Assembly (NCBI GenBank): GCA_963760795.1
Contig: CAVXEP010000009.1
Coordinates: 54,848-118,847 of the forward strand
Source: an uncultured delta proteobacterium
Lineage (GTDB): Bacteria > Desulfobacterota > Binatia > UBA9968
Direction of reading: 5' to 3'
DNA length: 64,000 nt
The notes under the pieces were generated by a model. That model was given only the letters and a program-made list of their open reading frames with translations, was not told where the DNA came from and did not search any database. Within the stretch, counting starts at the first letter, position 1, and each line of letters starts with the position of its first letter. The translations under genes and the position numbers were made by a program. Shown here piece by piece: positions 1 through 64,000 of this stretch.

Positions 1-1040
1 ATCAGACGTTTTTCCATTTGCAATATCAAAACGATCGACACGCCCCAGGGCGGCGCATAGGCTTTTTTTAACGCCGGATAGGCCGGCTTCAATTCCTGGT
101 AAGCCGCCACGGCATAGGTTAGAGCGTCGACATACAGATGTTCATGCGGCGGCTTGCCGAGCCAGATGTTGTGATAGACGGGGTGGCGCCGATGGGTGAT
201 CGCCTTGATCGTCATGACTCTCTCGTTCGGCACTTGCGCCGTCGTGTAACCGCAAAACTCGCCAAACGGCCCTTCGTCGCCGGTTTTCGCCGGGATCGTC
301 AGTTCCCCTTCGAGGATTATCTCCGCCAACGCCGGCACCTCCAGGTCGATGGTCCGGCATTTCACCACATCCACCGGTTCACCTGCCAGGCCGCCGGCGA
401 TTTCCAACTCAAAGACGCCGGCACGGGGTTCGAACTGTGAGGCAACGTAGACCGCCGGCGGCACACCGATGCATACGGCGACTTGGAATTTTTCTTGCCC
501 GCGCTTCTCGGCGTTTTTGATGAAGTCATGGCCATCATGGCCGGGAGTAAAGCGGATCGTCACCTCGTTCTTCGACACCAACATCATGCGGTAAATCGCC
601 AGATTATTGCCATACTCCGGATCGCGAATGATCACGTGGCCGGCGGTGATGTACGGCCCGCCGTCGCGCGGATTGTTGGTGCAGAGCGGCAACTTGGTCA
701 CATCGACGTCTTTGCCCTCGTTCACAACTTCTTGGCACGGGCCGCTGGCAACCAACCGGGTCGGAATTGGCTGACTTGCCCGGCGCACGGTTTCGTCAAA
801 GACGTTTGCTTGGGATAGTCCTAACGAGAGAGCGACACGTTTATCGCTGGCCAACAGCTGGCCGACAACTGGCATGTTGTAGCCTTTGACGTTTTCAAAG
901 AGCAGCGCCGGACTGTTGGGCCTTTCATTATGAATTTTGCAAATCGCGCCCAGTTCATGCTTGGGATCGACTTCGGCTTTGATCTTCTGCAGTTCATGCT
1001 CTTCTTCCAAGACTTTGAGAAATTCCCGTAGGTCCATCAT
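1..1040 (-). CDS. UbiD-family (prFMN-dependent) decarboxylase, 3' part outside window
   Basis: Manual translation from ATG 1040: MMDLREFLKVLEEEHELQKIKAEVDPKHELGAI...PALLFENVKGYNMPVVG...DVTKLPLCTNNPRDGGPYITAG, a typical UbiD N-terminus. Not in the ORF track because it runs off the window. Confidence 0.9.
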   Translation of the reverse strand, partial: MMDLREFLKVLEEEHELQKIKAEVDPKHELGAICKIHNERPNSPALLFENVKGYNMPVVGQLLASDKRVALSLGLSQANVFDETVRRASQPIPTRLVASGPCQEVVNEGKDVDVTKLPLCTNNPRDGGPYITAGHVIIRDPEYGNNLAIYRMMLVSKNEVTIRFTPGHDGHDFIKNAEKRGQEKFQVAVCIGVPPAVYVASQFEPRAGVFELEIAGGLAGEPVDVVKCRTIDLEVPALAEIILEGELTIPAKTGDEGPFGEFCGYTTAQVPNERVMTIKAITHRRHPVYHNIWLGKPPHEHLYVDALTYAVAAYQELKPAYPALKKAYAPPWGVSIVLILQMEKRL

Positions 1041-1098
1041 GATGACTATTTCGCTCCCCTTGCACTTTCGGTCATGGCCGCGCACACCGGAATGACAG

Positions 1099-1983
1099 TC
1101 AATTCACCAAAGACAGTTTCGCTTCGAAGCCTAAAACATTTTTCGCTTTGCTTACACTATACCCACTGCAAGCGCCGTCCAAGCCGGCGCGTAAATCGCT
1201 GACCTGCGGCAGGTACCGGCCAACCAGCTCACGGGTGGGAATATCCACGAGGCTATTCGGCGCGGCTATGTTGAAAATCTGATGGCCGGATAAATCAGCT
1301 TCCAGCGCCACCCGGCAGGCGCGCGCGGCATCGCGGGCATCGATGTAACTCCACAACGCGCCGGTGCCGCGCGCCAGCGGATTCTTCTTGCGCTCAAGCA
1401 GCAATGGCCGGTGCGCTTCGGTATAGATCCCCGAAAAGCGCAGGCTGGTCACCGCGACACCGCTCCTTTGGCTCAACGCGTCGCAGAGTTTTTCACCTAC
1501 TAGTTTAGTGAGCCCGTAAGGATCCTGCGGCCGCAGTGGATGGATTTCGTCAACCGGCAAGTATTCTGGCAGGAGTTCCGTGGACGGATAGTAAAGTCCA
1601 TAGACTGCCAGGCTCGAGCCGCAGATGACTTTCTTTATGCCAAGGATTTCAGCGGCCGCCAGAATATTATTCGTCATCGCCAGGTTTTGATTGAAGCGCT
1701 CGGCGTCACCAACAAGATCGCCAAACCGCCATTTCTGCGCCGCGTCATCGAAGCCGGTTTCCGTGTAGGGAAAACGAATTCGCGCCAGGTGAATCACCGC
1801 ATCGGCATTTTTGAAATGGTCGAGCAACGAGTTGAACCTAGTTAGGTCAGCGACGTAAGTCGGCGCCGGGCACTCCCTCGGCTTGACGCTGTCGAGGGAC
1901 GACACTTGATGGGCGTGGGTAAACAACTCGCGAACGACATACTGCCCCAACCGCCCCGACCCGCCGGTGACGACTACGCGCAT
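1099..1983 (-). CDS. NAD-dependent epimerase/dehydratase (extended SDR)
   Basis: MRVVVTGGSGRLG Rossmann motif and YGLTK YxxxK motif; start moved to ATG 1983. Confidence 0.88.
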   Translation of the reverse strand: MRVVVTGGSGRLGQYVVRELFTHAHQVSSLDSVKPRECPAPTYVADLTRFNSLLDHFKNADAVIHLARIRFPYTETGFDDAAQKWRFGDLVGDAERFNQNLAMTNNILAAAEILGIKKVICGSSLAVYGLYYPSTELLPEYLPVDEIHPLRPQDPYGLTKLVGEKLCDALSQRSGVAVTSLRFSGIYTEAHRPLLLERKKNPLARGTGALWSYIDARDAARACRVALEADLSGHQIFNIAAPNSLVDIPTRELVGRYLPQVSDLRAGLDGACSGYSVSKAKNVLGFEAKLSLVN

Positions 1984-1987
1984 TGAG

Positions 1988-2959
1988 TCACCGCCCCAAC
2001 CCTTTGAACCAGCCGGACTTTTCCAACTCTTGCAGCAAGCTGTTATCGATGAAGTCCGCCGCTTTGGCTTCGCGCGCTTCCTTGCCCGGGGTGCGCCGGA
2101 GGATTTCGTCGATGCTTTCGGACCGCACATAGGGAATTCGGTCGCCGCTGTAGCGCACACCGAAAGTTTGATGCAGCTGGGCCAAGGTCTCGGTATCGGT
2201 CACCTTGGTGTACTTGGACAAGACTTTCATGCTGAACTCTTTGTCCGTGCGCAGCCGCTGCAATCCCTGGGCGAAGCCGCGCATGAAGCGCAGACTGGTG
2301 TCGCGGTTGGCGCGCATGTACGAGCGCGTCGTCGACAGCGGCGTGTTAGGGAAAACTATCTTCAATTGCCCGACATCTTCGAGCTCATGCATGCCGGCTT
2401 TGGCGGCGCGAAAATTACTCGGCGGCGACAATACCACAGCGTCGAGGGCCCCGGCGCTGAGCGCCGCCAAACCTTCCGGCATGCCGCCGGTTTGAATGAC
2501 CGTGACCTGGCCGCGTTCAATACCCCAGTGTTTGAGCGCCGCATCCAACGCCCAGTCGGTCGAGCCGCCGAGGCGAGTCACGCCGATTTTCTTGCCGCGC
2601 AACTGCGCCGGCTGCTTGAACTCCGGCCGCGACATGATCGAAAACACCAAACTATTGCCGGTGTTGCCGATCAGCACCAAGTCGGAACCGCGCAGCGTTG
2701 CGTTGATCACCGGCACCGACGGCCCATAGGCGAACGGCACATCGCCGCTCAGCATGGACTGAATCAGCAGCGAACCGCCGCCGATGTAAAGTAGCTCCGT
2801 GTCCAATCCCTCGCGCTTAAAATACCCGCCTTCCTGCGCTACCCACAAGGTCGACATGGCGCCGCTGATGGCGCTATAGGCGATGCGCAGCGGCGCGGCG
2901 GCCGACGAGTTCGCCGTGGCGATCAGCACGGCAAAAGCGCACAGAACAATCTGCAACAT
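1988..2959 (-). CDS. ABC transporter substrate-binding protein, SsuA/NMT1/THI5 family
   Basis: Signal peptide, LWVAQEGGYFKREGLD and LRGKKIGVTRLG motifs. Confidence 0.9.
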   Translation of the reverse strand: MLQIVLCAFAVLIATANSSAAAPLRIAYSAISGAMSTLWVAQEGGYFKREGLDTELLYIGGGSLLIQSMLSGDVPFAYGPSVPVINATLRGSDLVLIGNTGNSLVFSIMSRPEFKQPAQLRGKKIGVTRLGGSTDWALDAALKHWGIERGQVTVIQTGGMPEGLAALSAGALDAVVLSPPSNFRAAKAGMHELEDVGQLKIVFPNTPLSTTRSYMRANRDTSLRFMRGFAQGLQRLRTDKEFSMKVLSKYTKVTDTETLAQLHQTFGVRYSGDRIPYVRSESIDEILRRTPGKEAREAKAADFIDNSLLQELEKSGWFKGLGR

Positions 2960-2962
2960 GAT

Positions 2963-4183
2963 TTAGCTCATCCGTTTCCTGCGCAGGCCGGTGAAAGAAT
3001 CTATCTTCACCGCTCCATCCTGCTCTTGAGCGTGCGCCAGGGCGCGCGGCGGTTTGCCACTGCGAACCGATTCAATATCGTTAAGAATTAACTTGCGCAA
3101 CATAATCACGCCGCGATCCGACGCCGCCAATTGCTCGCGCCGCTCGCCCAAAACCTTTTGTGACGCCTGACAGGCAATGTCTTCCGTGCGGACGCTGCCG
3201 CGGAACGGCGCGAACTTGCGCCGGTCGTAGACAGGTCGCTGCACCGCTTGAGCTTCAACTTTGCGACTGGGCGCCAGCTTGTCGAAAAACTCGCTATCAG
3301 GACCGGTGTAATGGTTCACCGTGTACAAGGTAAAGCTGCTGTCGTCGTTGGGCGTCACGAACATAAGGTGGGCATTGTGCGAACCGGCGGCGAGCGCTTC
3401 GCGAGATGCTTTGAAATGGGTGAACTCGGTGTCGCCGATCTGCAAGATCGCCGGCAGCGCGAAACTTTTCTCGTCGACATATTCACAATCAGGGGTCGGT
3501 CCGGGCTTGCGTGAGATCACTTTCATGCCGTAAGGCATCTCGACGGCGTCGAACGGTGGAATGTCGCGAAAGTTGAAAAACCAACTGCGCCAGGTGCCGT
3601 CGTTGGGGTCGGCGCGGTGCAAGATGGAAAAATGCGCCGGGTCGGCGCCATTCTCGATGAAGTTGAACCAGTTATAGTTGTACAGACGCGTCGCTTCGAG
3701 GGAGCGCTGCCCCTCCTCGCTGACCAGCGGCAAGTAACGCGGCAATGGCGGCGCATCCGGCGCCGTTCCCATGAAAGCGAACAGCAAACCGCCCTGCTCC
3801 CGAACCGGATAGGACAAATGGCGCACCTTCTGGGTAAAGCCGCGTTCCACCGGCTCCGTCGGCATGGCCAAACAGCGGCCACCGACGTCGAACAGCCACC
3901 CATGGTAGGGACAGCGAATCCCGCCGTCTTCGATGTCGCCATATTCCAGGGACGCACCGCGGTGCGGGCAATGTAAGCCGAGCAAACCGATGCGGCCAGT
4001 ATCGTCGCGAAACAGCACCAGCTCTTCGCCGAGCACTTTGACCGCTTGGGGAATATCGCGCAGCTCGCGATTCGTGCCCACGACCAGCCAATGGCGTCGA
4101 AACCACTCGCCGGCCGGCGTGCCGCCACCCACATACGGGAGATCAGCGAGCGCAAGCTTCTTCGGCCGTTTAATCACGGGCAT
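2963..4183 (-). CDS. Rieske aromatic-ring oxygenase, alpha subunit (phthalate 4,5-dioxygenase-like)
   Basis: CPHRG...CPYHGW Rieske motif, ENGADPAHFSILH mononuclear Fe site, C-terminal SDRGVIMLRK. Confidence 0.9.
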   Translation of the reverse strand: MPVIKRPKKLALADLPYVGGGTPAGEWFRRHWLVVGTNRELRDIPQAVKVLGEELVLFRDDTGRIGLLGLHCPHRGASLEYGDIEDGGIRCPYHGWLFDVGGRCLAMPTEPVERGFTQKVRHLSYPVREQGGLLFAFMGTAPDAPPLPRYLPLVSEEGQRSLEATRLYNYNWFNFIENGADPAHFSILHRADPNDGTWRSWFFNFRDIPPFDAVEMPYGMKVISRKPGPTPDCEYVDEKSFALPAILQIGDTEFTHFKASREALAAGSHNAHLMFVTPNDDSSFTLYTVNHYTGPDSEFFDKLAPSRKVEAQAVQRPVYDRRKFAPFRGSVRTEDIACQASQKVLGERREQLAASDRGVIMLRKLILNDIESVRSGKPPRALAHAQEQDGAVKIDSFTGLRRKRMS

Positions 4184-4254
4184 GATCTGAAAAATGACGG
4201 AATCCGCTCGACTCTAGGCGGACGGATTTGCGATCCGAGGGTGACAATTTGAAA

Positions 4255-4331
4255 TGGTGGTCGCAGTAGGACTTGAACCTACGACCTCGCGCATGTGAGG
4301 CGCGCGCTCTAACCAACTGAGCTATGCGACC
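4255..4331 (-). tRNA. tRNA-Val(CAC)
   Basis: GGTCGCA-TA-GCTC AGTTGGTTA GAGC-G-CGCGC CTCACAT GCGCG-AGGTC-GTAGG TTCAAGT CCTAC-TGCGACC-A-CCA folds into a cloverleaf; CCA is encoded. Confidence 0.96.
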
Positions 4332-4417
4332 ACTAGGAAATCTTATCTAACACCTGGAACCCAAAGCTTCAACTGCGGCCGTCTTGTGACCAATAATATA
4401 TTACTGGAGGACGAAAA

Positions 4418-4560
4418 ATGAAAAAGCAACGTGGCATGGGAACAGTCTATCAGCGGGGTCAATCCTGGGTGGTGGATTATTATATATGGGGCGAGTGCGC
4501 GGGACAGTTGAGGGTGCCGAGACCGAATCCTAGGCACGCCAGAAGCACCGGCTCACACCG
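4418..4560 (+). pseudogene. Degraded N-terminal (arm-binding) fragment of a tyrosine integrase
   Basis: GGAGG SD then MKKQRGMGTVYQRGQSW..DYY, shifting frame to RVRGTVEGAETES*ARQK; resembles phage/ICE integrase N-termini and lies next to the tRNA. Confidence 0.6.
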
Positions 4561-4623
4561 GTTGGGATTATGAACGTCATTAAAATAATTGCGATTAAGT
4601 TTTCAGGTAGTTCCTCTTGTTGC

Positions 4624-4827
4624 TCAATGGCCCGGCGGGTTCTTCGCGTTCTTCTTCAGCCAAGCTTCAACCAATTCTCGCTTAAATCGCCATTGGTTGC
4701 CGACTTTAAACGCTGGCAGACCCTTTTGAGACAGCAGCCGATAGACGGTGAATTTGTTCACATTGAGGTATTCGGCAACTTGCTCAAGCGTAAGCAAGCT
4801 TTGCGAGGAGTGGCCAATTTTTTTCAT
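4624..4827 (-). CDS. Excisionase-family HTH DNA-binding protein (HTH_17)
   Basis: LLTLEQVAEYLNVNKFTVYRLLSQKGLPAFKVGNQWRFKRELVEAWL; probable start ATG 4827. Confidence 0.85.
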   Translation of the reverse strand: MKKIGHSSQSLLTLEQVAEYLNVNKFTVYRLLSQKGLPAFKVGNQWRFKRELVEAWLKKNAKNPPGH

Positions 4828-5059
4828 ACCTTGGCCAATGACAAGGCAAGGAGTGCGCCATGGATGAAAGAGCCAGAAAAGGCTCAATAGTTGCATTGAA
4901 TAACTAGAAAACGAATTCGACTGGCGAGAACTAACCTGATTTGCTTTAGCAGCTATGGAAAGCGGGCAATAAAGCCCTTTAGATTAGATACGTCGAATGA
5001 GAATAAATCTCGTTCCCGGTGTACACGGCAACGCGCTTCTCGACTCGTCAACATGATGC

Positions 5060-5170
5060 GTGGCCAAGTCACTGCCGGACAAAATCAGCTTCATTGAACC
5101 GATGTACGCGCTCAGCGTCCGTAACCTGCCCGAAGGGCCGGACTGGCTTTACGGACCAGCACCGTACTGA
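5060..5170 (+). pseudogene. 5' fragment of an ATP-dependent DNA ligase (LigC/LigD-type)
   Basis: VAKSLPDKISFIEPMYALSVRNLPEGPDWLY then stop, truncated just before the expected ExKxDG motif. Confidence 0.6.
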
Positions 5171-5188
5171 ACATCCCGGACCGGGCCA

Positions 5189-5632
5189 TCACGGCAGCAC
5201 CGCGATAGGCTGGACCTCGATAAAGCTAGTCGGCCGCGCCAAATGACTGACCTCGACGAATGTGATCGCCGGAAAACCTTTCTTGAAAATCTCCTTGGCC
5301 ATCTTGCTGAACTGCGGCGTGTAACGCAGGTCGGTCAGAAACACGCCCATCGAGACAATATCGTCGAGGCTGCCGCCAGCCTTCGCTAGCGTGTTGCCGA
5401 TCTTGTCGAACACGGCTTTGAACTGCGCTGCGAAGTCGCCCAAGTCGGCATCCGGCCGCGGCTGGCTCGCCGTATGGCCGGCAAGAAACACCATCGTCCC
5501 ACCTTTGACTTTCACTGCCGTCGAACGCGAGTCCTGCGGCTGCGGCTCGATGAACTCCTTCTTAAGCTCTTGGCATTCAACGGAAGCGAACGAGCCAAGT
5601 AAGACTAGCGCCAACGAAATTAGAGTTTTCAC
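5189..5632 (-). CDS. Rid (YjgF/YER057c/UK114) family protein with signal peptide
   Basis: Signal peptide MKTLISLALVLLGSFASVEC; VFLAGH, AGGSLDDIV, PAITFVEVSHL, IEV motifs. Confidence 0.88.
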   Translation of the reverse strand: MKTLISLALVLLGSFASVECQELKKEFIEPQPQDSRSTAVKVKGGTMVFLAGHTASQPRPDADLGDFAAQFKAVFDKIGNTLAKAGGSLDDIVSMGVFLTDLRYTPQFSKMAKEIFKKGFPAITFVEVSHLARPTSFIEVQPIAVLP

Positions 5633-5658
5633 GATTCCTCCAAAAAGCAGCCGCTTCG

Positions 5659-6108
5659 TTATTCTTTCACCACCGCGATCGCCTGAATCTCGATCATCGC
5701 GCCGGGAGTCAACAACTTGCGCGCTTCCATGAACGCGCTCGACGGATAACCGGTCTTGAAGACTTCTTTGCGCATGTCGGTGAAGATTTCGCCCCAGCGC
5801 CGCTCGGTGGTGTAAACGGTCATGGTCACGATATCGTCCACCGATCCGCCCACTTTAGCCATGATGCGCCGCATATGCTCCCAGGTCGCGTGCACCTGAC
5901 CGCGGTAGTCGCCCGGCGCGTGTAGGACACCCTTCTCATCCGTCGGACCGACGCCGGAAAGAAACACCAATGCGCCGCCTTTGACCTTGACCGCCTGCGA
6001 GTAGGCCGATTGCGGCACCGGCAGAATCATCTCGCGCTCCTGGGCAAACGCGGGCCGATCGAAACTGAGAAAAAACCAACTTAGCAACAGAACTAATTTC
6101 ATCATCAC
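5659..6108 (-). CDS. Rid family protein with signal peptide
   Basis: Signal peptide ending PAFA-Q; YSQAVKV, VFLSGV, GGSVDDIV, PSSAFME, IEIQAIAV. Confidence 0.88.
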   Translation of the reverse strand: MMMKLVLLLSWFFLSFDRPAFAQEREMILPVPQSAYSQAVKVKGGALVFLSGVGPTDEKGVLHAPGDYRGQVHATWEHMRRIMAKVGGSVDDIVTMTVYTTERRWGEIFTDMRKEVFKTGYPSSAFMEARKLLTPGAMIEIQAIAVVKE

Positions 6109-6114
6109 ATCACC

Positions 6115-6860
6115 TCAGTAGCCGGACTCGCTCTTTGCCGCGCGAGCCGGTGTGCTTTGCGTCACATGACGATAAGCCGCCTCGATATTATTCGGGAATC
6201 GGTCGCGCCCCTCCCAACCTTCGGTTTCCGGCATGCGCAAATCTTTTTGAATTTCGTCCAGGGACTTTTCCGCTTTCACCATGGCGCCGACCCGTTCCAC
6301 CAGCAGCGTGTAATAACGCTCCATATCGTCGAGAATCTTGACGGTGCCCGGCGCGCCATGCCCCGGCACGACGATCTCGGGGTTGAGCGCCTTCATCATC
6401 TTGATGCCATCCAAAGTATCGGCAATCTTTACAAACGGACGCAAGTTGCTGAAGCGCCGCACACCGACAGACGCCGCGGCGAAAACGATGCGCTCCTTGG
6501 GCAGCCAGACCGCCGAGTCGGCTTCGCTGTGTACACTTTTCAAAAATCGCAGTTCAAAGGTTCGTTCGCCTACTTCGAGTTTCATCCAGTCCCGGAACTC
6601 GATATGCGGCAAGACCGGGCGGAAGTTTTTGATTTCAGGCAGCTGCGCATTCTCTGCGATAATTTTTTTCACCCGTTCAGGATTGAGACCTTCGCGCATC
6701 GCCTCTCTGGCGCCGGCGTGGGCGACGATCAGCGCCGGCGGCGAAAACAGCCAGTGACCGGTGGTGTGATCGGTGTGCGGTTCGGTATTGATCAAATAGC
6801 GCACCGGCAAAGGGGGATACTCGGAACACGTTCGCCAGCCAATTTCCGGGGCAATGCATC
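6115..6860 (-). CDS. MBL-fold metallohydrolase, N-terminally truncated paralog of the upstream gene (frameshift near 6810)
   Basis: PVRYLINTEPHTDHTTGH, HSEAD, PGHG; high similarity to the 6859-7771 product but lacks its signal peptide and first strands. Confidence 0.7.
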
Positions 6861-7771
6861 ATTTAGTCTGCAACGCTCTATACGCCGCCTCGACATTCGT
6901 TGGAAAGCGCTCCTTGCTCGCCCAGTGATCGTATTCCGGCATTTTTACTTCCTTCTGAATCTCGTCCAGCGACTTGCCGGCTTTCATCAGCTTGCCGACG
7001 CGCTCCAGCAAGAGCGCGTAATATTTCTCCGTGTCGTCGAATATCTTCACCGTGCCGGGGTTGCCGTGGCCGGGAATCACATGCTCGGGATTCAACGCTT
7101 TCATCATTTTGGCCGCCGCCAAGATGTCCGGAATCGTCACGAAAGGACGGAAAATGTTGATCTGATCGACGACGATCCCCGAGGCCGAGAAAAGCACGCG
7201 TTCCTTCGGCAACCACACCGCCGTGTCCGCTTCGCTGTGGACATTTTTTTGGTAGAGCAGCTCTAAAGTCCGCTCGCCGACGTTGAGCGTCATCTTTTGC
7301 CGGTACTCGACATGAGGGACCACGAAACGAAACCCGTCGAAAGCCGCGCGCATCTCCGGCGACTCGGCCATGAGCTTTTCATTTCGCTTCGGGTTGAACG
7401 CCGCCTTCATCGAATCCGTCGCGCCTTCATGCGCCACGATCAAGGCCGGCGGCGAGAAAACAAAGTGACCCGTTGTGTGATCGCCGTGGGGCTCGGTATC
7501 GATCAGATAGCGCACCGGGAGAGGCGTAAGCTTCTTCACGGCGGCGAGAATCGCCCGCGAATCCGTCGGGTTGTGGCCACTATCGATCAGCACCACGCCT
7601 TCCTGGGTAACGACGATGCCGCAATTGGAATTAAAATTGGTCCCGACGTAGACGTAAATCCCGTCGGCAATCTTGCGAATGTTAGCGACCGAGATCCTGT
7701 GCCTGTGCCAGACTGGTTAATAGAAGCACAGCGAGCATCGTGAACAGCGACGCGAAGCGAACAGTCTTCAT
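6859..7771 (-). CDS. Exported MBL-fold metallohydrolase (cyclase-like), frameshift near 7690
   Basis: Signal peptide MKTVRFASLFTMLAVLLLTSLAQAQ joins ANIRKIADGIYVYVGTNFNSNCGIV..LIDSG..TEPHGDH after a one-base shift. Confidence 0.85.
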
Positions 7772-7785
7772 GGCATCCTCCTTGG

Positions 7786-8281
7786 TCACTTCCCTTGTTT
7801 CGATCCTCTGACTACGGCAACCGCTTCGACTTCCACCATTGCGCCTGGCGGGCGCAAGTTTTTCGCCTCGACGAAGGCGCTCGCCGGGCCCCAATCGCTG
7901 AACGCCTCGCGAGCGCTTTTTTCCAACACGTCGCGCAACGAGCTATCGGCGCCGTAGACCGTCAACGTCACGAAATGGGCCGGCGACAACGCCTACTCGC
8001 GAGGCCATGAGCCGCAGGTTCACCAGCGCTTGTCTTACTTGCCCGGTCAAATCCCCCGCGCCAACCAGGTCACCTTTCCTGTCCACGGGTCCGACCCTGG
8101 GAAACACGAACACGGTCTCCAGCGCGTTCCTGAACACTTGAACGTCGCCCGTCGGCGGCGCCGGTTCTTGCGCGAATGTCGACGCGGCATCGAGCATTAA
8201 CAGCAAGCCGGCGGAGAGCCAAGCAGAAATTCTAACGCTTCGAATCATCGCTAAGAAAAATCGCACCGCCCCATGACTCAA
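7786..8281 (-). CDS. Rid family protein with signal peptide (frameshift near 7990)
   Basis: ORF 7943-8281 (signal peptide, GDLTGQVRQALVNL) joins ORF 7786-7989 (PASAFVEAKNL..MVEVEAVAVV). Confidence 0.78.
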
Positions 8282-9323
8282 CGCCCTGGATAGAGCCGGG
8301 CAAAAAAACCTTCCTGTTCGAGTTCGCGCACCACGCTCGAGTCGGTCAGCGTTTCGGCTGATTTTCCTTTAAGGCCCGGCTTGGCTGCGAACTCTGCGAT
8401 ACCCAGCGCGACGTTATCGATTTTCGGATAAGGCTTTTCCGGGATCGCGTGCTGGACATAAGTCCGGTACATGAATTCTAGCAACCCCGAGTCGCTCACT
8501 TTCAAATAACGGGTGTAAATGCCATTCGCCGCCCCACGGTCGCGCCGCGCCAAGGCGATCGCTTCGCTGAGCGCCTGGGTAAATCGCTTCACAGCGTCCC
8601 GCGAGCCGGCGAATAATTTGCGCGTCACTGCGAAGTCGACACCGGCGCCGATGTAGAGTTTCAGACTGTCGTTGTCGGCGAGCACGCGAACCTTTTCGAT
8701 CTCGCCGCGCCGTTCCAAATCGAAGATATTATCTTCATTGCTGGTGGTCGCGTCGATCTCGCCTTTGAGCAGCGCATTAACCCGCAGCACGCTGCGGCTG
8801 CCGAAGGGCACCAGGGTAACGTCTTTGTCAGCATCCAAGCCGAGACGGCGCAAGGTTTCGCGCGTGATGCGGTCTTGCGAGCTGCCTGCTTCGCCGGTGC
8901 CGACCGCTTGCCGCGCAGTTGCTCCGGCCGAGTGATCGATGGCTGCGATAACAGCTTGAGCACGCTGTAACCGGTGTTGGCGAAGAAAACCAAATCCGCG
9001 CCGTCACCGATGGCCGACACCATCCAGTTGGCGGTGGCGACATAAATATCCGCGGCATTAGTGCGCGCGCCGTCAGCGATCGCCTCGCCCGAGTTGGGCG
9101 TTTTGATTTCAACGTTCAAACCATATTTCGTGAAAAGCCCCGCGTCCTGGGCCAGCCACAGCGGCAACTTCGCCGGCCGGTCCGGATAGGAAAGCACGGT
9201 ATGCCGCTGCTCGGCGCCTTCGAGCGCCGATGCCGCTAGGCTCATCAGCAGCGACGCACACAACAAGACCGCAAATCCAATCCGAAAAGAATTGAGCCAA
9301 TACTTAGCAGAGCGCCGCATCAC
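8278..9323 (-). CDS. SsuA/NMT1-type substrate-binding protein (frameshift near 8905)
   Basis: ORFs 8661-9323 and 8278-8853 are the two halves of one SBP. Confidence 0.85.
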
Positions 9324-9329
9324 TGTCCT

Positions 9330-10766
9330 TCATGACTCCGGCCGGTCTTCGATGGGCCGCGGCATCGGATTCTTATAGTCCGCGTGAAACGACGTGTCGA
9401 CCTTCTTGCCTTCGCTGAATACCATTTCGACATTTTGCGTGTCCGAAATATTCTTCAACGGATCGCCGCCGACAATGACCAGATCCGCCACCTTGCCGCG
9501 TTCGACGCTGCCAAAGTCTTTTTCCTTGCCCCACGCCTCGGCGACATTGAGCGCCGCGGTGCGAATCGCTTGCACCGGCGTCAATCCGGCTTCGACTAAC
9601 ATCTCCAGCTCGGCGTGCAGCGCGTACCCGGGCACGACGTGATTGGGATCGGAGCCTGAATGAATCTTACCGCCGGCGGCGGCAAACCTGCGCACGAACT
9701 CCTGCAGCATCTTGAAGCCGCCCACCACTTCCTGACGCTTTGCCGGCGCCATCTTCTCGTACTTGGCGAAGAAACTTTCGGTGTCTTTGAGAATGTACGG
9801 CGGCAAATATTTCAGCTGCGGATTTTTGAGCAAGGTCAACTCGCGTTTCTTCATGCTCTCCGCGTAACTCGACAACGGCCGAAACCAAGTCGCCCAGGTG
9901 GTGCTCCAGTGGACGTTTTTGTCGATCATCACCTTGATGATCTTGTCGAACATCGCCGGTTCCATGTGAGCGTGCACTTCGGCGGTGTCGATTTTGCCGA
10001 GCATGCGGCCGATATCGAGATCGTTTTTCTTTTTCGGATCTTGAATCGACGTGTAGACCACCGACCAGGAATGCTCCACCGACTGATAACCGTTGGCCGC
10101 CGCGGTGAAAATATCGAGGGAGTGGCCAAAGACCGGCCGGCCGAGTTTGTGCGCCTCGTCCGCCGCAGCCTTGGCGACATGGGGTTTGAGCCGCTCGAAT
10201 AGTTTGATGCCATCGACGCCCTGAGCGACCAAGTCGCGCACCGCTTTGCGCGCCTCTTCCTCGCTGTCGACGATGATGCTGGTGCGCTGGCGCCGGAGCG
10301 TGCCGGTGCCTCCCGGCGGCGGCCCGTCGATGATGTTGGCCGACGCCCACACCCGCGGCCCGCGCACGCTGCCGTTCTTCACGCCCTCGCGCTGCGCGGT
10401 GATCCATTCCACTGGATTGTTGGAAATATTCGGGCAGGTGACCACACCATAGGCGAGATAAAGTTCGCCCATCCAATCGCGGTAGTGACAATGGCCGTCG
10501 ATCAAGCCCGGCAAGCAGCGTCTTACCCTTGGCGTCGATCAGTTCGGCTCCTGCGGAATCGCCACGTCGCCGCGCTTGCCGACCGCGGCAAACTTGCCAT
10601 CGCGAATGACGATGACCGAATCGGCAATCGCCGCGCGCCCCGTGCCGTCGATCAGCGTGCCGCCTTGGATGACGATCGGCCGGCTCGAGCCGACCATGGA
10701 ACAGGCAGAGAAAAGCAGAGTTACCACCAGCAATAAGCAGCGAAACAAAGAGCCAGTCATAGCCAT
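9330..10766 (-). CDS. Amidohydrolase, probable lipoprotein (frameshift near 10520)
   Basis: Lipobox LFSA-C; GGTLIDGTG; PGLIDGHCH; GSD; GSVERGKVADLVIV. Confidence 0.85.
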
Positions 10767-10865
10767 AAGTGTCGGTTCCTCCAGGTTTGATGTGAAGCGG
10801 TATTCACCGCGGATGCTCAGAGTTCGCATGGTTTCTGCGGTGCGATCTCCGATCCTAGTTTTCTG

Positions 10866-12539
10866 CTACTTGAATGAAACCACCAGGTAGACGGCGTTGG
10901 ACTCCGAAGCGGCAACGCCCGGATCGATCACGGTAATTTTATGCGTGCCGGCCGTCAGCGCCGGCACTTGCACTTCCAACTCCCTGCCGTTCAAGAATTT
11001 GCTGGCGGCTTTTTTGCCGTTCACCAGCACCTGATGCGACGGCCGAAAGTTGGCGCCGGCTAACTTCACCTGGCCGGCCGCGCCCTCAGTCAAAGCCGCG
11101 GGGGAAACTTGCGATAAACTTGTGATAAAACGGTCCGACATCGGCCGCGGAATCGGGTTGCGGTAATTCGCATGGTACGAAGTGTCCACCGCTTTGCCGT
11201 CGGTGAACACTTTTTCAATATTCTGGGTCGCCGAAATGTCTCGGGTCACGTCGCCGCGCACGATCACCAGGTCGGCGACTTTGCCTTTCTCTACGCTGCC
11301 AAAGTCTTTATCTTTGCCCCAGGCTTGGGCGACGCTAAGGCTGGCCGATTGGATCGCTACCAGCGGACTCAAGCCGGCGTCGATGGCGAGTTCTAACTCG
11401 GCATGAACGCCATACGCCGGCAAGAGCGTGCCCGGATCCGATCCGGAATGGATCTTGCCGCCGGCGGCGACGTAGCGGCGGGCAAAGTCCTGGACCATTT
11501 TGTAAGCCGTTTCCAACGGCGCGCGCCGTTCCGGCGTCATCTTTTCGAAGCCGGCGAAGTAGCTCTCGACCGCCTCCAGATTGTACGCCGGCAAATAGGC
11601 TAGGTTGGGAATCTTCAAGGTCGCCAATTCGCGCTTCTTCATCTCCGCCGCGCGCGGCGACAGCGCGCGAAACTGCGTCGCCCACGCCGGGCTCCAGTGA
11701 ATATCCTTGGCGATCATCGCTTTGATAATCTCGTCGAACTGCTCCGGCACCATGTTGACATGGGCTTCCACGGTGCCGACCTTGCCGACCATGCGGTTCA
11801 TGTCGACCTCGGCGCGCTTCTTCGGGTCCTTGATGGTCGTGAACATCACTGCCCAGGTATGCTCGATGGAAGTGTAGCCGGCGTCGATGGTCTCCCACAT
11901 ATTGACCGAGTGGCCGATCACCGGCTTGCCCAGCTTGCGCGCCTCGTCGGCGATCGCCTTGGCGACTTCCGGTGACACCCGTTCGAGCACTTTGAAACCG
12001 TCCATGCCCTTCGCGACATGATCGCGCACCGCCTGGCGCGCCTCTTCGTCAGTGCGCACGATGATACTGCCGCGCTGCCAGCGCTGCTCCGGCATGCCCT
12101 GCGGCCGCGGCCCATCGAGCGCATGGCCGGAGATCCACAAACGCGGTCCGCGAATCTTGCCTTTCTGAATGCCCTCCTTCTGGGAAATGATCCATTCCGT
12201 CGGACTGTTATTGATATCGGGGCAAGTGGTCACGCCGTAGGCGAGATAAAGCTCGCCGAGCCACTCCCAATAATGGCAGTGGCCGTCGATCAGCCCCGGC
12301 AAAATCGTCTTGCCCTTGGCGTCGATCACCTGCGCGCCGCGCGGAATCGTCACCTCGCTGCGCTTGCCGACCTCTTGAATGCGCCCGCCGGAGAAGACAA
12401 CGACGGCGTCCTCCACCGGCGGCCTCCCGGTGCCGTCGATCAACATCCCGCCGACAACGGCGACGGGCCGCGTCTGCGCAGCCAGGTCGGTCCGAACGTC
12501 AATCAAAAGCACAGCCACAAGCATCAACCATTGCCACAT
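10866..12539 (-). CDS. Exported amidohydrolase with C-terminal IPT/TIG-like beta domain
   Basis: Signal peptide; PGLIDGHCH; GSD; C-terminal ITSLSQVSPAAL..GANF..ELEVQVP..ESNAV. Confidence 0.88.
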   Translation of the reverse strand: MWQWLMLVAVLLIDVRTDLAAQTRPVAVVGGMLIDGTGRPPVEDAVVVFSGGRIQEVGKRSEVTIPRGAQVIDAKGKTILPGLIDGHCHYWEWLGELYLAYGVTTCPDINNSPTEWIISQKEGIQKGKIRGPRLWISGHALDGPRPQGMPEQRWQRGSIIVRTDEEARQAVRDHVAKGMDGFKVLERVSPEVAKAIADEARKLGKPVIGHSVNMWETIDAGYTSIEHTWAVMFTTIKDPKKRAEVDMNRMVGKVGTVEAHVNMVPEQFDEIIKAMIAKDIHWSPAWATQFRALSPRAAEMKKRELATLKIPNLAYLPAYNLEAVESYFAGFEKMTPERRAPLETAYKMVQDFARRYVAAGGKIHSGSDPGTLLPAYGVHAELELAIDAGLSPLVAIQSASLSVAQAWGKDKDFGSVEKGKVADLVIVRGDVTRDISATQNIEKVFTDGKAVDTSYHANYRNPIPRPMSDRFITSLSQVSPAALTEGAAGQVKLAGANFRPSHQVLVNGKKAASKFLNGRELEVQVPALTAGTHKITVIDPGVAASESNAVYLVVSFK

Positions 12540-12584
12540 AGGACAACTCCTAAAACGGTTTGAACCTCTTCAGCAATCCGACAA

Positions 12585-13571
12585 TCATTTGTACAACTGA
12601 TCGATAAAGCCGCTCTGGTCGAGCTGGCGCAAGAACGTCAGATTGAAAAGCTCCTCGATTTTCAATTTTTTCACCGCCGGTTCGCGCGCGCCCATAATAT
12701 CGAGGGTCGCTTTGACAGCGTTCATATCGGGATAGGGCTTTCGGCCCATCTGATGCTGCGGGTGGTTCTTGTACGCGAGCTCGATCATATCGCGGTCTTT
12801 GGTGCGTAACAGATCGGCGAAATATTGGCTGCTGCGCTCTTTTTCGCTCAGGAAGAAGCGCACGCCTTCGAGATAGCCGCGCATATATCGCTGCATCACG
12901 TCCGACTTCTTCGCGACGATCGCGGGCGTGGTGACGATGGTGCTGCCGAAAAACGGCAGTGTCGGCATATCGAGCACGCGAAACCCGCTGCGTTTGGCAA
13001 AGGCGGATTCCGCGGAGGCAAAAACCGTCGCGTCGATGACGCCCTTTTCCATTGCGACGAAGCGGGCCTGGCCGACCTGGACGATGGCGATGTCTTTGTC
13101 CGCGTCCAATCCGAGCTTTTGAAACAGGTAGCGCACCATCAGTTCGGAGATACCGCCGAAGCGGATGATGCCGACCTTTTTGCCTTTAAGCTGCTTGATG
13201 TCTTTGATCTCGGGCCGCGTCACCACGTCGTATTCGAGGGTATTCGATTGGGAAAGCAGGAAAGTCAGCTTGACGCCATGAGCCATCGCCTGCAACGCCG
13301 CCACCGGCGCGCGCATGTCCAGGTCGACGTCGTTATTGAGCAGCGCACTGATCGACGCCGGCCCGCCGGTGATAAGAATCAACTCGACGTCGAGTCCCTG
13401 TTTCTCGAACAGCCCGGCGCGCTGGGCGATATAGGTAATCCCAGCGGTGTTGCCGGTGACGGAGGCATAGGAAATGCGCAGCTTCTCAGCGGCGGCGACA
13501 CTCGACGGCAACAGCAGCGCCAATGAGAGCGTGAGGAAGTTTTTTAGGCTGCGCTTGACCGACATCGGCAT
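12585..13571 (-). CDS. SsuA/NMT1-type substrate-binding protein
   Basis: Signal peptide; GLFEKQGLDVEL; LKGKKVGIIRFG. Confidence 0.9.
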   Translation of the reverse strand: MPMSVKRSLKNFLTLSLALLLPSSVAAAEKLRISYASVTGNTAGITYIAQRAGLFEKQGLDVELILITGGPASISALLNNDVDLDMRAPVAALQAMAHGVKLTFLLSQSNTLEYDVVTRPEIKDIKQLKGKKVGIIRFGGISELMVRYLFQKLGLDADKDIAIVQVGQARFVAMEKGVIDATVFASAESAFAKRSGFRVLDMPTLPFFGSTIVTTPAIVAKKSDVMQRYMRGYLEGVRFFLSEKERSSQYFADLLRTKDRDMIELAYKNHPQHQMGRKPYPDMNAVKATLDIMGAREPAVKKLKIEELFNLTFLRQLDQSGFIDQLYK

Positions 13572-13624
13572 TTCATTGCTCCGTTAAACTCTCACACGGT
13601 AACCAATCCCAACCAGAGAATAGG

Positions 13625-14014
13625 TCAGACACCAAGCTGAATTCTGCTGCCGAAGATACGCCGGATCGGAAAGGATTCAAGGTCTATGTCTTCCAAACAC
13701 CTTACGTTAACGGCCCAACCGTCAAAGGGCGCTACTCCTTCTTTCAATTCTTGTGGCGTCGGATCGCTCGGTCGTCGGAAAGGCAGGATGCCGCATGTTG
13801 GGCAAAAGTAGTCCACCGCCGTTCGAGATCCCCATTGATAGCGGACCAGGTCTTCCCATGGAGTCAGCAGTCGAAGACTTTCTCTTGCAACGCGATAAAT
13901 CAGCGCACCTCTGCGAACACAGACCGAGCAGTCGCAGACTCGAACATGATCGATCTCCGCGTCGACTTCGAACTTGACCTTGCCGCAATGACAGCTCCCG
14001 CGGTAGGTTTTCAT
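13625..14014 (-). CDS. GFA (CENP-V/glutathione-dependent formaldehyde-activating) family protein
   Basis: GSCHCG, CDCSVC and FCPTCG Zn motifs. Confidence 0.9.
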   Translation of the reverse strand: MKTYRGSCHCGKVKFEVDAEIDHVRVCDCSVCVRRGALIYRVARESLRLLTPWEDLVRYQWGSRTAVDYFCPTCGILPFRRPSDPTPQELKEGVAPFDGWAVNVRCLEDIDLESFPIRRIFGSRIQLGV

Positions 14015-14557
14015 AGCGCTTAATTAATACACACACAGGCTTTTGTCGATGTTAATTTCTGCTGAGGTCACGCCGCGAGAATAAGTCGATTGGTACGAGT
14101 AGTTGAGAAGTCCGTTTGTAGCACAGGAATCAATTCGGCCCATTGTCTCCATTCTAGAGGGCCAGCGCTTAGAGGGGGTCTGAGATTGGGTTCTGCGTTC
14201 GATGCCGCTGGCAGCTGACCTGGAGGAAGACGAGAGCGCCAAGGTGAAGAGTTAATCTCAAACAATCAATGCCAGATACTGATTGTTGACCGATGTTTGG
14301 ACCAGAAATCCATTGCTGAGTTTTATCGCAAGGCCGCACAGGTTCACTTCGACTCCACTACGCCACCTCCAAACCATTTCGGTTCTATTTCTCCTACTGT
14401 GGTAACCACTTGTTTGCTAAACCGATTTTCGGTAGGTGCGTTCATTGGGACGCCGTCGCAGAGGCAAACCGATTGTCGCACTAGCCGTTTCGCGCCGGGT
14501 TGGCAAGCCTCGTAACGTGCCTTCTCCAGCGACCCTAGGTTATGGTATTATCCGGCT

Positions 14558-14782
14558 ATGGATTATCAGAGAATCATAACCATTGAGCCTGATAAACGAA
14601 GCGGCAAGCCCTGCATTCGCGGCACGAGAATGACGGTTACCGACGTATTGGAATACCTTGCAGGAGGCATGACGCAGGAGGAATTACTGGGGGAATTCCC
14701 CGATCTTACCGTTGAAGATATCCGTGCCTGCTTCGCGTTCGCTGCCGACCGCGAGCGCAAGCTCGCAACTCTTCCGGGATGA
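14558..14782 (+). CDS. DUF433 antitoxin
   Basis: RSGKPCIRGTRMTVTDVLEYLAGGMT..PDLTVEDIRAC. Confidence 0.92.
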   Translation: MDYQRIITIEPDKRSGKPCIRGTRMTVTDVLEYLAGGMTQEELLGEFPDLTVEDIRACFAFAADRERKLATLPG

Positions 14783-15111
14783 AGCTCCTTTTCGACCAGA
14801 ATCTCTCGCCTCGTTTTCCTCGAACTCTAGCTGACATTTATCCTGACAGCCTTCACGTTCGGGAAATCGGCATGCGCGAAGCAACCGACACGGCAATCTG
14901 GGAATATGCGAAATCAAATGAATTCACGATTGTGTCGAAAGACTCTGACTTTCAGGCGCGCAGCTTACTGTACGGTAGCCCGCCAAAGTTCATCTGGCTG
15001 CGTGTAGGGAACTGTCCGGTCAAGCTCATCGAAGATTTGCTACGAAACCATTCCATAGCAATCCATACCTTTGCTCAAAACGAACGGGAGGCTCATTTGA
15101 TGTTACCGTGA
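14779..15111 (+). CDS. DUF5615 PIN-like toxin (VapC45-type)
   Basis: MKLLFDQNLS, SKDSDF, PPKFIWLRVGN; ATGA overlap with DUF433. Confidence 0.9.
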   Translation: MKLLFDQNLSPRFPRTLADIYPDSLHVREIGMREATDTAIWEYAKSNEFTIVSKDSDFQARSLLYGSPPKFIWLRVGNCPVKLIEDLLRNHSIAIHTFAQNEREAHLMLP

Positions 15112-15327
15112 AGAGTCCATTTTGAAAGGCATCGGTGCTTTGAGAGACCTTCAAGCGAACTGACGAGAATGATTCACTTCCGCATTTCGAACCCTGTTAG
15201 CTGTCCATCGTCATGGATGGGGTCAACGCTTAAGTAAATAATAAAGCTGTGACTCGCATTTCTGCTCCTGCTCGGTTGATATGAGTCAAGTATGGAATAC
15301 AGCACGTCACTCCCGGGTATCGACTTG

Positions 15328-15978
15328 CTACCGTATCGGTCCTGCTGCAGCGGATGGTTGGAGGTGATTCAACTTCAGCTCGGCATGAGCTTCGCGCGCC
15401 ACAAGTAACGCCGAGCGTAAGAAAATGGCGCAGATAAACGCGCCGACCACGATGTCCGGCCAAGGGGAAAGCGTGATCCGCACGGCCAATGCCGCTAACA
15501 ATACCGCGGAGTTCGCGATGAGATCATTTCGAGAGCAGAGCCACACCGACCGCATGTTGATGTCCTCCGCACGGTGGCGCCAGAGCAAGGCAAAGCAGAC
15601 GCCGTTCGCGGCCAGCGCAAGAGCGCCTATCGCACCCATTGTCTCTACCACCGGGAGCTGAGGGAAAAGCAGCTTGTACGCGAGCTGCCCAAAGACGAAA
15701 AGACCAAACAGCCCCATCACCGCTGCCTTGGCAAGAGAGGCGCGCGCTTTCCATACGGGACCGCGCGCGACGACGTAAAGACTAAAGCCATAAACAAGCG
15801 CGTCGCCGAGCATGTCGAGGGAGTCCGCTAGCAGGGCCACGGACCCAGCGAGCAAGCCCGCCACAAGTTCGACGACAAACATCGCAGCGTTCACGAGCAA
15901 AACGAGGCGAAGTGTCGCCGTTTGCCGCCCGCGCAGCCCGTCGATAGCGCAACTCTTATCGCTACAGCAATCGTCCAT
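15328..15978 (-). CDS. Cation diffusion facilitator (CzcD-like, TM domain only)
   Basis: SVALLADSLDMLGD; NMRSVWLCSRND; N-terminal CC..C. Confidence 0.88.
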   Translation of the reverse strand: MDDCCSDKSCAIDGLRGRQTATLRLVLLVNAAMFVVELVAGLLAGSVALLADSLDMLGDALVYGFSLYVVARGPVWKARASLAKAAVMGLFGLFVFGQLAYKLLFPQLPVVETMGAIGALALAANGVCFALLWRHRAEDINMRSVWLCSRNDLIANSAVLLAALAVRITLSPWPDIVVGAFICAIFLRSALLVAREAHAELKLNHLQPSAAAGPIR

Positions 15979-16348
15979 AATCCAAACATCTAACTACCAA
16001 TAATATAGACCGACGTTCGCCGATATCAATCGCCACTGGCCAGACAAAGGCCGTTGTTACAGGAAGAAGTAAAATCCTTCTGTTGGTGTTGAGGGTCAAT
16101 CATCGCGCGGTACTGACCCGTAGCGCTATGATTCATGCCGGCAAGCGGTTGAAGGTACTCTGATTGAAGAAGACTGCGGCAACCGGGGGGAAACGCAAAT
16201 ATCAAACAATAAATGCATGACTTTGATACCTTGACCTGAAGTCTGCGCATTGGCCGGCCGGGGGATTGATGGGCGTTACTTCGACGGCGGCTTCAACTAG
16301 TCGCAGAATTGCTATGAGGTCAAAGTCTGACTCGAACGCCTACCTGAC

Positions 16349-17323
16349 TTAATGCCTACCTGTATCAATATTTGAATCTATCCGCTGAGCAATTCTTTGG
16401 GCCAGAAACGATACCCTCCCATTTTGCGTTGTAATTGTTCGGGTGCTTGCCTCGATCCGATAGTACCGATTCTTAGTGATGAACGGTTGAACCCAAGGAT
16501 CGTCGTCACGATAAAAGACAACATCCTCAGCACATCGGACAATCAAACGATTGATTTTCATGATCTCTTGGTGGTTTACCTTACGGCAACTGCTGCTGAA
16601 ATTTTTGAAAGAGAAATCCGTCCGCTGCCTGTCGAACGTGCGGTCGGGCACGATTCGTACAGCAAGGTTAGGTGCAAGAGGGATTATTCTATTCAACGTG
16701 CGCGGGTCAGTGGTATCCTCGATGGCCACGGGGAAGTCGCTCGTGAAAAACGGGCTGCTGTTAAATTCATTTTGCAAAACTTCCCACTTAAAATTTCCAA
16801 AACTTGCTGTCATACCCAGTATGTTACCGATCCCGATCGCCTGCGGAAATTTCGGATCAATCACTACCTGAACGTTCCCACTTTGCAGAAGATCAGTAAG
16901 ACTTTTACCACCTAAGGCGGGTGGCGGTGGCGGGATTTCGCCCTTCGCATCAAGTTCGAACGCTAAATTCTCCAGCCGTTTCTTAAGCGGCTCGGAATTA
17001 ATGCGCATGCCTCCTGGTGAACAGGTGTTTACGAAGGCAATAAAACCCGCAATCGTGTAAATGCATTCTGTGTTAATCTTCCTTGTCTTGAGCATTTCCA
17101 ACGCGGCATCGTATTTTGGTTCTATAACTTTCAGAAATTCCTCAATCGCCCGATCATTTTGCAAGTAGGCATTCGTGCTGCCGTCATTGATTCCGCAGAC
17201 AACCTTTGAACTTGGCGTAAAAGACTTTAAGTCACTCTTCCGCATGGCATACATGCGATCACCGAGAACGGGTGAATAGAACTTTCTAAGATGCACTTGG
17301 GAGACGTAATGATCCAGCGGCAT
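16349..17323 (-). CDS. DUF4238 domain protein
   Basis: N-terminal HYVSQVHLRKF and FFTSDFPV motifs; low GC. Confidence 0.75.
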   Translation of the reverse strand: MPLDHYVSQVHLRKFYSPVLGDRMYAMRKSDLKSFTPSSKVVCGINDGSTNAYLQNDRAIEEFLKVIEPKYDAALEMLKTRKINTECIYTIAGFIAFVNTCSPGGMRINSEPLKKRLENLAFELDAKGEIPPPPPALGGKSLTDLLQSGNVQVVIDPKFPQAIGIGNILGMTASFGNFKWEVLQNEFNSSPFFTSDFPVAIEDTTDPRTLNRIIPLAPNLAVRIVPDRTFDRQRTDFSFKNFSSSCRKVNHQEIMKINRLIVRCAEDVVFYRDDDPWVQPFITKNRYYRIEASTRTITTQNGRVSFLAQRIAQRIDSNIDTGRH

Positions 17324-17538
17324 TACTGATTATTTAAGTCAAGAAATCCTGAACATCCATTGATGAATCCAGAAGGCGAATGTGATTTCCGTCAACCACG
17401 ACTTACCCAGGCCGGTGTCTACATCAAATTTATTGGGTTTTCACGGCCCTCGATGACACGCATTTACTTGCTAATCAGAGCACCAGAATAATGTATGTAT
17501 GGTCTCATGAAAGCCAATTTATCTTCGAATGCGTATGC

Positions 17539-17567
17539 AAAAAACAGTCGCTATTCTGGCAGCGACT
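17539..17567 (-). terminator. Intrinsic terminator overlapping the stop of the CMD-fold gene
   Basis: AGTCGCT-GCCAGAAT-AGCGACT-G-TTTTTT on the minus strand. Confidence 0.7.
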
Positions 17568-17826
17568 TACTCCGCGCCTTCACCCGCTGATTGAGCGACT
17601 GCAAAACTCCCGCGTCCACCGCCGAGATCACATCCACCGCTGCGTCTAGTTCTTCTTCGGTCATCCCCGCTTTCCTTGCGTCCGCAAGGCGCCGATCCAC
17701 TCACGGATCGCACAGCCGCATCATCGCCACGGCGAGCCCCATGAGCATCTTCTCGCGCTCGCTCAGACACTCGACGGCATGGGCGTCGCGATAGAAAGTT
17801 CGAAAATCTGCTTTGTTGGTTGCCAT
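17551..17826 (-). CDS. AhpD/carboxymuconolactone decarboxylase-fold probable selenoprotein (CxxU), 91 aa
   Basis: AAGGA SD; MATNKADFRTFYRDAHAVECLSEREKMLMGLAVAMMRLCDP(TGA)VDRRLADARKAGMTEEELDAAVDVISAV...E*; the TGA (codon 42, 17701-17703) occupies the second Cys of CxxC. Confidence 0.85.
17674..17689 (-). promoter_or_regulatory. Bacterial SECIS-like hairpin
   Basis: CCTTGC-GGAC-GCAAGG begins exactly 11 nt after the in-frame TGA and has a G-initiated apical loop. Confidence 0.72.
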
Positions 17827-17981
17827 CGATTAGTTCCTTCCGGGATAAATACTCCGGTGAGTCCTAACTCACCAACATCCTTGCGTGTTAGAAATTAATA
17901 CACTCCCCGTGACCTTGACGGGGCGGCGTTTACAGCCAGTCCTCGCGTTCCACGCCGAAGCTCGTCGTGGAGCACCCTCGT

Positions 17982-18888
17982 TCACTGCACTTGCGTGCAT
18001 TGCAGATCGGCGCCAACGGTCAGGGGACCCGTGTAGAACTTCTTCAGTTCAGCGATGGCAGCATCAAGATCGAACTCACCGATGTGACTGACAATCAGTC
18101 GCCCAACGCCCGCGTCTTGGGCGACCTGACCGACGACCGCAGGTGAAGCGTGACAGGGATTACTTGCACTTGCGGCAGTTGCAGATGCATGACCAGGACA
18201 TTCGCTCCCTTTGCGAACTCGACGAATTGGGGTTGGTACCGGTCTGATCGGAGCTGAATACTATCGACACATCCCGAGTTTGCACGCGGTACGCCAGAGT
18301 CGGGAGATTGCCGTGCGGTATTCCCACCGCGGTCACGGTCACTCCCTCCCGGTCGAACACTATCGACGGTTCTGCTTTCGTCACATCGACGACGCCGACA
18401 TCGAGACGAACACCTCCCCCCGTTTTACTCTGCGTGCCTCCCAGGTGGGACCGAGCACTTGAAAGGCGCCATTCTTCTCATCGAATAGGCGACTGAGGAA
18501 TACCGGGAAGGCCGGCGCCACGTCGTTGCCGGAAGGACCGACTATGGGCAACGGGTCCTTGCGAGCCTGATGGCTCAACCACAGGAGTGCGGGCAGATCA
18601 GAGACGTGGTCGGGATGAAGATGGCTTATGGCGACCAACGACAGGTCGCTAAGCTTTGCTTGGGCCTGGCCAAAGCGAAGGAAGGCTCCGCCGCCCATGT
18701 CGACAAGCATCCTCGCCTGAGCGCCGATCCAAAGGAGGTAACTGGTCGACGCGCGATCTCGATTGATCCGCGGGTCCACCAGAACCGAGGATTTGCACAG
18801 CTACTGGATGTGCCTCACAGTTTTGAGCCGATGCGTTGGATGGAATTGCGAGAAGAGCGAGCAAGCACACAATCCCGGATCGATTCAT
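17982..18888 (-). pseudogene. Exported MBL-fold hydrolase (RNase Z/AtsA-like) with several frameshifts
   Basis: Signal peptide + ILGSGGP; SHLHPDHVSD; PHG; FSSD; VSH motifs spread over at least three frames; may be sequencing error rather than true decay. Confidence 0.75.
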
Positions 18889-19003
18889 CAGTAGTGCACC
18901 TCCGTATGCTTCAGTAAGTCGCGGAAATTTTAAGAATCCACGCTGTGCGCGTAACTTAGCGATCAGTTGGGCAGCCCCAAAACCCGTAACCCGATAACAA
19001 CTA

Positions 19004-20039
19004 CTACGCCGGCTTCACGCCGGTGATCAGCGCGTAGGAAAAACTGCCTTTCACATGGGCGTGGTCGCCGTGGGCGTGCCAGGTGAAATAGTTTTTCTTC
19101 ATGCGCTCGGCCAACTCCGGCGCTTCCTTTTCCAACTCCAGCGCGGCTTCGAGCCAGTGGCGGCCGGTGGGGATGCCGTCCATGCCTTCTTGGTTGAACG
19201 GATACGAAATCACGCTCTTGCGCGGCACGCGGTAGCCGGCCTTGGTCAGCAAACGCTCGATGCTGCTGACCGTGTGGAAGCGAAAACCCTCGCCATGGGT
19301 GCGGCGAAACACTTGGTTGATCTTGGCCTCCAGCGCCACGTCGATGGCGTCTTTGGATTCTTCGATGACCGGGTCGAGGACGACGAAGCGGCCGCCGTTC
19401 TTGAGCACGCGCAGGACTTCGCCGACGACGCCGGCGGGATTGCCGAAATGATGCAGGCTGAAGGACACGAAGGCGCGGTCGAAGGTCCCGGACTTGAACG
19501 GCAACTTGTCCGCCTCGCCGGCGCTCAATTCATAGCGCGCGATCGGATCTTGATGATGATGGCCGACATCGAGCATCGCCAGCGCCTCGTCGACGCCGAC
19601 GATGCGGCCGGATTGCATCTGCTTCGACAACGGCCGGGCGACGCGCCCGGTGCCGGTGGCCAAGATCCAAAATCGCTTCGCCGCCCTTGAGCGTCAGCGC
19701 CTCGATCAACTTGGTCGTCAACTGGCTGCGCATGTCCGACAGGCCGCGCTGGTCGAACTCGGCGGCATGAGCGGGATCTTTGAAGCGCGATTTGTGGTCG
19801 TGGCCATGGGAATGGCCGTGGTCGTGATCGTGTCCGTGATCGTCGGCGTGCCCATGTTCTTGTTCATGCCCATGATCCGAACCGTGCGCGTGCTCATGCC
19901 CATGCGCTTCCTGCCCATGATCGTGACCATGCGCTTCATGGGAATGACCGTGATCATGTTTGTCGTCATGATGCTCATGGCCATGTTCCTGCCCATGCGA
20001 ATGCTCACCCTTATGCTCGTGCTTATGTTCGTCTGCCAT
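19004..20039 (-). CDS. Class I SAM methyltransferase with His-rich N-terminus (one extra base near 19661)
   Basis: His-rich ORF 19530-20039 reaches ..GGEAILDL and continues in ORF 19004-19663 as (A/G)TGTG..GVD..LPFKSGTFD..LHH..RVLKNGGRF. Confidence 0.85.
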
Positions 20040-20074
20040 CTATGTATCCTTTTTTACTCTTATCTTTTGCCTTT

Positions 20075-20488
20075 TTACTTTTTCTTCGACATTTCCATCA
20101 TCGCGTCCCACTGTTCGTCGGTCACCTTCATGATCGACAGCCGCGAATTGCGCACCAGATCGAATTTGGCCAGCTTCTTGTCCGCTTTGACTTCCGCCAG
20201 GGTCACCGGCTTGGCCAGGGCTTTCACCGGCTCGATGTCGACCACCAGCATGCGCGGATTGTCCTTGCCCGGATCGGAATAGGCGCCGCCCAACGCCCGC
20301 GCGATGCCCACCGCCTGTTTCTCGTCGCCGGTATGATAGATAAAAATCTGATCGCCCTTTTTGATATCCTTCAAATGCATCAGCGCGAGATTATTCGCCA
20401 CGCCGTCCCACATGGTCGATTTGTCTTTGACCAGCTGCTGGTACGAATAAACACTCGGTTCGGTCTTGAATAACCAACGGGTTGCCAT
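20075..20488 (-). CDS. EVE domain protein
   Basis: WLFKTEP..WDGVAN..YHTG..RLSIMKV. Confidence 0.92.
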   Translation of the reverse strand: MATRWLFKTEPSVYSYQQLVKDKSTMWDGVANNLALMHLKDIKKGDQIFIYHTGDEKQAVGIARALGGAYSDPGKDNPRMLVVDIEPVKALAKPVTLAEVKADKKLAKFDLVRNSRLSIMKVTDEQWDAMMEMSKKK

Positions 20489-20568
20489 GAAACTTTTCCT
20501 CCTACTGGTTTATAAATCAGCATCAGGCCCCAATACAATCCCTGGAACCGGCAGGCGCCGCGCGGAAT

Positions 20569-20634
20569 AGATTTCTCGCTGCGCTCGAAATGACAAGTTT
20601 GCGGTTTTGTCATCCCGAACGACGTGAGGGATCT
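20569..20634. repeat. REP-like element pair (AGATTTCTCG..ATGACA / TGTCATCCCG..GATCT)
   Basis: Related to copies at 23835-23942 and 61384-61409. Confidence 0.6.
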
Positions 20635-20695
20635 CGTCCAGTAGCGAGCTGCAATCCCTTGACCTGTACGCCGGAAGCGCTGTATCCAATCGGTC

Positions 20696-21676
20696 ATGAC
20701 AAATCGTAGACTTCACCTCGCACTGCTGGCAGTATTCGCCCTCTTTGCTCCAACATCCTACGCCGCCGACAAGCTGCGCATTTCCTACTCGGCGGTCAAC
20801 GCCACCCAAGCCTTTCTCTGGGTCGCCCAGGACCGCGGCATCTTCGCCAAGCATGGCCTCGAAGGCGAGCTGCTCTACATCAACAGCGGCACCATGAACA
20901 TCGCCGCGCTGCTCGGCGGCAGCGTGCAGATCGCCGGCGGCGGGCCGGTGTCCATCGAAGCGCGGCTGCGCGGCATCAAGCTGACGATCCTGGGCAATCC
21001 GTTGCCCTGGTTGGCGTCGAATCTAGTCGTCCATCCCGACATCAAGTCCATCCCCGACATGGCCGGCAAGCTCGCCGGCATCTCGCGCTTCGGCTCCTCC
21101 ACCGATCAGGGCTTCCGCTATCTGTTTCGTAAAAATGGCTTGAACGTCGACCGCGATTTAAAGATGTTGCAAATGGGCGGCGACTCCAGCCGCGTCGCGG
21201 CCCTGAAAACCGGCACGATCCAGTACACTTTCCTCGGCGCCGCCGCCACCGACAATGCCCGCGCACTGGGCTTCCGCGTCTTGTCGACCGCCCAGCAGAT
21301 GGCGATCCCTTTCCCGTGGACTTCGGTGGTGGTCGAAGAAGGCTGGTTGCTGAAAAATCGCGAGCTCGCCTACCGCTACATGAAATGCGCCACCGAGGCG
21401 ATCGTGACGTTGAAGCGCAACCGCGCCGACAGCGAGCGCACCATCGCCAAGTACATGAAGATCACCGATCCCAAACTGATCGCGACAGAATTCGACTTCG
21501 TTTCCTCGCTGATGCCCGACTACATGGCGCCGACGTTGGAGGGACTCAAAGTCATCCTGGAAAACTTCGGCAAAGAATACCCCGACGCGCCAAAGCGCGA
21601 CCCCAAAGAGTTCGCCGACGGCTCGATCATCGAGAGATTGAAGCAGGAGAAATTTGCCGAAGGGCTGAGGTTCTAG
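20696..21676 (+). CDS. SsuA/NMT1-type substrate-binding protein
   Basis: Signal peptide; LWVAQDRGIFAKHGLE; GISRFGSSTD. Confidence 0.9.
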   Translation: MTNRRLHLALLAVFALFAPTSYAADKLRISYSAVNATQAFLWVAQDRGIFAKHGLEGELLYINSGTMNIAALLGGSVQIAGGGPVSIEARLRGIKLTILGNPLPWLASNLVVHPDIKSIPDMAGKLAGISRFGSSTDQGFRYLFRKNGLNVDRDLKMLQMGGDSSRVAALKTGTIQYTFLGAAATDNARALGFRVLSTAQQMAIPFPWTSVVVEEGWLLKNRELAYRYMKCATEAIVTLKRNRADSERTIAKYMKITDPKLIATEFDFVSSLMPDYMAPTLEGLKVILENFGKEYPDAPKRDPKEFADGSIIERLKQEKFAEGLRF

Positions 21677-21715
21677 AATCGAATCCTTAGCAGTCTGGTG
21701 GATTGAAGTGGGAAT

Positions 21716-21907
21716 GCTTCGACAAGCTCAGCATGAACGGATCAATTTCAAAAATTTGCAACCAAAATCCGTTCGTCCTGAGCCTGTCGAAGGACTCCGA
21801 AATGTTCTTTCAATAAGCTGTTACCAAACCCGGAGCTAACAGGACTAGATTCGTCCTGAGCCTGTCGAAGGACTCCGAAATGTTCTTTCAATAAGCTGTT
21901 ACCAAAC
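21716..21907. repeat. REP-like inverted repeat plus perfect 58-bp direct duplication
   Basis: CTTCGACAAGCTCAG..CTGAGCCTGTCGAAG inverted repeat; 21772-21829 is identical to 21850-21907. Confidence 0.85.
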
Positions 21908-21931
21908 TCTTACCCAAAAGGAGAAATACCC

Positions 21932-22300
21932 ATGGCACGCATCCGTCATATCGCGATACTCACCGAAGACGTGGACAAGCTGGTGAAGTTTTACACCGAG
22001 GGCTTTGGCCTGAAGATCGTTCACGGCGTCGGCACGGCGACCTATCTCACCGACGGCCATATCAACTTGGCGATCATCCCCATCGGACCGGAACGGGAGA
22101 TCGAAGGGCCGCAGCTTCAGACCGGCATCAACCATTTCGGCTTCGAGGTCGAAGATGTCACCGCAGTGCGCGAGGCTTGTAAGGGACTGAGCGCGGCGAC
22201 GGATGTCAGAAAGCGCCCGCCCAACCGCGAAGCCGAATACCGCGTCCTCGACCCCGACGGCAACCCCATCGATCTATCGCAACATGGCTGGCCGCACTGA
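21932..22300 (+). CDS. VOC/glyoxalase family protein
   Basis: IRHIAI, GINHFGFEVED, DPDGNPIDL. Confidence 0.9.
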   Translation: MARIRHIAILTEDVDKLVKFYTEGFGLKIVHGVGTATYLTDGHINLAIIPIGPEREIEGPQLQTGINHFGFEVEDVTAVREACKGLSAATDVRKRPPNREAEYRVLDPDGNPIDLSQHGWPH

Positions 22301-22315
22301 CGCAATGAGTTTTTT

Positions 22316-23164
22316 GTGAGCGCAACCCTGCTCCGCGTTGTTCTTATCGTCTCAGGATTTCTGTTGGTCATCAGCCTTTGGGGTTTTTACACTTCGATTC
22401 GCCCACCGAAGATTATATCCTCGCTCACTCCGCGCGACTTAAAAATGACTCATGAGGACGTGTCGTTCAGAACCGCGGACGGTCTCATGCTGCGCGGCTG
22501 GCATATCCCATCCGCTAAAACCACCGACAAGACCTTGATCCTGCTCCATGGCTATCCTGCGGATAAGGGAAACATCTTGCCTCCGTTGGCGTTTCTGCAT
22601 GGCGATTTCAACCTGCTGTTGTTCGATTTCCGCTATCTCGGTCAAAGCGAGGGGAGCTATTCCACAGCCGGCGCCAAAGAAGTCGAGGATCTCCTGGCGG
22701 CCGTGCAATTTCTCAAAACCAGAGGCGTCAAAGAAGTGGGCGTGTGGGGATTTTCCATGGGCGGCGCTGTGGCTTTGATGGCCATCGAGAAAGCTCCCGA
22801 GATCAAAGCGGTCATTGCCGAATCGAGTTACAGCAGCCTCGCGCATATGGCTTTGGAGCTGTTCAGAATTCCCGTGGTCAACTATCCCATCGCCTATCTT
22901 GTCGGTTTATGGGCCAAGCTTTTTCTTGGCATCGACCTAAGAAATGTCTCACCAGCCGAACGAGTGCGCCATACCACGGTGCCGATTCTCGTGATCCATT
23001 CGTCGGCGGATGCCGTGATTCCGTTTTCCCACGCGCGGTCGTTGCAAGATGCGCTGAGAAACAATCCCCGCGCCGAATTTTGGTTTCACGAGGAATTTGC
23101 CCATGGTCAGCTAGCTGGCGATTACCAGAACCGGGTGAGAAATTTCTTTCACAAGAACTTGTAA
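22316..23164 (+). CDS. Membrane-anchored alpha/beta hydrolase
   Basis: N-terminal TM, LLHG, GFSMG nucleophile elbow, D..H triad. Confidence 0.9.
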   Translation: MSATLLRVVLIVSGFLLVISLWGFYTSIRPPKIISSLTPRDLKMTHEDVSFRTADGLMLRGWHIPSAKTTDKTLILLHGYPADKGNILPPLAFLHGDFNLLLFDFRYLGQSEGSYSTAGAKEVEDLLAAVQFLKTRGVKEVGVWGFSMGGAVALMAIEKAPEIKAVIAESSYSSLAHMALELFRIPVVNYPIAYLVGLWAKLFLGIDLRNVSPAERVRHTTVPILVIHSSADAVIPFSHARSLQDALRNNPRAEFWFHEEFAHGQLAGDYQNRVRNFFHKNL

Positions 23165-23246
23165 GCGTGACGCTCGCAGACGCCTGAACCGGCCGAGCAA
23201 ACGGGGGCGAGCGAGCTAGCCGCTTCTTCCTGTCTGTCCAGCCTGA

Positions 23247-23333
23247 CGCCCGCCCAACCGCGAAGCCGAATATCACGTCCTCGATCCCGACGGCAATCCC
23301 GTCGATCTATCCAAAGATGGCTGGCCGTACTGA
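23247..23333 (+). pseudogene. Diverged copy of the last 87 nt of the VOC gene
   Basis: RPPNREAEYHVLDPDGNPVDLSKDGWPY* versus 22214-22300 RPPNREAEYRVLDPDGNPIDLSQHGWPH*. Confidence 0.85.
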
Positions 23334-23362
23334 GCCATTTAACTAGCGCACGCGTGCAGCGG

Positions 23363-23794
23363 TTACACGAGTAACGACTGCAACAGATACGGCGTCACGA
23401 CGAACAGCAGCGCGGCGCCAACCACGATCACCGTCCATACCCAACGCGCTGTGCTTGAAAAATTCGCACTCCGCCAGAGCAGCGGCAACGCGAGCGGCCC
23501 AACCAAAAGCAGCATGGCGACCACATAGCTCTTAGCATAATAGAACTCCGCTGCTTGGCCGGCAGACTTGGCGACTTTGTAAGCGTCGATGATGGCGCTC
23601 AACCAGAGGAGCAACAAAGCCAATGCGGCGGTAACAGCGTTGAAACCGGTGAGCCAGTAGGTAGCGCTGCCCAGAACCAAGCAGCAGGCAAGAATCACCC
23701 AGCCTTTTTTCTGTTCTTGATTATAGATTTGCCCCAGTCCGGGTAGGAGCATCGATAACAGTAGTGCGAGAAGTGACTTTGCTCGCGTGGTCAT
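23363..23794 (-). CDS. Membrane protein (PGLGQIY motif; TM2/DUF5683-like)
   Basis: LLPGLGQIYN..DAYK; several TM helices. Confidence 0.75.
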   Translation of the reverse strand: MTTRAKSLLALLLSMLLPGLGQIYNQEQKKGWVILACCLVLGSATYWLTGFNAVTAALALLLLWLSAIIDAYKVAKSAGQAAEFYYAKSYVVAMLLLVGPLALPLLWRSANFSSTARWVWTVIVVGAALLFVVTPYLLQSLLV

Positions 23795-23834
23795 AACCGA
23801 CTACCGGATATTGCAACGGCGAAAACGCGCGCGC

Positions 23835-23942
23835 TGTCATTCCCAGCCAAAGGCGAAGAATCTCGCATTTTCTGTGGCATGCGAAAACGAGATCCTTCGG
23901 CCGAGTTTATCCCGAGCAACGTCGAAGGGCCTCAGGATGACA
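23835..23942. repeat. REP-like composite palindromic element
   Basis: TGTCATTC..GAATCT / AGATCCTTCG..CTCAGGATGACA. Confidence 0.6.
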
Positions 23943-24016
23943 CCAACGCCGCACCGCCAATTCCAAGACACCCGCTTAGTACTCATGCGCCCATCGCTTC
24001 GATGGCTGCGAAGCGC

Positions 24017-25019
24017 TCACTTTTTCTCGGCAAACAGCCGCGAAAATACTCTGCGCGCATTGCCCTCGGTGATATTGTAACGATCCTGCTCGCTCAACCC
24101 CTCGACAGTCTTGAAGATCGGCACAAGATCCTCGAAGTTTCTGACCGGTCTCGGGATCGATGGCGTTGACCGCGCCGAACATTTCGGTGGCGAACAGGAC
24201 ACGGTCGGCGCCGACCCGCTTGATCAACAGCTCCATCGACTCTTTGTCGTAGATCGCCATGTCCCAATAAACTCGGCGCGCCGCCTCTTCGAAGGGTTCC
24301 AATCCTTCCCGGACGTGCAGGCCGCGCTGGCGGTTCCACTGATAGGGGATCGCTCCGCCGCCATGAGGGATGATGATTTTCAGCTTGGGGAAATCCTTGA
24401 ACACCCGCGACTTGAGAATCTCCACCGCGGCGGAATGGTGATGGGCGATGTAATAGGAATTGGTCAGATGCATCGCCGGATTCAGCGACGCGCTCGCGTG
24501 CACGGTGCACGGCACGTCGAGCGCCACCATCTTCTCCCACAGCGGATACCACCATTCGCTGCCCATGGACGGCGTCAGCGGCTCTTTGCCGCCGGCGACA
24601 TCGGGATTGACGTTGCAGCTGATGAAACCCAAGTCCTTGACGCAGCGGTCCAGCTCGTCGGCCCATTCTTTGGGGCTCACGCCCGGCGACTGCGGCAGTT
24701 GGCACACCGGCGAGACTTTGTCGGGCCAGGTCTTGGCGACCCGCGCGATCAAATCGTTGCACGCCTCGGTCCAGTAGCGGCTCACCAGCGGCGAGCCGAA
24801 GTGATGTCCCATGGCGCCGGCCTGCGGCGAAAACAACAGCCGGTCGATGCCGCACTCCTCCATCCGTTTGAACTGCCCCGCCATGGAGCGCGCCAGTTCT
24901 TCGTCGCTGATTTGCAGCTTGGCGCGAATCGGCTTGGCGAGGTTGCTGATCTGCTGGCCGCGGTACGCCTGCAGCTGCGGCGGCGCGGTGGTGAAGTGGG
25001 TATGTGAGTCGATGATCAT
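24017..25019 (-). CDS. ligJ: 4-oxalomesaconate hydratase-like amidohydrolase 2 (frameshift near 24137)
   Basis: MIIDSHTHFTTAP..., CQLPQSPG, PHGGGAIPY, FATEMFGAV..IDPETG; C-terminus in the alternate frame (ITEGNARRVF). Confidence 0.78.
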
Positions 25020-25035
25020 AGCAAACCTCCGAATG

Positions 25036-25086
25036 GTTCAAAACGTTCAAGTCGTTCAACCGCTGCGCTCCGTTCAAAACGTTGCA
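25036..25086 (-). repeat. 9-bp-period TTGAAC array upstream of the ligJ SD
   Basis: GTTCAA at 25036, 25045, 25054, 25072; degenerate copy at 25081. Confidence 0.8.
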
Positions 25087-25241
25087 GAGAGGGACAGCGC
25101 CGTCGGATCGGATCCTTCCTAGTGAACTTCAAGATACAAGACTTCAATCGCACGGATTGTCAGCTTCAAACCGCTTTGCTATACCAATCTTTCACGGAGA
25201 GATCAAAACTTCTCTGCCAGGCCATTCCGGTGTTTTACGTT

Positions 25242-25274
25242 TTGAACGGCTTGAACCTTTTGAACGATTTGAAC
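25242..25274 (+). repeat. 9-bp-period TTGAAC x4 array upstream of the aldolase SD
   Basis: TTGAAC at 25242, 25251, 25260, 25269, then AAGGAG. Confidence 0.85.
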
Positions 25275-25294
25275 GCCTTCAAGGAGTTAACATT

Positions 25295-26233
25295 ATGTCA
25301 GAGATACCCCGCCTAAACGGCGTAATCAAAGCCCTCGAACAAGGCCAAACCGCCTTCGTCGCTTTCACACCGGTAGATATCGAGAGTGCCGTCGCCATGG
25401 CCGGCACCAAGCTCGACGGCGTCGCGTTTGAAATGGAACATGCGCCGCTGGATTTCCCCGGACTGCGCAACGCCCTGCAATTCATGCTCGACCGCGGCCA
25501 GATCGTCGCCGGCGGCACGCTCGCCCCAGCGGTCACGCCGATGGTGCGCGTGCCGCCCAACGGCATTGAAATGAACAGCTGGATCGCCAAGCAAGTCCTC
25601 GACATCGGCGTCATGGGCATCATCTTTCCCCATGTCAGCTCCGTCGAAGAAGCCGCCAACGCCGTCGGCGCCTGCCGCTATCCGCGTCTCAAGAGCGCGC
25701 CGAGATATCATCCGCCGGGCATTCGCGGCGACGCGCCGGCCCGCGCCGCGCGCTACTGGGGATTGCCGCAGCAGGAATATTACAAACGCGCCGATGTCTG
25801 GCCGCTGGCGCCCGACGGCGAAGTCCTGGTCGTCATCCAATGCGAAGAGATGCGCGCCATCGAAAACCTGCCGAAGATTTTAAAAGAAGTCCCCGGCATC
25901 GGCGTGGTGCTGATCGGCGAAGGCGACTTGAGCCAGGAGCTCGGCCACCCGCGCGACTACGACCATCCCGTGGTCGCCGACGCGATCAATAATATTTTGA
26001 AGATCTGCAAAGAACACAACGTCCCGTGCGGCCACCCGCACCCGGACGGCAAAAACATCGAGCGCTTGGTAAAGGACGGCTATCGCTTCCTCATGCCGTC
26101 ATCGCCGCGCAGCTTCGGCGTCCTCGACCAAGGGCAGAAAGCTAGCAGGAAGAAGCTAACCAATCTCGCTCCAAGCTGCGGGGTGGTGAATTTGCGCACT
26201 CGGAATCGCCGCTCAAACCGTCGCACGCGGTGA
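25295..26233 (+). CDS. HpcH/HpaI family aldolase
   Basis: EMEHAP, PMVRVP, LDIGVMGIIFPHV, QCE, IGEGDLS; start ATG 25295 after AAGGAG; C-terminal tail may be frameshifted. Confidence 0.88.
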   Translation: MSEIPRLNGVIKALEQGQTAFVAFTPVDIESAVAMAGTKLDGVAFEMEHAPLDFPGLRNALQFMLDRGQIVAGGTLAPAVTPMVRVPPNGIEMNSWIAKQVLDIGVMGIIFPHVSSVEEAANAVGACRYPRLKSAPRYHPPGIRGDAPARAARYWGLPQQEYYKRADVWPLAPDGEVLVVIQCEEMRAIENLPKILKEVPGIGVVLIGEGDLSQELGHPRDYDHPVVADAINNILKICKEHNVPCGHPHPDGKNIERLVKDGYRFLMPSSPRSFGVLDQGQKASRKKLTNLAPSCGVVNLRTRNRRSNRRTR

Positions 26234-26258
26234 AGACCGGGGTCCATACGCCATCATC

Positions 26259-26334
26259 CACCTGGATACCGTTGTTCAACGGTATGACGGACACTGTCCG
26301 TCACCTGGATACCGGCCTTCGCCGGTATGACGGA
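26259..26334. repeat. Two tandem REP-like hairpins (CACCTGGATACCG-loop-CGGTATGACGGA)
   Basis: Copies at 26259-26291 and 26302-26334, between convergent genes. Confidence 0.75.
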
Positions 26335-26405
26335 AACCGTCAATAGCGCAGCCCAAATCCCCTTCCCGCTCATTCTCAATTCTCCATTGTCCATTCTCAA
26401 TTCTC

Positions 26406-27533
26406 TCATCTCCCCTCCATCGCCTGCGTCGCGATCTTGAACGCGCTGTCTATATCTTCAAACTCCGGCCGGGTGCCGTCGAAATATTTGCGGCCGTCGA
26501 TGAGCCGGTTATGGGTTTGGATATCGTCTTTGGGAATATCGATGCGCGCCGAGTTGGGCGGCTCATCCGGGTCGCCGAGCTTTTGCAACGCGATCTGGCC
26601 GCGCCGCGACAGATACCAGTTGATGAAAACCTTGGCGGCGTTGGGATGGGAGCCCTGGCTCGGCGTCGACATCGTTCCGCCCCCAACCGAGAAGCTCGCC
26701 CCCTCTTTCCACAGACTGGTGTCGAATATTTCTATCGGCAGTCCTTGATGCTTCGCCTTGAGCGCGCCGGAGCAACCGAAGCAGATCGAGAATCTTCCCT
26801 GCCCGAGCCAGTCGATCATCTGCCGGCTGTCGCGGCTAAAGGTGACATCCTTGGCGCCGAAAAGCTGGCGAATGAACCCTGGCCCGAGTTCGGGATGGTA
26901 ATAAAAGAACTGCATGGTCGTGCCGATCTCCGTGCGCGGACGCGGATCGAGGGCGACGATCTTGCCTTTCCACTTGGGCTTGAACAGATCGTAGTAGGAG
27001 GTGAACTCTTTGGCGTTGACCAGCGCGCTGTTGTAATAGAGCTGCCCCGAGCTGGCGTTGGCGAGGTAGGCAAAAACATATTTATTCTCGGCGTCGAGAT
27101 AGCGATGCTTGCCGCCATACCAGCGCGACGTGTCGAGCACCTCTGGGAGCATCAACGCCGGCTGAATCGGCTCGAGAATCTTGGCCTGCTGATGCAGGAT
27201 GCGGTAATTCGACGAGCCCAAACCGACGACGTCCGCAAGAAAGCGCCCCGCCCTGCGCTCGGCCAAAATTTTTGTCGTGATCTGCGCGCCGGTGCCGGTG
27301 AGCAAATAGGGCCGGATCTCCGGGTAGTCGGCGCGGAAAACATCGAGCACCTTGCCGTAGCGATAGAGATAGATGTTGACCTTGCCTTCTTTCTTAGCCG
27401 CCTCGACGGTGGCCTCCCATTGCGGCGACCGCGGCCCCTCCGCGCCCAGCGCATTCGCGGCGAGCAAGAAAATACCGAACGCCAACCAACTGCCATGCAG
27501 CAAACCCAGGCCGATTAGATTTTGCACGCCCAA
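26406..27533 (-). CDS. Extracellular solute-binding protein (Fe3+/AfuA-like cluster)
   Basis: Signal peptide; AAKKEGKV; KWKGKIVALDP; HPNAAKVFINWYLS. Confidence 0.88.
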   Translation of the reverse strand: MGVQNLIGLGLLHGSWLAFGIFLLAANALGAEGPRSPQWEATVEAAKKEGKVNIYLYRYGKVLDVFRADYPEIRPYLLTGTGAQITTKILAERRAGRFLADVVGLGSSNYRILHQQAKILEPIQPALMLPEVLDTSRWYGGKHRYLDAENKYVFAYLANASSGQLYYNSALVNAKEFTSYYDLFKPKWKGKIVALDPRPRTEIGTTMQFFYYHPELGPGFIRQLFGAKDVTFSRDSRQMIDWLGQGRFSICFGCSGALKAKHQGLPIEIFDTSLWKEGASFSVGGGTMSTPSQGSHPNAAKVFINWYLSRRGQIALQKLGDPDEPPNSARIDIPKDDIQTHNRLIDGRKYFDGTRPEFEDIDSAFKIATQAMEGR

Positions 27534-27765
27534 CCTCCGCGACGATAGGAATGTGCAGACTATACCCCAGCCGGGGAGAGGGTCAATTTAATTTACCCGC
27601 CTGAGTCGGGCGGAACGTTTCCGGCTGCCGGACGAATAAAATAGCGAAGCCACCCCGAGCCCCCTCGACAGAGGCTACGCAACCTGTGTAGAATCCTAAC
27701 GTGAATTGAAACTGCCTGCTGCACACCGGTTGCTAAGCATACGCCAACGCCGACGGAGATCTTTT

Positions 27766-28545
27766 ATGATCAAAAATCTTCGGAACCAAGGTTTGCTGAA
27801 GATGACTTGTTGCGCGGCCCTGCTATTTCTCATGCCGGCATCCGCCCCGGCAGAGACCTCCGGTAAAATACCCCGCGACGTGATCGATTACACCGCCGCT
27901 CACGGCGGCGCCTTGGTGCTGGTGAGCTTGGCTGTGCCGTGGCAGCTGGAATCCCGCTTGAGCCAAGAGGACCTGCGCGCGCAGCGCACCGCCATCGCCT
28001 CGATACAAAACGACCTCCTGGACAAGCTCGCCGGCAAGAAATTCAAAGTCCTGCGCCAGTATCAGGAGATTCCCGGCATCGCTTTGGAAGTCGGCGCGGA
28101 GGCCTTGGCGGAACTGGCGCGACTGCCGATCGTCACCAGCGTTTTGCTCGACCGCCCCGCCGGCGCCGCGCTACCGCCGCAGTATCGCAATGCCTCGCCG
28201 CGCGCCAACGCGGCCGACCTGGCGAGCAGCGAAAAAGTGCCGTCCACTCTTTTCACCCGCGCGGCGATCGACGGCACGGTGCTCGTGCTGGCGGGCTTGC
28301 GCACACCCTGGCAGCATGAACAAGGACTGAGCGAAGAACTATGGGCGTTGCAACGACACGCCATCCATAGCACGCAGAGTTACCTGCTCGCCGAGTTGGC
28401 TGGCACGCGTTATAAGGTCATGCGGCTCTACGGCAAGATTCCCGGCATCGCGCTGCGCGTCGGCGTCGACGCCTTGATCGTCTTGGAAAAATCCCCGGCG
28501 ATCACCAATGTCGTTTTGGACCGTCCCGCTCAAGTGAGACGCTAG
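27766..28545 (+). CDS. Secreted protein with two tandem subtilase-propeptide (inhibitor I9-like) domains
   Basis: GGAG SD and signal peptide; internal repeat LV.L..PWQ.E..LS.E..AQR.AI.S.Q..LL..LAG..KV.R.Y..IPGIAL.VG..AL..L...P..T.V.LDRPA x2. Confidence 0.7.
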   Translation: MIKNLRNQGLLKMTCCAALLFLMPASAPAETSGKIPRDVIDYTAAHGGALVLVSLAVPWQLESRLSQEDLRAQRTAIASIQNDLLDKLAGKKFKVLRQYQEIPGIALEVGAEALAELARLPIVTSVLLDRPAGAALPPQYRNASPRANAADLASSEKVPSTLFTRAAIDGTVLVLAGLRTPWQHEQGLSEELWALQRHAIHSTQSYLLAELAGTRYKVMRLYGKIPGIALRVGVDALIVLEKSPAITNVVLDRPAQVRR

Positions 28546-28614
28546 TCCACGCGCCTGAGCCACCCACGCCGGCGGAAAATTGCGCGCCAGCGATTTAGAT
28601 GCTATTCCAGCTGC

Positions 28615-30225
28615 ATGTCCAAGTTCGCCGAATTCTCGACCCGCTATTTCAAACAATACTTCGACCTCCATCCCACCGACGCCATCTATTACGGCATCGA
28701 AGGTTACGATCACCTGCTCAACGATTACTCGGACAAAAGCTACAAAGCCGAGAAAATTTTTGTCAAAGAGTCGCTGCGCAAGCTGCGCGAAATCTCCCCG
28801 GCCGAGTTGAGCGCCGATGAGGCCATCGACTACGCCCTGCTCGAAGGACGGCTCTCGATCCAGAGTTATGAGCAAGCCAAGGAAGACTATCGTCTCAAAC
28901 AACCGGACACCTACTCGCCCACCGAGGCGATTTATATTCTCACCGTGCGGGCGACCAACGACCTCGCCGGCAACTTGCTGAGCCGCCTCGATCGCACGCC
29001 GGCGCTGATCCAGCAGGGCATTACCAACCTAAACCGCAAAGACGCCAATCCGCCCAAGCTCTGGACCGAGAACGCCATCGAAGGCGCCAAAGGCGGCATC
29101 AGCTTTCTCGACAGCCTGGCTGAGCATCCGAAAGTGCAAGCCGCGGCCATCGACGCGAACACGCTCACTGCCGCCATCGAAAAGGCCAAGAGCGCGATCA
29201 ATGATTTCGCCAACTTTCTCCAACGCCATCTGCTGCCGCGCAGCAACGCCAGCTACGCCGTCGGCGAAGAGCACTTCAATTTACTCTTGAAGAAGAAACA
29301 CTTCCTCGACCACGACGCGCACAGCCTGCTCGCTTCAGGCGAGAGTCTCTTCGCCAAGACCAAGCTCGAGCTCGAAGCCTTGGCCGATGAGCTGGCGCCG
29401 GGCAAAGGCGTCGAAGCGGTAGCAAGAGCGATCCAGGAGAACCATCCGTCGAGCGAACAAATATTGTCGGTCTACGACCAGGCCATGAGCGCGGCGCGGG
29501 AATTCGTCCGCGCTAAGAAGCTGGTCAGCTTTCCCGCCAAGGAAGAGCTCCACGTCGTCCACACGCCGGTGTTTCGCCGCCACGAGATTCCCTTCGCCGC
29601 TTATCTTTCGCCGTCGCCCAAAGATCCCAATCAGGTGGGCTATTATTATGTCACGCCAGTGGCGAGCGACGATCTGCTGCGCGAGCACAACTACGTCGGC
29701 CTCGAAAACACCTCGGTGCACGAAAGCTATCCGGGACATCACCTGCAATTTTCCATCGCCAACTGCACGCCCGCCGCCGCGACTTTGCCGCGGCTGATGA
29801 ACGAGTCGTCGGTGTTTTACGAAGGCTGGGCGCTCTACTGCGAGCAGCTGATGCAAGAGCAAGGTTTTCTGAAATCGCCGGAGCACCGCTTCGTCATGCT
29901 CAAAGACCGCCTCTGGCGTGCTTTGCGAATCATCATCGACGTCAAAACCCAGACCGGCAAGCTCAGCTACGACGAAGCGGCGGACTTAATGGTGCGCGAA
30001 CTGCACTTCCCGCGCGAACAAGCCTGCGGCGATTTGAACTGGTACAGCCAGTCGCCGTCCGTGCCGATGGGCTACGCATTGGGCTGGTCGATCATCAACC
30101 GCCTGCGCGATCAAGAACAAAAACGCTTGGGCGGCAAATTCAACCTATGCGAATTCCACGACAAACTGTTGAGCAGCGGCAGTATCTCTTTGCCTCTAGT
30201 AGAAAAACGACATTTCATCCGATGA
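28615..30225 (+). CDS. DUF885 family protein (putative metallopeptidase)
   Basis: HESYPGHHLQ, EGWALYCE, RALRIIIDV motifs. Confidence 0.9.
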   Translation: MSKFAEFSTRYFKQYFDLHPTDAIYYGIEGYDHLLNDYSDKSYKAEKIFVKESLRKLREISPAELSADEAIDYALLEGRLSIQSYEQAKEDYRLKQPDTYSPTEAIYILTVRATNDLAGNLLSRLDRTPALIQQGITNLNRKDANPPKLWTENAIEGAKGGISFLDSLAEHPKVQAAAIDANTLTAAIEKAKSAINDFANFLQRHLLPRSNASYAVGEEHFNLLLKKKHFLDHDAHSLLASGESLFAKTKLELEALADELAPGKGVEAVARAIQENHPSSEQILSVYDQAMSAAREFVRAKKLVSFPAKEELHVVHTPVFRRHEIPFAAYLSPSPKDPNQVGYYYVTPVASDDLLREHNYVGLENTSVHESYPGHHLQFSIANCTPAAATLPRLMNESSVFYEGWALYCEQLMQEQGFLKSPEHRFVMLKDRLWRALRIIIDVKTQTGKLSYDEAADLMVRELHFPREQACGDLNWYSQSPSVPMGYALGWSIINRLRDQEQKRLGGKFNLCEFHDKLLSSGSISLPLVEKRHFIR

Positions 30226-30236
30226 TCGAGACCGCC

Positions 30237-30321
30237 TGGAACCGTTGGAACAATTGGAACGGCTGGAACGGGGCCGCGTCGCAGATTCGTTCCAAAGGTT
30301 CCATTCGTTCCAGGAGTTCCA
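30237..30321. repeat. Inverted pair of 9-bp-period arrays: TGGAAC x4 / GTTCCA x4
   Basis: TGGAAC at 30237/46/55/64; GTTCCA at 30289/98/307/316; includes the nfo SD. Confidence 0.88.
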
Positions 30322-31212
30322 ATGGTAACAAAGACTAAAGAAAAACCACGCGGCCCGCTACTCGGCGCCCACATGTCCATCGCCGGCGGCGTCGGCAACG
30401 CCTTTCTCGAAGGCCAAAAAGTTGCCTGCGAGGCGATTCAGATTTTCACCAAGTCGTCGCGCCAGTGGGCGTCAAAACCGTTGAGCAAGGACGAAATCGC
30501 CCAGTTCCATGCCAACCGCAAAGAAACCGGCATCGCGTCGGTGGTCGCCCACGATTCCTATTTGCTCAATCTCGGCTCCCCCGACCCGGCCTTGCGCATG
30601 CGTTCCGTCGCCGCGTTCATCGACGAAATGGAACGCTGCGAAGTTCTCGGCGTGTCGCACTTGATCGCCCACCCCGGCGCCCATGTCGGCGCCGGTGAAG
30701 TCGAAGGGATCAAGACAATTGCCAAGTCGTTGGACGAAGTTCACCAGGCCTGCCCTGGCTTCGAGGTCAAGATCACTCTGGAAATCACCGCCGGCCAGGG
30801 TTCCAACCTGGGCTATCGCTTCGAGCAGATCGGCGACATGATGGATGCAACGAAAGAGAACGAACGGCTGCGCGTTTGTTTCGATACGGAACATGCCTTC
30901 GCCGCCGGTTACGACATTCGCACGAAAGAAGGTTACGAGCGGACGTTTGCCGAGTTCGATAAAACCATCGGCATCAAGCTGCTAGCGGCGTTTCATTTGA
31001 ACGACTCGAAAAAAGAATTCCACTCCCGAGTCGACCGCCACGAACATATCGGCCAAGGCTTCATCGGCGTCGAAGCCTTTCGGCTTTTAATGAACGACCA
31101 ACGCTTCTGGGGCCTGCCCATGTGCTTGGAAACGCCGAAGGGACCGGATCTAAAAGAAGACCGCGAGAATCTGACACTGCTGCGCAGTCTTGATCGCAAG
31201 GGTAAGTCTTAA
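30322..31212 (+). CDS. nfo: Endonuclease IV
   Basis: GAHMSIAGG, HDSYLLNL, HPG, LEITAGQG, CFDTEH, HLNDSK, DRHEHIG, LETP. Confidence 0.96.
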   Translation: MVTKTKEKPRGPLLGAHMSIAGGVGNAFLEGQKVACEAIQIFTKSSRQWASKPLSKDEIAQFHANRKETGIASVVAHDSYLLNLGSPDPALRMRSVAAFIDEMERCEVLGVSHLIAHPGAHVGAGEVEGIKTIAKSLDEVHQACPGFEVKITLEITAGQGSNLGYRFEQIGDMMDATKENERLRVCFDTEHAFAAGYDIRTKEGYERTFAEFDKTIGIKLLAAFHLNDSKKEFHSRVDRHEHIGQGFIGVEAFRLLMNDQRFWGLPMCLETPKGPDLKEDRENLTLLRSLDRKGKS

Positions 31213-31983
31213 CCCTCGCCCATTCCGATGGGAGAGGGAAGGGTGAGGGCGAGTCAACGCCGGAATCGAAATCCCCGGGAAGAACCACTGCACGGCGAGA
31301 CCGATCAGATAACCCAAGCCCCCGGCGCTCACCGCGACCCCAAAGAATTTACTCCCAGAAACCAGCATGGACTGGCCGGCGAGATGGCCCTTGAACGCTC
31401 CGACGCCAAACAGAGTCACTGCGCTCAAGAAAACCGACAGGTAGAGCGCCGCGCTCCCGCCCATCGCGATAAACGGCACGATCGGGATGATCGCGCCGAC
31501 GATGAACGAGAGTCCCATCACGAGTGCCGCCTTAAACGGCTGATTGATTTCCGCGCTGCCCAGACCGAAAACTTTTTCTTGAAAGGTGCGCATGAAAACG
31601 TTGCGTTCGGCGAGCAGCACTTTCACCATGCGGTAGCTCTGTTCCTTGCTCAGCCCTTCCTCGCCCAAGGCTTTTAGCAATCCCTCCGCCGCGATGTAGG
31701 GTTCGCGCTCGGCGAGCTTTTCCGCGTCGACCAGCTCCTTGTCGAATATGTCTTTTTGCGCGCCGGAGGAAAGATAGGAACCGGTGGCCATGGAGATCGC
31801 ACCGGAAAACATCGCGGTGAAGCCGGTGACGATGACCACGAGATCGCTTTCGGTCGCGCTTTGGATGCCGGCGAGCAGACCGACGGTGCTGATCAGGCCG
31901 TCCTGGATGCCGAAGACAAACTCGCGAATGCGCGCGCGGCTTTCGATGACCTGCTTTTTTTGCTGAATGGCGTCGAGAGACAT
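31150..31983 (-). CDS. VIT1/CCC1 family Fe/Mn transporter
   Basis: REFVFGIQDGLIST, SMATGSYLS, SFIVGAIIP; the true 3' end may lie near 31254. Confidence 0.9.
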   Translation of the reverse strand: MSLDAIQQKKQVIESRARIREFVFGIQDGLISTVGLLAGIQSATESDLVVIVTGFTAMFSGAISMATGSYLSSGAQKDIFDKELVDAEKLAEREPYIAAEGLLKALGEEGLSKEQSYRMVKVLLAERNVFMRTFQEKVFGLGSAEINQPFKAALVMGLSFIVGAIIPIVPFIAMGGSAALYLSVFLSAVTLFGVGAFKGHLAGQSMLVSGSKFFGVAVSAGGLGYLIGLAVQWFFPGISIPALTRPHPSLSHRNGRGLRLTLAIKTAQQCQILAVFF

Positions 31984-32111
31984 TGGAATAAATCAAGTTA
32001 GACGACAGCGCAAAATGAAAAATGCAAACTGTCAGACATGAGAGGCGAGGTCGCGCTTCTTCAAGTTTTACCTTTTGCACTTTGCACTCTTCAATTTTGC
32101 ATTGCATGAAT

Positions 32112-32645
32112 TCAGTATTTCAGCGCCAAATCCCCGGTCGCGTCGCCGGGTTTCCACTCGGAGGGGCAAAGCCGCTCGGTGCGGAGCGCCCGCAATACGC
32201 GCAACGTTTCTTCCACGCTGCGCCCGACATTGACATGGCTGACCACTTGATAGCTGATGACACCGGCCGGGTTGATGATAAACGTTGCGCGCAAGGCCAC
32301 GCCGGCTTTTTCATCGAGCACGCCGTAAGCGCTGCTCAACGTCTTCGTTTCATCGCTTAGCAGAGGCGAGTCCAAACCGCCCAACTCTGCGGACCACGAC
32401 TTATGGCTGTCGATGGAATCGACACTCACGCCCCATACCAAGGCATTTTCCGCGGCGAAGTCTTTCACGGCTTTGCTGAAACCGGTGACTTCGGTCGGAC
32501 AGATAAACGTAAAGTCGGCCGGATAGAAAAACAGCACGAGCCATTTGCCTTTGCTGGCAGTGAGAGAATACTCGCTGACCTGGTCGCGCAGGATCCCTTT
32601 GACTTTGAAATCCGGCGCCTGATCGCCGATGCGCAACAGATTCAT
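32112..32645 (-). CDS. ahpC: 2-Cys peroxiredoxin (AhpC/TSA)
   Basis: FFYPADFTFICPTE; GRSVEETLR; LCPSEW. Confidence 0.88.
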   Translation of the reverse strand: MNLLRIGDQAPDFKVKGILRDQVSEYSLTASKGKWLVLFFYPADFTFICPTEVTGFSKAVKDFAAENALVWGVSVDSIDSHKSWSAELGGLDSPLLSDETKTLSSAYGVLDEKAGVALRATFIINPAGVISYQVVSHVNVGRSVEETLRVLRALRTERLCPSEWKPGDATGDLALKY

Positions 32646-32723
32646 AACAACTCCAAACGGACTTAACCGGTTCTGCGGTCTGCTTAGTTTTTACTTTTGC
32701 CTTTTTACTTTTCTCTTGCGATC

Positions 32724-33407
32724 TCAAGGTATGGTCTGCCACAGCGAAAACCCATCCTTGGCATTGGCCGGCGCCGCCGCGATGAACCAGGCCTCTTCAT
32801 CGCTACCGGCTCTGAGCAGGCCAAAAAAATAGATCCGCAACATCTGCTCGATCAGTTGCGGAAACGGCAGATCGCGCTTAGGCTGGTACCAGGTGTATAT
32901 CCAGTTCATCATGCCAAACAGCGAGAACGTCGCCAGCCGCAGGTCCATCCCCCTGCCGCCATTCTGCTTTTGCAGCTCGCCGAGCAAATCCATGATCACT
33001 TTGACATAGCGGCGCTTGAGCACGAGGATCTTGACGTCGAACTCGCCGGTCAGCGATTCGTCCTCATGGGCCATGACTTTCATCTCCGGCATGTTGTGCA
33101 GAAAAAAGCCCAGATGATTTTCGGCGAAAGCGCGTATCCGCCCGCGCACGTCCGAGCCCGGCCTGTCGATCTGTTCCCAATGTTCGAGCAAGGTCACGAA
33201 GCAGCGTTCTTGTATCAGATAGAGCAGCTCTTCCTTGGTCGTGAAGTAATAGTACAGGCCCGACAAACTCATCTTGGTAGCGCGCGAAATATCGCGCACC
33301 GAAGTGTGATGAAAGCCTTTCTCGGCGAAAATCTTCGCCGCGCTCTTGAGAATCAATTGCAGCTTTTCGTCGTAATGACGGGTTGCGGGTTCGGCGCGGC
33401 TGGACAT
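32724..33407 (-). CDS. TetR family regulator (PaaR/KstR2-like), divergent from the paa genes
   Basis: KGFHHTSVRDIS..GLYYYFTTKE; GMMNWIYTWY; start moved to ATG 33407. Confidence 0.88.
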   Translation of the reverse strand: MSSRAEPATRHYDEKLQLILKSAAKIFAEKGFHHTSVRDISRATKMSLSGLYYYFTTKEELLYLIQERCFVTLLEHWEQIDRPGSDVRGRIRAFAENHLGFFLHNMPEMKVMAHEDESLTGEFDVKILVLKRRYVKVIMDLLGELQKQNGGRGMDLRLATFSLFGMMNWIYTWYQPKRDLPFPQLIEQMLRIYFFGLLRAGSDEEAWFIAAAPANAKDGFSLWQTIP

Positions 33408-33928
33408 GGCTGCACGAATACTTGCAAATCGATTCCGGGCTGTCAAATGACAGCGATCTGAAGCGCAGCACAGCCGCAATCGAAGAGAAACATGGCCGCA
33501 AAGAACGCAAAGGGCGCAAAAACAGAAAAGGGATTCGTGAGGGCGGCTTTGAGACCTGCCCTCTGGGAGTTGGCGCATCGGAAAATTTGCGCAAGCTGCG
33601 CAAACCTTGAACTACGAAGATCACGAAGTTCGGAATGTTTGTTTTTTGCAACCTTCGTGTCGTGCGTGAACTCCTGCGAAAATACCGGGCATGGGTTTGT
33701 CGGATGTGGTGACCAAAGGGAATCGTCATCGTTGGTAAGTCGCATTCGTTCGATGCGGTTCGAGGACTCACCACATCCTACGGGTTTCGCCATTTATGAT
33801 TTTCCGTAGGTGTGAGTAAGCACATGAAACATTTCGTGGTGAAAAGGGTTTCTCTCAGTGGCTCACGCCCGGCGGAGCTTTTCTTGAATCGCCACCTACC
33901 ATGGTGTATGTCTTTAGAGTCAAACAAC

Positions 33929-34702
33929 ATGAATTACGAAAACGTTATCGTCGCCAGAGACGGCGCCATCGCCGTGGTTACTTTGAACCGTCCGCAAGCT
34001 CTCAATGCGCTGTCCTACGGCCTGGTCAAAGATCTTTCTCTGGCCATGCAGGAGCTCGACCAGGACGCCGAAGTGCGCGTCATCGTCGTCACCGGCGGTG
34101 ACAAAGTCTTCGCCGCCGGCGCCGACATCAAGGAAATGGCCGACAAGGGTCCCTTCGACGCCATGGTTCAAGAGCGCCTCGCCTACCGCGATAAGATCAA
34201 TAAGATCGCCAAGCCGGTGATCGCCGCGGTGATCGGCTTTGCCCTGGGCGGCGGCTGCGAGTTGGCGATGAGCTGCGACATCATCGTCGCCGCTGAGAAC
34301 GCCCGCTTCGGCCAGCCGGAAGTCAATCTGGGAATCATTCCCGGCAGCGGCGGCACCCAACGGCTGACGCACTTGTTGGGCAAGCATCGCGCCATGGAGC
34401 TGGTGCTCACCGGCGATATGCTCAATGCCACCGACGCCGAGCGGATTGGCCTGGTCAACCGCGTGGTTCCCGCCGAACTCTGTCTCGAAGAAGCGCTGAA
34501 CATCGCCAAGAAGATCGCCGCGAAACCCCAGCTGGCGGTCAAAGCCGCCAAAGAAGCGGTGCTGAAATCGGCCAACACCGGCCTCGACGAAGGCTTGGAG
34601 TTCGAGCGCAAGGCATTTTATCTATTGTTCGCCTCGGCAGACCGCAGCGAAGGCATGAAGGCGTTTCTCGAAAAGCGCAAAGCGGAATTCATAGGTAAGT
34701 AA
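33929..34702 (+). CDS. paaF: Enoyl-CoA hydratase (PaaF-like)
   Basis: FAAGADIKEM, GGGCELAMSCD, FGQPEVNLGIIPG; operon context. Confidence 0.8.
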   Translation: MNYENVIVARDGAIAVVTLNRPQALNALSYGLVKDLSLAMQELDQDAEVRVIVVTGGDKVFAAGADIKEMADKGPFDAMVQERLAYRDKINKIAKPVIAAVIGFALGGGCELAMSCDIIVAAENARFGQPEVNLGIIPGSGGTQRLTHLLGKHRAMELVLTGDMLNATDAERIGLVNRVVPAELCLEEALNIAKKIAAKPQLAVKAAKEAVLKSANTGLDEGLEFERKAFYLLFASADRSEGMKAFLEKRKAEFIGK

Positions 34703-34708
34703 ATCACC

Positions 34709-35488
34709 GTGGCCCACGAAACGATCATTTACGAGAAGCAGAACGGCGTGGCGACCATCACGCTCAACCGGCCCCAGGCGCTCAACGCTTTCGTGCCGCA
34801 GATGAACAAAGAAGTGCTCGAAGCGCTGCGCGACGGCGAACGGGACAAGGAAGTTCGCTGCTTCATGATCACCGGCGCGGGCCGGGCCTTTTGTGCCGGC
34901 CAGGATTTAAAAGGTCGCACGCCCGAGCAAAAAGGTTCGTTGGGCGCGTCGTTGCGGGAAAAGTACAATCCGATGATCCGGCAGATTCGCGGCATGGAGA
35001 AGATCGTCATCGCCGCGGTCAACGGCGTTGCCGCCGGCGCCGGCTGCAACTTCGCCTTGGCCTGCGATCTGCGCGTCGCCTCGGAGGAAGCCAAGTTCAT
35101 TCAATCCTTCGTGCGCGTCGGCCTGGCGCCCGACTCCGGCGGCAGTTTTATCCTGACCCGGCTGGTCGGACTGAGCAAAGCGATGGAATTATTATTATTG
35201 GGCGACACCGTTGACGCCAAGGAAGCCCAGCGCATCGGCCTGGTGGCGCGGGTCTTTCCAGCCGCGGAATTCGCAGCGTCGGCACGAGCGATTGCCGAAC
35301 AGGTAGCCAAAGCGCCGCGCGGCATCGGCCTGATCAAACGCGCGGTCAATCATGCCAATTTACCGAACGTCGAAGCCGACCTCGAATACGAAGCAAATTT
35401 ACAGGAAATCGCCGGCCGCAGCAGCGACTATGACGAAGGCGTGAAAGCGTTCTTGGAAAAACGCACGCCGGTGTTTACCGGCAAATAA
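34709..35488 (+). CDS. paaG: Enoyl-CoA isomerase (PaaG-like)
   Basis: FCAGQDL, YNPMIR, AAGAGCNFALACD, GLAPDSGG. Confidence 0.82.
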   Translation: MAHETIIYEKQNGVATITLNRPQALNAFVPQMNKEVLEALRDGERDKEVRCFMITGAGRAFCAGQDLKGRTPEQKGSLGASLREKYNPMIRQIRGMEKIVIAAVNGVAAGAGCNFALACDLRVASEEAKFIQSFVRVGLAPDSGGSFILTRLVGLSKAMELLLLGDTVDAKEAQRIGLVARVFPAAEFAASARAIAEQVAKAPRGIGLIKRAVNHANLPNVEADLEYEANLQEIAGRSSDYDEGVKAFLEKRTPVFTGK

Positions 35489-35560
35489 TGAATCGTTTCG
35501 AGTTCCGTGTTTTGAGTTAGAACCCGAAACCCTAGACTGGCAACACGAAACAAGAAACAC

Positions 35561-37161
35561 ATGGCTAACTCAACTGAAAAAATCGCCGTACTAGGCGCCG
35601 GCACCATGGGCGCGGGCATCGCCCAGGTCGCCGCCCAAGCCGGCTTCCAAACTCTCCTCTACGATATCAAGCAAGAGTTCATCGACGTGGGCATGGGGAA
35701 AATCAAAAGTTTTCTCCAAGGCAGCCGCGAGCGCGGCAAGATCAGCGCAGAGCAAGAAGAAGAAAGTCTCGACCGTTTTCACACCAGCACCAGCCTCGAC
35801 GATACCAAGGGGAGCGCGCTGGTGATCGAGGCGGCACCGGAAAAGCTCGAACTCAAGCGCGACATCTTCAAGCAGTTGGACGCCATCTGCGGCGCGGAGA
35901 CTTTGCTGGCGACCAATACTTCATCGTTCAACGTCACCGCCATCGCCGCCGCGACACAGCACCAGGAGCGCGTGCTCGGACTGCATTTTTTCAATCCGCC
36001 GCCGCTCATGGCCTTGGTCGAAGTCATCCAGGGCGACCGCACCAGTGACGAGAGCATTGAGAAAGCCACCGCGCTCATGAAAGCGATGGGTAAAACGCCG
36101 GCGCGCGCCAAGGACACGCCGGGTTTCATCGTCAACCGGGTCGCCCGGCCATTTTACAACGAAGGGTTGCGCGTGCTCGGCGACGGCAACGCTTCGGTGG
36201 AAACCATCGACCGCATCATGAAAGAAGCCGGCAACTTTCGCATGGGGCCGTTCGAGCTGATGGACTTGATCGGCAACGACATCAACTTCGCCGCCACCGA
36301 ATCGCTCTATCGCTCGTTCTTCGAAGATCCGCGCTTTCGCCCGAGCCCGATCCAGCAGCGCATGGTCGCCGGCGGCAATCTCGGGCGCAAGACCGGACGA
36401 GGGTTTTACAGCTATGACAAAAAGTAGTCTCGCGGTCATCGGCAGAGGCCGATTGGCCGATGAATTAGTCGCCTTGGGACGGGAGAAAGGGTTCGACGTC
36501 GCGCAGTTGCACGACGCCACCGCGATCGCGCCGACCAGCCAATTCGTCATCGATACCGAGAACGGCAGCGAAGACAAAAAGCGCGCGGTCTTGCAGCGCC
36601 TCGACGCCTCGCTCCCGGCGCCGGGGATCATTGTCAGCTCCTGCCTGCGTTTTTCGCACGACCTTGATGGCTTCATGGATAAAAAAACCCGAGCGGGTCG
36701 TCGGCTTCGCGACATTCTATCCGTTGAAGGATCGCAAATTGGTCGAGCTCGGCGCCGGCTTGCGCACGTTAGATAAGTCGGTGGAGCAGACCGAGCAGCT
36801 GTTCAAAAACCTCGGCAAAGACGCCGTGCGCGTCAAGGATACCGCCGGACTGACCTTTCCGCGGATTTTGAGTTTGATCGTCAACGAAGCGGCGCGTAGC
36901 TTGGACGAAGGCGTCGCCAGCGCCGAAGAGATCGACATCGCCATGCGTCTGGGCGTGAACTATCCCCAGGGGCCGCTGCGCTGGGCCGATCAGATCGGCC
37001 TCGACGATGTTCTCGCTGTCCTCGAAGGACTGCAACGGGAAACCGGCGACGACCGTTACCGGCCGGCGACGCTGCTCAAGAAACTCGTCACCGCCGGTTA
37101 TCTCGGCGAAACCAGCGGCAGAGGATTTTATTCGCATAACGAAGGTCAGGTGAAATCATGA
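35561..37161 (+). CDS. paaH: 3-hydroxyacyl-CoA dehydrogenase (PaaH), split by frameshifts near 36420 and 36655
   Basis: [19 protein letters not shown]; removing one A from the run near 36420 fuses ORF 35561-36427 to the duplicated C-terminal domain (LGVNYPQGP). Confidence 0.8.
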
Positions 37162-38361
37162 GAGAAGCCGTCATCGTCGAAGCAGTGCGCACGCCCATGG
37201 GCCGCCATAGCGGCATTTTCAAAGACATTCGCACCGACGATCTCGCCGCCTACATCATCGGCAAGATGGTCGAAAAGACCGGCATCAATAAAGACGAGAT
37301 CGAAGACGTCTACTTCGGCTGCACCAATCAGGCCGGCGAAGATTCGCGCAACGTCGCGCGCAACGCTTCCCTGCTCGCCGGTCTGCCCTACACGGTTCCC
37401 GGCGCAACGGTCAATCGCCTGTGCGGCTCCGGCCTCGAAGCGATCAATCAGGCGGGCCGCGCGGTGGAAACCGATCACGGCGACCTGTTCGTCGCCGGCG
37501 GCGTCGAAAGCATGACCCGCGGCCCCTGGGTCATGGGCAAACCGGCCAATCCGTTTCAGCGCGGCGATATTCACATGTACGACAGCTCCCTCGGCTGGCG
37601 TTTTCCCAACCAGCGCATGGGCGAACTCTATTCGCTGATCAATAATGGCGAGACCGCCGAGAATGTCGCCGAGAAACATAACATCAACCGTGAAGATCAA
37701 GACAAGCTCGCGCTGGCGAGCCATCAGAAAGCGTTGCAGGCGCAAAAAGACGGCCGGCTCAAAGACGAAATCATCCCCTTCGAAATTCCCCAGCGCAAAG
37801 GCGCGCCGCTGGTGCATGACAAAGATGAAGGGCCGCGGTCCGACACGACATTGGAAATCCTCGCCGAGCTTGCAACCGGCTTTCAAAAAGGGCGGCAGCG
37901 TCACGGCCGGGAATTCCTCGCCGCTTTCCGACGGCGCCGCGGCGCTGCTGATCACGACACCGCAAAAAGCCGAACAGTTGAAACTCAAACCGCTGGCGCG
38001 CATCGTCGCCTCGGCCGCCGCCGGAGTGCATCCGAACTACATGGGCATCGGGCCGATTCCGGCGACGCAGAAAGCCTTGAAGCGCGCCGGTCTGACCATC
38101 GATCAGATCGATCTCGTCGAGTTGAACGAGGCCTTTGCCTCCCAGGTCTTGGCTTGCTGCCGCGAGTTGGGCATCGATTTGAACCGGCTCAACGTCAACG
38201 GCGGCGCCATCGCCCTGGGCCATCCGCTCGGCTGCAGCGGCGCGCGCATGATGACGACCCTAGTGCATGAAATGAAAAAACGCGGCAGCCGTTACGGCCT
38301 GGCGACCATGTGCATCGGCGTCGGCCAGGGCATCGCCACCATCGTCGAACGAGTGAATTGA
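37158..38361 (+). CDS. paaJ: Beta-ketoacyl-CoA thiolase (PaaJ-like), frameshift near 37858
   Basis: NRLCGSG, NEAFA, GHPLG, CIGVGQG; [12 protein letters not shown] is typical of PaaJ/PcaF. Confidence 0.82.
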
Positions 38362-38508
38362 GCTTAACAGCGCGCTACTCACGTCTTGCCGCCAGCCGGG
38401 CGCGCCTACGGTTATCTTCCAGCGCCGCGATGTCAATCCACGCCTCCTGCTTGGCGGCGAAGTTTTTAATCAGCCGACGCACCCTGCTGGCCCGCCCACG
38501 CCGGCGCC

Positions 38509-41175
38509 ATGACTAATCTGCGCAAAATCATCATCGCCGTCGCCGTCCTATTAACTGCCACGGCCATCGGCCTCGGCAGCCATTTCAAACGACTCGCCGA
38601 TAGACACCGTGAACAGGTGCAGGTGGAACTGCGCCACCTGCTCGGCGATAGCGCGCGCTTCGACGGCCTCGATGTGCGGCTCTTGTGGCTGCCGGGATTC
38701 GTCGTGCGCGAATTTCGCATGGCCGACGACAGCCGCTTTGCCGCCACACCCTTCTTGAAAGCGCGCGAAATCATCCTCGGCCTCAGTCTGCGCCAACTCT
38801 TAACCGGCCGCATCGTCATCGATTCCGTCACTTTTGTTGGACCGGAAATGCAAATCATCAGCGACGAAACCGGACTGCTCAATCTCAGTGTGCTCGCCAG
38901 CCAGAGAAAAGAGTTGGGGTCGCCCAGACGCCGTCCCGGCGCGCCGGGCGAGCGCCATAAAAGTAGCGTGCGCTTCGCCGTCGATGAACTCCGCGTCGAC
39001 GACGGCCGAATCATTTATCTCGACCGCACGATCAAGGATCCCGCCGAGCTGCAATTGCGCCGCATCGAGTTGCAGGTGCGCGGCCTCGATCTGGAGGAGC
39101 CCACTCGCGTGCGCGTGGCGGCAGCGCTGACCGAGGGCCTCGGCCAAGACCTGCACATCGAGGGTCTGCTGCACCGCGCCAAAGCCGATCAGAGTTGGTA
39201 TCAGCGCGGCATGGATCTGAAGATTCAATTCGATTCGCTGCACGCGCCGATGGTCCTGCGCGCCTTCGCCGAGCTGCGCGAAAGAGTCCCGCGGGAGATT
39301 GACGTTACCGGCCCGATGGCGCTCCAAGCCCAAGCCGGCGGCAGCCTGCTGCAGCCGCGGCTTGACAACATTACATTGAAAATCCCGCTGTTCGGTTCCT
39401 CCGACTATAACGCCGTCATCACCGGCAAGATGGAGTTTACCGAGCAACGCACCTGGAGCGACGCCAAGCTCGACGGGCAATTAAAGATCGCGCCTTTGGC
39501 GCTCAGCCGGGCGCGCCTGTTGCCGGTGCTGCGCGACCACCTGCCCGAAGCCTTGGTCACCGAGGGTAGTGTCAACCTTTACAGCCGTTTCGAAGGCACC
39601 TGGAATCATCTGCGCATCGGCGCGCTGATACGCGCCGGAGATAGCGAAATCCGCTACGGCGACTGGCTGCGCAAACCGGCCAAAAGGGCGGCAGCGATCA
39701 AAGCGCGGCTATCGCGGCGCAACCAGCGTCTCACCATCCACGAATCCGAGCTCACCCTTGGCGCGGCCAAGACGGTATTTTCCGGCGTGGTGCAAGACAT
39801 CGACGCGCCCCGGTTGTATTTAAAATTGCGCGCCGAAGACGCTCCCCTCGCGCTCTGGACACCGCTCAGTAACGGCGCCGTCACGGCAAAATCCGGCCGC
39901 GCCAGCTGGCATCTCGCCATCGAACGGACACCGCCAGGGGCGCCAACGAATTGGCATATCGATGGCCAACTGACCATCGCGGATGGCGAAGTTCATGGCC
40001 GAGACAACCGCGGCAAGCTCGAACAATTGAACGGCCAGGTGACTTTTCTGGGCCAGCAGGCGCGCATCGAGCGCGCAACTTTCCGGTTGGGCGGCGCGCA
40101 GCTCTCGCTCACCGGTATCATGCCGAACCTTGCCGAGCCAAAGCTCGATTACCAACTAACCTCCCCGGAGATCGACTTAGCCGACGTGCCGGCTTTGGCG
40201 ATCTCCCAGCCGCTGCGCTTGCAGCAGTTGAGCGTCAAGGGTCGGGTACAAACTCAAGACAATGCGCTGAACATCGCCGGCGATGCGGCAGCGCTGCAAG
40301 GAAACTTCGACGGCTTTGCCGTGAGCGATTTTCGCTCAGCGTTCTCCTGGTCGGAGGCCGGGCTGCGTTTTAAGGACCTGACTTTTCGCGCCGCCCGGGG
40401 CTGGTTTCGTTCCGATGGCTTCCAAACGGCGGCCGCAGGAGCAAAAAGCGCGCGCTTGCAGGGCGTATCGGAAATCAAAACCGCCGACTTGCGGCCGTTG
40501 CTCGCGAGCTTCTTACCGCTGCTCAAAGATCGTCTCGACGGCAACCTCAGCGGCCAAACGCAGTACGATGTGCTGCTGGGCAAGAGCGACACGCTGGCGC
40601 AATCGCTCAAGGCCGCCGGCGATGCGACGATCCAGCACGGTGTCATCAAGGACTTTAATTTATTGTCGCAGCTGCTCCTGCGCGGCAGCGGCTCCAGCGT
40701 CTCGGCGGAGGCCAAGGCGCGCCTGCCGGCCGCCCTGATCGAGCTCGCCAAAAATGACGACACTCGCTTCGATACGCTCAAGTCCGATTTCACCGTCGAC
40801 AAAGGCCGCATCAGCAGCGCCAACTTGATCCTCTCGACGCCGGACTATACCGTCACCGGCGCCGGCTGGTTCGCCTTCGACCGTACCACTCGATGGAACG
40901 GCCTGTTGGTGCTGTCGCTGCGCTTGACCCAGGAAATCCAACGGGACTATCGCTGGATCCGCCACATCCTCGACCGGCGCGGCCGCTTGGCGATCCCGTT
41001 TCGCATCGACGGCACCATACCCAACGTCAGGGTACGCATCGAGAACCGCAACTTGAGCCAAGTATTGCGCGGCTCGCAGCCGCGCGATAAAGATCGCGAT
41101 AGCGGCGACGATCGCCCGCCTAAAGAAGAAAAGAGCTGGCTCCCCGACACCCTGGATCGATTCCTCAACCGCTAA
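38509..41175 (+). CDS. AsmA family protein
   Basis: N-terminal TM, long beta-rich body, AsmA-like C-terminus (IPFRIDGT). Confidence 0.85.
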   Translation: MTNLRKIIIAVAVLLTATAIGLGSHFKRLADRHREQVQVELRHLLGDSARFDGLDVRLLWLPGFVVREFRMADDSRFAATPFLKAREIILGLSLRQLLTGRIVIDSVTFVGPEMQIISDETGLLNLSVLASQRKELGSPRRRPGAPGERHKSSVRFAVDELRVDDGRIIYLDRTIKDPAELQLRRIELQVRGLDLEEPTRVRVAAALTEGLGQDLHIEGLLHRAKADQSWYQRGMDLKIQFDSLHAPMVLRAFAELRERVPREIDVTGPMALQAQAGGSLLQPRLDNITLKIPLFGSSDYNAVITGKMEFTEQRTWSDAKLDGQLKIAPLALSRARLLPVLRDHLPEALVTEGSVNLYSRFEGTWNHLRIGALIRAGDSEIRYGDWLRKPAKRAAAIKARLSRRNQRLTIHESELTLGAAKTVFSGVVQDIDAPRLYLKLRAEDAPLALWTPLSNGAVTAKSGRASWHLAIERTPPGAPTNWHIDGQLTIADGEVHGRDNRGKLEQLNGQVTFLGQQARIERATFRLGGAQLSLTGIMPNLAEPKLDYQLTSPEIDLADVPALAISQPLRLQQLSVKGRVQTQDNALNIAGDAAALQGNFDGFAVSDFRSAFSWSEAGLRFKDLTFRAARGWFRSDGFQTAAAGAKSARLQGVSEIKTADLRPLLASFLPLLKDRLDGNLSGQTQYDVLLGKSDTLAQSLKAAGDATIQHGVIKDFNLLSQLLLRGSGSSVSAEAKARLPAALIELAKNDDTRFDTLKSDFTVDKGRISSANLILSTPDYTVTGAGWFAFDRTTRWNGLLVLSLRLTQEIQRDYRWIRHILDRRGRLAIPFRIDGTIPNVRVRIENRNLSQVLRGSQPRDKDRDSGDDRPPKEEKSWLPDTLDRFLNR

Positions 41176-41186
41176 TCGGAACCGCC

Positions 41187-41468
41187 ATGGATTTGCAAGA
41201 AATCTATTTGGAGATCGCCCCCGAACATATCGCCTATATCAAATTCATCTTCGAGTCCTACGAAGAAGTCGGCATCATTCGCACAGTGGACCGGAAGAAA
41301 TCGATCATCGTGCTGCTGGCGATGCCCGATTTTATCGACGCCGCGCGCGCGATCATCGACTCGCTCAAACAAGATATCCCGCTGGCGGAAATACCCCGGC
41401 CCGCCGATCTGACCGACGATTGGTTCATGGTGGAGTTAGCCGAGGCGATGACGGCGGTGCAAAAGTAA
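41187..41468 (+). CDS. DUF4911 domain protein
   Basis: IAYIKFIFESYEEVGIIRTVD. Confidence 0.85.
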   Translation: MDLQEIYLEIAPEHIAYIKFIFESYEEVGIIRTVDRKKSIIVLLAMPDFIDAARAIIDSLKQDIPLAEIPRPADLTDDWFMVELAEAMTAVQK

Positions 41469-41583
41469 TTGTAGCAGGCCGTCATTGCGAAACGTAACCG
41501 AGAAATCTTTCCGGACAGTCGAATGAACAATTTCGTCGCGACGTTTGCGACAGCGGACGAAGCCAGCAAGCTTTAAGCGTAGT

Positions 41584-41664
41584 TGTAGGGTGGGTGGAGG
41601 CGTACCGCGCCGATACCCGCCGTTGGGTAATGATGGGTATCGCGGTCGCTCAGCCCATCCTACA
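41584..41664. repeat. REP-like element (GTAGGGTGG...CCATCCTAC)
   Basis: GTAG-type terminal inverted repeat with internal CGATACCC/GGGTATCG hairpin. Confidence 0.7.
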
Positions 41665-41750
41665 TTGGAATCATAAGCAAACGTTCGATAACAACTCGAT
41701 AGAGGGAGATTGAAATCCCGCGGATTCCAGTAGAAGCTCGCGCAACACCT

Positions 41751-43880
41751 ATGACCGGCAACGCCCAAGAAAAAATCCTCGGTCTGCTCAACAAACAGCC
41801 GCGCGGCCGCTTTACGCCGGCCGAGCTGCAGCGGCGCGCCGGCTTCGAACGCGACGATTTACAAGCAATCATCGACGCCCTGCGCCAGCTCTGCCGCGAC
41901 GGCCGCCTGGTCCGGCTCAAGAAAAATCATTACGCGCTACCGGACCGGCAGAATCTCCTGCGCGGCCGCGTCCACGCCCATCCCGACGGCTACGGCTTTC
42001 TCATCCTGGACGATAAGGACGCTGACGATGTTTACTTGAACCGCCGCGAGATGCGCCGGGTCATGCATGGCGATCAAGTGATGGTGCGCATCGACCGTAA
42101 AGCGCGCGGCGGCAGCGAGGCCCATATCGTCCAAGTCATCGAGCGCGGTCAAAAACGCCTGCTCGGCACCTACGAAGAGATCGACGGTCGCGCATTCTTG
42201 ATCCCGATGGACGCGCGCATCGGCGCCATGCCGCTGAAGGGCGCCGGCGCGAAATTGACGGAAGGCAAAGTCATCGCTGCCGAGATCAGCCGCTTCGGCA
42301 GTGCCCTGTCGCCGCCGGAAGCCACCGTCGTGCAAGTCATGGGCGACCCTAACGATCCCGAGGTGCAGGCGCAATCGATCATCTTCCGCTTCGGCCTGCC
42401 GCTGAGTTTTCCGCCGGAAGTGCATCGCGAAGTGAAGCATGCCGCCTATGAAATCAGCGCGGCAGAAATCGCCCGGCGCGAAGACCTGCGTGAATTGCCC
42501 ATCGTCACCATCGACGGCGAGAACGCCCGCGACTTCGACGACGCCGTCTACGCACGGCGCAAGGGCCAAGGCTACGAGCTTTTCGTTTGCATCGCCGACG
42601 TCGCCCACTACGTCTACCCGGAGACGGCACTCGACCAGGAAGCCTATGCCCGCGCCACCAGCGTCTACTTTCCCGACCGGGCGATCCCGATGCTGCCCGA
42701 AGCGCTGTCCAACGGAATATGCAGCTTGAATCCCAATGAAGAGCGTCTGACCAAAACCGCCTGGATCGAATTCAACGGCAAAGGCGAAGCGATCCGCAGC
42801 CGCTTCTTCGACTCGGTGATAAAAAGCCACGCGCGCATGACCTATACCAATGTCCGGCGTATCCTGGTCGACAAAGATCCCGAATGTCTGGAGAATTATC
42901 GCGATCTAGTGGACGGCTTCAAACTGATGGAAGAGCTGGCGCTGGCGATTTACGCCACCCGCAAAGCGCGCGGCAATCTCGACTTCGATCTGCCGGAGGC
43001 CGAGATCGTCCTCGACCTGCAAGGCTTGCCGGAAGACATCGTCCGCGCCGAGCGCAATATCGCCCACCGGATCATTGAAGAATTCATGATCGCCGCCAAC
43101 GAAGCGGTGGCGCGCGAGCTCACGGCTAAAGATTTTCCGGCGCTCTATCGCGTCCATGCCGGGCCGGACGAAGACGCACTCGAAGCCCTGGAGCCTTTTC
43201 TTCTGAGCCTGGGCTATCGTCTGCCGCAGGATAAAGAGAACCTGCCGCCGCTGGAGATTCAGCGATTGTTGGAATCCGCCCGCGGTAAACCGGAAGAGCG
43301 CGTGATCAACCGCGTGCTCTTGCGCTCGATGAAACAGGCCGTTTATCAACCGGAGAATATCGGCCACTTCGGCCTGGCATCGACCTGTTACACTCACTTC
43401 ACTTCACCGATTCGCCGCTATCCCGATCTGATCGTCCATCGCATGCTCGAACGCGTCATGGGCGGAGAACAGCTCAAACCCAAGGAACGCGCCGATCTGC
43501 TGCGCACTTTGCAGGAGTCCGGCAAACACACCTCCGAACGCGAGCGCCACGCCATGGACGCCGAGCGCGAAATGGTCAGTTTGAAAAAGGCCCAGTTCAT
43601 GATGACCAAGATGGGCGAGGAGTTTAACGGCTTCGTCAACAGCCTGGTTAAGTTCGGCCTCTTCGTGGAACTCGACGACTACTTTATCGAAGGCTTGGTA
43701 AAACTGTCATCGCTCACCGACGACGACTACGATTATTACGAAAAGGAATACCTGATCAAAGGCCGCCGCCACGGCAAGAAGTTTCGCTTGGGCGACAACG
43801 TGCGCGTGAGAGTGGCGAAGATCAACGCGTTTAGGAGCGAAATCGATTTCGAACTGATCGCGCCCCACCAAGTTTCATGA
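41751..43880 (+). CDS. rnr: Ribonuclease R
   Basis: HPDGYGF, TIDGENARDFDDA, HFTSPIRRYPD, S1 domain. Confidence 0.96.
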   Translation: MTGNAQEKILGLLNKQPRGRFTPAELQRRAGFERDDLQAIIDALRQLCRDGRLVRLKKNHYALPDRQNLLRGRVHAHPDGYGFLILDDKDADDVYLNRREMRRVMHGDQVMVRIDRKARGGSEAHIVQVIERGQKRLLGTYEEIDGRAFLIPMDARIGAMPLKGAGAKLTEGKVIAAEISRFGSALSPPEATVVQVMGDPNDPEVQAQSIIFRFGLPLSFPPEVHREVKHAAYEISAAEIARREDLRELPIVTIDGENARDFDDAVYARRKGQGYELFVCIADVAHYVYPETALDQEAYARATSVYFPDRAIPMLPEALSNGICSLNPNEERLTKTAWIEFNGKGEAIRSRFFDSVIKSHARMTYTNVRRILVDKDPECLENYRDLVDGFKLMEELALAIYATRKARGNLDFDLPEAEIVLDLQGLPEDIVRAERNIAHRIIEEFMIAANEAVARELTAKDFPALYRVHAGPDEDALEALEPFLLSLGYRLPQDKENLPPLEIQRLLESARGKPEERVINRVLLRSMKQAVYQPENIGHFGLASTCYTHFTSPIRRYPDLIVHRMLERVMGGEQLKPKERADLLRTLQESGKHTSERERHAMDAEREMVSLKKAQFMMTKMGEEFNGFVNSLVKFGLFVELDDYFIEGLVKLSSLTDDDYDYYEKEYLIKGRRHGKKFRLGDNVRVRVAKINAFRSEIDFELIAPHQVS

Positions 43881-44037
43881 TTGAGGCGAGAATTGGATTC
43901 CTACATTTGCTTCGCATGACAATGGGCCGCGGAACTTGGGAGAGAGAAAAAATTCACACAAGCTTGGGGCTTGGTAGTCAGCAACTTGTCCGCGATGCGC
44001 GTCCGCTTGGCGCCGCTCCAATCGCCGCCGGCGGCAA

Positions 44038-44247
44038 TTAGAGCTCACTTTTAAGCGAGCGAGTTTGTTTTGGTTTTTTCGCTTTGGCTGGCTTGGTCCG
44101 AGTTTTCGGACGATGTTTTTCCTGCCACAACTCCTGCGCTTTCAACCAGTGCTGCAGGTCGGATCCGTTTGGACACCCCGATTCCTGCCAAAGTCTATAC
44201 GCAAGCTGACGAATCTCCTCGTTCCGATCGATCTCAGTGCCCTGCAT
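44038..44247 (-). CDS. DUF2934 small protein
   Basis: IRQLAYRLWQESGCPNGSDLQHWLKAQ. Confidence 0.85.
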   Translation of the reverse strand: MQGTEIDRNEEIRQLAYRLWQESGCPNGSDLQHWLKAQELWQEKHRPKTRTKPAKAKKPKQTRSLKSEL

Positions 44248-44385
44248 GACCTACGCTCCTTCCTTTGATTACACATTCTATTGTACAAATCGGTTACTGC
44301 GCTGTAAAGAATCCCCTTCGTGAAACGCACGTGAGTTTCTTCGGCGCGCACGCACCGGTTGATTCCAATCTCTGACTTTAATGGC

Positions 44386-45387
44386 TCATTGCCATCCTGC
44401 CATCAAGCTGAGCAAATCACAGACGCGGTTCGAGTAACCCCATTCGTTGTCGTACCAACTGAGACACTTGAGATACTTGCCGCCGGTGACCGTGGTAAAT
44501 CCCGCGTCGAAAATCGATGAATGGGGGTTGCCGATAATGTCCGAGGAAACCACCGGGACTTCGACGAATTGCAAGATGCCTTGCATGCGCCGGGACTCGG
44601 CGGCCGCGCGTATCTCCGCATGGACGTTGTCCGCGCTGACGATTTTCTCGAGTTCGACGAACAGGTCGACGACGGAACCATCGGGCACCGGCACGCGCGC
44701 GGCGATACCGTCCAGCCGGCCTTTCAATTCCGGCAGCACCATGCCGACGGCTTTGGCGGCGCCGGTCGAAGTCGGAATGATATTTTCCGCCGCGGCGCGG
44801 CTGCGTCGCCAATCCGAGTGCGGCACGTCGGCCAGACGCTGATCGTTGGTATAGGCGTGCACCGTGTTGATGACGCCCTCGGCGATGCCGAAAGAGTTGT
44901 GCAATACCTTCGCCAGGGGCGCTAGGCAGTTGGTGGTGCAGCTGGCGTTGGAAATAATCCGGTGTTCCGGCTTAAGTCCGTCATCGTTGACGCCGAGGAC
45001 CACCGTGTAGTCGATGGCATCCTTGGCGGGCACCGTAAGCACAACTCGCTTCGCGCCGGCGCGCAGGTGCTGGGTCAGTTGTTCCTTCGCGGTGAAGATG
45101 CCGGTGGACTCGACTACCACATCGATGCCGAGATCGTTCCATGGCAGTTTGAGCGGGTCTCTTTCGCACAGCATCCGCGTTCGGCCATAGGGGGTGACCA
45201 GCTCATCGCCTTCGAGCCGTAGAGTGCCGTCGAACGGACCCATGACCGTATCGTAATGGAGCAGGTAGCGCAGCGCTTCATTGTCGAAAAGGTCGTTAAT
45301 CGCGACCACGTTAACGTCGCTACGCTTGTCGAGAATTCGGAAGACCGTGCGGCCGATGCGGCCAAAACCATTGATTGCGACTCTCAT
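44386..45387 (-). CDS. gap: Type I glyceraldehyde-3-phosphate dehydrogenase (active-site Cys intact)
   Basis: INGFGRIG, ASCTTNCL, TVHAYT, WYDNEWGY. Confidence 0.95.
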   Translation of the reverse strand: MRVAINGFGRIGRTVFRILDKRSDVNVVAINDLFDNEALRYLLHYDTVMGPFDGTLRLEGDELVTPYGRTRMLCERDPLKLPWNDLGIDVVVESTGIFTAKEQLTQHLRAGAKRVVLTVPAKDAIDYTVVLGVNDDGLKPEHRIISNASCTTNCLAPLAKVLHNSFGIAEGVINTVHAYTNDQRLADVPHSDWRRSRAAAENIIPTSTGAAKAVGMVLPELKGRLDGIAARVPVPDGSVVDLFVELEKIVSADNVHAEIRAAAESRRMQGILQFVEVPVVSSDIIGNPHSSIFDAGFTTVTGGKYLKCLSWYDNEWGYSNRVCDLLSLMAGWQ

Positions 45388-46403
45388 TTGACACCTCTGA
45401 CGCCATCGAGCTTGCCATAGTGCCGAACGACGTCGAGCACGCGGCAGGCATGACCCAAACTTTCGTACCAGGCCAAGACTTTGACCATGTTTTTTCCCGC
45501 TTTGAGGGTCGCTTGCGAATCAAACAGCAATGACTGCCGGCAGCCAATGACATCGGACGATACGATGGGATCGTCGGTAACGCCGATCAGCAGCGGATGG
45601 TCGTTTGCCGCGGCCCGCATAGTCTCGTTTACTTGGGCGGCGGTCACGCCGCTGTCGTGCATCACGCAATTCAGATCCAACAACGATCCCCGTTGCACCG
45701 GCACGTTGAGGGCATAGCCGCTCAGCTTGCCGGCGAATTTAGGCAAGATCTGTTCTACCCAACGGGGCGATTCATTGCTGTTGGGGATGATGTTCTGGGC
45801 GGCGGACCGACTCCGACGAAAATCCTCGTGGGCATAGTCCTGCAAGGATTGGTCGCTGCTGTAGGCATGGACCGTTGTCATCGACGCGCAGTCAACTCCC
45901 AGCGCCGCGTCGAGAAAATACAAAATCAGCGCGAGCGCGTTGGTGGTGGCCGATCCTGCCGAGATCAGCCGGTCGGCGCTGACCGCGCTGGCTTCATTGA
46001 TGCCGGGAACCAACACGCGATCTATCGGTTCCGCGGGCAGCGATGCGAGAATCACCCGGCCCGCGCCGGTTCGCAGGTGGGTTTCGAGATATTCACGGCG
46101 TCGATATCGGCCGGTGGCATCGATAACGCAATCGACCCCGAAAACGTCCCACGGAACATCTCCGGGTTTGGCAATCTGCAGCATCCTCGTGCGAAACTTC
46201 CCATTGACCAGATAATTGTCGTCGAGCTCGCACTGCGGCGCGTCGCCAGTGTCGCTGTTGAGGAGATAGTGGAGAATTTCCGGCTTGCCGATGTCCGCCA
46301 CCGCGACGATCTCAAGATCGTCGCTTTCCGCCGCAAGCTGATAAAGGTGCCGGCCGATCTGGCCTAAGCCCATCACGCCGATTTGGATCTTCCCGTTACG
46401 CAT
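45384..46403 (-). CDS. GAPDH-like protein lacking the catalytic cysteine
   Basis: Full-length GAPDH fold (GLGQIG, DATG, TTVHAY, RRSRSAAQNIIP, IVSSDVIG) but SAGSATTNAL; overlaps the gap start by 4 nt. Confidence 0.9.
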   Translation of the reverse strand: MRNGKIQIGVMGLGQIGRHLYQLAAESDDLEIVAVADIGKPEILHYLLNSDTGDAPQCELDDNYLVNGKFRTRMLQIAKPGDVPWDVFGVDCVIDATGRYRRREYLETHLRTGAGRVILASLPAEPIDRVLVPGINEASAVSADRLISAGSATTNALALILYFLDAALGVDCASMTTVHAYSSDQSLQDYAHEDFRRSRSAAQNIIPNSNESPRWVEQILPKFAGKLSGYALNVPVQRGSLLDLNCVMHDSGVTAAQVNETMRAAANDHPLLIGVTDDPIVSSDVIGCRQSLLFDSQATLKAGKNMVKVLAWYESLGHACRVLDVVRHYGKLDGVRGVK

Positions 46404-46984
46404 AGATTCTCTCCCGGCGTTTCACGAACTGAGCGCCAAACTATCTTGGAACGATGATACACCCACAGTTGTGAAGAATCGATGTTGCGGAAGAATAATC
46501 CCCCTAGATGCAATTCCGTTCGTGGGTGGGCTATTTGCACGATCGGCGCCTCAGGCCAATCTTCAGCGGATTTGGTTGTTGAAGATACAGTTCAATCCCA
46601 GCCCACAGCAAGACAATTAGCGGCGCTACCTGCGGCCCCGCGATCGAATGGATAGCGATCCGACCGCGCGGAACTCGAAACGATTGCCCGTGCGGTCAAA
46701 AGGGCTGGTCGATTCCAGTCACCAGCGTCTTTCGACCGTAAACCTTCCCTATTCCTTCGAGCTCTCGGCTCTGCTCAAGCGCGGATCCGCCCGGCAGCTT
46801 GAGTTAAGGGTTCGCGCTGAGGCAATCCGCCTCTGCACGTTAGTATCGGGACTGACCCTACGCAAAGACCGCGCCGTGTACGGGAGACTTGGAACTATCT
46901 CGTTGCGGCGGTCTTTTCGCCACCGTTAGCGATCCAAGATGCCTTAAAACTGATCGCGGTCTGCATAGCAGTTAGGCAGCGCGC

Positions 46985-47230
46985 GCGATTCCCCATCGAA
47001 GCCGTGGATGAAATGGAGCAACTGATCTACCGGGGAAATTTGCCCATGCGCCTGCAAGCTGAGTTCAGCAGAAATGATGCGGACAATCGGCGATGATCTT
47101 TCCGCTCGACACCAACGCTTTCAGCGACCTGATGAGAAAGCATGCAAAGGTCGAAGCACCGCTGACTTCACTCACAGCCGGCGATAGAGTCATCATGGGG
47201 CCGATCGTTCGCGATGAAATTCGTTACGGC
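46985..47230 (+). pseudogene. Decayed VapBC-type TA pair (antitoxin C-terminus + truncated PIN toxin)
   Basis: ..EAVDEMEQLIYRG..RR* overlaps ATG 47093 MIFPLDTNAFSDLMR..PIVRDEIRYG, after which homology is lost. Confidence 0.6.
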
Positions 47231-47656
47231 ACTCTATCCACGACACGAGTCACGCGTGTAAGGCGCACGGGAATCAAGCGACGCTCACGGACGACGAATC
47301 TACGAAAAAGGATTACCGCATCATGGGCCGCTGCCACGGCAAGAATTTCCGCCTCGGCGACGGCGTGCCGGCGAGATTGGCACAGATCATTGCCTTTCAC
47401 AGTGCCATATTTTGAATTGGCGCAGACGAGTACGATCGGCTCTTTGCAAACCCACGCTAATCGCATTGAAGGAGAATACAGTTCAATCTCAGTCGTAACA
47501 TTTTTTGGGTGAGCCGTCGTGTCGGTCTCAACCCAATGGTTAGGAACTTCATGGATAATTGGACTTATCCTCTTTTCTTTTCCTATACCTATACTCGTCA
47601 ACTCTGATCGTCACTTTCTTCGTGGCGCTCCCTTTCAATTAAGGCGAATTAAGGCA

Positions 47657-47681
47657 GTCCGGCTGCAGCGCGTTGTTAGGT
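47657..47681 (-). mobile_element. Truncated attC site (R''/L'' half)
   Basis: ACCTAACAACGCGCTGCAGCCGGAC downstream of the SRPBCC gene. Confidence 0.65.
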
Positions 47682-47731
47682 ACTGCCCTTTTGATAAACC
47701 TTAAAAAGACTGCGGCCAATCCTCCTCCACG

Positions 47732-48178
47732 CTAATCTGGAATTTCGGCCTCGACAAGTTTCGCCAGAAGAGTGAGCGATTCCTGCCAGCCAAGATAGCA
47801 AGCCTCGGCAGGAATGACATCGGGCACCCCTTCCTGCACGATGTTCAACTCAGTCCCGACGGATACCTTCTTCAAGGTTACCGTCACCTGAAGTTCCCCC
47901 GGCAGGTTTGGGTCGTCAAATTTGTCCGTGTAGCGAATACGTTCGTGCGGCACCAGTTCGAGATACTTTCCTCCGAAAGAGTGGCTATGTCCAGTGGTGA
48001 AATTCGTGAACGACATCTTGTGGGTACCGCCGACCTTGGCATCCAAGTGGTGCACCTTGCCGGTGAATCCGTTTGGCGGAAGCCATTTGGCCATTGCGTC
48101 GGCATCTAGGAACGCCCGATAGATTCTCTCAGGAGTCGCACGCAGCACGCGGTGAAGCCGGATGGTGTTTGTTGACAT
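47732..48178 (-). CDS. SRPBCC/AHSA1 family protein (cassette gene)
   Basis: PERIYRAFLD..KWLPPNGF..GWQESL. Confidence 0.9.
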   Translation of the reverse strand: MSTNTIRLHRVLRATPERIYRAFLDADAMAKWLPPNGFTGKVHHLDAKVGGTHKMSFTNFTTGHSHSFGGKYLELVPHERIRYTDKFDDPNLPGELQVTVTLKKVSVGTELNIVQEGVPDVIPAEACYLGWQESLTLLAKLVEAEIPD

Positions 48179-48245
48179 GATTTCATTTCCTTTCGATGGA
48201 TGGTGTTGTGATGCAGTGATAAATGCTCTGCAGTGACCGATTGCC

Positions 48246-48307
48246 GCCTAACCGCTCGCGTTCAGCGGCGCGAGCTTGGGCGCGTCCGCTGCAACGAGTT
48301 GTCGGGC
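48246..48307 (-). mobile_element. Integron attC site
   Basis: GCCCGAC AACTCG TTGCAGCGGACGCG..CGCGCCGCTGAA CGCGAGCG GTTAGGC: R''/L''/L'/R' imperfect palindrome. Confidence 0.85.
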
Positions 48308-48336
48308 GTCATCGAGGCCACACGCACTTGCCGGTG

Positions 48337-48693
48337 TTACCGCGCAATACTTTTGTCCACGGCCTCGGCAAATGCGATGTGATTCCCATCGGGGTCCACA
48401 ATCATCAGTGTTTTGACCTTCGCCCCTGAGTTTCTTTGGGTGGCGTCGATGCCCAGCTTCTCAACATTTGCCACCACTTCTTCGATGTTGCTCACGGCGA
48501 GAGTGAACGACCCACTTCCCGCTCGCTCCGGGAGCTGGTAGACCTGTAACCAGCCACCACGTGGAAACTTCCATTCCACCACCTCGGGCATAGGTGTCGA
48601 ATCTGGCGCTCTTCCGAGGAGTGCCTCGTACCACGGCACGGCGGACCTCAACTCCTTTACGGCAACGCTGGCTATCGCATTATCGATTGACAA
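48337..48693 (-). CDS. VOC family protein (cassette gene)
   Basis: WYEALLG..DPDGNHIAF; a GTTGGGC core site lies just upstream (48712-48718). Confidence 0.85.
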   Translation of the reverse strand: MSIDNAIASVAVKELRSAVPWYEALLGRAPDSTPMPEVVEWKFPRGGWLQVYQLPERAGSGSFTLAVSNIEEVVANVEKLGIDATQRNSGAKVKTLMIVDPDGNHIAFAEAVDKSIAR

Positions 48694-48751
48694 ATGTTCC
48701 TTCTCCTAGGACGCCCAACTACTAAGTGAGCGATTTAGGCGGCGCCGGTAT

Positions 48752-48845
48752 CCGTAACGACCCAAGCTCAGCGACCCGGCCCGCGAGGGCTTGCAATTGC
48801 AACCGGAGCGCAATGGCCGGGTTCACTGCCGCGCATGGTTAGGGC
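48752..48845 (-). mobile_element. Integron attC site
   Basis: GCCCTAACCATGCGCGGCAGTGAACCCGGCC...GGCCGGGTCGCTGAGCTTGGGTCGTTACGG. Confidence 0.85.
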
Positions 48846-48863
48846 ACACATCGTCTCACAACT

Positions 48864-49178
48864 TCATTGGCTTTTAAGCCCATCACGAAAGGCAATCGCT
48901 TCCAGTTCGACCCGGACAGCGTCCATGACAGGAACCACGGGTCGCGCCTCGAATTCAAAAGCAGGCAACATCGAGCAGAACTTGTGAACCGCCAACGGAT
49001 CCTCGCAATCCAACATCATATACCCGCCCCAGTCGCCCACTCGTATAACGAACAACTCGATCTTGAAATTGGCGGGCGCCTTCCATTGAGTGAATACCTC
49101 CAGTATCCGCTTCTGAGCATTTTCGTATTCTGCAGGCGAACCTTGCGGGCGTTCGGTCCACGTGATCATGTATTTCAT
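48864..49178 (-). CDS. DUF3303 family protein (cassette gene)
   Basis: MKYMITW..F..WKAP..GGY..FEARPVV. Confidence 0.8.
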   Translation of the reverse strand: MKYMITWTERPQGSPAEYENAQKRILEVFTQWKAPANFKIELFVIRVGDWGGYMMLDCEDPLAVHKFCSMLPAFEFEARPVVPVMDAVRVELEAIAFRDGLKSQ

Positions 49179-49443
49179 AAATTTATTTTACCTTTCTTAT
49201 TCAACTAACTTCGTTTTTCTTGGTGTGACCGTCTGAAAAAAGCCGCGCAGCATGGCGGCCTCCCTATTGGCCCGCAGCCTATTTCGTCTGCTAGAACACA
49301 GTCAAGCTATGTTATTGCCATAGGATTGAATCGTAGGAGAATTCAATTCAATCCTGAGGGAGTGAGTTCATCGACACGCGCAGCGATATAATCACGCACA
49401 GCGGCCCGGATTTCTGGTCGCCGCGTCTCGTTTCGCAGCCTGG

Positions 49444-50076
49444 TCAGTAAAGCTCGGTCTTCAGGCGCTCGGCATATTTCTCGTTATAATCCCTGGCGTA
49501 GGCAGCGTCCTTGCCGTCGCGGGCGGCGGCGAAGTCGCCGTGGCTCGGCGCGTCGCTCGGCCGCGCCGGCGCATCCCACAGCTTCGCCCGCACGAAGGCT
49601 TTGGGACAGTGATTGAAGGCTTCGTCGACAGCGACGACCATGACCACGCGCGGCGGCTTGCCGCGCACCTCGAATCGCTTCAGCAACTCCGGGTCCGTGC
49701 TGATCGTCGCACTGCCAGTCACGCGATAAGTTTCGTTCGATCCCGGGACCATGAAAATGATACCGACCTTCGGGTTGACGAACAGGTTCTTCATTCCGTC
49801 GATGCGGTTGTTGCCTGGCCGGTCGGGGATCAGCAGTGTGCGGTCGTCGAGCAACTGCACGAAGCCTGGCGCATCGCCCTTGGGCGAACAGTCGATGCTG
49901 GTCCCGTTCGAAGTGGCGAGCACCAGGAACGGCGATGCCGCGATGAAGGCGCGCCCAACCTCGGTGATGTGGTCTGATTCCTTGGTGGCGACGTTGGGCA
50001 ACGGCTTGGCATAAATCTTCGCGAGATCGTCCAGCGAAGTAACGGTGTAGGTATCGTTTCGGTCTATCGTATCCAT
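49444..50076 (-). CDS. Pyridoxamine 5'-phosphate oxidase-like FMN-binding protein (MSMEG_1061 family)
   Basis: DCSPKGDAPGFV, IPDRPGNNRID, HCPKAFVRAKLW. Confidence 0.88.
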   Translation of the reverse strand: MDTIDRNDTYTVTSLDDLAKIYAKPLPNVATKESDHITEVGRAFIAASPFLVLATSNGTSIDCSPKGDAPGFVQLLDDRTLLIPDRPGNNRIDGMKNLFVNPKVGIIFMVPGSNETYRVTGSATISTDPELLKRFEVRGKPPRVVMVVAVDEAFNHCPKAFVRAKLWDAPARPSDAPSHGDFAAARDGKDAAYARDYNEKYAERLKTELY

Positions 50077-50358
50077 GTCATATTGCTCCTTTGATAGGTG
50101 ACGGATCGCAGCTGTGGCTGGATCTGTTCAATATCCATCAGCTAACCGAGTCTTGTCAATATTGAGATTTGCGGCATAGGGTCGCGTTATCCCTCAACGA
50201 ACGGCGGCTTGTTTCGGCTAGACCAGCACAAAGTCCTCACGGTTGAACTGTACGACACCTCATTCTACATCGAGATGCTTTAGAAATCGTCTGATGACCT
50301 GTTGCATAACAATTCTCCTCTCCATTTGTCTTGGAGAGCAAGATACCACAGCATCAGG

Positions 50359-50427
50359 ACGTAACTGTACTCGCGGGGAATTCAATTCAATCTCAGCCGT
50401 AGCGTCCGGTGCATGGGCGGGTTAGAT
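50359..50427 (-). mobile_element. Degenerate or interrupted attC site
   Basis: ATCTAACCCGCCCATGCACCGGAC starts 14 nt after the DUF1353 stop; possible GTTACGT R' at 50365-50359. Confidence 0.55.
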
Positions 50428-50441
50428 AGAATTGGAAACAT

Positions 50442-51041
50442 TTATGGGACTACTGTTGTATTCCCGTATGCACAATAGCTTTGGTCCTGCTCAAAGGGTG
50501 GATCTTTAACGCCCTGTTTGACTAGCAATTCTCTATAGGAGGGCCAATTCGTGTTGGGGTCGGCGGGACGAAGATAGTTTTCTGGAACAATCCGTGGGAG
50601 TCCTGCTCTCCGTTCCACCGCATTCGCGTTCCACGGCGCCGCGCCTCCGATATCGACACCGCGGTAGACCAGAAACTCATCAAAACCACTGACGCTACTC
50701 TCCTTCATAGCAATGACCAAAAGCCTATCAGCCTGCCCTCTCGAGCAACCTTGCGACCAGTATAGATAGTCGTGAACTACGGCTGCACGACTGTACTGTC
50801 CGTGCGGGCTCAGTCCCAAGGTCCAAAGAGACTGTGGAATTGAGGCGAAGTCGGTGACAAAGCCTTTAGGGACAACGATCCGTTCGTTTGTACTCCCGAT
50901 CACGTAGATCATCTCCTCGACCAGTATCCAGAATTTGTTGTCGCCAAATGCTCGAACCAGCGGTGATGGGGGTGTCTGTTGACTCCAAGACGTTGTGGCG
51001 GCACATAGGAGTGCAATTAAGACGTACAGTTGCTTACTCAT
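50442..51041 (-). CDS. DUF1353 domain secreted protein
   Basis: Signal peptide; VPKGFVTDFASIP; AAVVHDYLY; QADRLL. Confidence 0.88.
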   Translation of the reverse strand: MSKQLYVLIALLCAATTSWSQQTPPSPLVRAFGDNKFWILVEEMIYVIGSTNERIVVPKGFVTDFASIPQSLWTLGLSPHGQYSRAAVVHDYLYWSQGCSRGQADRLLVIAMKESSVSGFDEFLVYRGVDIGGAAPWNANAVERRAGLPRIVPENYLRPADPNTNWPSYRELLVKQGVKDPPFEQDQSYCAYGNTTVVP

Positions 51042-51253
51042 TTTTGATCCTCCTTCATCACAGTTTATTTTACCATTCTTGCTCGACTAACTTCGTGTCT
51101 CACTGCAAATCCCAACTGGCGGAATTATTGCCAGCAATCGGAGTATCGCACGGAGCGATGCATCTGAGTACTTGTACCGCGTCAGCTATTTAGTTAATGC
51201 TAGCAGACGGAATTTGTCCTGGTTCTATATAAGTAGAAGGGGGCGCGAAAAGA

Positions 51254-52262
51254 GTGAAATTGTTGCTCGTCCTAGGGTTAAGTTTTTTATTGATATTGAG
51301 TGGTAGCTCTGGCGCCGCAACGGTGAGCCCAACTAAAAGTAATTTCGGCACCAGCGTCACCAGCCAAATCATGACCGTGTTGTGGGTCGCCAAAGACCAA
51401 AATTTGTTTCGCAAGCATGGCTTGGACATCCAACTCATCCGCATGCCAAGCTCCGCCGTATCTTTGTCCGCCCTGCTGGTTGGCGAAGTCGACATGGTCG
51501 CGGTAGGACCGGGGCGGCTCCTCAATGCCGCTACTGCCGGAGGCGATCTCGTCGGAGTCGCCAACCTTGGAAACGATCTGGACTATAGACTGATCGCCCG
51601 TCCTGAAATCAAGAAGCCCGAAGATTTGCACGGCAAACGCGTCGCGATCAGCGGACCGGGCTCCGTGTCGCACATCGTGGCACTCTTGGCGCTGCAGAAA
51701 TTGGGTATAGATCCAAGGCAAGCGAGAGTCACTTTTCTTGCGATCCCCGGAACCGAAGTCAATTATCGGACGGCGCTTGAGACTGGCACTGTCGACGCCG
51801 CGCCTTTGAATGGTCCGGTGGGCGATTACTATTCATCCCGGGGTTACAGCCTGCTTTATAATTTGCAGACTTCTGGAGTGGCAATGCCCCAGGATTTACT
51901 GGTTACGACCAAACGCATACTGACGAGCCGAGCAGCCGATCGTCGAGGCGCAGATCAAAGCGTTTGTCGAAGCGATTGCTTATCTCCAGGACGCCAGGAA
52001 TAAGGCATCCGTGAAACGCAGTGTTGCATCGAACATGAGGCTCAATGATGAAACCGTCATCGAGGAGACCTACCAGACGGTGCTCCAATCCTATGAGCGC
52101 GCGCCCTACCCAAATCTCGATGGCATGAAGCAATTGCAGACGTTACTGACCTCCGTCAACCCCAAACTAAAGGACCTGAAGACCGAAACCATCGTCGATG
52201 GTGGATTTATCAGCAGGCTAGAAAGCTCAGGCTTTATTCAAAACCTCTACAAGAAACCCTGA
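51254..52262 (+). CDS. SsuA/NMT1-type substrate-binding protein (frameshift near 51930)
   Basis: ORFs 51254-52003 and 52011-52262 are parts of one SBP. Confidence 0.82.
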
Positions 52263-52414
52263 GACCTTTGCGTCGCGCTCCTATACCGAGCCGGCATAAA
52301 CCATCAGCCTTTGGAGAAAAATTCACATGGTAATTCTGACTTCAGAGAAGCCAACGTGAATTCATCGGAGCGGCGTTTACGATCTGAGTTTGTCGAAATG
52401 GACTTCAACCTCCC

Positions 52415-53398
52415 CTACCTCCCCGGCTTCCACCCCGCCGCGTCCAGCTCGGCGTTGACCTTGCGCGCCAAACCATAGCTGTAGAGTTTTTCCACCGTCG
52501 GCGCTTCCTTCGGGTTGAGAACTTTGAGCGCTTGGTCGAGGTATTTTTTCTGCATGTCTAGGTTCACGGTGCCGTCGGCGGTCATGATCGGGCGCACTTG
52601 ATCGTAGTATTGGCCGGCGAGGTCGTCTTTGAGCTTCATGTAGCGAAGCAGAATGGGAATCGTGCCAGCTTTGTTTTCACGCGCATAGCGCAGTCCTTTC
52701 ACGGTGCCGCGCACGAACTTTTCGACCACCCCAGGATCGGTTTGTAAGAACTTGTCGTTGACCAGAATGCTGCCTTGCAGTTCGACAAAATCTTCTTTGA
52801 GAAAAGACACCAGCTCGCGAAAGCCGGCGTCGCGCACGACGAAATTGAACGGCGGGCTGATCATCCCGGCGTCGACGATGCCGTTGCGCAGGGCGGTCGC
52901 CAGGGTCGCCGGCAAACCCAACGCCAGGATGGTCGCGTCTCGCCCGCCTTCGATGGCGCTGCGCTTGAGCACTTCGCGCAGCAAATTATCCGGGCCGCTG
53001 CCCAGGCCGGTGACGCCGATGCGTTTGCCTCTGAGTGATTTCACGTCGGCAAACTCGGGCTTGGCGTAGAGCCAAAACATCGGCCGGAAAAACGTGCTGT
53101 AGACGAACCGCAAGGGCACGCCGCCGACCATGGCGGTCATCCCCGCGCCGCTCATGGAAGCGAAATCGACATTGCCGCCGATCAGCGCCGAGATGCCGAG
53201 CGTGTCGCGCATCTGCACCAAGTCGACGTCCAAACCTTCGTCGCGGTAATAACCTCTTTCCTTCGCGGCGGTGAACGCGATGACGACCATGCTGAGGGTC
53301 GGCACGGCGACGCGCACGGTTGCTGCCTCGGCGCGCGGTGACAGGCCAGCGCTAATCAGCAAGCAGATTAGAATAGATAACCTCAACGTTGCTCGCAT
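52415..53398 (-). CDS. SsuA/NMT1-type substrate-binding protein
   Basis: Signal peptide; AKERGYYRDEGLDV; LRGKRIGV. Confidence 0.9.
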   Translation of the reverse strand: MRATLRLSILICLLISAGLSPRAEAATVRVAVPTLSMVVIAFTAAKERGYYRDEGLDVDLVQMRDTLGISALIGGNVDFASMSGAGMTAMVGGVPLRFVYSTFFRPMFWLYAKPEFADVKSLRGKRIGVTGLGSGPDNLLREVLKRSAIEGGRDATILALGLPATLATALRNGIVDAGMISPPFNFVVRDAGFRELVSFLKEDFVELQGSILVNDKFLQTDPGVVEKFVRGTVKGLRYARENKAGTIPILLRYMKLKDDLAGQYYDQVRPIMTADGTVNLDMQKKYLDQALKVLNPKEAPTVEKLYSYGLARKVNAELDAAGWKPGR

Positions 53399-53434
53399 AA
53401 ATGATCTCTCCTTTTGCCGCCGACCATGGCGGCG

Positions 53435-54199
53435 TTACGCAATCGTGTAGGGAACTTCTAAGCCTTGTTGCCGATTCCAATCGGTGGCGACAAAAGATTG
53501 CCCGGTGATTCCACTTGATTCATCCGCGGCCAGGTAAACCGCGCAAGCCCGGACGATCGCCGGACTGAGCATGCGCACGCCACGATTGCCGGGAATATTT
53601 CTTATCGCCTCGGTGGCGACGATGCCGCCGGGATCGAGGCAATTGGCGCGAATGTTGTACTGCGCATTCTCCAGCGCCAACACCTGAGTGAGCCCTTCAA
53701 CGCCGAACTTCGCCGCGGAGTACGGACCGCGCAGCAACTTGCCCTTTTTCCCCTGGGGCGAAGATATATTGATGATAGTGCCGCCGCCTTGGACGCGCAT
53801 AATCTTGAGCGCGTCCCGGCTGCACAGGAACGTACCGGTGAGATTGGTATCGAGAACTTTCAGCCACACATCCAATGGGGTATCGGCCAATGCTAAATTC
53901 ACCGGCCCGCCGCGCGGCCAGGCAAACCCGGCATTGTTCACCAGGACGTCCAGGCGCGAAAATTTGTCCAGGGTACGTTGAAAGAGTTCGGCAACGTCGC
54001 GCTCTGAAGTCACATCAGCTCGAACCGCCAACACTTGTTCCGGCGCTAATGCCAAACGGGCGGCGGCGGCATCAACGTCCGCTTGCACGAGATCGCAGAG
54101 CGAAACCCGCGCGCCCGCTTGCGCAAGCGATTGAACAATCTCCCAGCCGATACCGCGCGCCGCGCCGGTGACGAGAGCGACTTTGCCGTCAAGTTTCAT
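53435..54199 (-). CDS. SDR family oxidoreductase
   Basis: TGAARGIG, NNAG, YSAAK; start ATG 54199. Confidence 0.92.
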   Translation of the reverse strand: MKLDGKVALVTGAARGIGWEIVQSLAQAGARVSLCDLVQADVDAAAARLALAPEQVLAVRADVTSERDVAELFQRTLDKFSRLDVLVNNAGFAWPRGGPVNLALADTPLDVWLKVLDTNLTGTFLCSRDALKIMRVQGGGTIINISSPQGKKGKLLRGPYSAAKFGVEGLTQVLALENAQYNIRANCLDPGGIVATEAIRNIPGNRGVRMLSPAIVRACAVYLAADESSGITGQSFVATDWNRQQGLEVPYTIA

Positions 54200-54281
54200 T
54201 GTCAAAAAAAATCGAATGCTATATATAGCAACCGCATCTATAGTTCGCGGCACCGATTAAATGCAAGCATGGAGAAAAAAC

Positions 54282-55496
54282 ATGGGGTCAGCTAAACGCA
54301 AAAACCGCGGCCACGGGAAACAACTGCGCTGGGAAGATCTCGTCTCGACCAAGCCCGGCACCCTCGCGGGGAATTACCTGCGCCGGTTTTGGCAGCCGAT
54401 CCACCGCGCCGAAGAACTTCGCGCCGGCGAAGCCAAACCGATCGAAATCATGAGCGAGCGCTTTACGCTCTACCGCGGTGAAACCGGCGCGCCCCATGTC
54501 GTCGGTTTTCGTTGTCCCCATCGTGGCACACAGCTTTCGGCCGGCTGGGTGGAAGGCGACTGCATCCGCTGCGTGTATCACGGCTGGCTGTTCAACGGCG
54601 CCGGGCAATGCATGGAACAGCCGGCCGAAGATAAATCCTTTGCCGCCAAGATCCGCATCGGCAACTGTCCGACGCGGGAATATTTAGGCTTGATCTTCGC
54701 CTACTTTGGCGAAGGCGAAGCGCCGCCGTTTCCACGCTATCCGCATATGGAAGAGGACGGCGTCCTCGAAGTGCTGTCGACGGAAATCTGGCCGTGCAAT
54801 TTTTTCCAGCGCATCGACAACAACGGCGACACCTATCACGTGCCCTTCGTCCATCGCGGCGCCTACTCGGCCTCTTCGGCGAACAATCGCGCCGGCCTGC
54901 CGGAAATTTCCAAAGAAGAAAGCCCCTGGGGCACCACTGCCTACGCAAGCTTCGCCCAGGGCTGGCGCAACGTTTTTCAGTTCTTCATGCCCAACGCCTA
55001 CGCTTTTCGCAACCCCTCGCCGGAACCGGAGTGCGGCGCGGAAGACCGCATGCAATGGGACGTGCCGCTCGACGACGAGAGGTCTTTGGAATTTCGCCTG
55101 CGCCGTTTGCCGCTCACCGGTAAAGCCGCCGAAGACTACCGCGCGCGCCGCGCCGCCGCGGCCGCGGAGCCAAAAATCTCGGTCGCGCAGATGGGCGCAG
55201 CCGTGCTGGCGGGAAAACTCAACTTCCAAGACTTGGACAAATTTTTCCAAGACAAAATCGCTTTGGTGCATAGCCAAGACTACGTCGCGCAAGTCGGCCA
55301 AGGCCCGGTGGCCGATCGCGCCCAGGAACATCTCGGCCGCTCCGACACCGGCATTATTTTATTTCGCAAGATCTGGGAGAGAGAACTGCGCGCCTTAGCC
55401 GAAGGACGGCCGCTGAAAAAATGGTGCTTGCCCCAAGACGCCGAGATCGCATTCCAGCAGGAGTCGACAAAATTGCTTCAGAGCGCGCCAGGATAG
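54282..55496 (+). CDS. Rieske oxygenase alpha subunit (phthalate/5,5'-dehydrodivanillate demethylase-like)
   Basis: CPHRG..CVYHGW; DNNGDTYHVPFVH; QDYVAQVGQG..EHLGRSD. Confidence 0.9.
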   Translation: MGSAKRKNRGHGKQLRWEDLVSTKPGTLAGNYLRRFWQPIHRAEELRAGEAKPIEIMSERFTLYRGETGAPHVVGFRCPHRGTQLSAGWVEGDCIRCVYHGWLFNGAGQCMEQPAEDKSFAAKIRIGNCPTREYLGLIFAYFGEGEAPPFPRYPHMEEDGVLEVLSTEIWPCNFFQRIDNNGDTYHVPFVHRGAYSASSANNRAGLPEISKEESPWGTTAYASFAQGWRNVFQFFMPNAYAFRNPSPEPECGAEDRMQWDVPLDDERSLEFRLRRLPLTGKAAEDYRARRAAAAAEPKISVAQMGAAVLAGKLNFQDLDKFFQDKIALVHSQDYVAQVGQGPVADRAQEHLGRSDTGIILFRKIWERELRALAEGRPLKKWCLPQDAEIAFQQESTKLLQSAPG

Positions 55497-55558
55497 GCTA
55501 GGAATGGCGAGTAGATGTTCTTGAGGTTGCGGTGGTCGGTTGCTACGCGGAGATCATT

Positions 55559-56020
55559 TCAACCTTTCCTGGGAGGCAGCCAGAGTTTGATACTCATGCC
55601 GCTGGAGCCAAGTTGCAGCCGCGCGCCCTGAGAGACGGAATTGAGGTGCATGACGACGCCGTTTGAGTTGCGCAGAGACATCCCACCCACTCCTCCGCCC
55701 AGAGCAACGCTAGCTTCAGCAGCAACGTACTGTCCCTCGAACTTGGCCAAGTCAGCTAAATTATAAACATCACCGGCGGCGCTTGCCTTGCTAACGCCGA
55801 TATCGATAAGTGTGACGCCATTGATCGAAAAACCATACTCTTTCCCGTTGAACCTGAGCTTGCCATTGCCCCAGCTAAAACCGATACCCGCGGCGACGGA
55901 AGTGGTTTCGAGCGATACCTTTGCCGCCGGCAGGTCGCTTTGGGCAACGGCCGCGGTTACCGCGAGTGTTAGCGCGAAAAACAGCATGACAGTGGGCAAA
56001 AGAATTTTGACCTTGGGCAT
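55559..56020 (-). CDS. Secreted DUF1134/EipA-like protein
   Basis: Signal peptide; AAGIGFSWGNGKL..GDVYNL..FEGQY..NSNGV. Confidence 0.7.
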   Translation of the reverse strand: MPKVKILLPTVMLFFALTLAVTAAVAQSDLPAAKVSLETTSVAAGIGFSWGNGKLRFNGKEYGFSINGVTLIDIGVSKASAAGDVYNLADLAKFEGQYVAAEASVALGGGVGGMSLRNSNGVVMHLNSVSQGARLQLGSSGMSIKLWLPPRKG

Positions 56021-56346
56021 ATGACCTCCGCCTCGGTTTTGAAAACCACTCAAAGCTCAAACCGTATCGCCAAGAGACAAGAATCCTCGCCGCCAAGGAC
56101 CCTGAAGTCAGGACCAAGGAGCCATGCGCATGCCAGCGAGCAATTCTGGAACTATGAGAACTATAGCTCCAAGAAGGGTCATTCCAGTGTGCCTGAGATC
56201 GCCCTGATTAATGAAAAGAATCCAGCACCGGGCGATTTGGCCATGACCGCGGAACCCATCACGTTTGCCGCGAGATTAGCAGGAAATCGGTTGTCTGCTT
56301 TGCGTAACCACCGCGCTGGATCGATGTCGAGGCGATAGCCGGGTCA

Positions 56347-57261
56347 TTACTTCCGACGCTTGCGTACCTGAATTCCGGCGGCTTCTTCCTGGAGGCGAAA
56401 CAGCGACGCCGTGCTTTGCTCCGCCCAGCCACGGCTGATGGCGTGGATCATCATCTGCTCGACGAGCGCGGCGATGGGCATCGGCACGTTGTGCTGACGG
56501 CCCAAGTCGGTTGCCAGGCCGACGTCCTTTCGCGACAGCCCAATGCCGAAACTCGCCGGTGGTTCGTAGTTGCCCGTGAAGACGGTGTCGGCGAAGTGTT
56601 TTTTCAGTTGATTGAGTTGGACATCCAAGCCCCAATGCATGCAGTCCCAGAGAAGCTCCGGGTCGACGCCGGCCTTGGCTCCCAACACGAGGCCTTCGCC
56701 GATCGCCAAGCCGATGCCGCGGCGCACCAAGTTGTGCGCCAGTTTGATCACGGTACCGGTTCCTAATTCACCCGTGTAGACAACCGTGTCGCTGAAGGCA
56801 TCGAGCAGCGGCTTCACTTCGCTGTAAGCTTCGGAGCCGCCCGACGCCAGCACTTGAACGCTGCGATTGGCAATACCCTTTCTACCAACGATTAGCGGCG
56901 CGTCCATCACCCGCCCGCCGCGCGCGCCAAACTCCGCGGCAATACACCGGATCAGATCGGCGCTGCTGCTGGAAAGATCGACATAGATACTGCCGTCGCG
57001 AACGCCGTGGACCAGCCCGTTCGCGCCGAGCGCAACCACTTCAACTTCCCGCGGCCCCGGCAGCGAAGTAAAAACCACCCGGCACTCCCGCGCAACTTCC
57101 GTCGCCGACGCCGCGAGGCGCGCCCCTCTTTCTACCAATGGCCGCGCTGCCTCCGGCACGATGTCATAAACCACCATCGCATAGCCGGCCTTGTGAATAT
57201 TTCCGGCCACGACAGCGCCAATAGTTCCCAGGCCGACGAATCCTATTGGTTCCATTTTCAC
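56347..57261 (-). CDS. 3-hydroxyisobutyrate/2-hydroxy-3-oxopropionate dehydrogenase family
   Basis: IGFVGLGTIG, DAP, KLAHN, KDVGLA. Confidence 0.9.
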   Translation of the reverse strand: MKMEPIGFVGLGTIGAVVAGNIHKAGYAMVVYDIVPEAARPLVERGARLAASATEVARECRVVFTSLPGPREVEVVALGANGLVHGVRDGSIYVDLSSSSADLIRCIAAEFGARGGRVMDAPLIVGRKGIANRSVQVLASGGSEAYSEVKPLLDAFSDTVVYTGELGTGTVIKLAHNLVRRGIGLAIGEGLVLGAKAGVDPELLWDCMHWGLDVQLNQLKKHFADTVFTGNYEPPASFGIGLSRKDVGLATDLGRQHNVPMPIAALVEQMMIHAISRGWAEQSTASLFRLQEEAAGIQVRKRRK

Positions 57262-57410
57262 ACCTCGTAAATCGGAGTCTTAAATATGCATTCCTATCCG
57301 CCTCTCGGCAGAGCGGCGGCATCCGCTTCATCGTCGGATAGCGCCGCTTGATCCGTGAACACGCCGCGCGTTTACACCCATAATGAATTCGCCCGAGAAT
57401 CGGCAGGTTC

Positions 57411-58169
57411 TCAGTGCATATGCTGGCCGCCGTCGACGCCGATGGCTTGGCCGGTCATGAAGTCGCTGTCATCCGAGGCAAGAAAGATGACGGTGCCGAC
57501 CAGGTCCGCTGGATATTGATCGCGCTGCAGGGCGCGGCTTTTTCTTCTGTCGGCTAGTTGTTCTGGGCTCGTGACTCCTTCTTGATTTGGGCTGGAGATG
57601 GTCAGGCCAGGCATGATCGAGTTGACGCAGATATTATCGCCGCCGACTTCCCTTGCCAGCGCGCGGGTGAAACCGAGGACGCCGGCTTTCGACGATACGT
57701 AGTGCAGGAAAAACGGCGTGCCACCCTGGGTCGTGCCCGATGAGATATTGATGATCTTGCCTTTTTGCTGCTGCTTCATCGTCGGGTAGACGGCTTTGAC
57801 ACAGAGGAAAAGTCCCTTGACGTTGACCGCCATGACCCGGTCCCATTCGTCGGTATCGATTTCCATGAACGCTTTCTTTTTAAGCGCCGAGTAGAGACCG
57901 GCGTTGTTGACCAGGATGTCGATGCGGCCATAGGCTTTTAACGCCGCCGCGGCCATCGCCTGGGTTTTCTCCGGCGAGGTCACGTCGACGGCCACGGCGA
58001 TGGCTTCGCCGCCCGCCGCCGTGATATCGGCGGCGACTTTTTGCGCTTCGGCGTCTTGAATATCGGCAACGACGACTTTCGCGCCTTCCTTGGCCAAACC
58101 GTGAGCGTAAGCTTTGCCGATTCCCACCCCACCGCCGGTGACGATGGCTACTTTATCTTTCAATCGCAT
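57411..58169 (-). CDS. SDR family oxidoreductase
   Basis: TGGGVGIG, NNAG, YVSSK; start ATG 58169. Confidence 0.92.
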   Translation of the reverse strand: MRLKDKVAIVTGGGVGIGKAYAHGLAKEGAKVVVADIQDAEAQKVAADITAAGGEAIAVAVDVTSPEKTQAMAAAALKAYGRIDILVNNAGLYSALKKKAFMEIDTDEWDRVMAVNVKGLFLCVKAVYPTMKQQQKGKIINISSGTTQGGTPFFLHYVSSKAGVLGFTRALAREVGGDNICVNSIMPGLTISSPNQEGVTSPEQLADRRKSRALQRDQYPADLVGTVIFLASDDSDFMTGQAIGVDGGQHMH

Positions 58170-58326
58170 GGTGTGCCTCCTTAGAAATTCATCTAAGAAA
58201 ATTTTCCCGCAAAGGCGCAAAGACGCGCAAGTGATCGGAATCGGAGTATCCAAAACGATTCCGAAGACTGTGGAATCTTCCTTTGGTCGAAATGAATTTG
58301 TTTCGGAATTCGCGCTTCGTGCTTCT

Positions 58327-59367
58327 TCAAATCTTCAGCCGGTAAAAATTAATCGGGTTATCGTGCAGAATCGCTTTCTTGCTCTCGTCGCTGATGTCGT
58401 CGCGTTCGAGAAATTCCGGGATGTCGCGTTTGAACATATCGGGCAGCCGCTCGTGCGGGTAGTCCGACGGCCACATCAGACATTTCCCATTGAATTGCTG
58501 GATCACGAAGGGCAACGACTTTTCTTCCACTTCGCAGGTGGTCCAGATCTGGCCGTTGCGGATCAGCTCGCTGGGCTTTTGCTTCAACAGCGGCGCTTGC
58601 ACGCGGTAGGGTTTTTCCATTTCTTCGTCCATGCGGTCCATCATGTAGGGCAACCAGCCGCAGCCGGCTTCGAGAAAGGCCACGCGCAACTTCGGAAAGC
58701 GCACGAACACGCCTTCGAAAACCATGTGGGTGAACTGGGTCAAGATCGCGAAGGGATGTTCGAGGGTATGGACGTGCAAAAATTTATTGAAAAAGTCGAA
58801 GCCCATGCCGCGGCTCGGCGCGCCATGGATGGTCAGCGGCATGTCGAGCCGCTCGGCCGCTTCATAAATCGGATCGAAGTCGCTGTGACCGTATCCTTTG
58901 TGCAACCAGGTGACCGCCGGTAATAATCCGGCGACATGGCCCAAGGATTTGGCGCGTTCCAATTCTTTGGCGGCTTCGAGCGGTTCATGCACTGGCAGAA
59001 GCGCCACGCCTTTGAGACGGGGACTTACCTTGACGAAGCGATCGGCGAGCCAGGAATTATAGGCGCGTGCCAGCACACAGGCCCATTCAGGATTCTGCAC
59101 CAACCCCAAACCGAGTCCACCAGTCGGATAAAGCACGGTCGTATGAACGCCAAGCTCGTCGAGAAACTGCAACCAGCGCGGCGCTGGGGTCTCCGGATCT
59201 TTGCCGGGAACGCCGGTGCCGCGGTTCCATCCGTCGAGTGACGGAAAATAAGCGTAGGTTTCAAAGCGCGGCGCGCTGCTGTAACGGCCGCCGAGATAGT
59301 CGTGCAGTTCGCGGTCTTTTTCCAGCACGTGGCCGTCGGCGTCGATGATCGGATAACTAGTGCTCAT
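58327..59367 (-). CDS. Amidohydrolase 2 family protein
   Basis: IIDADGH, FLEAGCGW, PSDYPH; start ATG 59367. Confidence 0.9.
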   Translation of the reverse strand: MSTSYPIIDADGHVLEKDRELHDYLGGRYSSAPRFETYAYFPSLDGWNRGTGVPGKDPETPAPRWLQFLDELGVHTTVLYPTGGLGLGLVQNPEWACVLARAYNSWLADRFVKVSPRLKGVALLPVHEPLEAAKELERAKSLGHVAGLLPAVTWLHKGYGHSDFDPIYEAAERLDMPLTIHGAPSRGMGFDFFNKFLHVHTLEHPFAILTQFTHMVFEGVFVRFPKLRVAFLEAGCGWLPYMMDRMDEEMEKPYRVQAPLLKQKPSELIRNGQIWTTCEVEEKSLPFVIQQFNGKCLMWPSDYPHERLPDMFKRDIPEFLERDDISDESKKAILHDNPINFYRLKI

Positions 59368-59377
59368 AAAACTCTCC

Positions 59378-59410
59378 GTTCCAAACGTTCCAGTCGTTCC
59401 ACGGGTTCCA
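59378..59410 (-). repeat. 9-bp-period TGGAAC x4 array immediately before the amidohydrolase SD
   Basis: GTTCCA at 59378, 59387, 59396, 59405. Confidence 0.85.
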
Positions 59411-59422
59411 ATCGTGGTTACA

Positions 59423-60181
59423 TCATAGAAACGATATGCCGCCATCCACGTTAATCGTTTGCCCCGTAATGAAATCGCTCAGTGGCGACGCAAGGAACAA
59501 CATGGCACCGACGACGTCTTGCGGGACTTGGACACGTTTGAGGGCGCGCAGGCCGGCCGAGGACTCGCGCAGGCGAATGGTTTCTCGCTGGGATTCTCTT
59601 CCGACAGCGTGTTGCCGGGGGCTAGGCAGTTGACGTTGATATTGTCGCCGCCGACTTCGCGGGCGAGCGTGCGAGTGAAGCCGATGGTGGCGGTTTTGGA
59701 TGTCACGTAATGAATCCGCCCAGGGCTGCCGGCGAAGACGGTGCCCGATGCAATATTGATAATCTTGCCGGCCTTCTGTGCGCGCATGGCCGGCAGCACG
59801 GCGCGGCAGCAGAAAAACAGGCCGCGCAGATTGACTGCCATGAGCTTGTCCCATTCCGCCGGGTCGATGGTTTCGATGCGGCCGCGGTTCATCGGCACCA
59901 CGGAGAAATACCGCGGCGTTGTTGATCAGCACATCGATGCGGCCGAAGCGGTCGAGGGCTTGCGCGGCCATTTTCTTGGTCGCGTCCTCGTTCGACACAT
60001 CGACCTGAATTGGCAAAGCCTGTGCGCCGATTTCCTTGGCTGCCGCTTCCGCGCCCGGCATGTCGATGTCGGCGATGACGACGCGGGCGCCGGCACCGGC
60101 GAAGCCGTTACAGTAGGCTTTGCCGATACCATGGGCGCCGCCGGTAACGATGACGACTCGGTCTGTCAGGCCTTCGATCAT
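59423..60181 (-). CDS. SDR family oxidoreductase with two compensating frameshifts
   Basis: TGGAHGIG, NNAA; the middle part (YVTSK) is in ORF 59479-59901. Confidence 0.85.
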   Translation of the reverse strand: MIEGLTDRVVIVTGGAHGIGKAYCNGFAGAGARVVIADIDMPGAEAAAKEIGAQALPIQVDVSNEDATKKMAAQALDRFGRIDVLINNAAVFLRGADEPRPHRNHRPGGMGQAHGSQSARPVFLLPRRAAGHARTEGRQDYQYCIGHRLRRQPWADSLRDIQNRHHRLHSHARPRSRRRQYQRQLPSPRQHAVGRESQRETIRLRESSAGLRALKRVQVPQDVVGAMLFLASPLSDFITGQTINVDGGISFL

Positions 60182-60196
60182 TCCGATTGATTTAAT

Positions 60197-60224
60197 GTAG
60201 GGGCGATTCATGAATCGCCCCTAC
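60197..60224. repeat. Perfect 28-bp GTAG-type REP palindrome
   Basis: GTAGGGGCGATTCA|TGAATCGCCCCTAC. Confidence 0.85.
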
Positions 60225-60249
60225 CACGGATCGCGCCGTCGCCTATCGC

Positions 60250-61344
60250 CTATCCGATCGCCGGGTTGATCAGCGCCTTGGTCGGGAAGGTGCCCGGCAC
60301 CTCGCCGCCGATGGAGCGGATGCAGTGTTCGATGTCTTTCAATGGAAAGACATGGCTGACCATCTGTTCGACCGGGAACTTGGTTTCTTCAATGATCCGT
60401 AGGGCCGCTTCGGTGGCGTCGTTGTCGGCGGTGAAGCAGCCTTGCAGCTTGATCTCGTTCCACACCAGCTTGTCCATCAACATCGGCGTCACCGTGGTGT
60501 CGCCGGTCAAACCGCCCAGCACCATGGTCGATTGGCGGTGCAGACAGTCCACCGACTTCAAGATCGCGTTGGGATTGCCTGACACGTCGATGACGACATC
60601 GCACAACTCGCCGTTGGTTTCCTTGCGGATCACTTCGACGACATCTTCTTCCTCGACATTGATCGTGCGGGTGGCGCCGAATTTTTTCGCCAATTCCAAC
60701 CTCGGCTTGTCGCGGCCGATGCCGGTGACAAATATTTTCGCGGCGCCGGCGTGTTTGGATGCGAAGGTGCAGGAGAGTCCTTGCTGGCCCGGTCCTTGGA
60801 TGAGCACAAAGTCACCCATCTTGACGCCGCCGCGGCGGATCGCCCATTGAAAACCGTTGGCCATGACCGAGCCGACCAGCGCCGCCGCTTCGGCGGACAG
60901 CGATTCGCTCACTTTGGTGCAAAGAACATCGGGCGCCAAGTAGAGATAATCGGCAAAGCCGCCAAACAGATGCGGCGGCAGGTCGCATTTCGTCCGGCCG
61001 CCGTAATTAGTGCGTTGGCGGCAAAAACGTTGATTGTTGCGCCGGCAGTCGGCGCAGCGGCCGCAGCCCAGCGCGCCTTTGAGAATGACCCGGTCGCCTT
61101 CTTTGACATGATGGATCGCCGCGGCGTTCTTGCCGAGCTTCTCGACCCGGCCAAGAATTTCATGGCCGAGAATGATCGGATAGTCGACCTTGAGCTTGCC
61201 GTGGAGATATTTAACGTCGGTGCCGCACACACCGCCCATTTCAATTTTAAGCAAGCCGCCGTCCGCGGGAATATCCGGCATGGGATATTCGCGCAGTTCC
61301 AACTTATCCGGCCCTAGTAGTGTTGCTCCGCGTACACTTGCCAT
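60250..61344 (-). CDS. Zn-dependent alcohol dehydrogenase (MDR)
   Basis: CGTD, GHE, CGRCADC..C, GPGQQG. Confidence 0.92.
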   Translation of the reverse strand: MASVRGATLLGPDKLELREYPMPDIPADGGLLKIEMGGVCGTDVKYLHGKLKVDYPIILGHEILGRVEKLGKNAAAIHHVKEGDRVILKGALGCGRCADCRRNNQRFCRQRTNYGGRTKCDLPPHLFGGFADYLYLAPDVLCTKVSESLSAEAAALVGSVMANGFQWAIRRGGVKMGDFVLIQGPGQQGLSCTFASKHAGAAKIFVTGIGRDKPRLELAKKFGATRTINVEEEDVVEVIRKETNGELCDVVIDVSGNPNAILKSVDCLHRQSTMVLGGLTGDTTVTPMLMDKLVWNEIKLQGCFTADNDATEAALRIIEETKFPVEQMVSHVFPLKDIEHCIRSIGGEVPGTFPTKALINPAIG

Positions 61345-61433
61345 AGCCTGTCCTCCTTAATTTGATTCAGTGATTTTGGGTCGAGATCCTTCGCTTCGCT
61401 CAGGATGAAATGACCTGCGGTCGCGACCGGAGA

Positions 61434-62411
61434 TCATTTCACTCGGTATTCTTGGGAAATTTTATCGATGAAGCCGCTGCTTTCAATTTCTTTCACCAAC
61501 GATAGATCGGTAAAGCGCTCGGGGTTCTCTTTTAAGACTTTGGGATCCTTCTTGCCGACTTCTTGAATCGGCAGTTCGAAATACTCGCGGGATGGCGAGG
61601 GCTTCAGCGGGAAATCGTATTCGCGGAAGTTCTCTTCGAGGATCTCGCGGTCTTGCACTTTCAGGTACTTCGCTAAAACCTTCATGGCGAATTCTTTGTT
61701 GGACTTATAAAGCGCCACGCCTTCGATCATCGCCTTGGTGAAGTTGACCAGCTCCGCCCGAGACTTCGTCAGGTAGGGCCGGCGCGACACGAAAAACAGG
61801 CTGGAATAGGGAATATTCAATTTCGACGCATCGAGCAGCAGCGTCATGCCCAGTTTGCGCGCTTGCAGCGTCATCGGCGGCGTCAGCATGGCGGCGTCGG
61901 CGTTATTGGTCTCGACGGCGGCGATGCGATTCGATTGATTGCCGAACTGCAGCAAGGCGACATCGGTGTCGGGCCGCAGTCCCTCGCGCTGGAGCAGGAA
62001 GCGAGCGGCGAAATCGGCGTTGCTGCCAAAGCGGCTGATGGCGATGCGCTTTACTTCCTTGATGCTTTTGATGCCCTTCTTGCCATACACCCGATTGTCC
62101 ATGGTGTTGCCCAGGCGGCCGAACATGACTAACTCCAACCCCGGGTTGGTAATCACCACCTGGGGCGAAAACATGCCGACTTGAGCGTCGCCCGATGTCA
62201 AAGCCGCGGCGGCTAAACTCGCGCCTTGGATAAAAATCAATTCAACGTTGTTGCCGTATTTCTCGAAGAGCTTGGCTTCCTTGGTCACCCAGAGCGGCGC
62301 GAATTGGCCGACCTCGCTGGTCCAAACGACGTTGATGTTGACGGCGGATGCCGCTGTCGAATGAAATATCGCGAGGGCGAACAGAGTCAATCTCAAGATT
62401 TGACGAACCAT
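61434..62411 (-). CDS. SsuA/NMT1-type substrate-binding protein
   Basis: Signal peptide; LWVTKEAKLFEKYG; AISRFGS. Confidence 0.9.
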   Translation of the reverse strand: MVRQILRLTLFALAIFHSTAASAVNINVVWTSEVGQFAPLWVTKEAKLFEKYGNNVELIFIQGASLAAAALTSGDAQVGMFSPQVVITNPGLELVMFGRLGNTMDNRVYGKKGIKSIKEVKRIAISRFGSNADFAARFLLQREGLRPDTDVALLQFGNQSNRIAAVETNNADAAMLTPPMTLQARKLGMTLLLDASKLNIPYSSLFFVSRRPYLTKSRAELVNFTKAMIEGVALYKSNKEFAMKVLAKYLKVQDREILEENFREYDFPLKPSPSREYFELPIQEVGKKDPKVLKENPERFTDLSLVKEIESSGFIDKISQEYRVK

Positions 62412-62517
62412 GGCAATTCACTTCTCCTTAACGGTGAGTCAGGCGGATAGTTGACCTTGCTTCACGCTTACCCCTATACTTCCGAACCGACCTTGGAATC
62501 AAGTTAATGGAGGACAA

Positions 62518-63498
62518 ATGATTCGAACGATTGTTGCAATGTTGGCTTTGCTCGGCGCCGGCGGCATGGCGTCGGCGCAGACGCCGGCGCGGGTGATGAC
62601 GGGCTATGCCGCTACTTCCGGTCCCCATGCGGTGCTATGGATCGCGCGCGAGGCGGGACTGTTCGATAAGAACGGCATCAAAGCCGAAGTCGCTTACATC
62701 CGCAGCGGCTCGACCATGGCGCAGACTCTGGTGTCGGGGGAAATTCAACTGTCGCAGATGGGCGGACCGGCGATGCTCTCAGCGGGGGTCGCGGGCATGG
62801 ATGTCACCTTCGTCGCGGTGGCACTCAACACGACGCCGATCGTGATCATGGGCAACGTGGCGAAGATGGAAGATTTGAAAGGTAAATCGGTGGGCGTCAC
62901 GCGCTATGGTTCCAACACCGACACCTCGGCGCGCTATGCCATCCGCAAAGCGGGCTTGCAACCGGAAAAAGATGTCGCACTGGTCCAGCTGGAAGAGTAT
63001 GCCAATATACTTAGCAGCATTCAGACCGGCCGAGTTGCCGCCGGCGCCCTCGCCGATCCGTTTACCTACGCGGCAAAAAAGCTCGGCATGAAAGAGCTCG
63101 CCGACATCGCCGCCATGGGGTTGGAGTTTCCCTTTGTCGGTATCGCCGCCAAGAAATCCTATATTAAAGATAATATGGACACGGTGCAGCGCTTCGTGCG
63201 CGCCTATACGGAAGCGATCGCCATTTATAAGAATAATCGCGAGCTGGCGATGAAAGTCACCAGCAAGTATACCGGCATGAAAGACCCGGCGCTGCTCGGC
63301 GCGACGGTGGATTTCTACGCGCCGAAACTCCAACGGGTGCCGCACGCGACGGTGGCGGGTTTGAAGTTTGTCTTGGACGAAGTCGCGGTGCGCGATCCGC
63401 GCGCCAAGAATTACGCTCCGGAGACTTTCATGGACACGCGCTTCGTCAAGCAGTTAGACGATAGCGGCTATATCAAGTCGCTTTATCCGAAGGGCTAG
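62518..63498 (+). CDS. SsuA/NMT1-type substrate-binding protein
   Basis: Signal peptide; LWIAREAGLFDKNG; LKGKSVGVTRYGS. Confidence 0.9.
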   Translation: MIRTIVAMLALLGAGGMASAQTPARVMTGYAATSGPHAVLWIAREAGLFDKNGIKAEVAYIRSGSTMAQTLVSGEIQLSQMGGPAMLSAGVAGMDVTFVAVALNTTPIVIMGNVAKMEDLKGKSVGVTRYGSNTDTSARYAIRKAGLQPEKDVALVQLEEYANILSSIQTGRVAAGALADPFTYAAKKLGMKELADIAAMGLEFPFVGIAAKKSYIKDNMDTVQRFVRAYTEAIAIYKNNRELAMKVTSKYTGMKDPALLGATVDFYAPKLQRVPHATVAGLKFVLDEVAVRDPRAKNYAPETFMDTRFVKQLDDSGYIKSLYPKG

Positions 63499-63503
63499 CG
63501 GCG

Positions 63504-64000
63504 CTACTTAACGTTGTCAACGAGCCGATCGGACTCTCGTAAGAAGAAAAATAGGCTCCCGGCGAATAACATCACCAGGGCGATGGCCATGATCGTTGGC
63601 ACTAGGTAATTCACCGCGGGTAAAATCGCCAGCATGACCAGGCCGATTCCTGTGGCCGGCGGCACTTGCGGTTTGATCCTACTGAGCAGTAGCGCACAGG
63701 GAACAATGAGCATTGTGAGATCATGAGTGAACAGATGCGGCAGCGCGATCAGCAGGCCAAGACAGTTGACGATCCAGCGGTTCGCGTGATCCTCGGTATG
63801 CTTCGCCGCGGGCCAATTGACCCATACTAATATGCCGACGACGATGGCACTCAAGAACCACCAAGTCACGGCGTGCCAAGCTTCAGGCAAGGCGTAGATC
63901 ACCAACACCCGCAGGTTGTGCATGCCGCGCCATTGATTCCACCAGTCGCTATCGGCGCTCACCATCCGGCGTGCCAGCTGAAAATACTGCGCCGATCCCT
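63504..64000 (-). CDS. Polytopic membrane protein, probable GT87/DUF2029 glycosyltransferase (5' end outside window)
   Basis: MHNLR, PHLFTHDL..L motif and multiple TM helices. Confidence 0.6.
   Translation of the reverse strand, partial: GSAQYFQLARRMVSADSDWWNQWRGMHNLRVLVIYALPEAWHAVTWWFLSAIVVGILVWVNWPAAKHTEDHANRWIVNCLGLLIALPHLFTHDLTMLIVPCALLLSRIKPQVPPATGIGLVMLAILPAVNYLVPTIMAIALVMLFAGSLFFFLRESDRLVDNVK

Follow-up and report, generated by a model that had tools for sequence, protein, structure and literature searches.

What does a soil bacterium gain from a cluster of genes whose products are nearly all predicted to leave the cytoplasm? This question is raised by a locus from a member of the Binatia, which to our knowledge are abundant, uncultured soil bacteria with a physiology deduced from genomes only. 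Within the window (the whole 64,000-nucleotide stretch of DNA that was analysed), positions 5189-13571 of the minus strand hold nine co-oriented, closely packed genes, an arrangement described in the initial annotation and borne out by the ORF coordinates and Pfam families. In order, they encode a solute-binding protein (SBP1), two amidohydrolases (AH1 and AH2), a second solute-binding protein (SBP2), a Rid-fold protein (Rid3), a metallo-beta-lactamase-fold (MBL) hydrolase (MBL1), its truncated paralog (MBL2), and two further Rid-fold proteins (Rid2 and Rid1), with intergenic gaps of approximately 45, 99, 6, 29, 14, 48, 6, and 26 nt.

Locus organization and gene integrity

Ten of the 12 ORF pieces scanned across the locus gave a Pfam match, the two without one being the 96-aa N-terminal piece of AH2 and the 112-aa N-terminal piece of Rid3. 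No permease, ATPase, or recognizable cytoplasmic enzyme lies inside 5189-13571, again as first noted. On the upstream side, a GFA-family protein without a signal (13625-14014, minus strand; Pfam GFA, 43 bits) is encoded 53 nt from SBP1, and distant homologs of it (30-36% identical) were found in just two of 164 related loci searched, so that it is not conserved with the cluster. Downstream of Rid1, a small DNA-binding protein (4624-4896, minus strand; Pfam HTH_17, 64 bits) is encoded, followed on the same strand by a Rieske/SBP/epimerase/UbiD set at 3-4183. The HTH_17 gene is also found 3′ of Rid1 in the related loci L105, L123, and L161 and is absent from G006, and its membership of the unit is uncertain. 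Promoter and terminator scans of the locus returned nothing decisive, and the RNA-library contigs that span part of the cluster are perhaps DNA-derived; the cluster genes are presumed to be co-transcribed.

Four of the genes contain a total of five frame breaks, located near positions 10548 and 10514 in AH2, 8903 in SBP2, 7986 in Rid3, and 7686 in MBL1, the last separating the signal peptide from the mature part. Contigs from three soil DNA runs (two studies) and one RNA-library run were compared with the window, from which they depart by 1-nt indels at 10548/10551, 10514/10516, 8903/8904, 7986/7989, and 7686/7688 that restore the frames. The frames of relatives are likewise intact, namely AH2 in G006 (478 aa), SBP2 in both G006 and L105, and Rid3 in L105 (a 170-aa ORF). 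Because independent soil contigs carry these indels and the relatives are unbroken, the five breaks are attributed to assembly errors, two of which compensate each other in AH2. The case of MBL2 is different in kind: in the alignment, approximately 83 residues, the signal peptide among them, are missing from the N-terminus of a protein whose full length is kept in G006 and G018 and, with a broken frame, in G017. Since the closest relative, L105, has no MBL2 at all, the truncation looks real, and MBL2 is probably a decaying gene.

An operon in decay, or an artefact of assembly, with the frame breaks marking a cluster that is dead in its host, would account for five breaks and one truncated gene in 8.4 kb, especially as visible frame splits affect only 9 of the ~300 SBP paralog loci of the genome. 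This explanation is nevertheless highly improbable, given that each break coincides with a 1-nt difference to independent short soil contigs from two studies, that the G006 and L105 orthologs are intact, and that true degradation is apparent for MBL2 only.

Predicted export of the cluster products

Apart from the truncated MBL2, every gene encodes a signal-peptide-like N-terminus, as judged by a crude heuristic script and by eye, which agrees with the earlier count of eight Sec or lipoprotein signals in nine genes. The pattern scored was a hydrophobic core that follows an n-region with charge and precedes a small-x-small site. AH1 of the window escapes the script because its n-region is devoid of K/R. 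The script's pattern was also found in homologs of the Rid proteins (11/14), the amidohydrolases (6/8), SBP2 (7/8), and the MBLs (33/36). In these alignments the h-regions are variable, while the AxA/Q junctions and the mature N-termini are conserved; the signals thus change in sequence and keep their form. In addition, AH2 contains a lipobox-like LFSAC motif. The host genome encodes both Omp85 and LspA, and therefore the host has a periplasm and processes lipoproteins. The cluster products would accordingly be placed outside the cytoplasm, and since all family types bear export signals, the cluster probably digests and captures some compound there.

Amidohydrolases and MBL-fold hydrolases

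Metal ligands are retained in both hydrolase types, as seen in the eight amidohydrolase and 36 MBL sequences aligned. AH1 (10866-12539) and its paralog AH2 (9330-10766) match Amidohydro_1 (PF01979) with 60.6 bits and, for the C-terminal piece of AH2, 60.3 bits against a gathering threshold of 25. H92, H94, K188, H215, and D373 are invariant among the eight sequences, and the sixth-strand His is found in seven, being replaced by Arg in the AH1 of G006; we take these residues to correspond to the amidohydrolase ligand pattern of HxH, Lys, His, His, and Asp. Fold and ligand pattern are shared with exported COG1228 amidohydrolases such as the L-Arg carboxypeptidase Cc2672 (3mtw) and the prolidase-like Sgx9260 (3feq/3n2c, 2qs8), and molinate hydrolase (4ub9) and phenylurea hydrolase B (PuhB, 4whb) are related enzymes that stand with Cc2672 among the closest PDB entries. 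Compared with all of these, the cluster amidohydrolases carry a long internal insertion, an Ig-like domain is added in AH1, and the PDB matches are confined to terminal segments, those to molinate hydrolase and PuhB covering only the N- and C-terminal parts. The equivalog model for the Caulobacter-type Xaa-Pro dipeptidase (NF051886) scored 133.6 and 132.1 bits against a cut-off of 500, the AH1 value being taken on the G006 ortholog. The IPT/TIG-like domain reported for one amidohydrolase was recovered as Pfam TIG at the C-terminus of AH1; its best match, again on the G006 ortholog, is the CoaZ repeat domain, from a cell-surface repeat family.

MBL1 (6859-7771) and the MBL2 remnant (6115-6810) match Lactamase_B (PF00753), with MBL scores of 24.8-48 bits against a gathering threshold of 22.7. 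Across 36 sequences, E92, H94, D96, H97, H179, and H236 are invariant, which defines an ExHxDH motif wherein the first zinc-ligand His of HxHxDH is replaced by Glu. NCBIfam models for class B beta-lactamases gave 59.7-62.5 bits (B1) and 30 bits (B3) against subclass cut-offs of 200-240. The best family models are those of the SoxH-related periplasmic zinc hydrolases (TIGR04558/04559), which are exported, as is predicted for the cluster MBLs; the model for quinoprotein-relay zinc hydrolase 2 (TIGR04559) scored 126.9 and 125.4 bits, below its cut-off of 280, and in contrast to those hydrolases the MBL genes here have no linked Sox or PQQ genes. A model of the MBL1 ortholog of G006 (pLDDT 91.5) matched the uncharacterised Burkholderia MBL 8d2z and the chlorothalonil dehalogenase Chd (6uxu) in Foldseek, with TM-scores of 0.76-0.80 and 20-21% identity to the solved structures, and also alkylsulfatases, B1 beta-lactamases being more distant structural relatives. 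The fold and a C-terminal helical extension are shared with Chd and 8d2z, whereas these proteins, like SoxH, have HxHxDH in place of ExHxDH. Each cluster enzyme stays below the cut-offs of all named equivalog families. The MBLs are SoxH/chlorothalonil-dehalogenase-like and AH1 and AH2 are COG1228-like, and both are less exotic than first proposed.

A Rid pair lacking the RidA arginine

Rid proteins are regarded as cytoplasmic damage-control enzymes. The three predicted exported Rid-fold proteins of the cluster are encoded at 5189-5632 (Rid1), 5659-6108 (Rid2), and 7786-8248 (Rid3). Ribonuc_L-PSP (PF01042) is matched by Rid1 with 67.2 bits and by Rid2 with 64.4 bits against a gathering threshold of 27.3. 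Alignments further support Rid2 and, to RidA-type PDB chains, Rid1, for which a model (pLDDT 74.6) showed the Rid fold, with a TM-score of ~0.7 to RidA structures. Rid3, found solely in the closest relatives and absent from G006, was assigned through a tblastn match to Rid2 and its intact homolog in L105, which reaches 28.7 bits with TIGR00004, under the cut-off. As to the pair formed by Rid2 and Rid1, 278 homologs of like length were found for Rid1, and in 57 of the 61 metagenome loci with room for it Rid2 lies directly upstream.

The conserved Glu of the family is retained in these proteins. At the position of the RidA arginine (PAR motif), however, Rid1 has Ile (Val or Met in homologs), Rid2 and Rid3 have Ser, and the L105 Rid3 has Thr, so that none of the three carries the residue conserved in the RidA-type imine deaminases (RidA and the subfamilies Rid1-3). 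As set out in Niehaus et al. 2015 (PMC4433059), this arginine (Arg105 of E. coli TdcF) is essential for imine hydrolysis in RidA-type deaminases, and its loss distinguishes the predicted non-deaminase subfamilies Rid4-Rid7. Because the cluster proteins are missing it, a role like that of RidA cannot be taken for granted in them; the initial proposal of three secreted Rid proteins stands as to fold and signal-like N-termini. Rid4-Rid7 (PMC4433059) share with the cluster proteins the Rid fold, the conserved Glu, and the missing arginine, but Rid4 and Rid7 have Trp at the position occupied here by Ile/Val/Met or Ser/Thr, and cleavable-looking signal peptides and a tandem arrangement set the cluster proteins apart. 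The words 'signal peptide', 'periplasm', 'secreted', and 'exported' do not occur in PMC4433059, and literature searches together with a reading of that paper yielded no description of an exported tandem Rid pair without the catalytic arginine. The predicted exported pair without the RidA arginine is the unusual part of the cluster.

Distribution and variability

The cluster is a conserved unit: Binatia-like MAGs and soil contigs contain it as well, in the form of an island of predicted exported enzymes whose content varies. With MBL as the anchor, the order AH-SBP2-MBL was found in 10 of 80 genome loci, all from Binatia or from MAGs labelled 'delta/proteobacterium'. With Rid1 as the anchor, 34 metagenome loci had at least 1 kb of sequence upstream of Rid2; MBL lies within 3.6 kb in 20 of these, SBP2 is directly upstream in three, and 11 have neither MBL nor SBP, the Rid pair there following a Tat-signal TPP enzyme. 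The Rid pair is therefore not tied to hydrolases alone. Island content differs between genera, and the additional members also bear export signals; these include an M20 amidohydrolase of the N-acyl-amino-acid type (TIGR01891, 192 bits, above the cut-off of 153.75), a third MBL, PhoD, cytochrome c, and Tat-signal TPP enzymes. The cluster is patchy, with Rid1 orthologs in five of the 301 genomes that were sampled from the class, and MBL also occurs alone in many phyla, with no recurrent neighbor outside Binatia (14 loci). Because of this varying content and the solitary MBLs outside Binatia, the parts of the cluster may not form one pathway.

Solute-binding proteins without permeases

SBP1 (12585-13571), with a Sec-type signal (MPMSVKRSLKNFLTLSLALLLPSSVAAA/EK), belongs to the NMT1 family (PF09084, 73.7 bits against 20.5) and falls below the cut-off of the SsuA_fam model (TIGR01728, 82 against 163.5 bits). 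SBP2 (8278-9323), with a predicted signal peptide, is also an NMT1 protein by Pfam, and its gene always lies 3′ of an AH gene in related loci, at a distance of 6 nt in the window. Orthologs of SBP1 (69-89% identity) travel with the cluster, and the cluster SBPs are 55-89% identical between loci as against ~25-35% to other paralogs.

Such paralogs are extremely numerous, a tblastn count giving ~300 NMT1-type SBP loci in the genome. Only 7 of 302 lie within 3 kb of a BPD_transp_1 match and 19 within 5 kb, and none of the genome's 98 BPD_transp_1 matches is on this 119-kb contig, so that no cognate permease or ATPase adjoins either SBP. The absent permease is the norm of this genome and not a special feature of the cluster, since most of the ~300 SBPs have none nearby, and the earlier suggestion that the SBPs deliver substrate to enzymes rather than to a transporter loses its footing. 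A comparable expansion is described for Rhodoplanes sp. Z2-YC6860, where most of 434 orphan TTT-family SBP genes, a lineage-specific expansion, have no adjacent membrane component (PMC5994714); the present one concerns another SBP family (NMT1/SsuA-like, normally ABC-linked) in another phylum.

Possible function and alternatives

The best reading, with an even chance of being correct, is a periplasmic module for the pre-digestion and capture of a compound with amide or ester linkages, which would be taken up by transporters from other loci. Briefly, an organic compound containing bonds of the amide and/or ester type would reach the periplasm, where, or on the cell surface, the pair of COG1228-type amidohydrolases and either one or two MBL hydrolases would cut it. 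SBP1 and SBP2 would bind substrate or products and pass them to ABC permeases encoded elsewhere, as must be the case for most of the ~300 orphan NMT1 SBPs. Two or three arginine-less Rid proteins would act on a small carboxylate-type intermediate, by binding or processing it, without RidA-type imine deamination. The sequence of reactions, the connection with transporters at a distance, and the class of substrate are inferred; the substrate may be N-containing or heterocyclic.

The initial suggestion amounts to SBPs that are accessory subunits and no transport receptors, passing substrate straight to the exported enzymes within a periplasmic complex held in place by lipidated AH2 and by the Ig-like domain that AH1 carries. 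Some SBP-fold proteins do work without a transporter: the nearest solved relatives come from one such family, THI5, and MxaJ, which works with methanol dehydrogenase, is a further example; the contig free of permeases and the constant closeness of SBP2 behind an AH gene fit as well. Yet 283 of 302 NMT1 SBPs have no permease domain within 5 kb, which makes that absence uninformative, the AH2 lipobox is missing in five orthologs from other genera, and most AH orthologs have no TIG domain, which where present best matches a cell-surface repeat family. An assembled complex of this sort is accordingly improbable. More room, although still on the unlikely side, is left for a detoxification or resistance island in which exported hydrolases destroy toxic xenobiotics or antibiotics before entry and the SBPs and Rid proteins sequester compounds, uptake not being the purpose. 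Candidate targets under that proposal are lactams, thiocarbamate or phenylurea-type amides, and halogenated aromatics. It is favored by molinate hydrolase and PuhB among the closest solved relatives of the amidohydrolases, by chlorothalonil dehalogenase and, more distantly, B1 beta-lactamases among those of the MBL, and by solitary, predicted exported MBLs in many phyla, reminiscent of resistance-type hydrolases. It is weakened by beta-lactamase scores of ~60 against 200 bits with Glu for the first zinc-ligand His, by the terminal extent of the molinate hydrolase and PuhB matches, and by two dedicated, conserved SBPs, which are hard to account for without uptake or sensing.

Organosulfur scavenging, whereby SsuA-like SBPs, sulfatase-like MBLs, and amidohydrolases would free sulfonates or sulfate from conjugates of organosulfur compounds in the periplasm and capture them, has a similarly low probability to the enzyme-delivery complex. 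SsuA_fam is the best named SBP family, but with ~300 SBP paralogs in this genome the family must accommodate ligands of many classes. The alkylsulfatases SdsA1, Pisa1, and YjcS have catalytic domains that align with the MBL model, and its family model is SoxH-related, but the MBL has none of the extra alkylsulfatase domains (TM-score normalized to target ~0.35). A small cytochrome in related loci weakly resembles SorB, and the Tat-signal TPP enzymes score with sulfoacetaldehyde acetyltransferase among many TPP families, without Xsc being singled out; all these scores are under the family cut-offs. The pre-digestion and capture module remains the preferred reading.

Implications

The frame breaks of this assembly should not be taken for pseudogenes, and 'SBP without permease' is uninformative in genomes with a massive SBP expansion. 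The predicted exported tandem Rid pair, with its catalytic arginine missing, would imply that the Rid fold has a different, unassigned activity, and the cluster supplies concrete proteins for expression and screening. A wider and tentative idea, which we would not call likely, is that Binatia-like soil bacteria conduct multi-step catabolism wholly outside the cytoplasm, the arginine-less Rid pair being a dedicated partner to periplasmic metallohydrolases and, in sister lineages, to thiamine-diphosphate enzymes that are exported by Tat and coupled to a c-type cytochrome, and the hundreds of orphan NMT1 SBPs serving as interchangeable receptors for a few shared permeases. Taken together, an island made up almost solely of predicted exported enzymes suggests that part of the carbon/nitrogen acquisition of Binatia is periplasmic.

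Organization of the Operon and Predicted Export of Its Products

The operon consists of nine genes that all run on the minus strand (5189-13571), with intergenic gaps of 6 to ~100 nt. Read in the direction of the genes, it starts with an NMT1-type solute-binding protein (SBP1, 12585-13571, Pfam NMT1), followed by two amidohydrolases matching Pfam Amidohydro_1 (AH1, 10866-12539, and the frame-broken AH2, 9330-10766), a second, frame-broken NMT1 protein (SBP2, 8278-9323), the Rid-fold protein Rid3 (7786-8248; frame-broken, assigned by its match to Rid2 and an intact homolog in the closest relative, the 5-kb soil contig L105), two metallo-beta-lactamase-fold hydrolases with Pfam Lactamase_B (the frame-broken MBL1, 6859-7771, and the N-truncated MBL2, 6115-6810), and finally Rid2 (5659-6108) and Rid1 (5189-5632), both matching Pfam Ribonuc_L-PSP. 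Pfam matches were obtained for 10 of the 12 ORF pieces scanned across the operon. The co-oriented, tightly spaced arrangement of nine genes described in the initial annotation was thus borne out, as was the IPT/TIG-like domain on one amidohydrolase, which corresponds to a Pfam TIG domain at the C-terminus of AH1. A scan of 4100-14300 returned 7 promoter-like sites (3.8 +/- 1.8 in shuffles) and 22 terminator-like sites (12.4 +/- 3.7 in shuffles), none of which convincingly marks the operon ends on the minus strand. Contigs from an RNA library (X15) cover 19 of 30 bins, mainly from Rid1 to SBP2, and possibly represent DNA, with no transcript or ends visible.

At the N-terminus of every product except the MBL2 remnant, a short n-region, basic in most cases, precedes a hydrophobic core and a small-x-small site, and that of AH2 carries a lipobox-like LFSAC. 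In the alignments, the first 20-25 residues differ widely in sequence but remain hydrophobic, and after them come conserved mature N-termini: QELKKEF in homologs of Rid1, AQDLGP in the MBLs of four phyla, and AQTRPV in the amidohydrolases. By a crude script, signals were recognised in 11 of 14 Rid, 6 of 8 AH, 7 of 8 SBP2, and 33 of 36 MBL sequences; AH1 of the window itself, which has no basic residue there, fails it. The N-terminal pattern agrees with the earlier claim of Sec or lipoprotein signals on eight of the nine genes, and export of the operon products is well supported but not proven. Omp85 and signal peptidase II are encoded in the genome, and therefore a periplasm and lipoprotein processing exist.

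Frame Breaks and the Truncated MBL2

Five frame shifts, placed at ~10548, 10514, 8903, 7986, and 7686, interrupt AH2, SBP2, Rid3, and MBL1. Comparison with independent Logan contigs, from three soil DNA runs of two studies and one RNA-library run, revealed single-base indels at every break (10548/10551, 10514/10516, 8903/8904, 7986/7989, and 7686/7688), the sole further indel being a 27-nt insertion in the SBP1-AH1 spacer (window 12553) in one soil run (X1). All the broken frames are also open in G006, a short-read genome of the same genus, and in L105. On the strength of both comparisons, the breaks are assembly errors, and a dead operon, which the interrupted frames would otherwise suggest, is scarcely credible.

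The description of the ninth gene as an N-truncated MBL paralog was confirmed by alignment, in which ~83 N-terminal residues and the signal peptide of MBL2 are missing. MBL2 is full-length in G006 and in the related genome G018, and full-length yet frame-broken in a third genome (G017), while L105 has no MBL2 whatever, MBL1 being followed directly by Rid2. Since the gene is full-length in G006 and G018 and gone from the closest relative, its truncation is probably a real step of gene loss. At this junction the independent contigs are ambiguous: those of X15 have a loose end at 6817, and those of run X2 show joints of low depth at 6407>7116 and 6778>7574.

Conservation and Genomic Context

An MBL-anchored scan, with one genome per species, yielded at least 561 relatives, and 10 of the best 80 loci analysed carry AH-SBP2-MBL(-MBL). 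The co-occurrence in other genomes for which a synteny search had been proposed was accordingly found, although it is patchy. All 10 loci come from metagenome-assembled genomes labelled Binatia, 'Deltaproteobacteria', 'delta proteobacterium', 'Proteobacteria', or 'Syntrophobacteraceae', and within the sequence covered the Rid pair is also visible in two MBL-anchored loci. The MBL of Alpha- and Betaproteobacteria and Acidobacteria, at 50-70% identity, is solitary, its neighbours being unrelated genes (14 loci); the 115 ORFs of these non-cluster loci included no recurrent partner hinting at a substrate. A Rid1-anchored set comprised 80 loci from soil metagenomes, of which 61 extend far enough to show the gene directly upstream of Rid1, and in 57 of these it is Rid2; where at least 1 kb further upstream was available (n=34), an MBL occurs within 3.6 kb in 20, SBP2 directly upstream in 3, and neither in 11. 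Of 24 further genomes in the genus, 6 have an MBL1 ortholog with at least 74% identity. At class level, Rid1 orthologs occur in 5 of 301 genomes, the window's own included. The cluster is an accessory trait with a patchy distribution.

The flanks of the cluster recur in several genera, with an EVE-domain gene and a methyltransferase to one side and a glyoxalase and a TPP enzyme to the other. Other genera add further genes to the island: an N-acyl-amino-acid-type M20 amidohydrolase (192 bits to TIGR01891, exceeding the cut-off), a 385-aa third MBL, PhoD, c-type cytochromes, and more SBPs. The N-termini of these products also resemble Sec, lipoprotein, or Tat signals. The TPP enzymes (~632-656 aa; L141:2364-4268, L144:1838-3784, L135:1975-3945, L031:14362-16260, L021:12662-14560, and L037:9025-10923 in related loci) bear textbook twin-arginine motifs (SRRGFLK, TRRSFIK) and are encoded either beside the exported Rid pair or at the flanks of the island. 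Four of the 11 loci that lack both MBL and SBP2 were annotated or translated (L135, L139, L141, and L144), and in each the gene of such a TPP enzyme immediately precedes Rid2-Rid1; in L135 and L141, a small CxxCH cytochrome lies between two TPP genes. An exported TPP enzyme would be unusual; the window's own genome has no close ortholog, its best match being 30% identical.

Downstream of the cluster, window 3-4183 (minus strand) encodes a Rieske oxygenase with a LigXa-like C-terminus, an NMT1 SBP, an NAD-dependent epimerase/dehydratase, and a UbiD-family decarboxylase; in G006, the Rieske, SBP, and epimerase genes come directly after Rid1, with a cupin-like gene in place of UbiD. These Rieske, SBP3, and epimerase genes were rejected as members, as they lie within 1.5 kb of the Rid pair only in G006, L105, and the window. 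A Rieske match occurs 5-6 kb downstream of the Rid pair in L139 and L144, and none was found in the related loci L018 and L075. On the other side, between SBP1 and the conserved methyltransferase (19004-19663), the stretch 13625-19000 is absent from G006 and lower in G+C. It includes GFA, a DUF5615/PIN-like gene, a short ORF for cation efflux, DUF4238, and part of an MBL, and has the appearance of an accessory insertion. GFA was rejected as a tenth operon member because it is not conserved with the cluster.

Protein Families of the Operon

The 6.6-Mb genome contains a massive expansion of NMT1/SsuA-like SBPs, with 336 tblastn loci for SBP1 paralogs, 302 of them covering more than 200 residues; examples in the window lie at 1988-2959, 20696-21676, 51353-53380, and 61458-63486. 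Nine of the 336 loci are visibly split, as against five breaks in the 8.4 kb of the operon, all within ~2.9 kb (7686-10551). BPD_transp_1 has 98 matches in the genome, and only 7 of the 302 loci have one within 3 kb and only 19 within 5 kb, so that orphan SBPs are the rule here, as in the Rhodoplanes TTT-SBP expansion (PMC5994714). The initial annotation had noted that the operon lacks a permease; this holds, with no BPD_transp_1 match on the whole 119-kb contig, but the absence says nothing specific in a genome of orphan SBPs. About two dozen open frames of 570-630 aa elsewhere in the genome carry two BPD_transp_1 domains each (for example, C13:97623-99026, C31:47835-49259, and C29:152384-153808), and these fused double permeases are candidates for shared partners of orphan SBPs. 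The cluster's own SBPs are dedicated members judging from their sequences, since they are 55-89% identical between loci versus ~25-35% to other paralogs. PDB searches with SBP1 and an SBP2 profile gave distant matches only (3qsl, THI5, SsuA; E 1e-10 to 1e-3), and therefore no ligand can be inferred. No paper on NMT1 SBP expansion in Binatia/Binatota was found in the open-access literature.

AH1 and AH2 are most similar to the COG1228 group, scoring 133 bits, below the cut-off of 500, to NF051886 ('Xaa-Pro dipeptidase, Caulobacter type'); in the PDB they come closest to molinate hydrolase, phenylurea hydrolase B, Cc2672, and Sgx-type prolidases. The pattern HxH, Lys, His, His, Asp is kept, and for the Ig-like tail of AH1 the best match is a surface repeat of the 'choice-of-anchor Z' kind. 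In AH1 of G006 (L013:14693-16444), alone among eight orthologs, the sixth-strand metal-ligand His is replaced by Arg (SIERSW), which may be an error or mark an inactive copy. The MBLs carry ExHxDH and two further invariant His; their best family model is the SoxH-related zinc hydrolase TIGR04559 (127 bits, below the cut-off of 280), and scores to beta-lactamase families fall far below the cut-offs. The closest superpositions of the confidently predicted MBL structure (pLDDT 91.5) are with 8d2z, an uncharacterised Burkholderia MBL, with chlorothalonil dehalogenase (TM 0.79-0.80), and with the catalytic domains of alkylsulfatases of the MBL type; genuine B1 beta-lactamases come further down the ranking. 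The open-access literature yielded nothing on PDB entry 8D2Z, nor on SoxH together with MBL and periplasm.

Pfam and structure comparison revealed the Rid fold in the Rid proteins of the operon. The arginine essential for RidA-type imine hydrolysis, a criterion taken from PMC4433059, is replaced by Ile in Rid1 (Val/Met in homologs) and by Ser/Thr in Rid2 and Rid3. This reference survey of the family makes no mention of export, papers on the nicotine pathway and chitin oxidation do not describe their Rid proteins as exported, and no exported Rid/RidA was found in the open-access literature. A Protein Atlas look-up of Rid1 returned generic Rid clusters only.

Proposed Role of the Operon

The best-supported reading, held with about even confidence, is a periplasmic pre-digestion and capture module. 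The exported metallohydrolases would cut amide and/or ester-type bonds of some compound, the two SBPs would bind substrate or product for uptake via permeases encoded elsewhere, and the arginine-less Rid proteins may bind or convert a small intermediate. A detoxification island is unlikely, though it is the foremost of the other explanations. The proposal of the initial annotation that the SBPs hand substrate directly to the enzymes in an assembled complex is more doubtful still. A complex prediction for AH2 (23-478) and SBP2 (24-343), with 8-row alignments each, gave no answer, its score being 0.00 against a mark of 0.32, and counts neither for nor against the proposal. An organosulfur scavenging module is equally improbable.

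Several of the parts are of familiar kinds, namely the exported amidohydrolases of COG1228, the SoxH-like MBLs, and the orphan SBPs. Their conserved combination and, most of all, the exported arginine-less Rid pair appear to be undescribed in the open-access literature.

Follow-up and report, generated by a model that had tools for sequence, protein, structure and literature searches.

Two genes of the glyceraldehyde-3-phosphate dehydrogenase (GAPDH) family lie next to each other in the window, that is, the whole stretch of 64,000 nucleotides analysed here. As the preliminary description of this DNA had reported, the stop codon of the upstream gene, ORF A, overlaps with the start codon of a canonical gap gene, ORF B. 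The coordinates are collected in Table 1.

Table 1. Features of the ORF A-ORF B locus, in window positions.
Feature	Position	Strand	Remarks
ORF A (gapX-type gene)	45384..46403	minus	339 aa
ORF B (canonical type I gap, partner-type subgroup)	44386..45387	minus	333 aa
ATGA overlap	45384..45387	minus	TGA of ORF A 45386-45384, ATG of ORF B 45387-45385
Codon 152 of ORF A, catalytic Cys149 position	45948..45950	minus	GCC (Ala)
Putative Shine-Dalgarno-like AGAGGTG for ORF B	45392..45398	minus	4 nt before ATG
Putative Shine-Dalgarno-like GGGAGAG	46409..46415	minus	5 nt before ORF A ATG 46403-46401
Block ATCGATTCTTCACAACTGTGGGTGTATCAT upstream of ORF A	46454..46483	minus	conserved in close relatives (10-region alignment)

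A GAPDH paralogue lacking the catalytic cysteine

Both ORFs contain the Pfam domains Gp_dh_N and Gp_dh_C (for ORF A, PF00044 at 2.6e-16 and PF02800 at 7.3e-40), and they are 38% identical to each other over 327 residues. ORF B has the motifs SNASCTTNCL, TVHAYTNDQ, and SWYDNEWGY, and its subgroup is marked by Tyr41, Thr118-Val119, and an RRSRA S-loop. It passes the type I GAPDH model TIGR01534 with 419.8 bits (curated cut-off, 367.2 bits), while ORF A fails with 254.6 bits. ORF A also lies below the cut-offs for erythrose-4-phosphate dehydrogenase (Epd), with 181.9 vs 530.55 for TIGR01532 and 183.2 vs 539 for NF010058. Genes of the ORF A type are now annotated as 'glyceraldehyde-3-phosphate dehydrogenase' or 'NAD-binding domain-containing protein', and a search of a protein atlas returned generic GAPDH clusters only.

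The preliminary description had stated that ORF A keeps the GAPDH architecture and the TTVHAY motif, and this holds, since both domains and His176 are present. Its reading of the two Cys positions as Ala and of WYDNE as WYES was also correct. The codon for the Cys153 position is codon 156, GCG, and S-A-T-T-N-A thus replaces S-C-T-T-N in the ORF A motif LISAGSATTNAL; the other two motifs are TTVHAY and AWYESLGHA. However, several further losses had been missed. Arg231 is replaced by Asn (ALNVPV), Arg10 is replaced by Gln, and the Pi loop Thr208-Gly209-Ala210 has become Asn-Glu-Ser (IIPTSTGAAK to IIPNSNESPR, or TSTGA to NSNES). Asn313, which positions the nicotinamide in GAPDH, and Glu314 are both lost through the change of WYDNE to WYES-LGHA, which is one residue shorter. 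The C-terminus of ORF A is RHYGKLDGVRGVK, without Cys, and that of ORF B is SLMAGWQ. The residues retained in ORF A are His176, Arg194/195/197, Ser148, Thr150, the GxGxxG motif (GLGQIGR), and Asp32 (VADI). In the phosphate site, residue 179 is Ser, Arg195 is retained, and Arg231 is gone. Binding of NAD by ORF A is uncertain because Arg10 is Gln and because the third Gly of GxGxxG is lost in some relatives; the nucleotide loop reads GFGEIPR or GFGEINR at four loci (L053, L056, L076, and L089).

The AGAGGTG sequence before ORF B sits within the last codons of ORF A, and the equivalent position in two relatives (L020 and L025) reads GGAGGTG. In the alignment of 10 upstream regions, the GGAG before ORF A is retained in relatives. 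The conserved block ATCGATTCTTCACAACTGTGGGTGTATCAT might be the promoter of the two-gene unit, judging from its sequence and position; it was not called by a consensus promoter scan. Promoter and terminator scanning of the locus gave results at chance level, and an Rfam search of 43800-47800 gave no match.

Conservation of ORF A and of its pairing with gap

As grounds on which its reading would fall, the preliminary description had named recent decay, with Cys kept in the closest homologues, and the lack of a conserved pairing; both checks came out in favour of that reading. Among the 120 best homologues of ORF A (77-99% identical), all have S[AG]TTNA rather than SCTTN, and Cys is kept in none of them. 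The median pairwise dN/dS is 0.104 for ORF A and 0.066 for ORF B (281 comparisons, 30 gene pairs). ORF A is not decaying but is under purifying selection.

Is the pairing with gap conserved as well? I examined 116 loci, comprising the window, 35 genome loci, and 80 metagenome loci. An X-type gene, as I call genes of the ORF A type, was found in 91 of them. In 88 of these 91, a B-type gap lies directly downstream on the same strand, and in the other three the contig ends 0-79 nt after X. The spacing, measured in 68 pairs, is -4 nt in 49, -1 nt in 10, and has other values in 9. Some pairs lie within glycolytic operons, arranged as iPGM-X-gap-pgk-fba in L115 and L116 and as X-gap-fba-PEPC in L105. 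A third gene conserved with the pair was not found among 109 ORFs of 32 loci. No true X-B fusion protein was found among the long ORFs examined, with P0273 (454 aa) left aside. Candidates for such fusions turned out to be artefacts: P0271 (677 aa) and P0272 (673 aa) have a frame-shifted stretch between the X N-terminus and a full gap, the 672-aa ORF of L020 results from a frame slip, one base off its relatives near the stop of A, and the long ORFs of L064, L104, and L112 result from start-codon artefacts in GC-rich DNA.

Within the genus of the source organism, 24 of 30 genomes have an orthologue of ORF A (including G404, which is unpublished). In five of the six genomes without it, no orthologue of ORF B was found either, and three of these five have an ordinary gap only, 81-93% identical to the third GAPDH of the source genome. 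Among the same-genus genomes searched, the two genes thus occur together or are missing together. Since the source genome encodes this third, ordinary GAPDH elsewhere, the pair is accessory in the source organism, and it is dispensable in the lineage, as same-genus genomes live without it. A phylum-wide search of 401 genomes found no A-type orthologue beyond the source genome. Adjacent double GAPDH matches were seen in 8 genomes of that search.

ORF A is a branch without Cys inside a far larger clade of paired genes. I coined the name GapX for this Asn231-type clade; no published name for it was found. In quick LG+G4 trees, GapX is monophyletic (58 rows, SH-aLRT 99; 22-row tree, SH-aLRT 97), and the partner gaps form a separate group, which lies apart from a 60-row clade of ordinary GAPDHs (SH-aLRT 99). 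ORF A belongs to a 31-row, all-Cys-less subclade whose sequences are less than 72% identical to one another. Among the 115 best matches to the clade profile, 93 have both Cys149 and His176, and most of the distant members are Cys-bearing, so that X could originally have been an enzyme itself. Parsimony gives 8 changes of the Cys149 state, 3-4 of which are forced by well-supported branches, and a single Cys-less clade is rejected by the AU test (p 0.0045, lnL difference 155). Cys149 was thus lost more than once within GapX while the pairing with gap persisted. Depending on the branch, residue 149 is A, S, T, V, I, N, or P, and residues 206-211 vary freely. The source names among the GapX records, a few names on which the wider taxonomic range rests, include Ca. 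Binatia, delta proteobacterium, Syntrophobacter sp., and Ca. Eisenbacteria.

Junction-spanning contigs and a modelled A:B dimer

Metatranscriptome contigs from soil, from two studies, span the junction of the two ORFs. One (X1 record 5) covers 45310-45612 with 2 differences and another (X3 record 22) covers 45196-45460 with 0 differences, although RNA libraries can include DNA and such contigs are no proof of a single transcript. Gaps of coverage over ORF A or ORF B are meaningless, because the metatranscriptome runs are stored as contigs. Cotranscription might also reflect a shared pathway rather than an A:B complex.

A structure model supports an A:B dimer of the GAPDH type, joined through the catalytic-domain sheet. 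Its ipSAE values were 0.81, 0.78, and 0.76 (median, 0.78; best control, 0.39). Of 157 solved complexes, 116 reach the same mark, as do 2 of 215 mismatched pairs, although the pass may reflect likeness only, since GAPDH homotetramers have been solved many times. The partner pLDDT is at least 90, and the contacts agree across three runs. All of the top matches in the PDB are canonical GAPDHs, led by 2ep7_A for ORF A (7.8e-60) and 1gd1_O for the clade profile (4.8e-127), and the matches include a GapA chain from chloroplasts (2pkq is one of its other entry codes). In X, conservation is highest at the positions of the modelled interface: the mean frequency of the top residue is 0.71 there and 0.55 elsewhere in X, and 0.76 and 0.74, respectively, in B. 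ORF A and ORF B are 54% identical at the modelled interface (25/46) and 36% identical elsewhere (101/281), but a conserved interface cannot separate a heteromer from a homomer, because an A homo-oligomer would need identical residues.

Possible roles of ORF A

The preliminary description had proposed a pseudo-enzyme subunit of a heteromer. This stands as the best-supported reading, with the binding itself suggested by the structure model. I consider it probable that ORF A serves a two-gene GAPDH as its non-catalytic partner subunit. ORF A would be a catalytically dead paralogue made in a fixed proportion with ORF B, and the two would assemble into a mixed GAPDH-type oligomer, in the simplest form a tetramer of A:B dimers across the catalytic-domain sheet. 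ORF A cannot form the thiohemiacetal without Cys149, and Arg231, the Pi loop, and Asn313/Glu314 are lost as well. It retains the fold and the oligomer interface, and its His176, Ser148, Thr150, Thr179 (as Ser), and Arg195 form part of an anion pocket. With these retained, ORF A may be a structural or a regulatory, ligand-sensing subunit, and it would modify the behaviour of the active ORF B subunits.

How does this compare with known systems? Type I GAPDH (GapA, EC 1.2.1.12, TIGR01534; e.g. Geobacillus stearothermophilus 1gd1) has the same two domains and length as ORF A, which in contrast lacks Cys149, Cys153, Arg231, Thr208-Gly209, Asn313, and Glu314 and whose gene type always lies directly upstream of a true gap. 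To my knowledge, the chloroplast GapA/GapB A2B2 enzyme is the only described GAPDH built of two paralogous subunits, and the arrangement proposed for ORF A and ORF B would work alike. However, GapA and GapB are both catalytically active, and GapB is set apart mainly by a regulatory extension at its C-terminus that contains Cys, whereas ORF A is dead, has a tail without Cys, and is encoded in a bacterial overlapping pair. Dead paralogues are known as partners in the 'prozymes' of trypanosomatid AdoMetDC and deoxyhypusine synthase and in the yeast NAD-isocitrate dehydrogenase Idh1/Idh2, where the dead paralogue pairs with an active enzyme and the degenerate active site can turn regulatory. ORF A shares with them the loss of catalytic residues under purifying selection, but those systems belong to other enzyme families and their complexes are demonstrated, while the A:B complex is modelled. 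Epd, like ORF A, is a paralogue of GAPDH whose phosphate site is altered, but it retains Cys149 and Arg231. As far as the available text of PMC4106842 describes it, TbGAPDHL of Trypanosoma brucei is a GAPDH-like paraflagellar-rod protein and a structural component of the flagellum; its nucleophilic Cys is replaced by Pro, and its cofactor pocket is possibly retained. TbGAPDHL is thus also a natural GAPDH homologue with the nucleophile replaced, but it is eukaryotic, unpaired with an active GAPDH, and, in the same text, poorly conserved between species, while ORF A is strongly conserved and gene-coupled to gap. Another candidate precedent, PMC12041015, was discarded because its available text deals with ALDH16 and aldolase/ALDH complexes, not Cys-less GAPDH. 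A full-text literature search found no description of a bacterial Cys-less or heteromeric GAPDH.

A rather unlikely alternative is that ORF A forms a homo-oligomer independent of B, as a sensor of NAD(H) or triose phosphate or as a moonlighting nucleic-acid binder, and is cotranscribed through shared physiology. The retained GxGxxG, Asp32, and partial anion pocket (Ser148, Thr150, His176, and Arg195) fit such a protein, the conserved interface would suit a homotetramer equally, and the trypanosome protein, to judge from the part of PMC4106842 cited above, is an example of a dead relative of GAPDH with a structural function outside glycolysis. Moreover, the control scoring 0.39 was the one with ORF A kept and ORF B replaced, and ORF A looks 'sticky' to the model. 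However, the stop-start overlap has been kept over deep divergence, X was never seen without B wherever the contig gave a view, and A and B are jointly absent in some of the same-genus genomes searched; subunits that belong to one complex typically show such patterns. The erosion of NAD-binding residues in parts of GapX (Arg10 and the third Gly) argues against a conserved role as an NAD sensor.

It is more doubtful still that ORF A is an active Cys-independent enzyme, an alcohol or keto-sugar-phosphate oxidoreductase acting before or after GAPDH in the pathway with His176 as a base. A model for this is provided by other Rossmann enzymes whose C-terminal domain resembles that of GAPDH. All 32 of the diverse X proteins compared, including those without Cys, have His176, the retention of Asn231 in about 87-90% of the clade suggests a selected pocket rather than free drift, and the operons of L115, L116, and L105 would suit a pathway enzyme. 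Against it, residue 149 differs by branch and residues 206-211 are free to vary, Asn313 is lost in ORF A and Arg10 and the third Gly in some branches, and the site table shows no new invariant polar residue as a catalytic candidate. That ORF A is a recently inactivated gap duplicate heading for loss can practically be dismissed: frame breaks split the copies of a few relatives (L032, L034, and L095), but two of these are labelled as long-read assemblies, in which sequencing errors often cause such breaks, all of the 120 closest homologues are intact in the motif region with identical substitutions, and ORF A, with its low dN/dS, lies in an all-Cys-less subclade.

Returning to the partner subunit, a wider form of this reading is possible, and I put it forward tentatively. 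In many uncultured bacterial lineages, the glycolytic GAPDH might be an obligate heteromer of GapX and a dedicated gap product. The GapX subunit would have started as an altered, still Cys-bearing paralogue and would have died repeatedly and independently, and its leftover anion/nucleotide pocket might now sense triose phosphates or NAD(H) allosterically. ORF A would be one of these dead branches, retained with its partner as an accessory second GAPDH system beside an ordinary gap.

Few enzymes have been studied as intensively as GAPDH, and in bacteria it is regarded as a homotetramer. With a conserved partner gene, a whole class of bacterial GAPDHs would have a second subunit that has gone unrecognised. 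Counts of gap copies in genomes overstate catalytic capacity, with consequences for metabolic annotation. Two cloned genes would suffice for a direct test of the partner-subunit hypothesis. The series from Cys-bearing to Cys-less partners offers natural material on how pseudoenzymes arise. The pair may also matter for how abundant soil and marine bacteria regulate central carbon flux and, if the obligate heteromer with a sensor subunit is true, it would add a new regulatory layer to a textbook enzyme.

The GAPDH-like gene pair and its surroundings

ORF A, a GAPDH-like gene, lies directly upstream of a canonical gap gene, ORF B. Gp_dh_N and Gp_dh_C domains were found in both, and the proteins are 38% identical. 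The curated type I GAPDH model has a cut-off of 367.2 bits; ORF B scores 419.8 bits and passes, and ORF A scores 254.6 bits and fails. All canonical GAPDH motifs are present in ORF B. ORF A has SAGSATTNAL at the site of SNASCTTNCL, keeps TTVHAY, and has AWYESLGHA in place of SWYDNEWGY. The preliminary description had reported GSATTNAL for ASCTTNCL, TTVHAY and WYES, all of which were read again here; it also held for the Ala at codon 152 (GCC, 45950-45948) and for the overlap of the ORF A stop codon with the start codon of the canonical gap (ATGA, 45387-45384). An alignment added Arg231 to Asn, Thr208-Gly209-Ala210 to Asn-Glu-Ser, and Arg10 to Gln. ORF A retains GxGxxG, Asp32, Ser148, Thr150, His176, Tyr178 and Arg194/195/197, with Ser for Thr179. 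Cys149, Cys153, Arg231, Thr206, Thr208, Gly209, Asn313, Glu314, Asn6, Asn31 and Arg10 are gone. In the Asn231-type clade holding ORF A, named X (GapX) here, His176 is invariant (32 of 32 diverse proteins).

Coordinates of the genes and of the upstream block (L###, genome or metagenome loci)
Feature	Coordinates	Strand	Remark
ORF A, GAPDH-family	45384-46403	minus	339 aa
ORF B, canonical gap	44386-45387	minus	333 aa
Conserved block ATCGATTCTTCACAACTGTGGGTGTATCAT	46454-46483	minus	candidate promoter, upstream of ORF A in closest relatives
Third GAPDH of the same genome, ordinary type	L036:730-2445 (contig C3:30740-34210)		
Cys-less X, GFGEIPR/GFGEINR branch	L053:5013-6029		
Same branch	L056:2998-4011		
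Same branch	L076:4995-6008		
Same branch	L089:4995-6020		

The pair stands alone in the window, and an RNase R gene converges on it downstream. Pfam and Rfam gave no match in the 1.3 kb upstream of ORF A (46404-47731), and no family was found for the ORFs at 46648-46929 and 47093-47512. The block ATCGATTCTTCACAACTGTGGGTGTATCAT, 50-80 nt ahead of the ORF A ATG, is kept in close relatives and may be the promoter; a consensus promoter scan made no call there. Soil and rhizosphere metatranscriptome contigs match the locus at 99-100%. The A/B junction is crossed in two studies (X1 record 5, 45310-45612, 2 differences; X3 record 22, 45196-45460, 0 differences), and the 5′ part of ORF A with up to 44 nt before the ATG is covered by X2 record 16, X3 record 24 and X4 record 32. 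As contigs, and given that DNA can be present in RNA libraries, they are a weak indication of A/B co-transcription.

Conservation and distribution of the X-gap pair

Is the pairing conserved? Among species-representative genomes, 35 loci have an ORF A orthologue. A further 80 loci came from metagenomes, scanned with a profile built on 15 distant relatives, a search whose pattern also matches ordinary gap. The 116 loci including the window were scored with profiles of X and of the partner gap; 91 have an X-type gene and 25 a canonical gap alone. A partner-type gap directly follows X on the same strand in 88 of the 91, while the contigs of the other three (L024, L048, L058) end 0-79 nt past X. 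Thus, the adjacency noticed in the window is conserved across divergent lineages, with X upstream in every pair. Among the 68 pairs with both ends placed by a simple gene finder, 49 overlap by 4 nt and 10 by 1 nt; the distances in the remaining 9 run from -17 to +178 nt. Adjacent double GAPDH matches, about 2-75 nt apart, in eight other genomes of the same phylum sample (G254, G380, G062, G332, G224, G194, G028, G067) may be further X-gap pairs.

The neighbours of the pairs vary among loci (109 ORFs, 32 loci); one neighbour of the L076 pair has a CHU_C type IX secretion domain. Several pairs lie within glycolytic operons (iPGM-X-gap-pgk-fba in L115 and L116, X-gap-fba-PEP carboxylase in L105, TrmB-X-gap-pyruvate kinase in L057), where the pair looks like the main GAPDH of the cell. 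One pair is followed, 1.3 kb downstream, by a partial GAPDH-like fragment (L026:7356-7676; profile positions 188-294). Two apparent double GAPDH proteins (P0271 and P0272, 673-677 aa) and a 672-aa ORF (L020:3986-6004) were rejected as fusions; in each, X runs into the gap frame after a frame slip. In P0273 (454 aa, low GC), the last third of an X is in frame with a full gap.

Of 30 genomes in the same genus-level group, 24 carry an ORF A orthologue, at 73-99% identity (23 of 29 without the unpublished G404). Six further genera of the family have none, and among the 24 genomes from two other families of the order, only G458 has one (52% identical). Five of the six same-genus genomes without ORF A were searched for ORF B, and none has an orthologue of it. 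G407 (99% complete), G424 (92%) and G422 (86%) have ordinary gaps only, 81-93% identical to the third GAPDH of the window's own genome and 52-53% to ORF B; an ORF B query gave no GAPDH match at E<=1e-40 in G406 (98% complete) and G430 (88%). ORF A and ORF B thus come and go together, and the pair is accessory in this lineage.

The third GAPDH gene directly follows a phosphofructokinase gene, and its ORF continues into a pair of CBS domains (Gp_dh_N at 103-203, Gp_dh_C at 258-414, CBS to residue 557). Because the orthologues at four loci of the same genus, 81-93% identical, stop at 339 aa with no CBS, this ORF is either a lineage-specific fusion or the result of a lost stop or an assembly slip.

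In a 118-row tree, the ordinary GAPDHs form a 60-row clade (SH-aLRT 99) that includes the third copy and 16 stand-alone gaps whose upstream sequence extends for at least 1.1 kb. The 48 partnered gaps all fall outside it, on the X side; the stand-alone gap of L109, confirmed to have no X upstream, falls among them. Partner and ordinary gaps differ at 18 positions (e.g., Tyr41, Thr118-Val119, Ser196). Since X shares most of the partner-gap states, it probably arose by duplication inside the partner-type lineage.

A candidate mixed oligomer

I favor, with moderate confidence, the reading that ORF A is the partner subunit of a mixed GAPDH-type oligomer with ORF B. The two proteins would be made from one message by coupled translation and would assemble together; ORF A would give no chemistry and would shape stability, cooperativity or regulation, and the remnant of its pocket (Ser148, Thr150, His176, Arg195) is a candidate ligand site. 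A complex was modelled with one alignment for X and one for the partner gap, each of 32 rows and drawn from the same loci. The ipSAE values were 0.81, 0.78 and 0.76 for A:B and 0.00, 0.00 and 0.39 for the controls, the last with ORF A kept and ORF B replaced. Among 157 solved complexes, 116 reach the mark set for the tool, against 2 among 215 mismatched pairs. The partner pLDDT is at least 90, and the contacts agree across the three A:B runs. In the model, A and B meet through the catalytic-domain sheet (A residues 172-310), the surface also used in GAPDH dimers. ORF A thus seems to have kept the capacity for a GAPDH-type interface; because GAPDH tetramers have been solved many times, the model speaks for this ability and falls short of showing A-B binding. 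The interface is the best-conserved part of X (0.71 vs 0.55 elsewhere), while that of ORF B is no more conserved than the rest (0.76 vs 0.74). A-B identity is 54% at the interface and 36% elsewhere.

To my knowledge, plant chloroplast GapA/GapB is the only two-paralogue GAPDH. Both of its subunits are active, whereas ORF A has no Cys149. Dead paralogue partners exist for other enzymes, as in the "prozymes" and Idh1/Idh2. It is rather unlikely that ORF A is an independent non-catalytic protein. TbGAPDHL, from the trypanosome flagellum, is likewise a dead relative of GAPDH; it is poorly conserved and has no paired GAPDH (PMC4106842). In contrast, ORF A is under purifying selection and is paired with gap. 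No bacterial case of a Cys-less or heteromeric GAPDH came up in full-text searches of mostly open-access literature.

Loss of the Cys and selection on X

X forms a single clade, separate from the canonical GAPDHs, in a tree with 22 rows of X (SH-aLRT 97) and in a larger one with 58 (SH-aLRT 99); these and the 118-row tree were made by a quick method (LG+G4, no mixture model, unrooted). In the nearest relatives outside the ORF A group, from an exhaustive search of 50%-identity representatives, Arg231 is replaced by N, K, S, T, E or H, the TSTGA loop and Glu314 are missing, and M stands for Asn6 (MGFGRIGR). ORF A belongs to a wholly Cys-less 31-row subclade (SH-aLRT 97). The Cys state needs eight changes on the non-redundant tree, three or four of these being forced by well-supported branches, and the AU test rejects a single clade of all 47 Cys-less rows, a group defined with the tree already seen (lnL 155 lower, p 0.0045). 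These results indicate that the Cys was lost repeatedly in X while the gene and the coupling were kept. This repeated loss is the chief reason for supposing that X has a conserved role independent of catalysis. A Cys-independent enzyme seems improbable for ORF A. In one Cys-less branch, with GFGEIPR (L053, L056, L076) or GFGEINR (L089) vs GFGRIGR, the third Gly of GxGxxG and Arg10 are lost, and WYH.. stands for WYDNE. NAD binding has probably been lost there too, though the coupling to gap persists; such losses suggest that NAD binding is not constant across X.

Recent decay of a gap copy can be dismissed: none of the 120 best homologues of ORF A (77-99% identical, nearly all 339 aa) retains the Cys (AGSATTNAL in 61, AGSATTNAF in 57, TGSATTNAF and AGSGTTNAF in one each), and the median dN/dS of the ORF A type is 0.104 (range 0.036-0.229). 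That of the ORF B type is 0.066 (0.033-0.134), and A exceeds B in 95% of comparisons (Nei-Gojobori, 30 A/B gene pairs, 281 non-independent pairwise comparisons, 0.05<dS<1.5). Judged by these medians, ORF A is under strong purifying selection, somewhat looser than that on the enzyme. At three loci (L032:4013-5004, L034:4010-5004, L095:2263-3116), X is in two or three frame pieces with an intact gap downstream, which could be long-read sequencing errors or genuine recent inactivation.

The best 120 profile-search matches are all X-type. Among the 115 full-length proteins in this set, 93 have Cys149 (SCTAH or SCTAN) with His176 and Asn231; in the remaining 22, residue 149 is S, T, I, A or V, or residue 231 is Cys. 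Because most of the wider clade keeps Cys149, "dead" needs qualifying as a blanket term for the X family. An ancestral pair with two kinds of active site would follow if the Cys-bearing X proteins turn out to be active enzymes.
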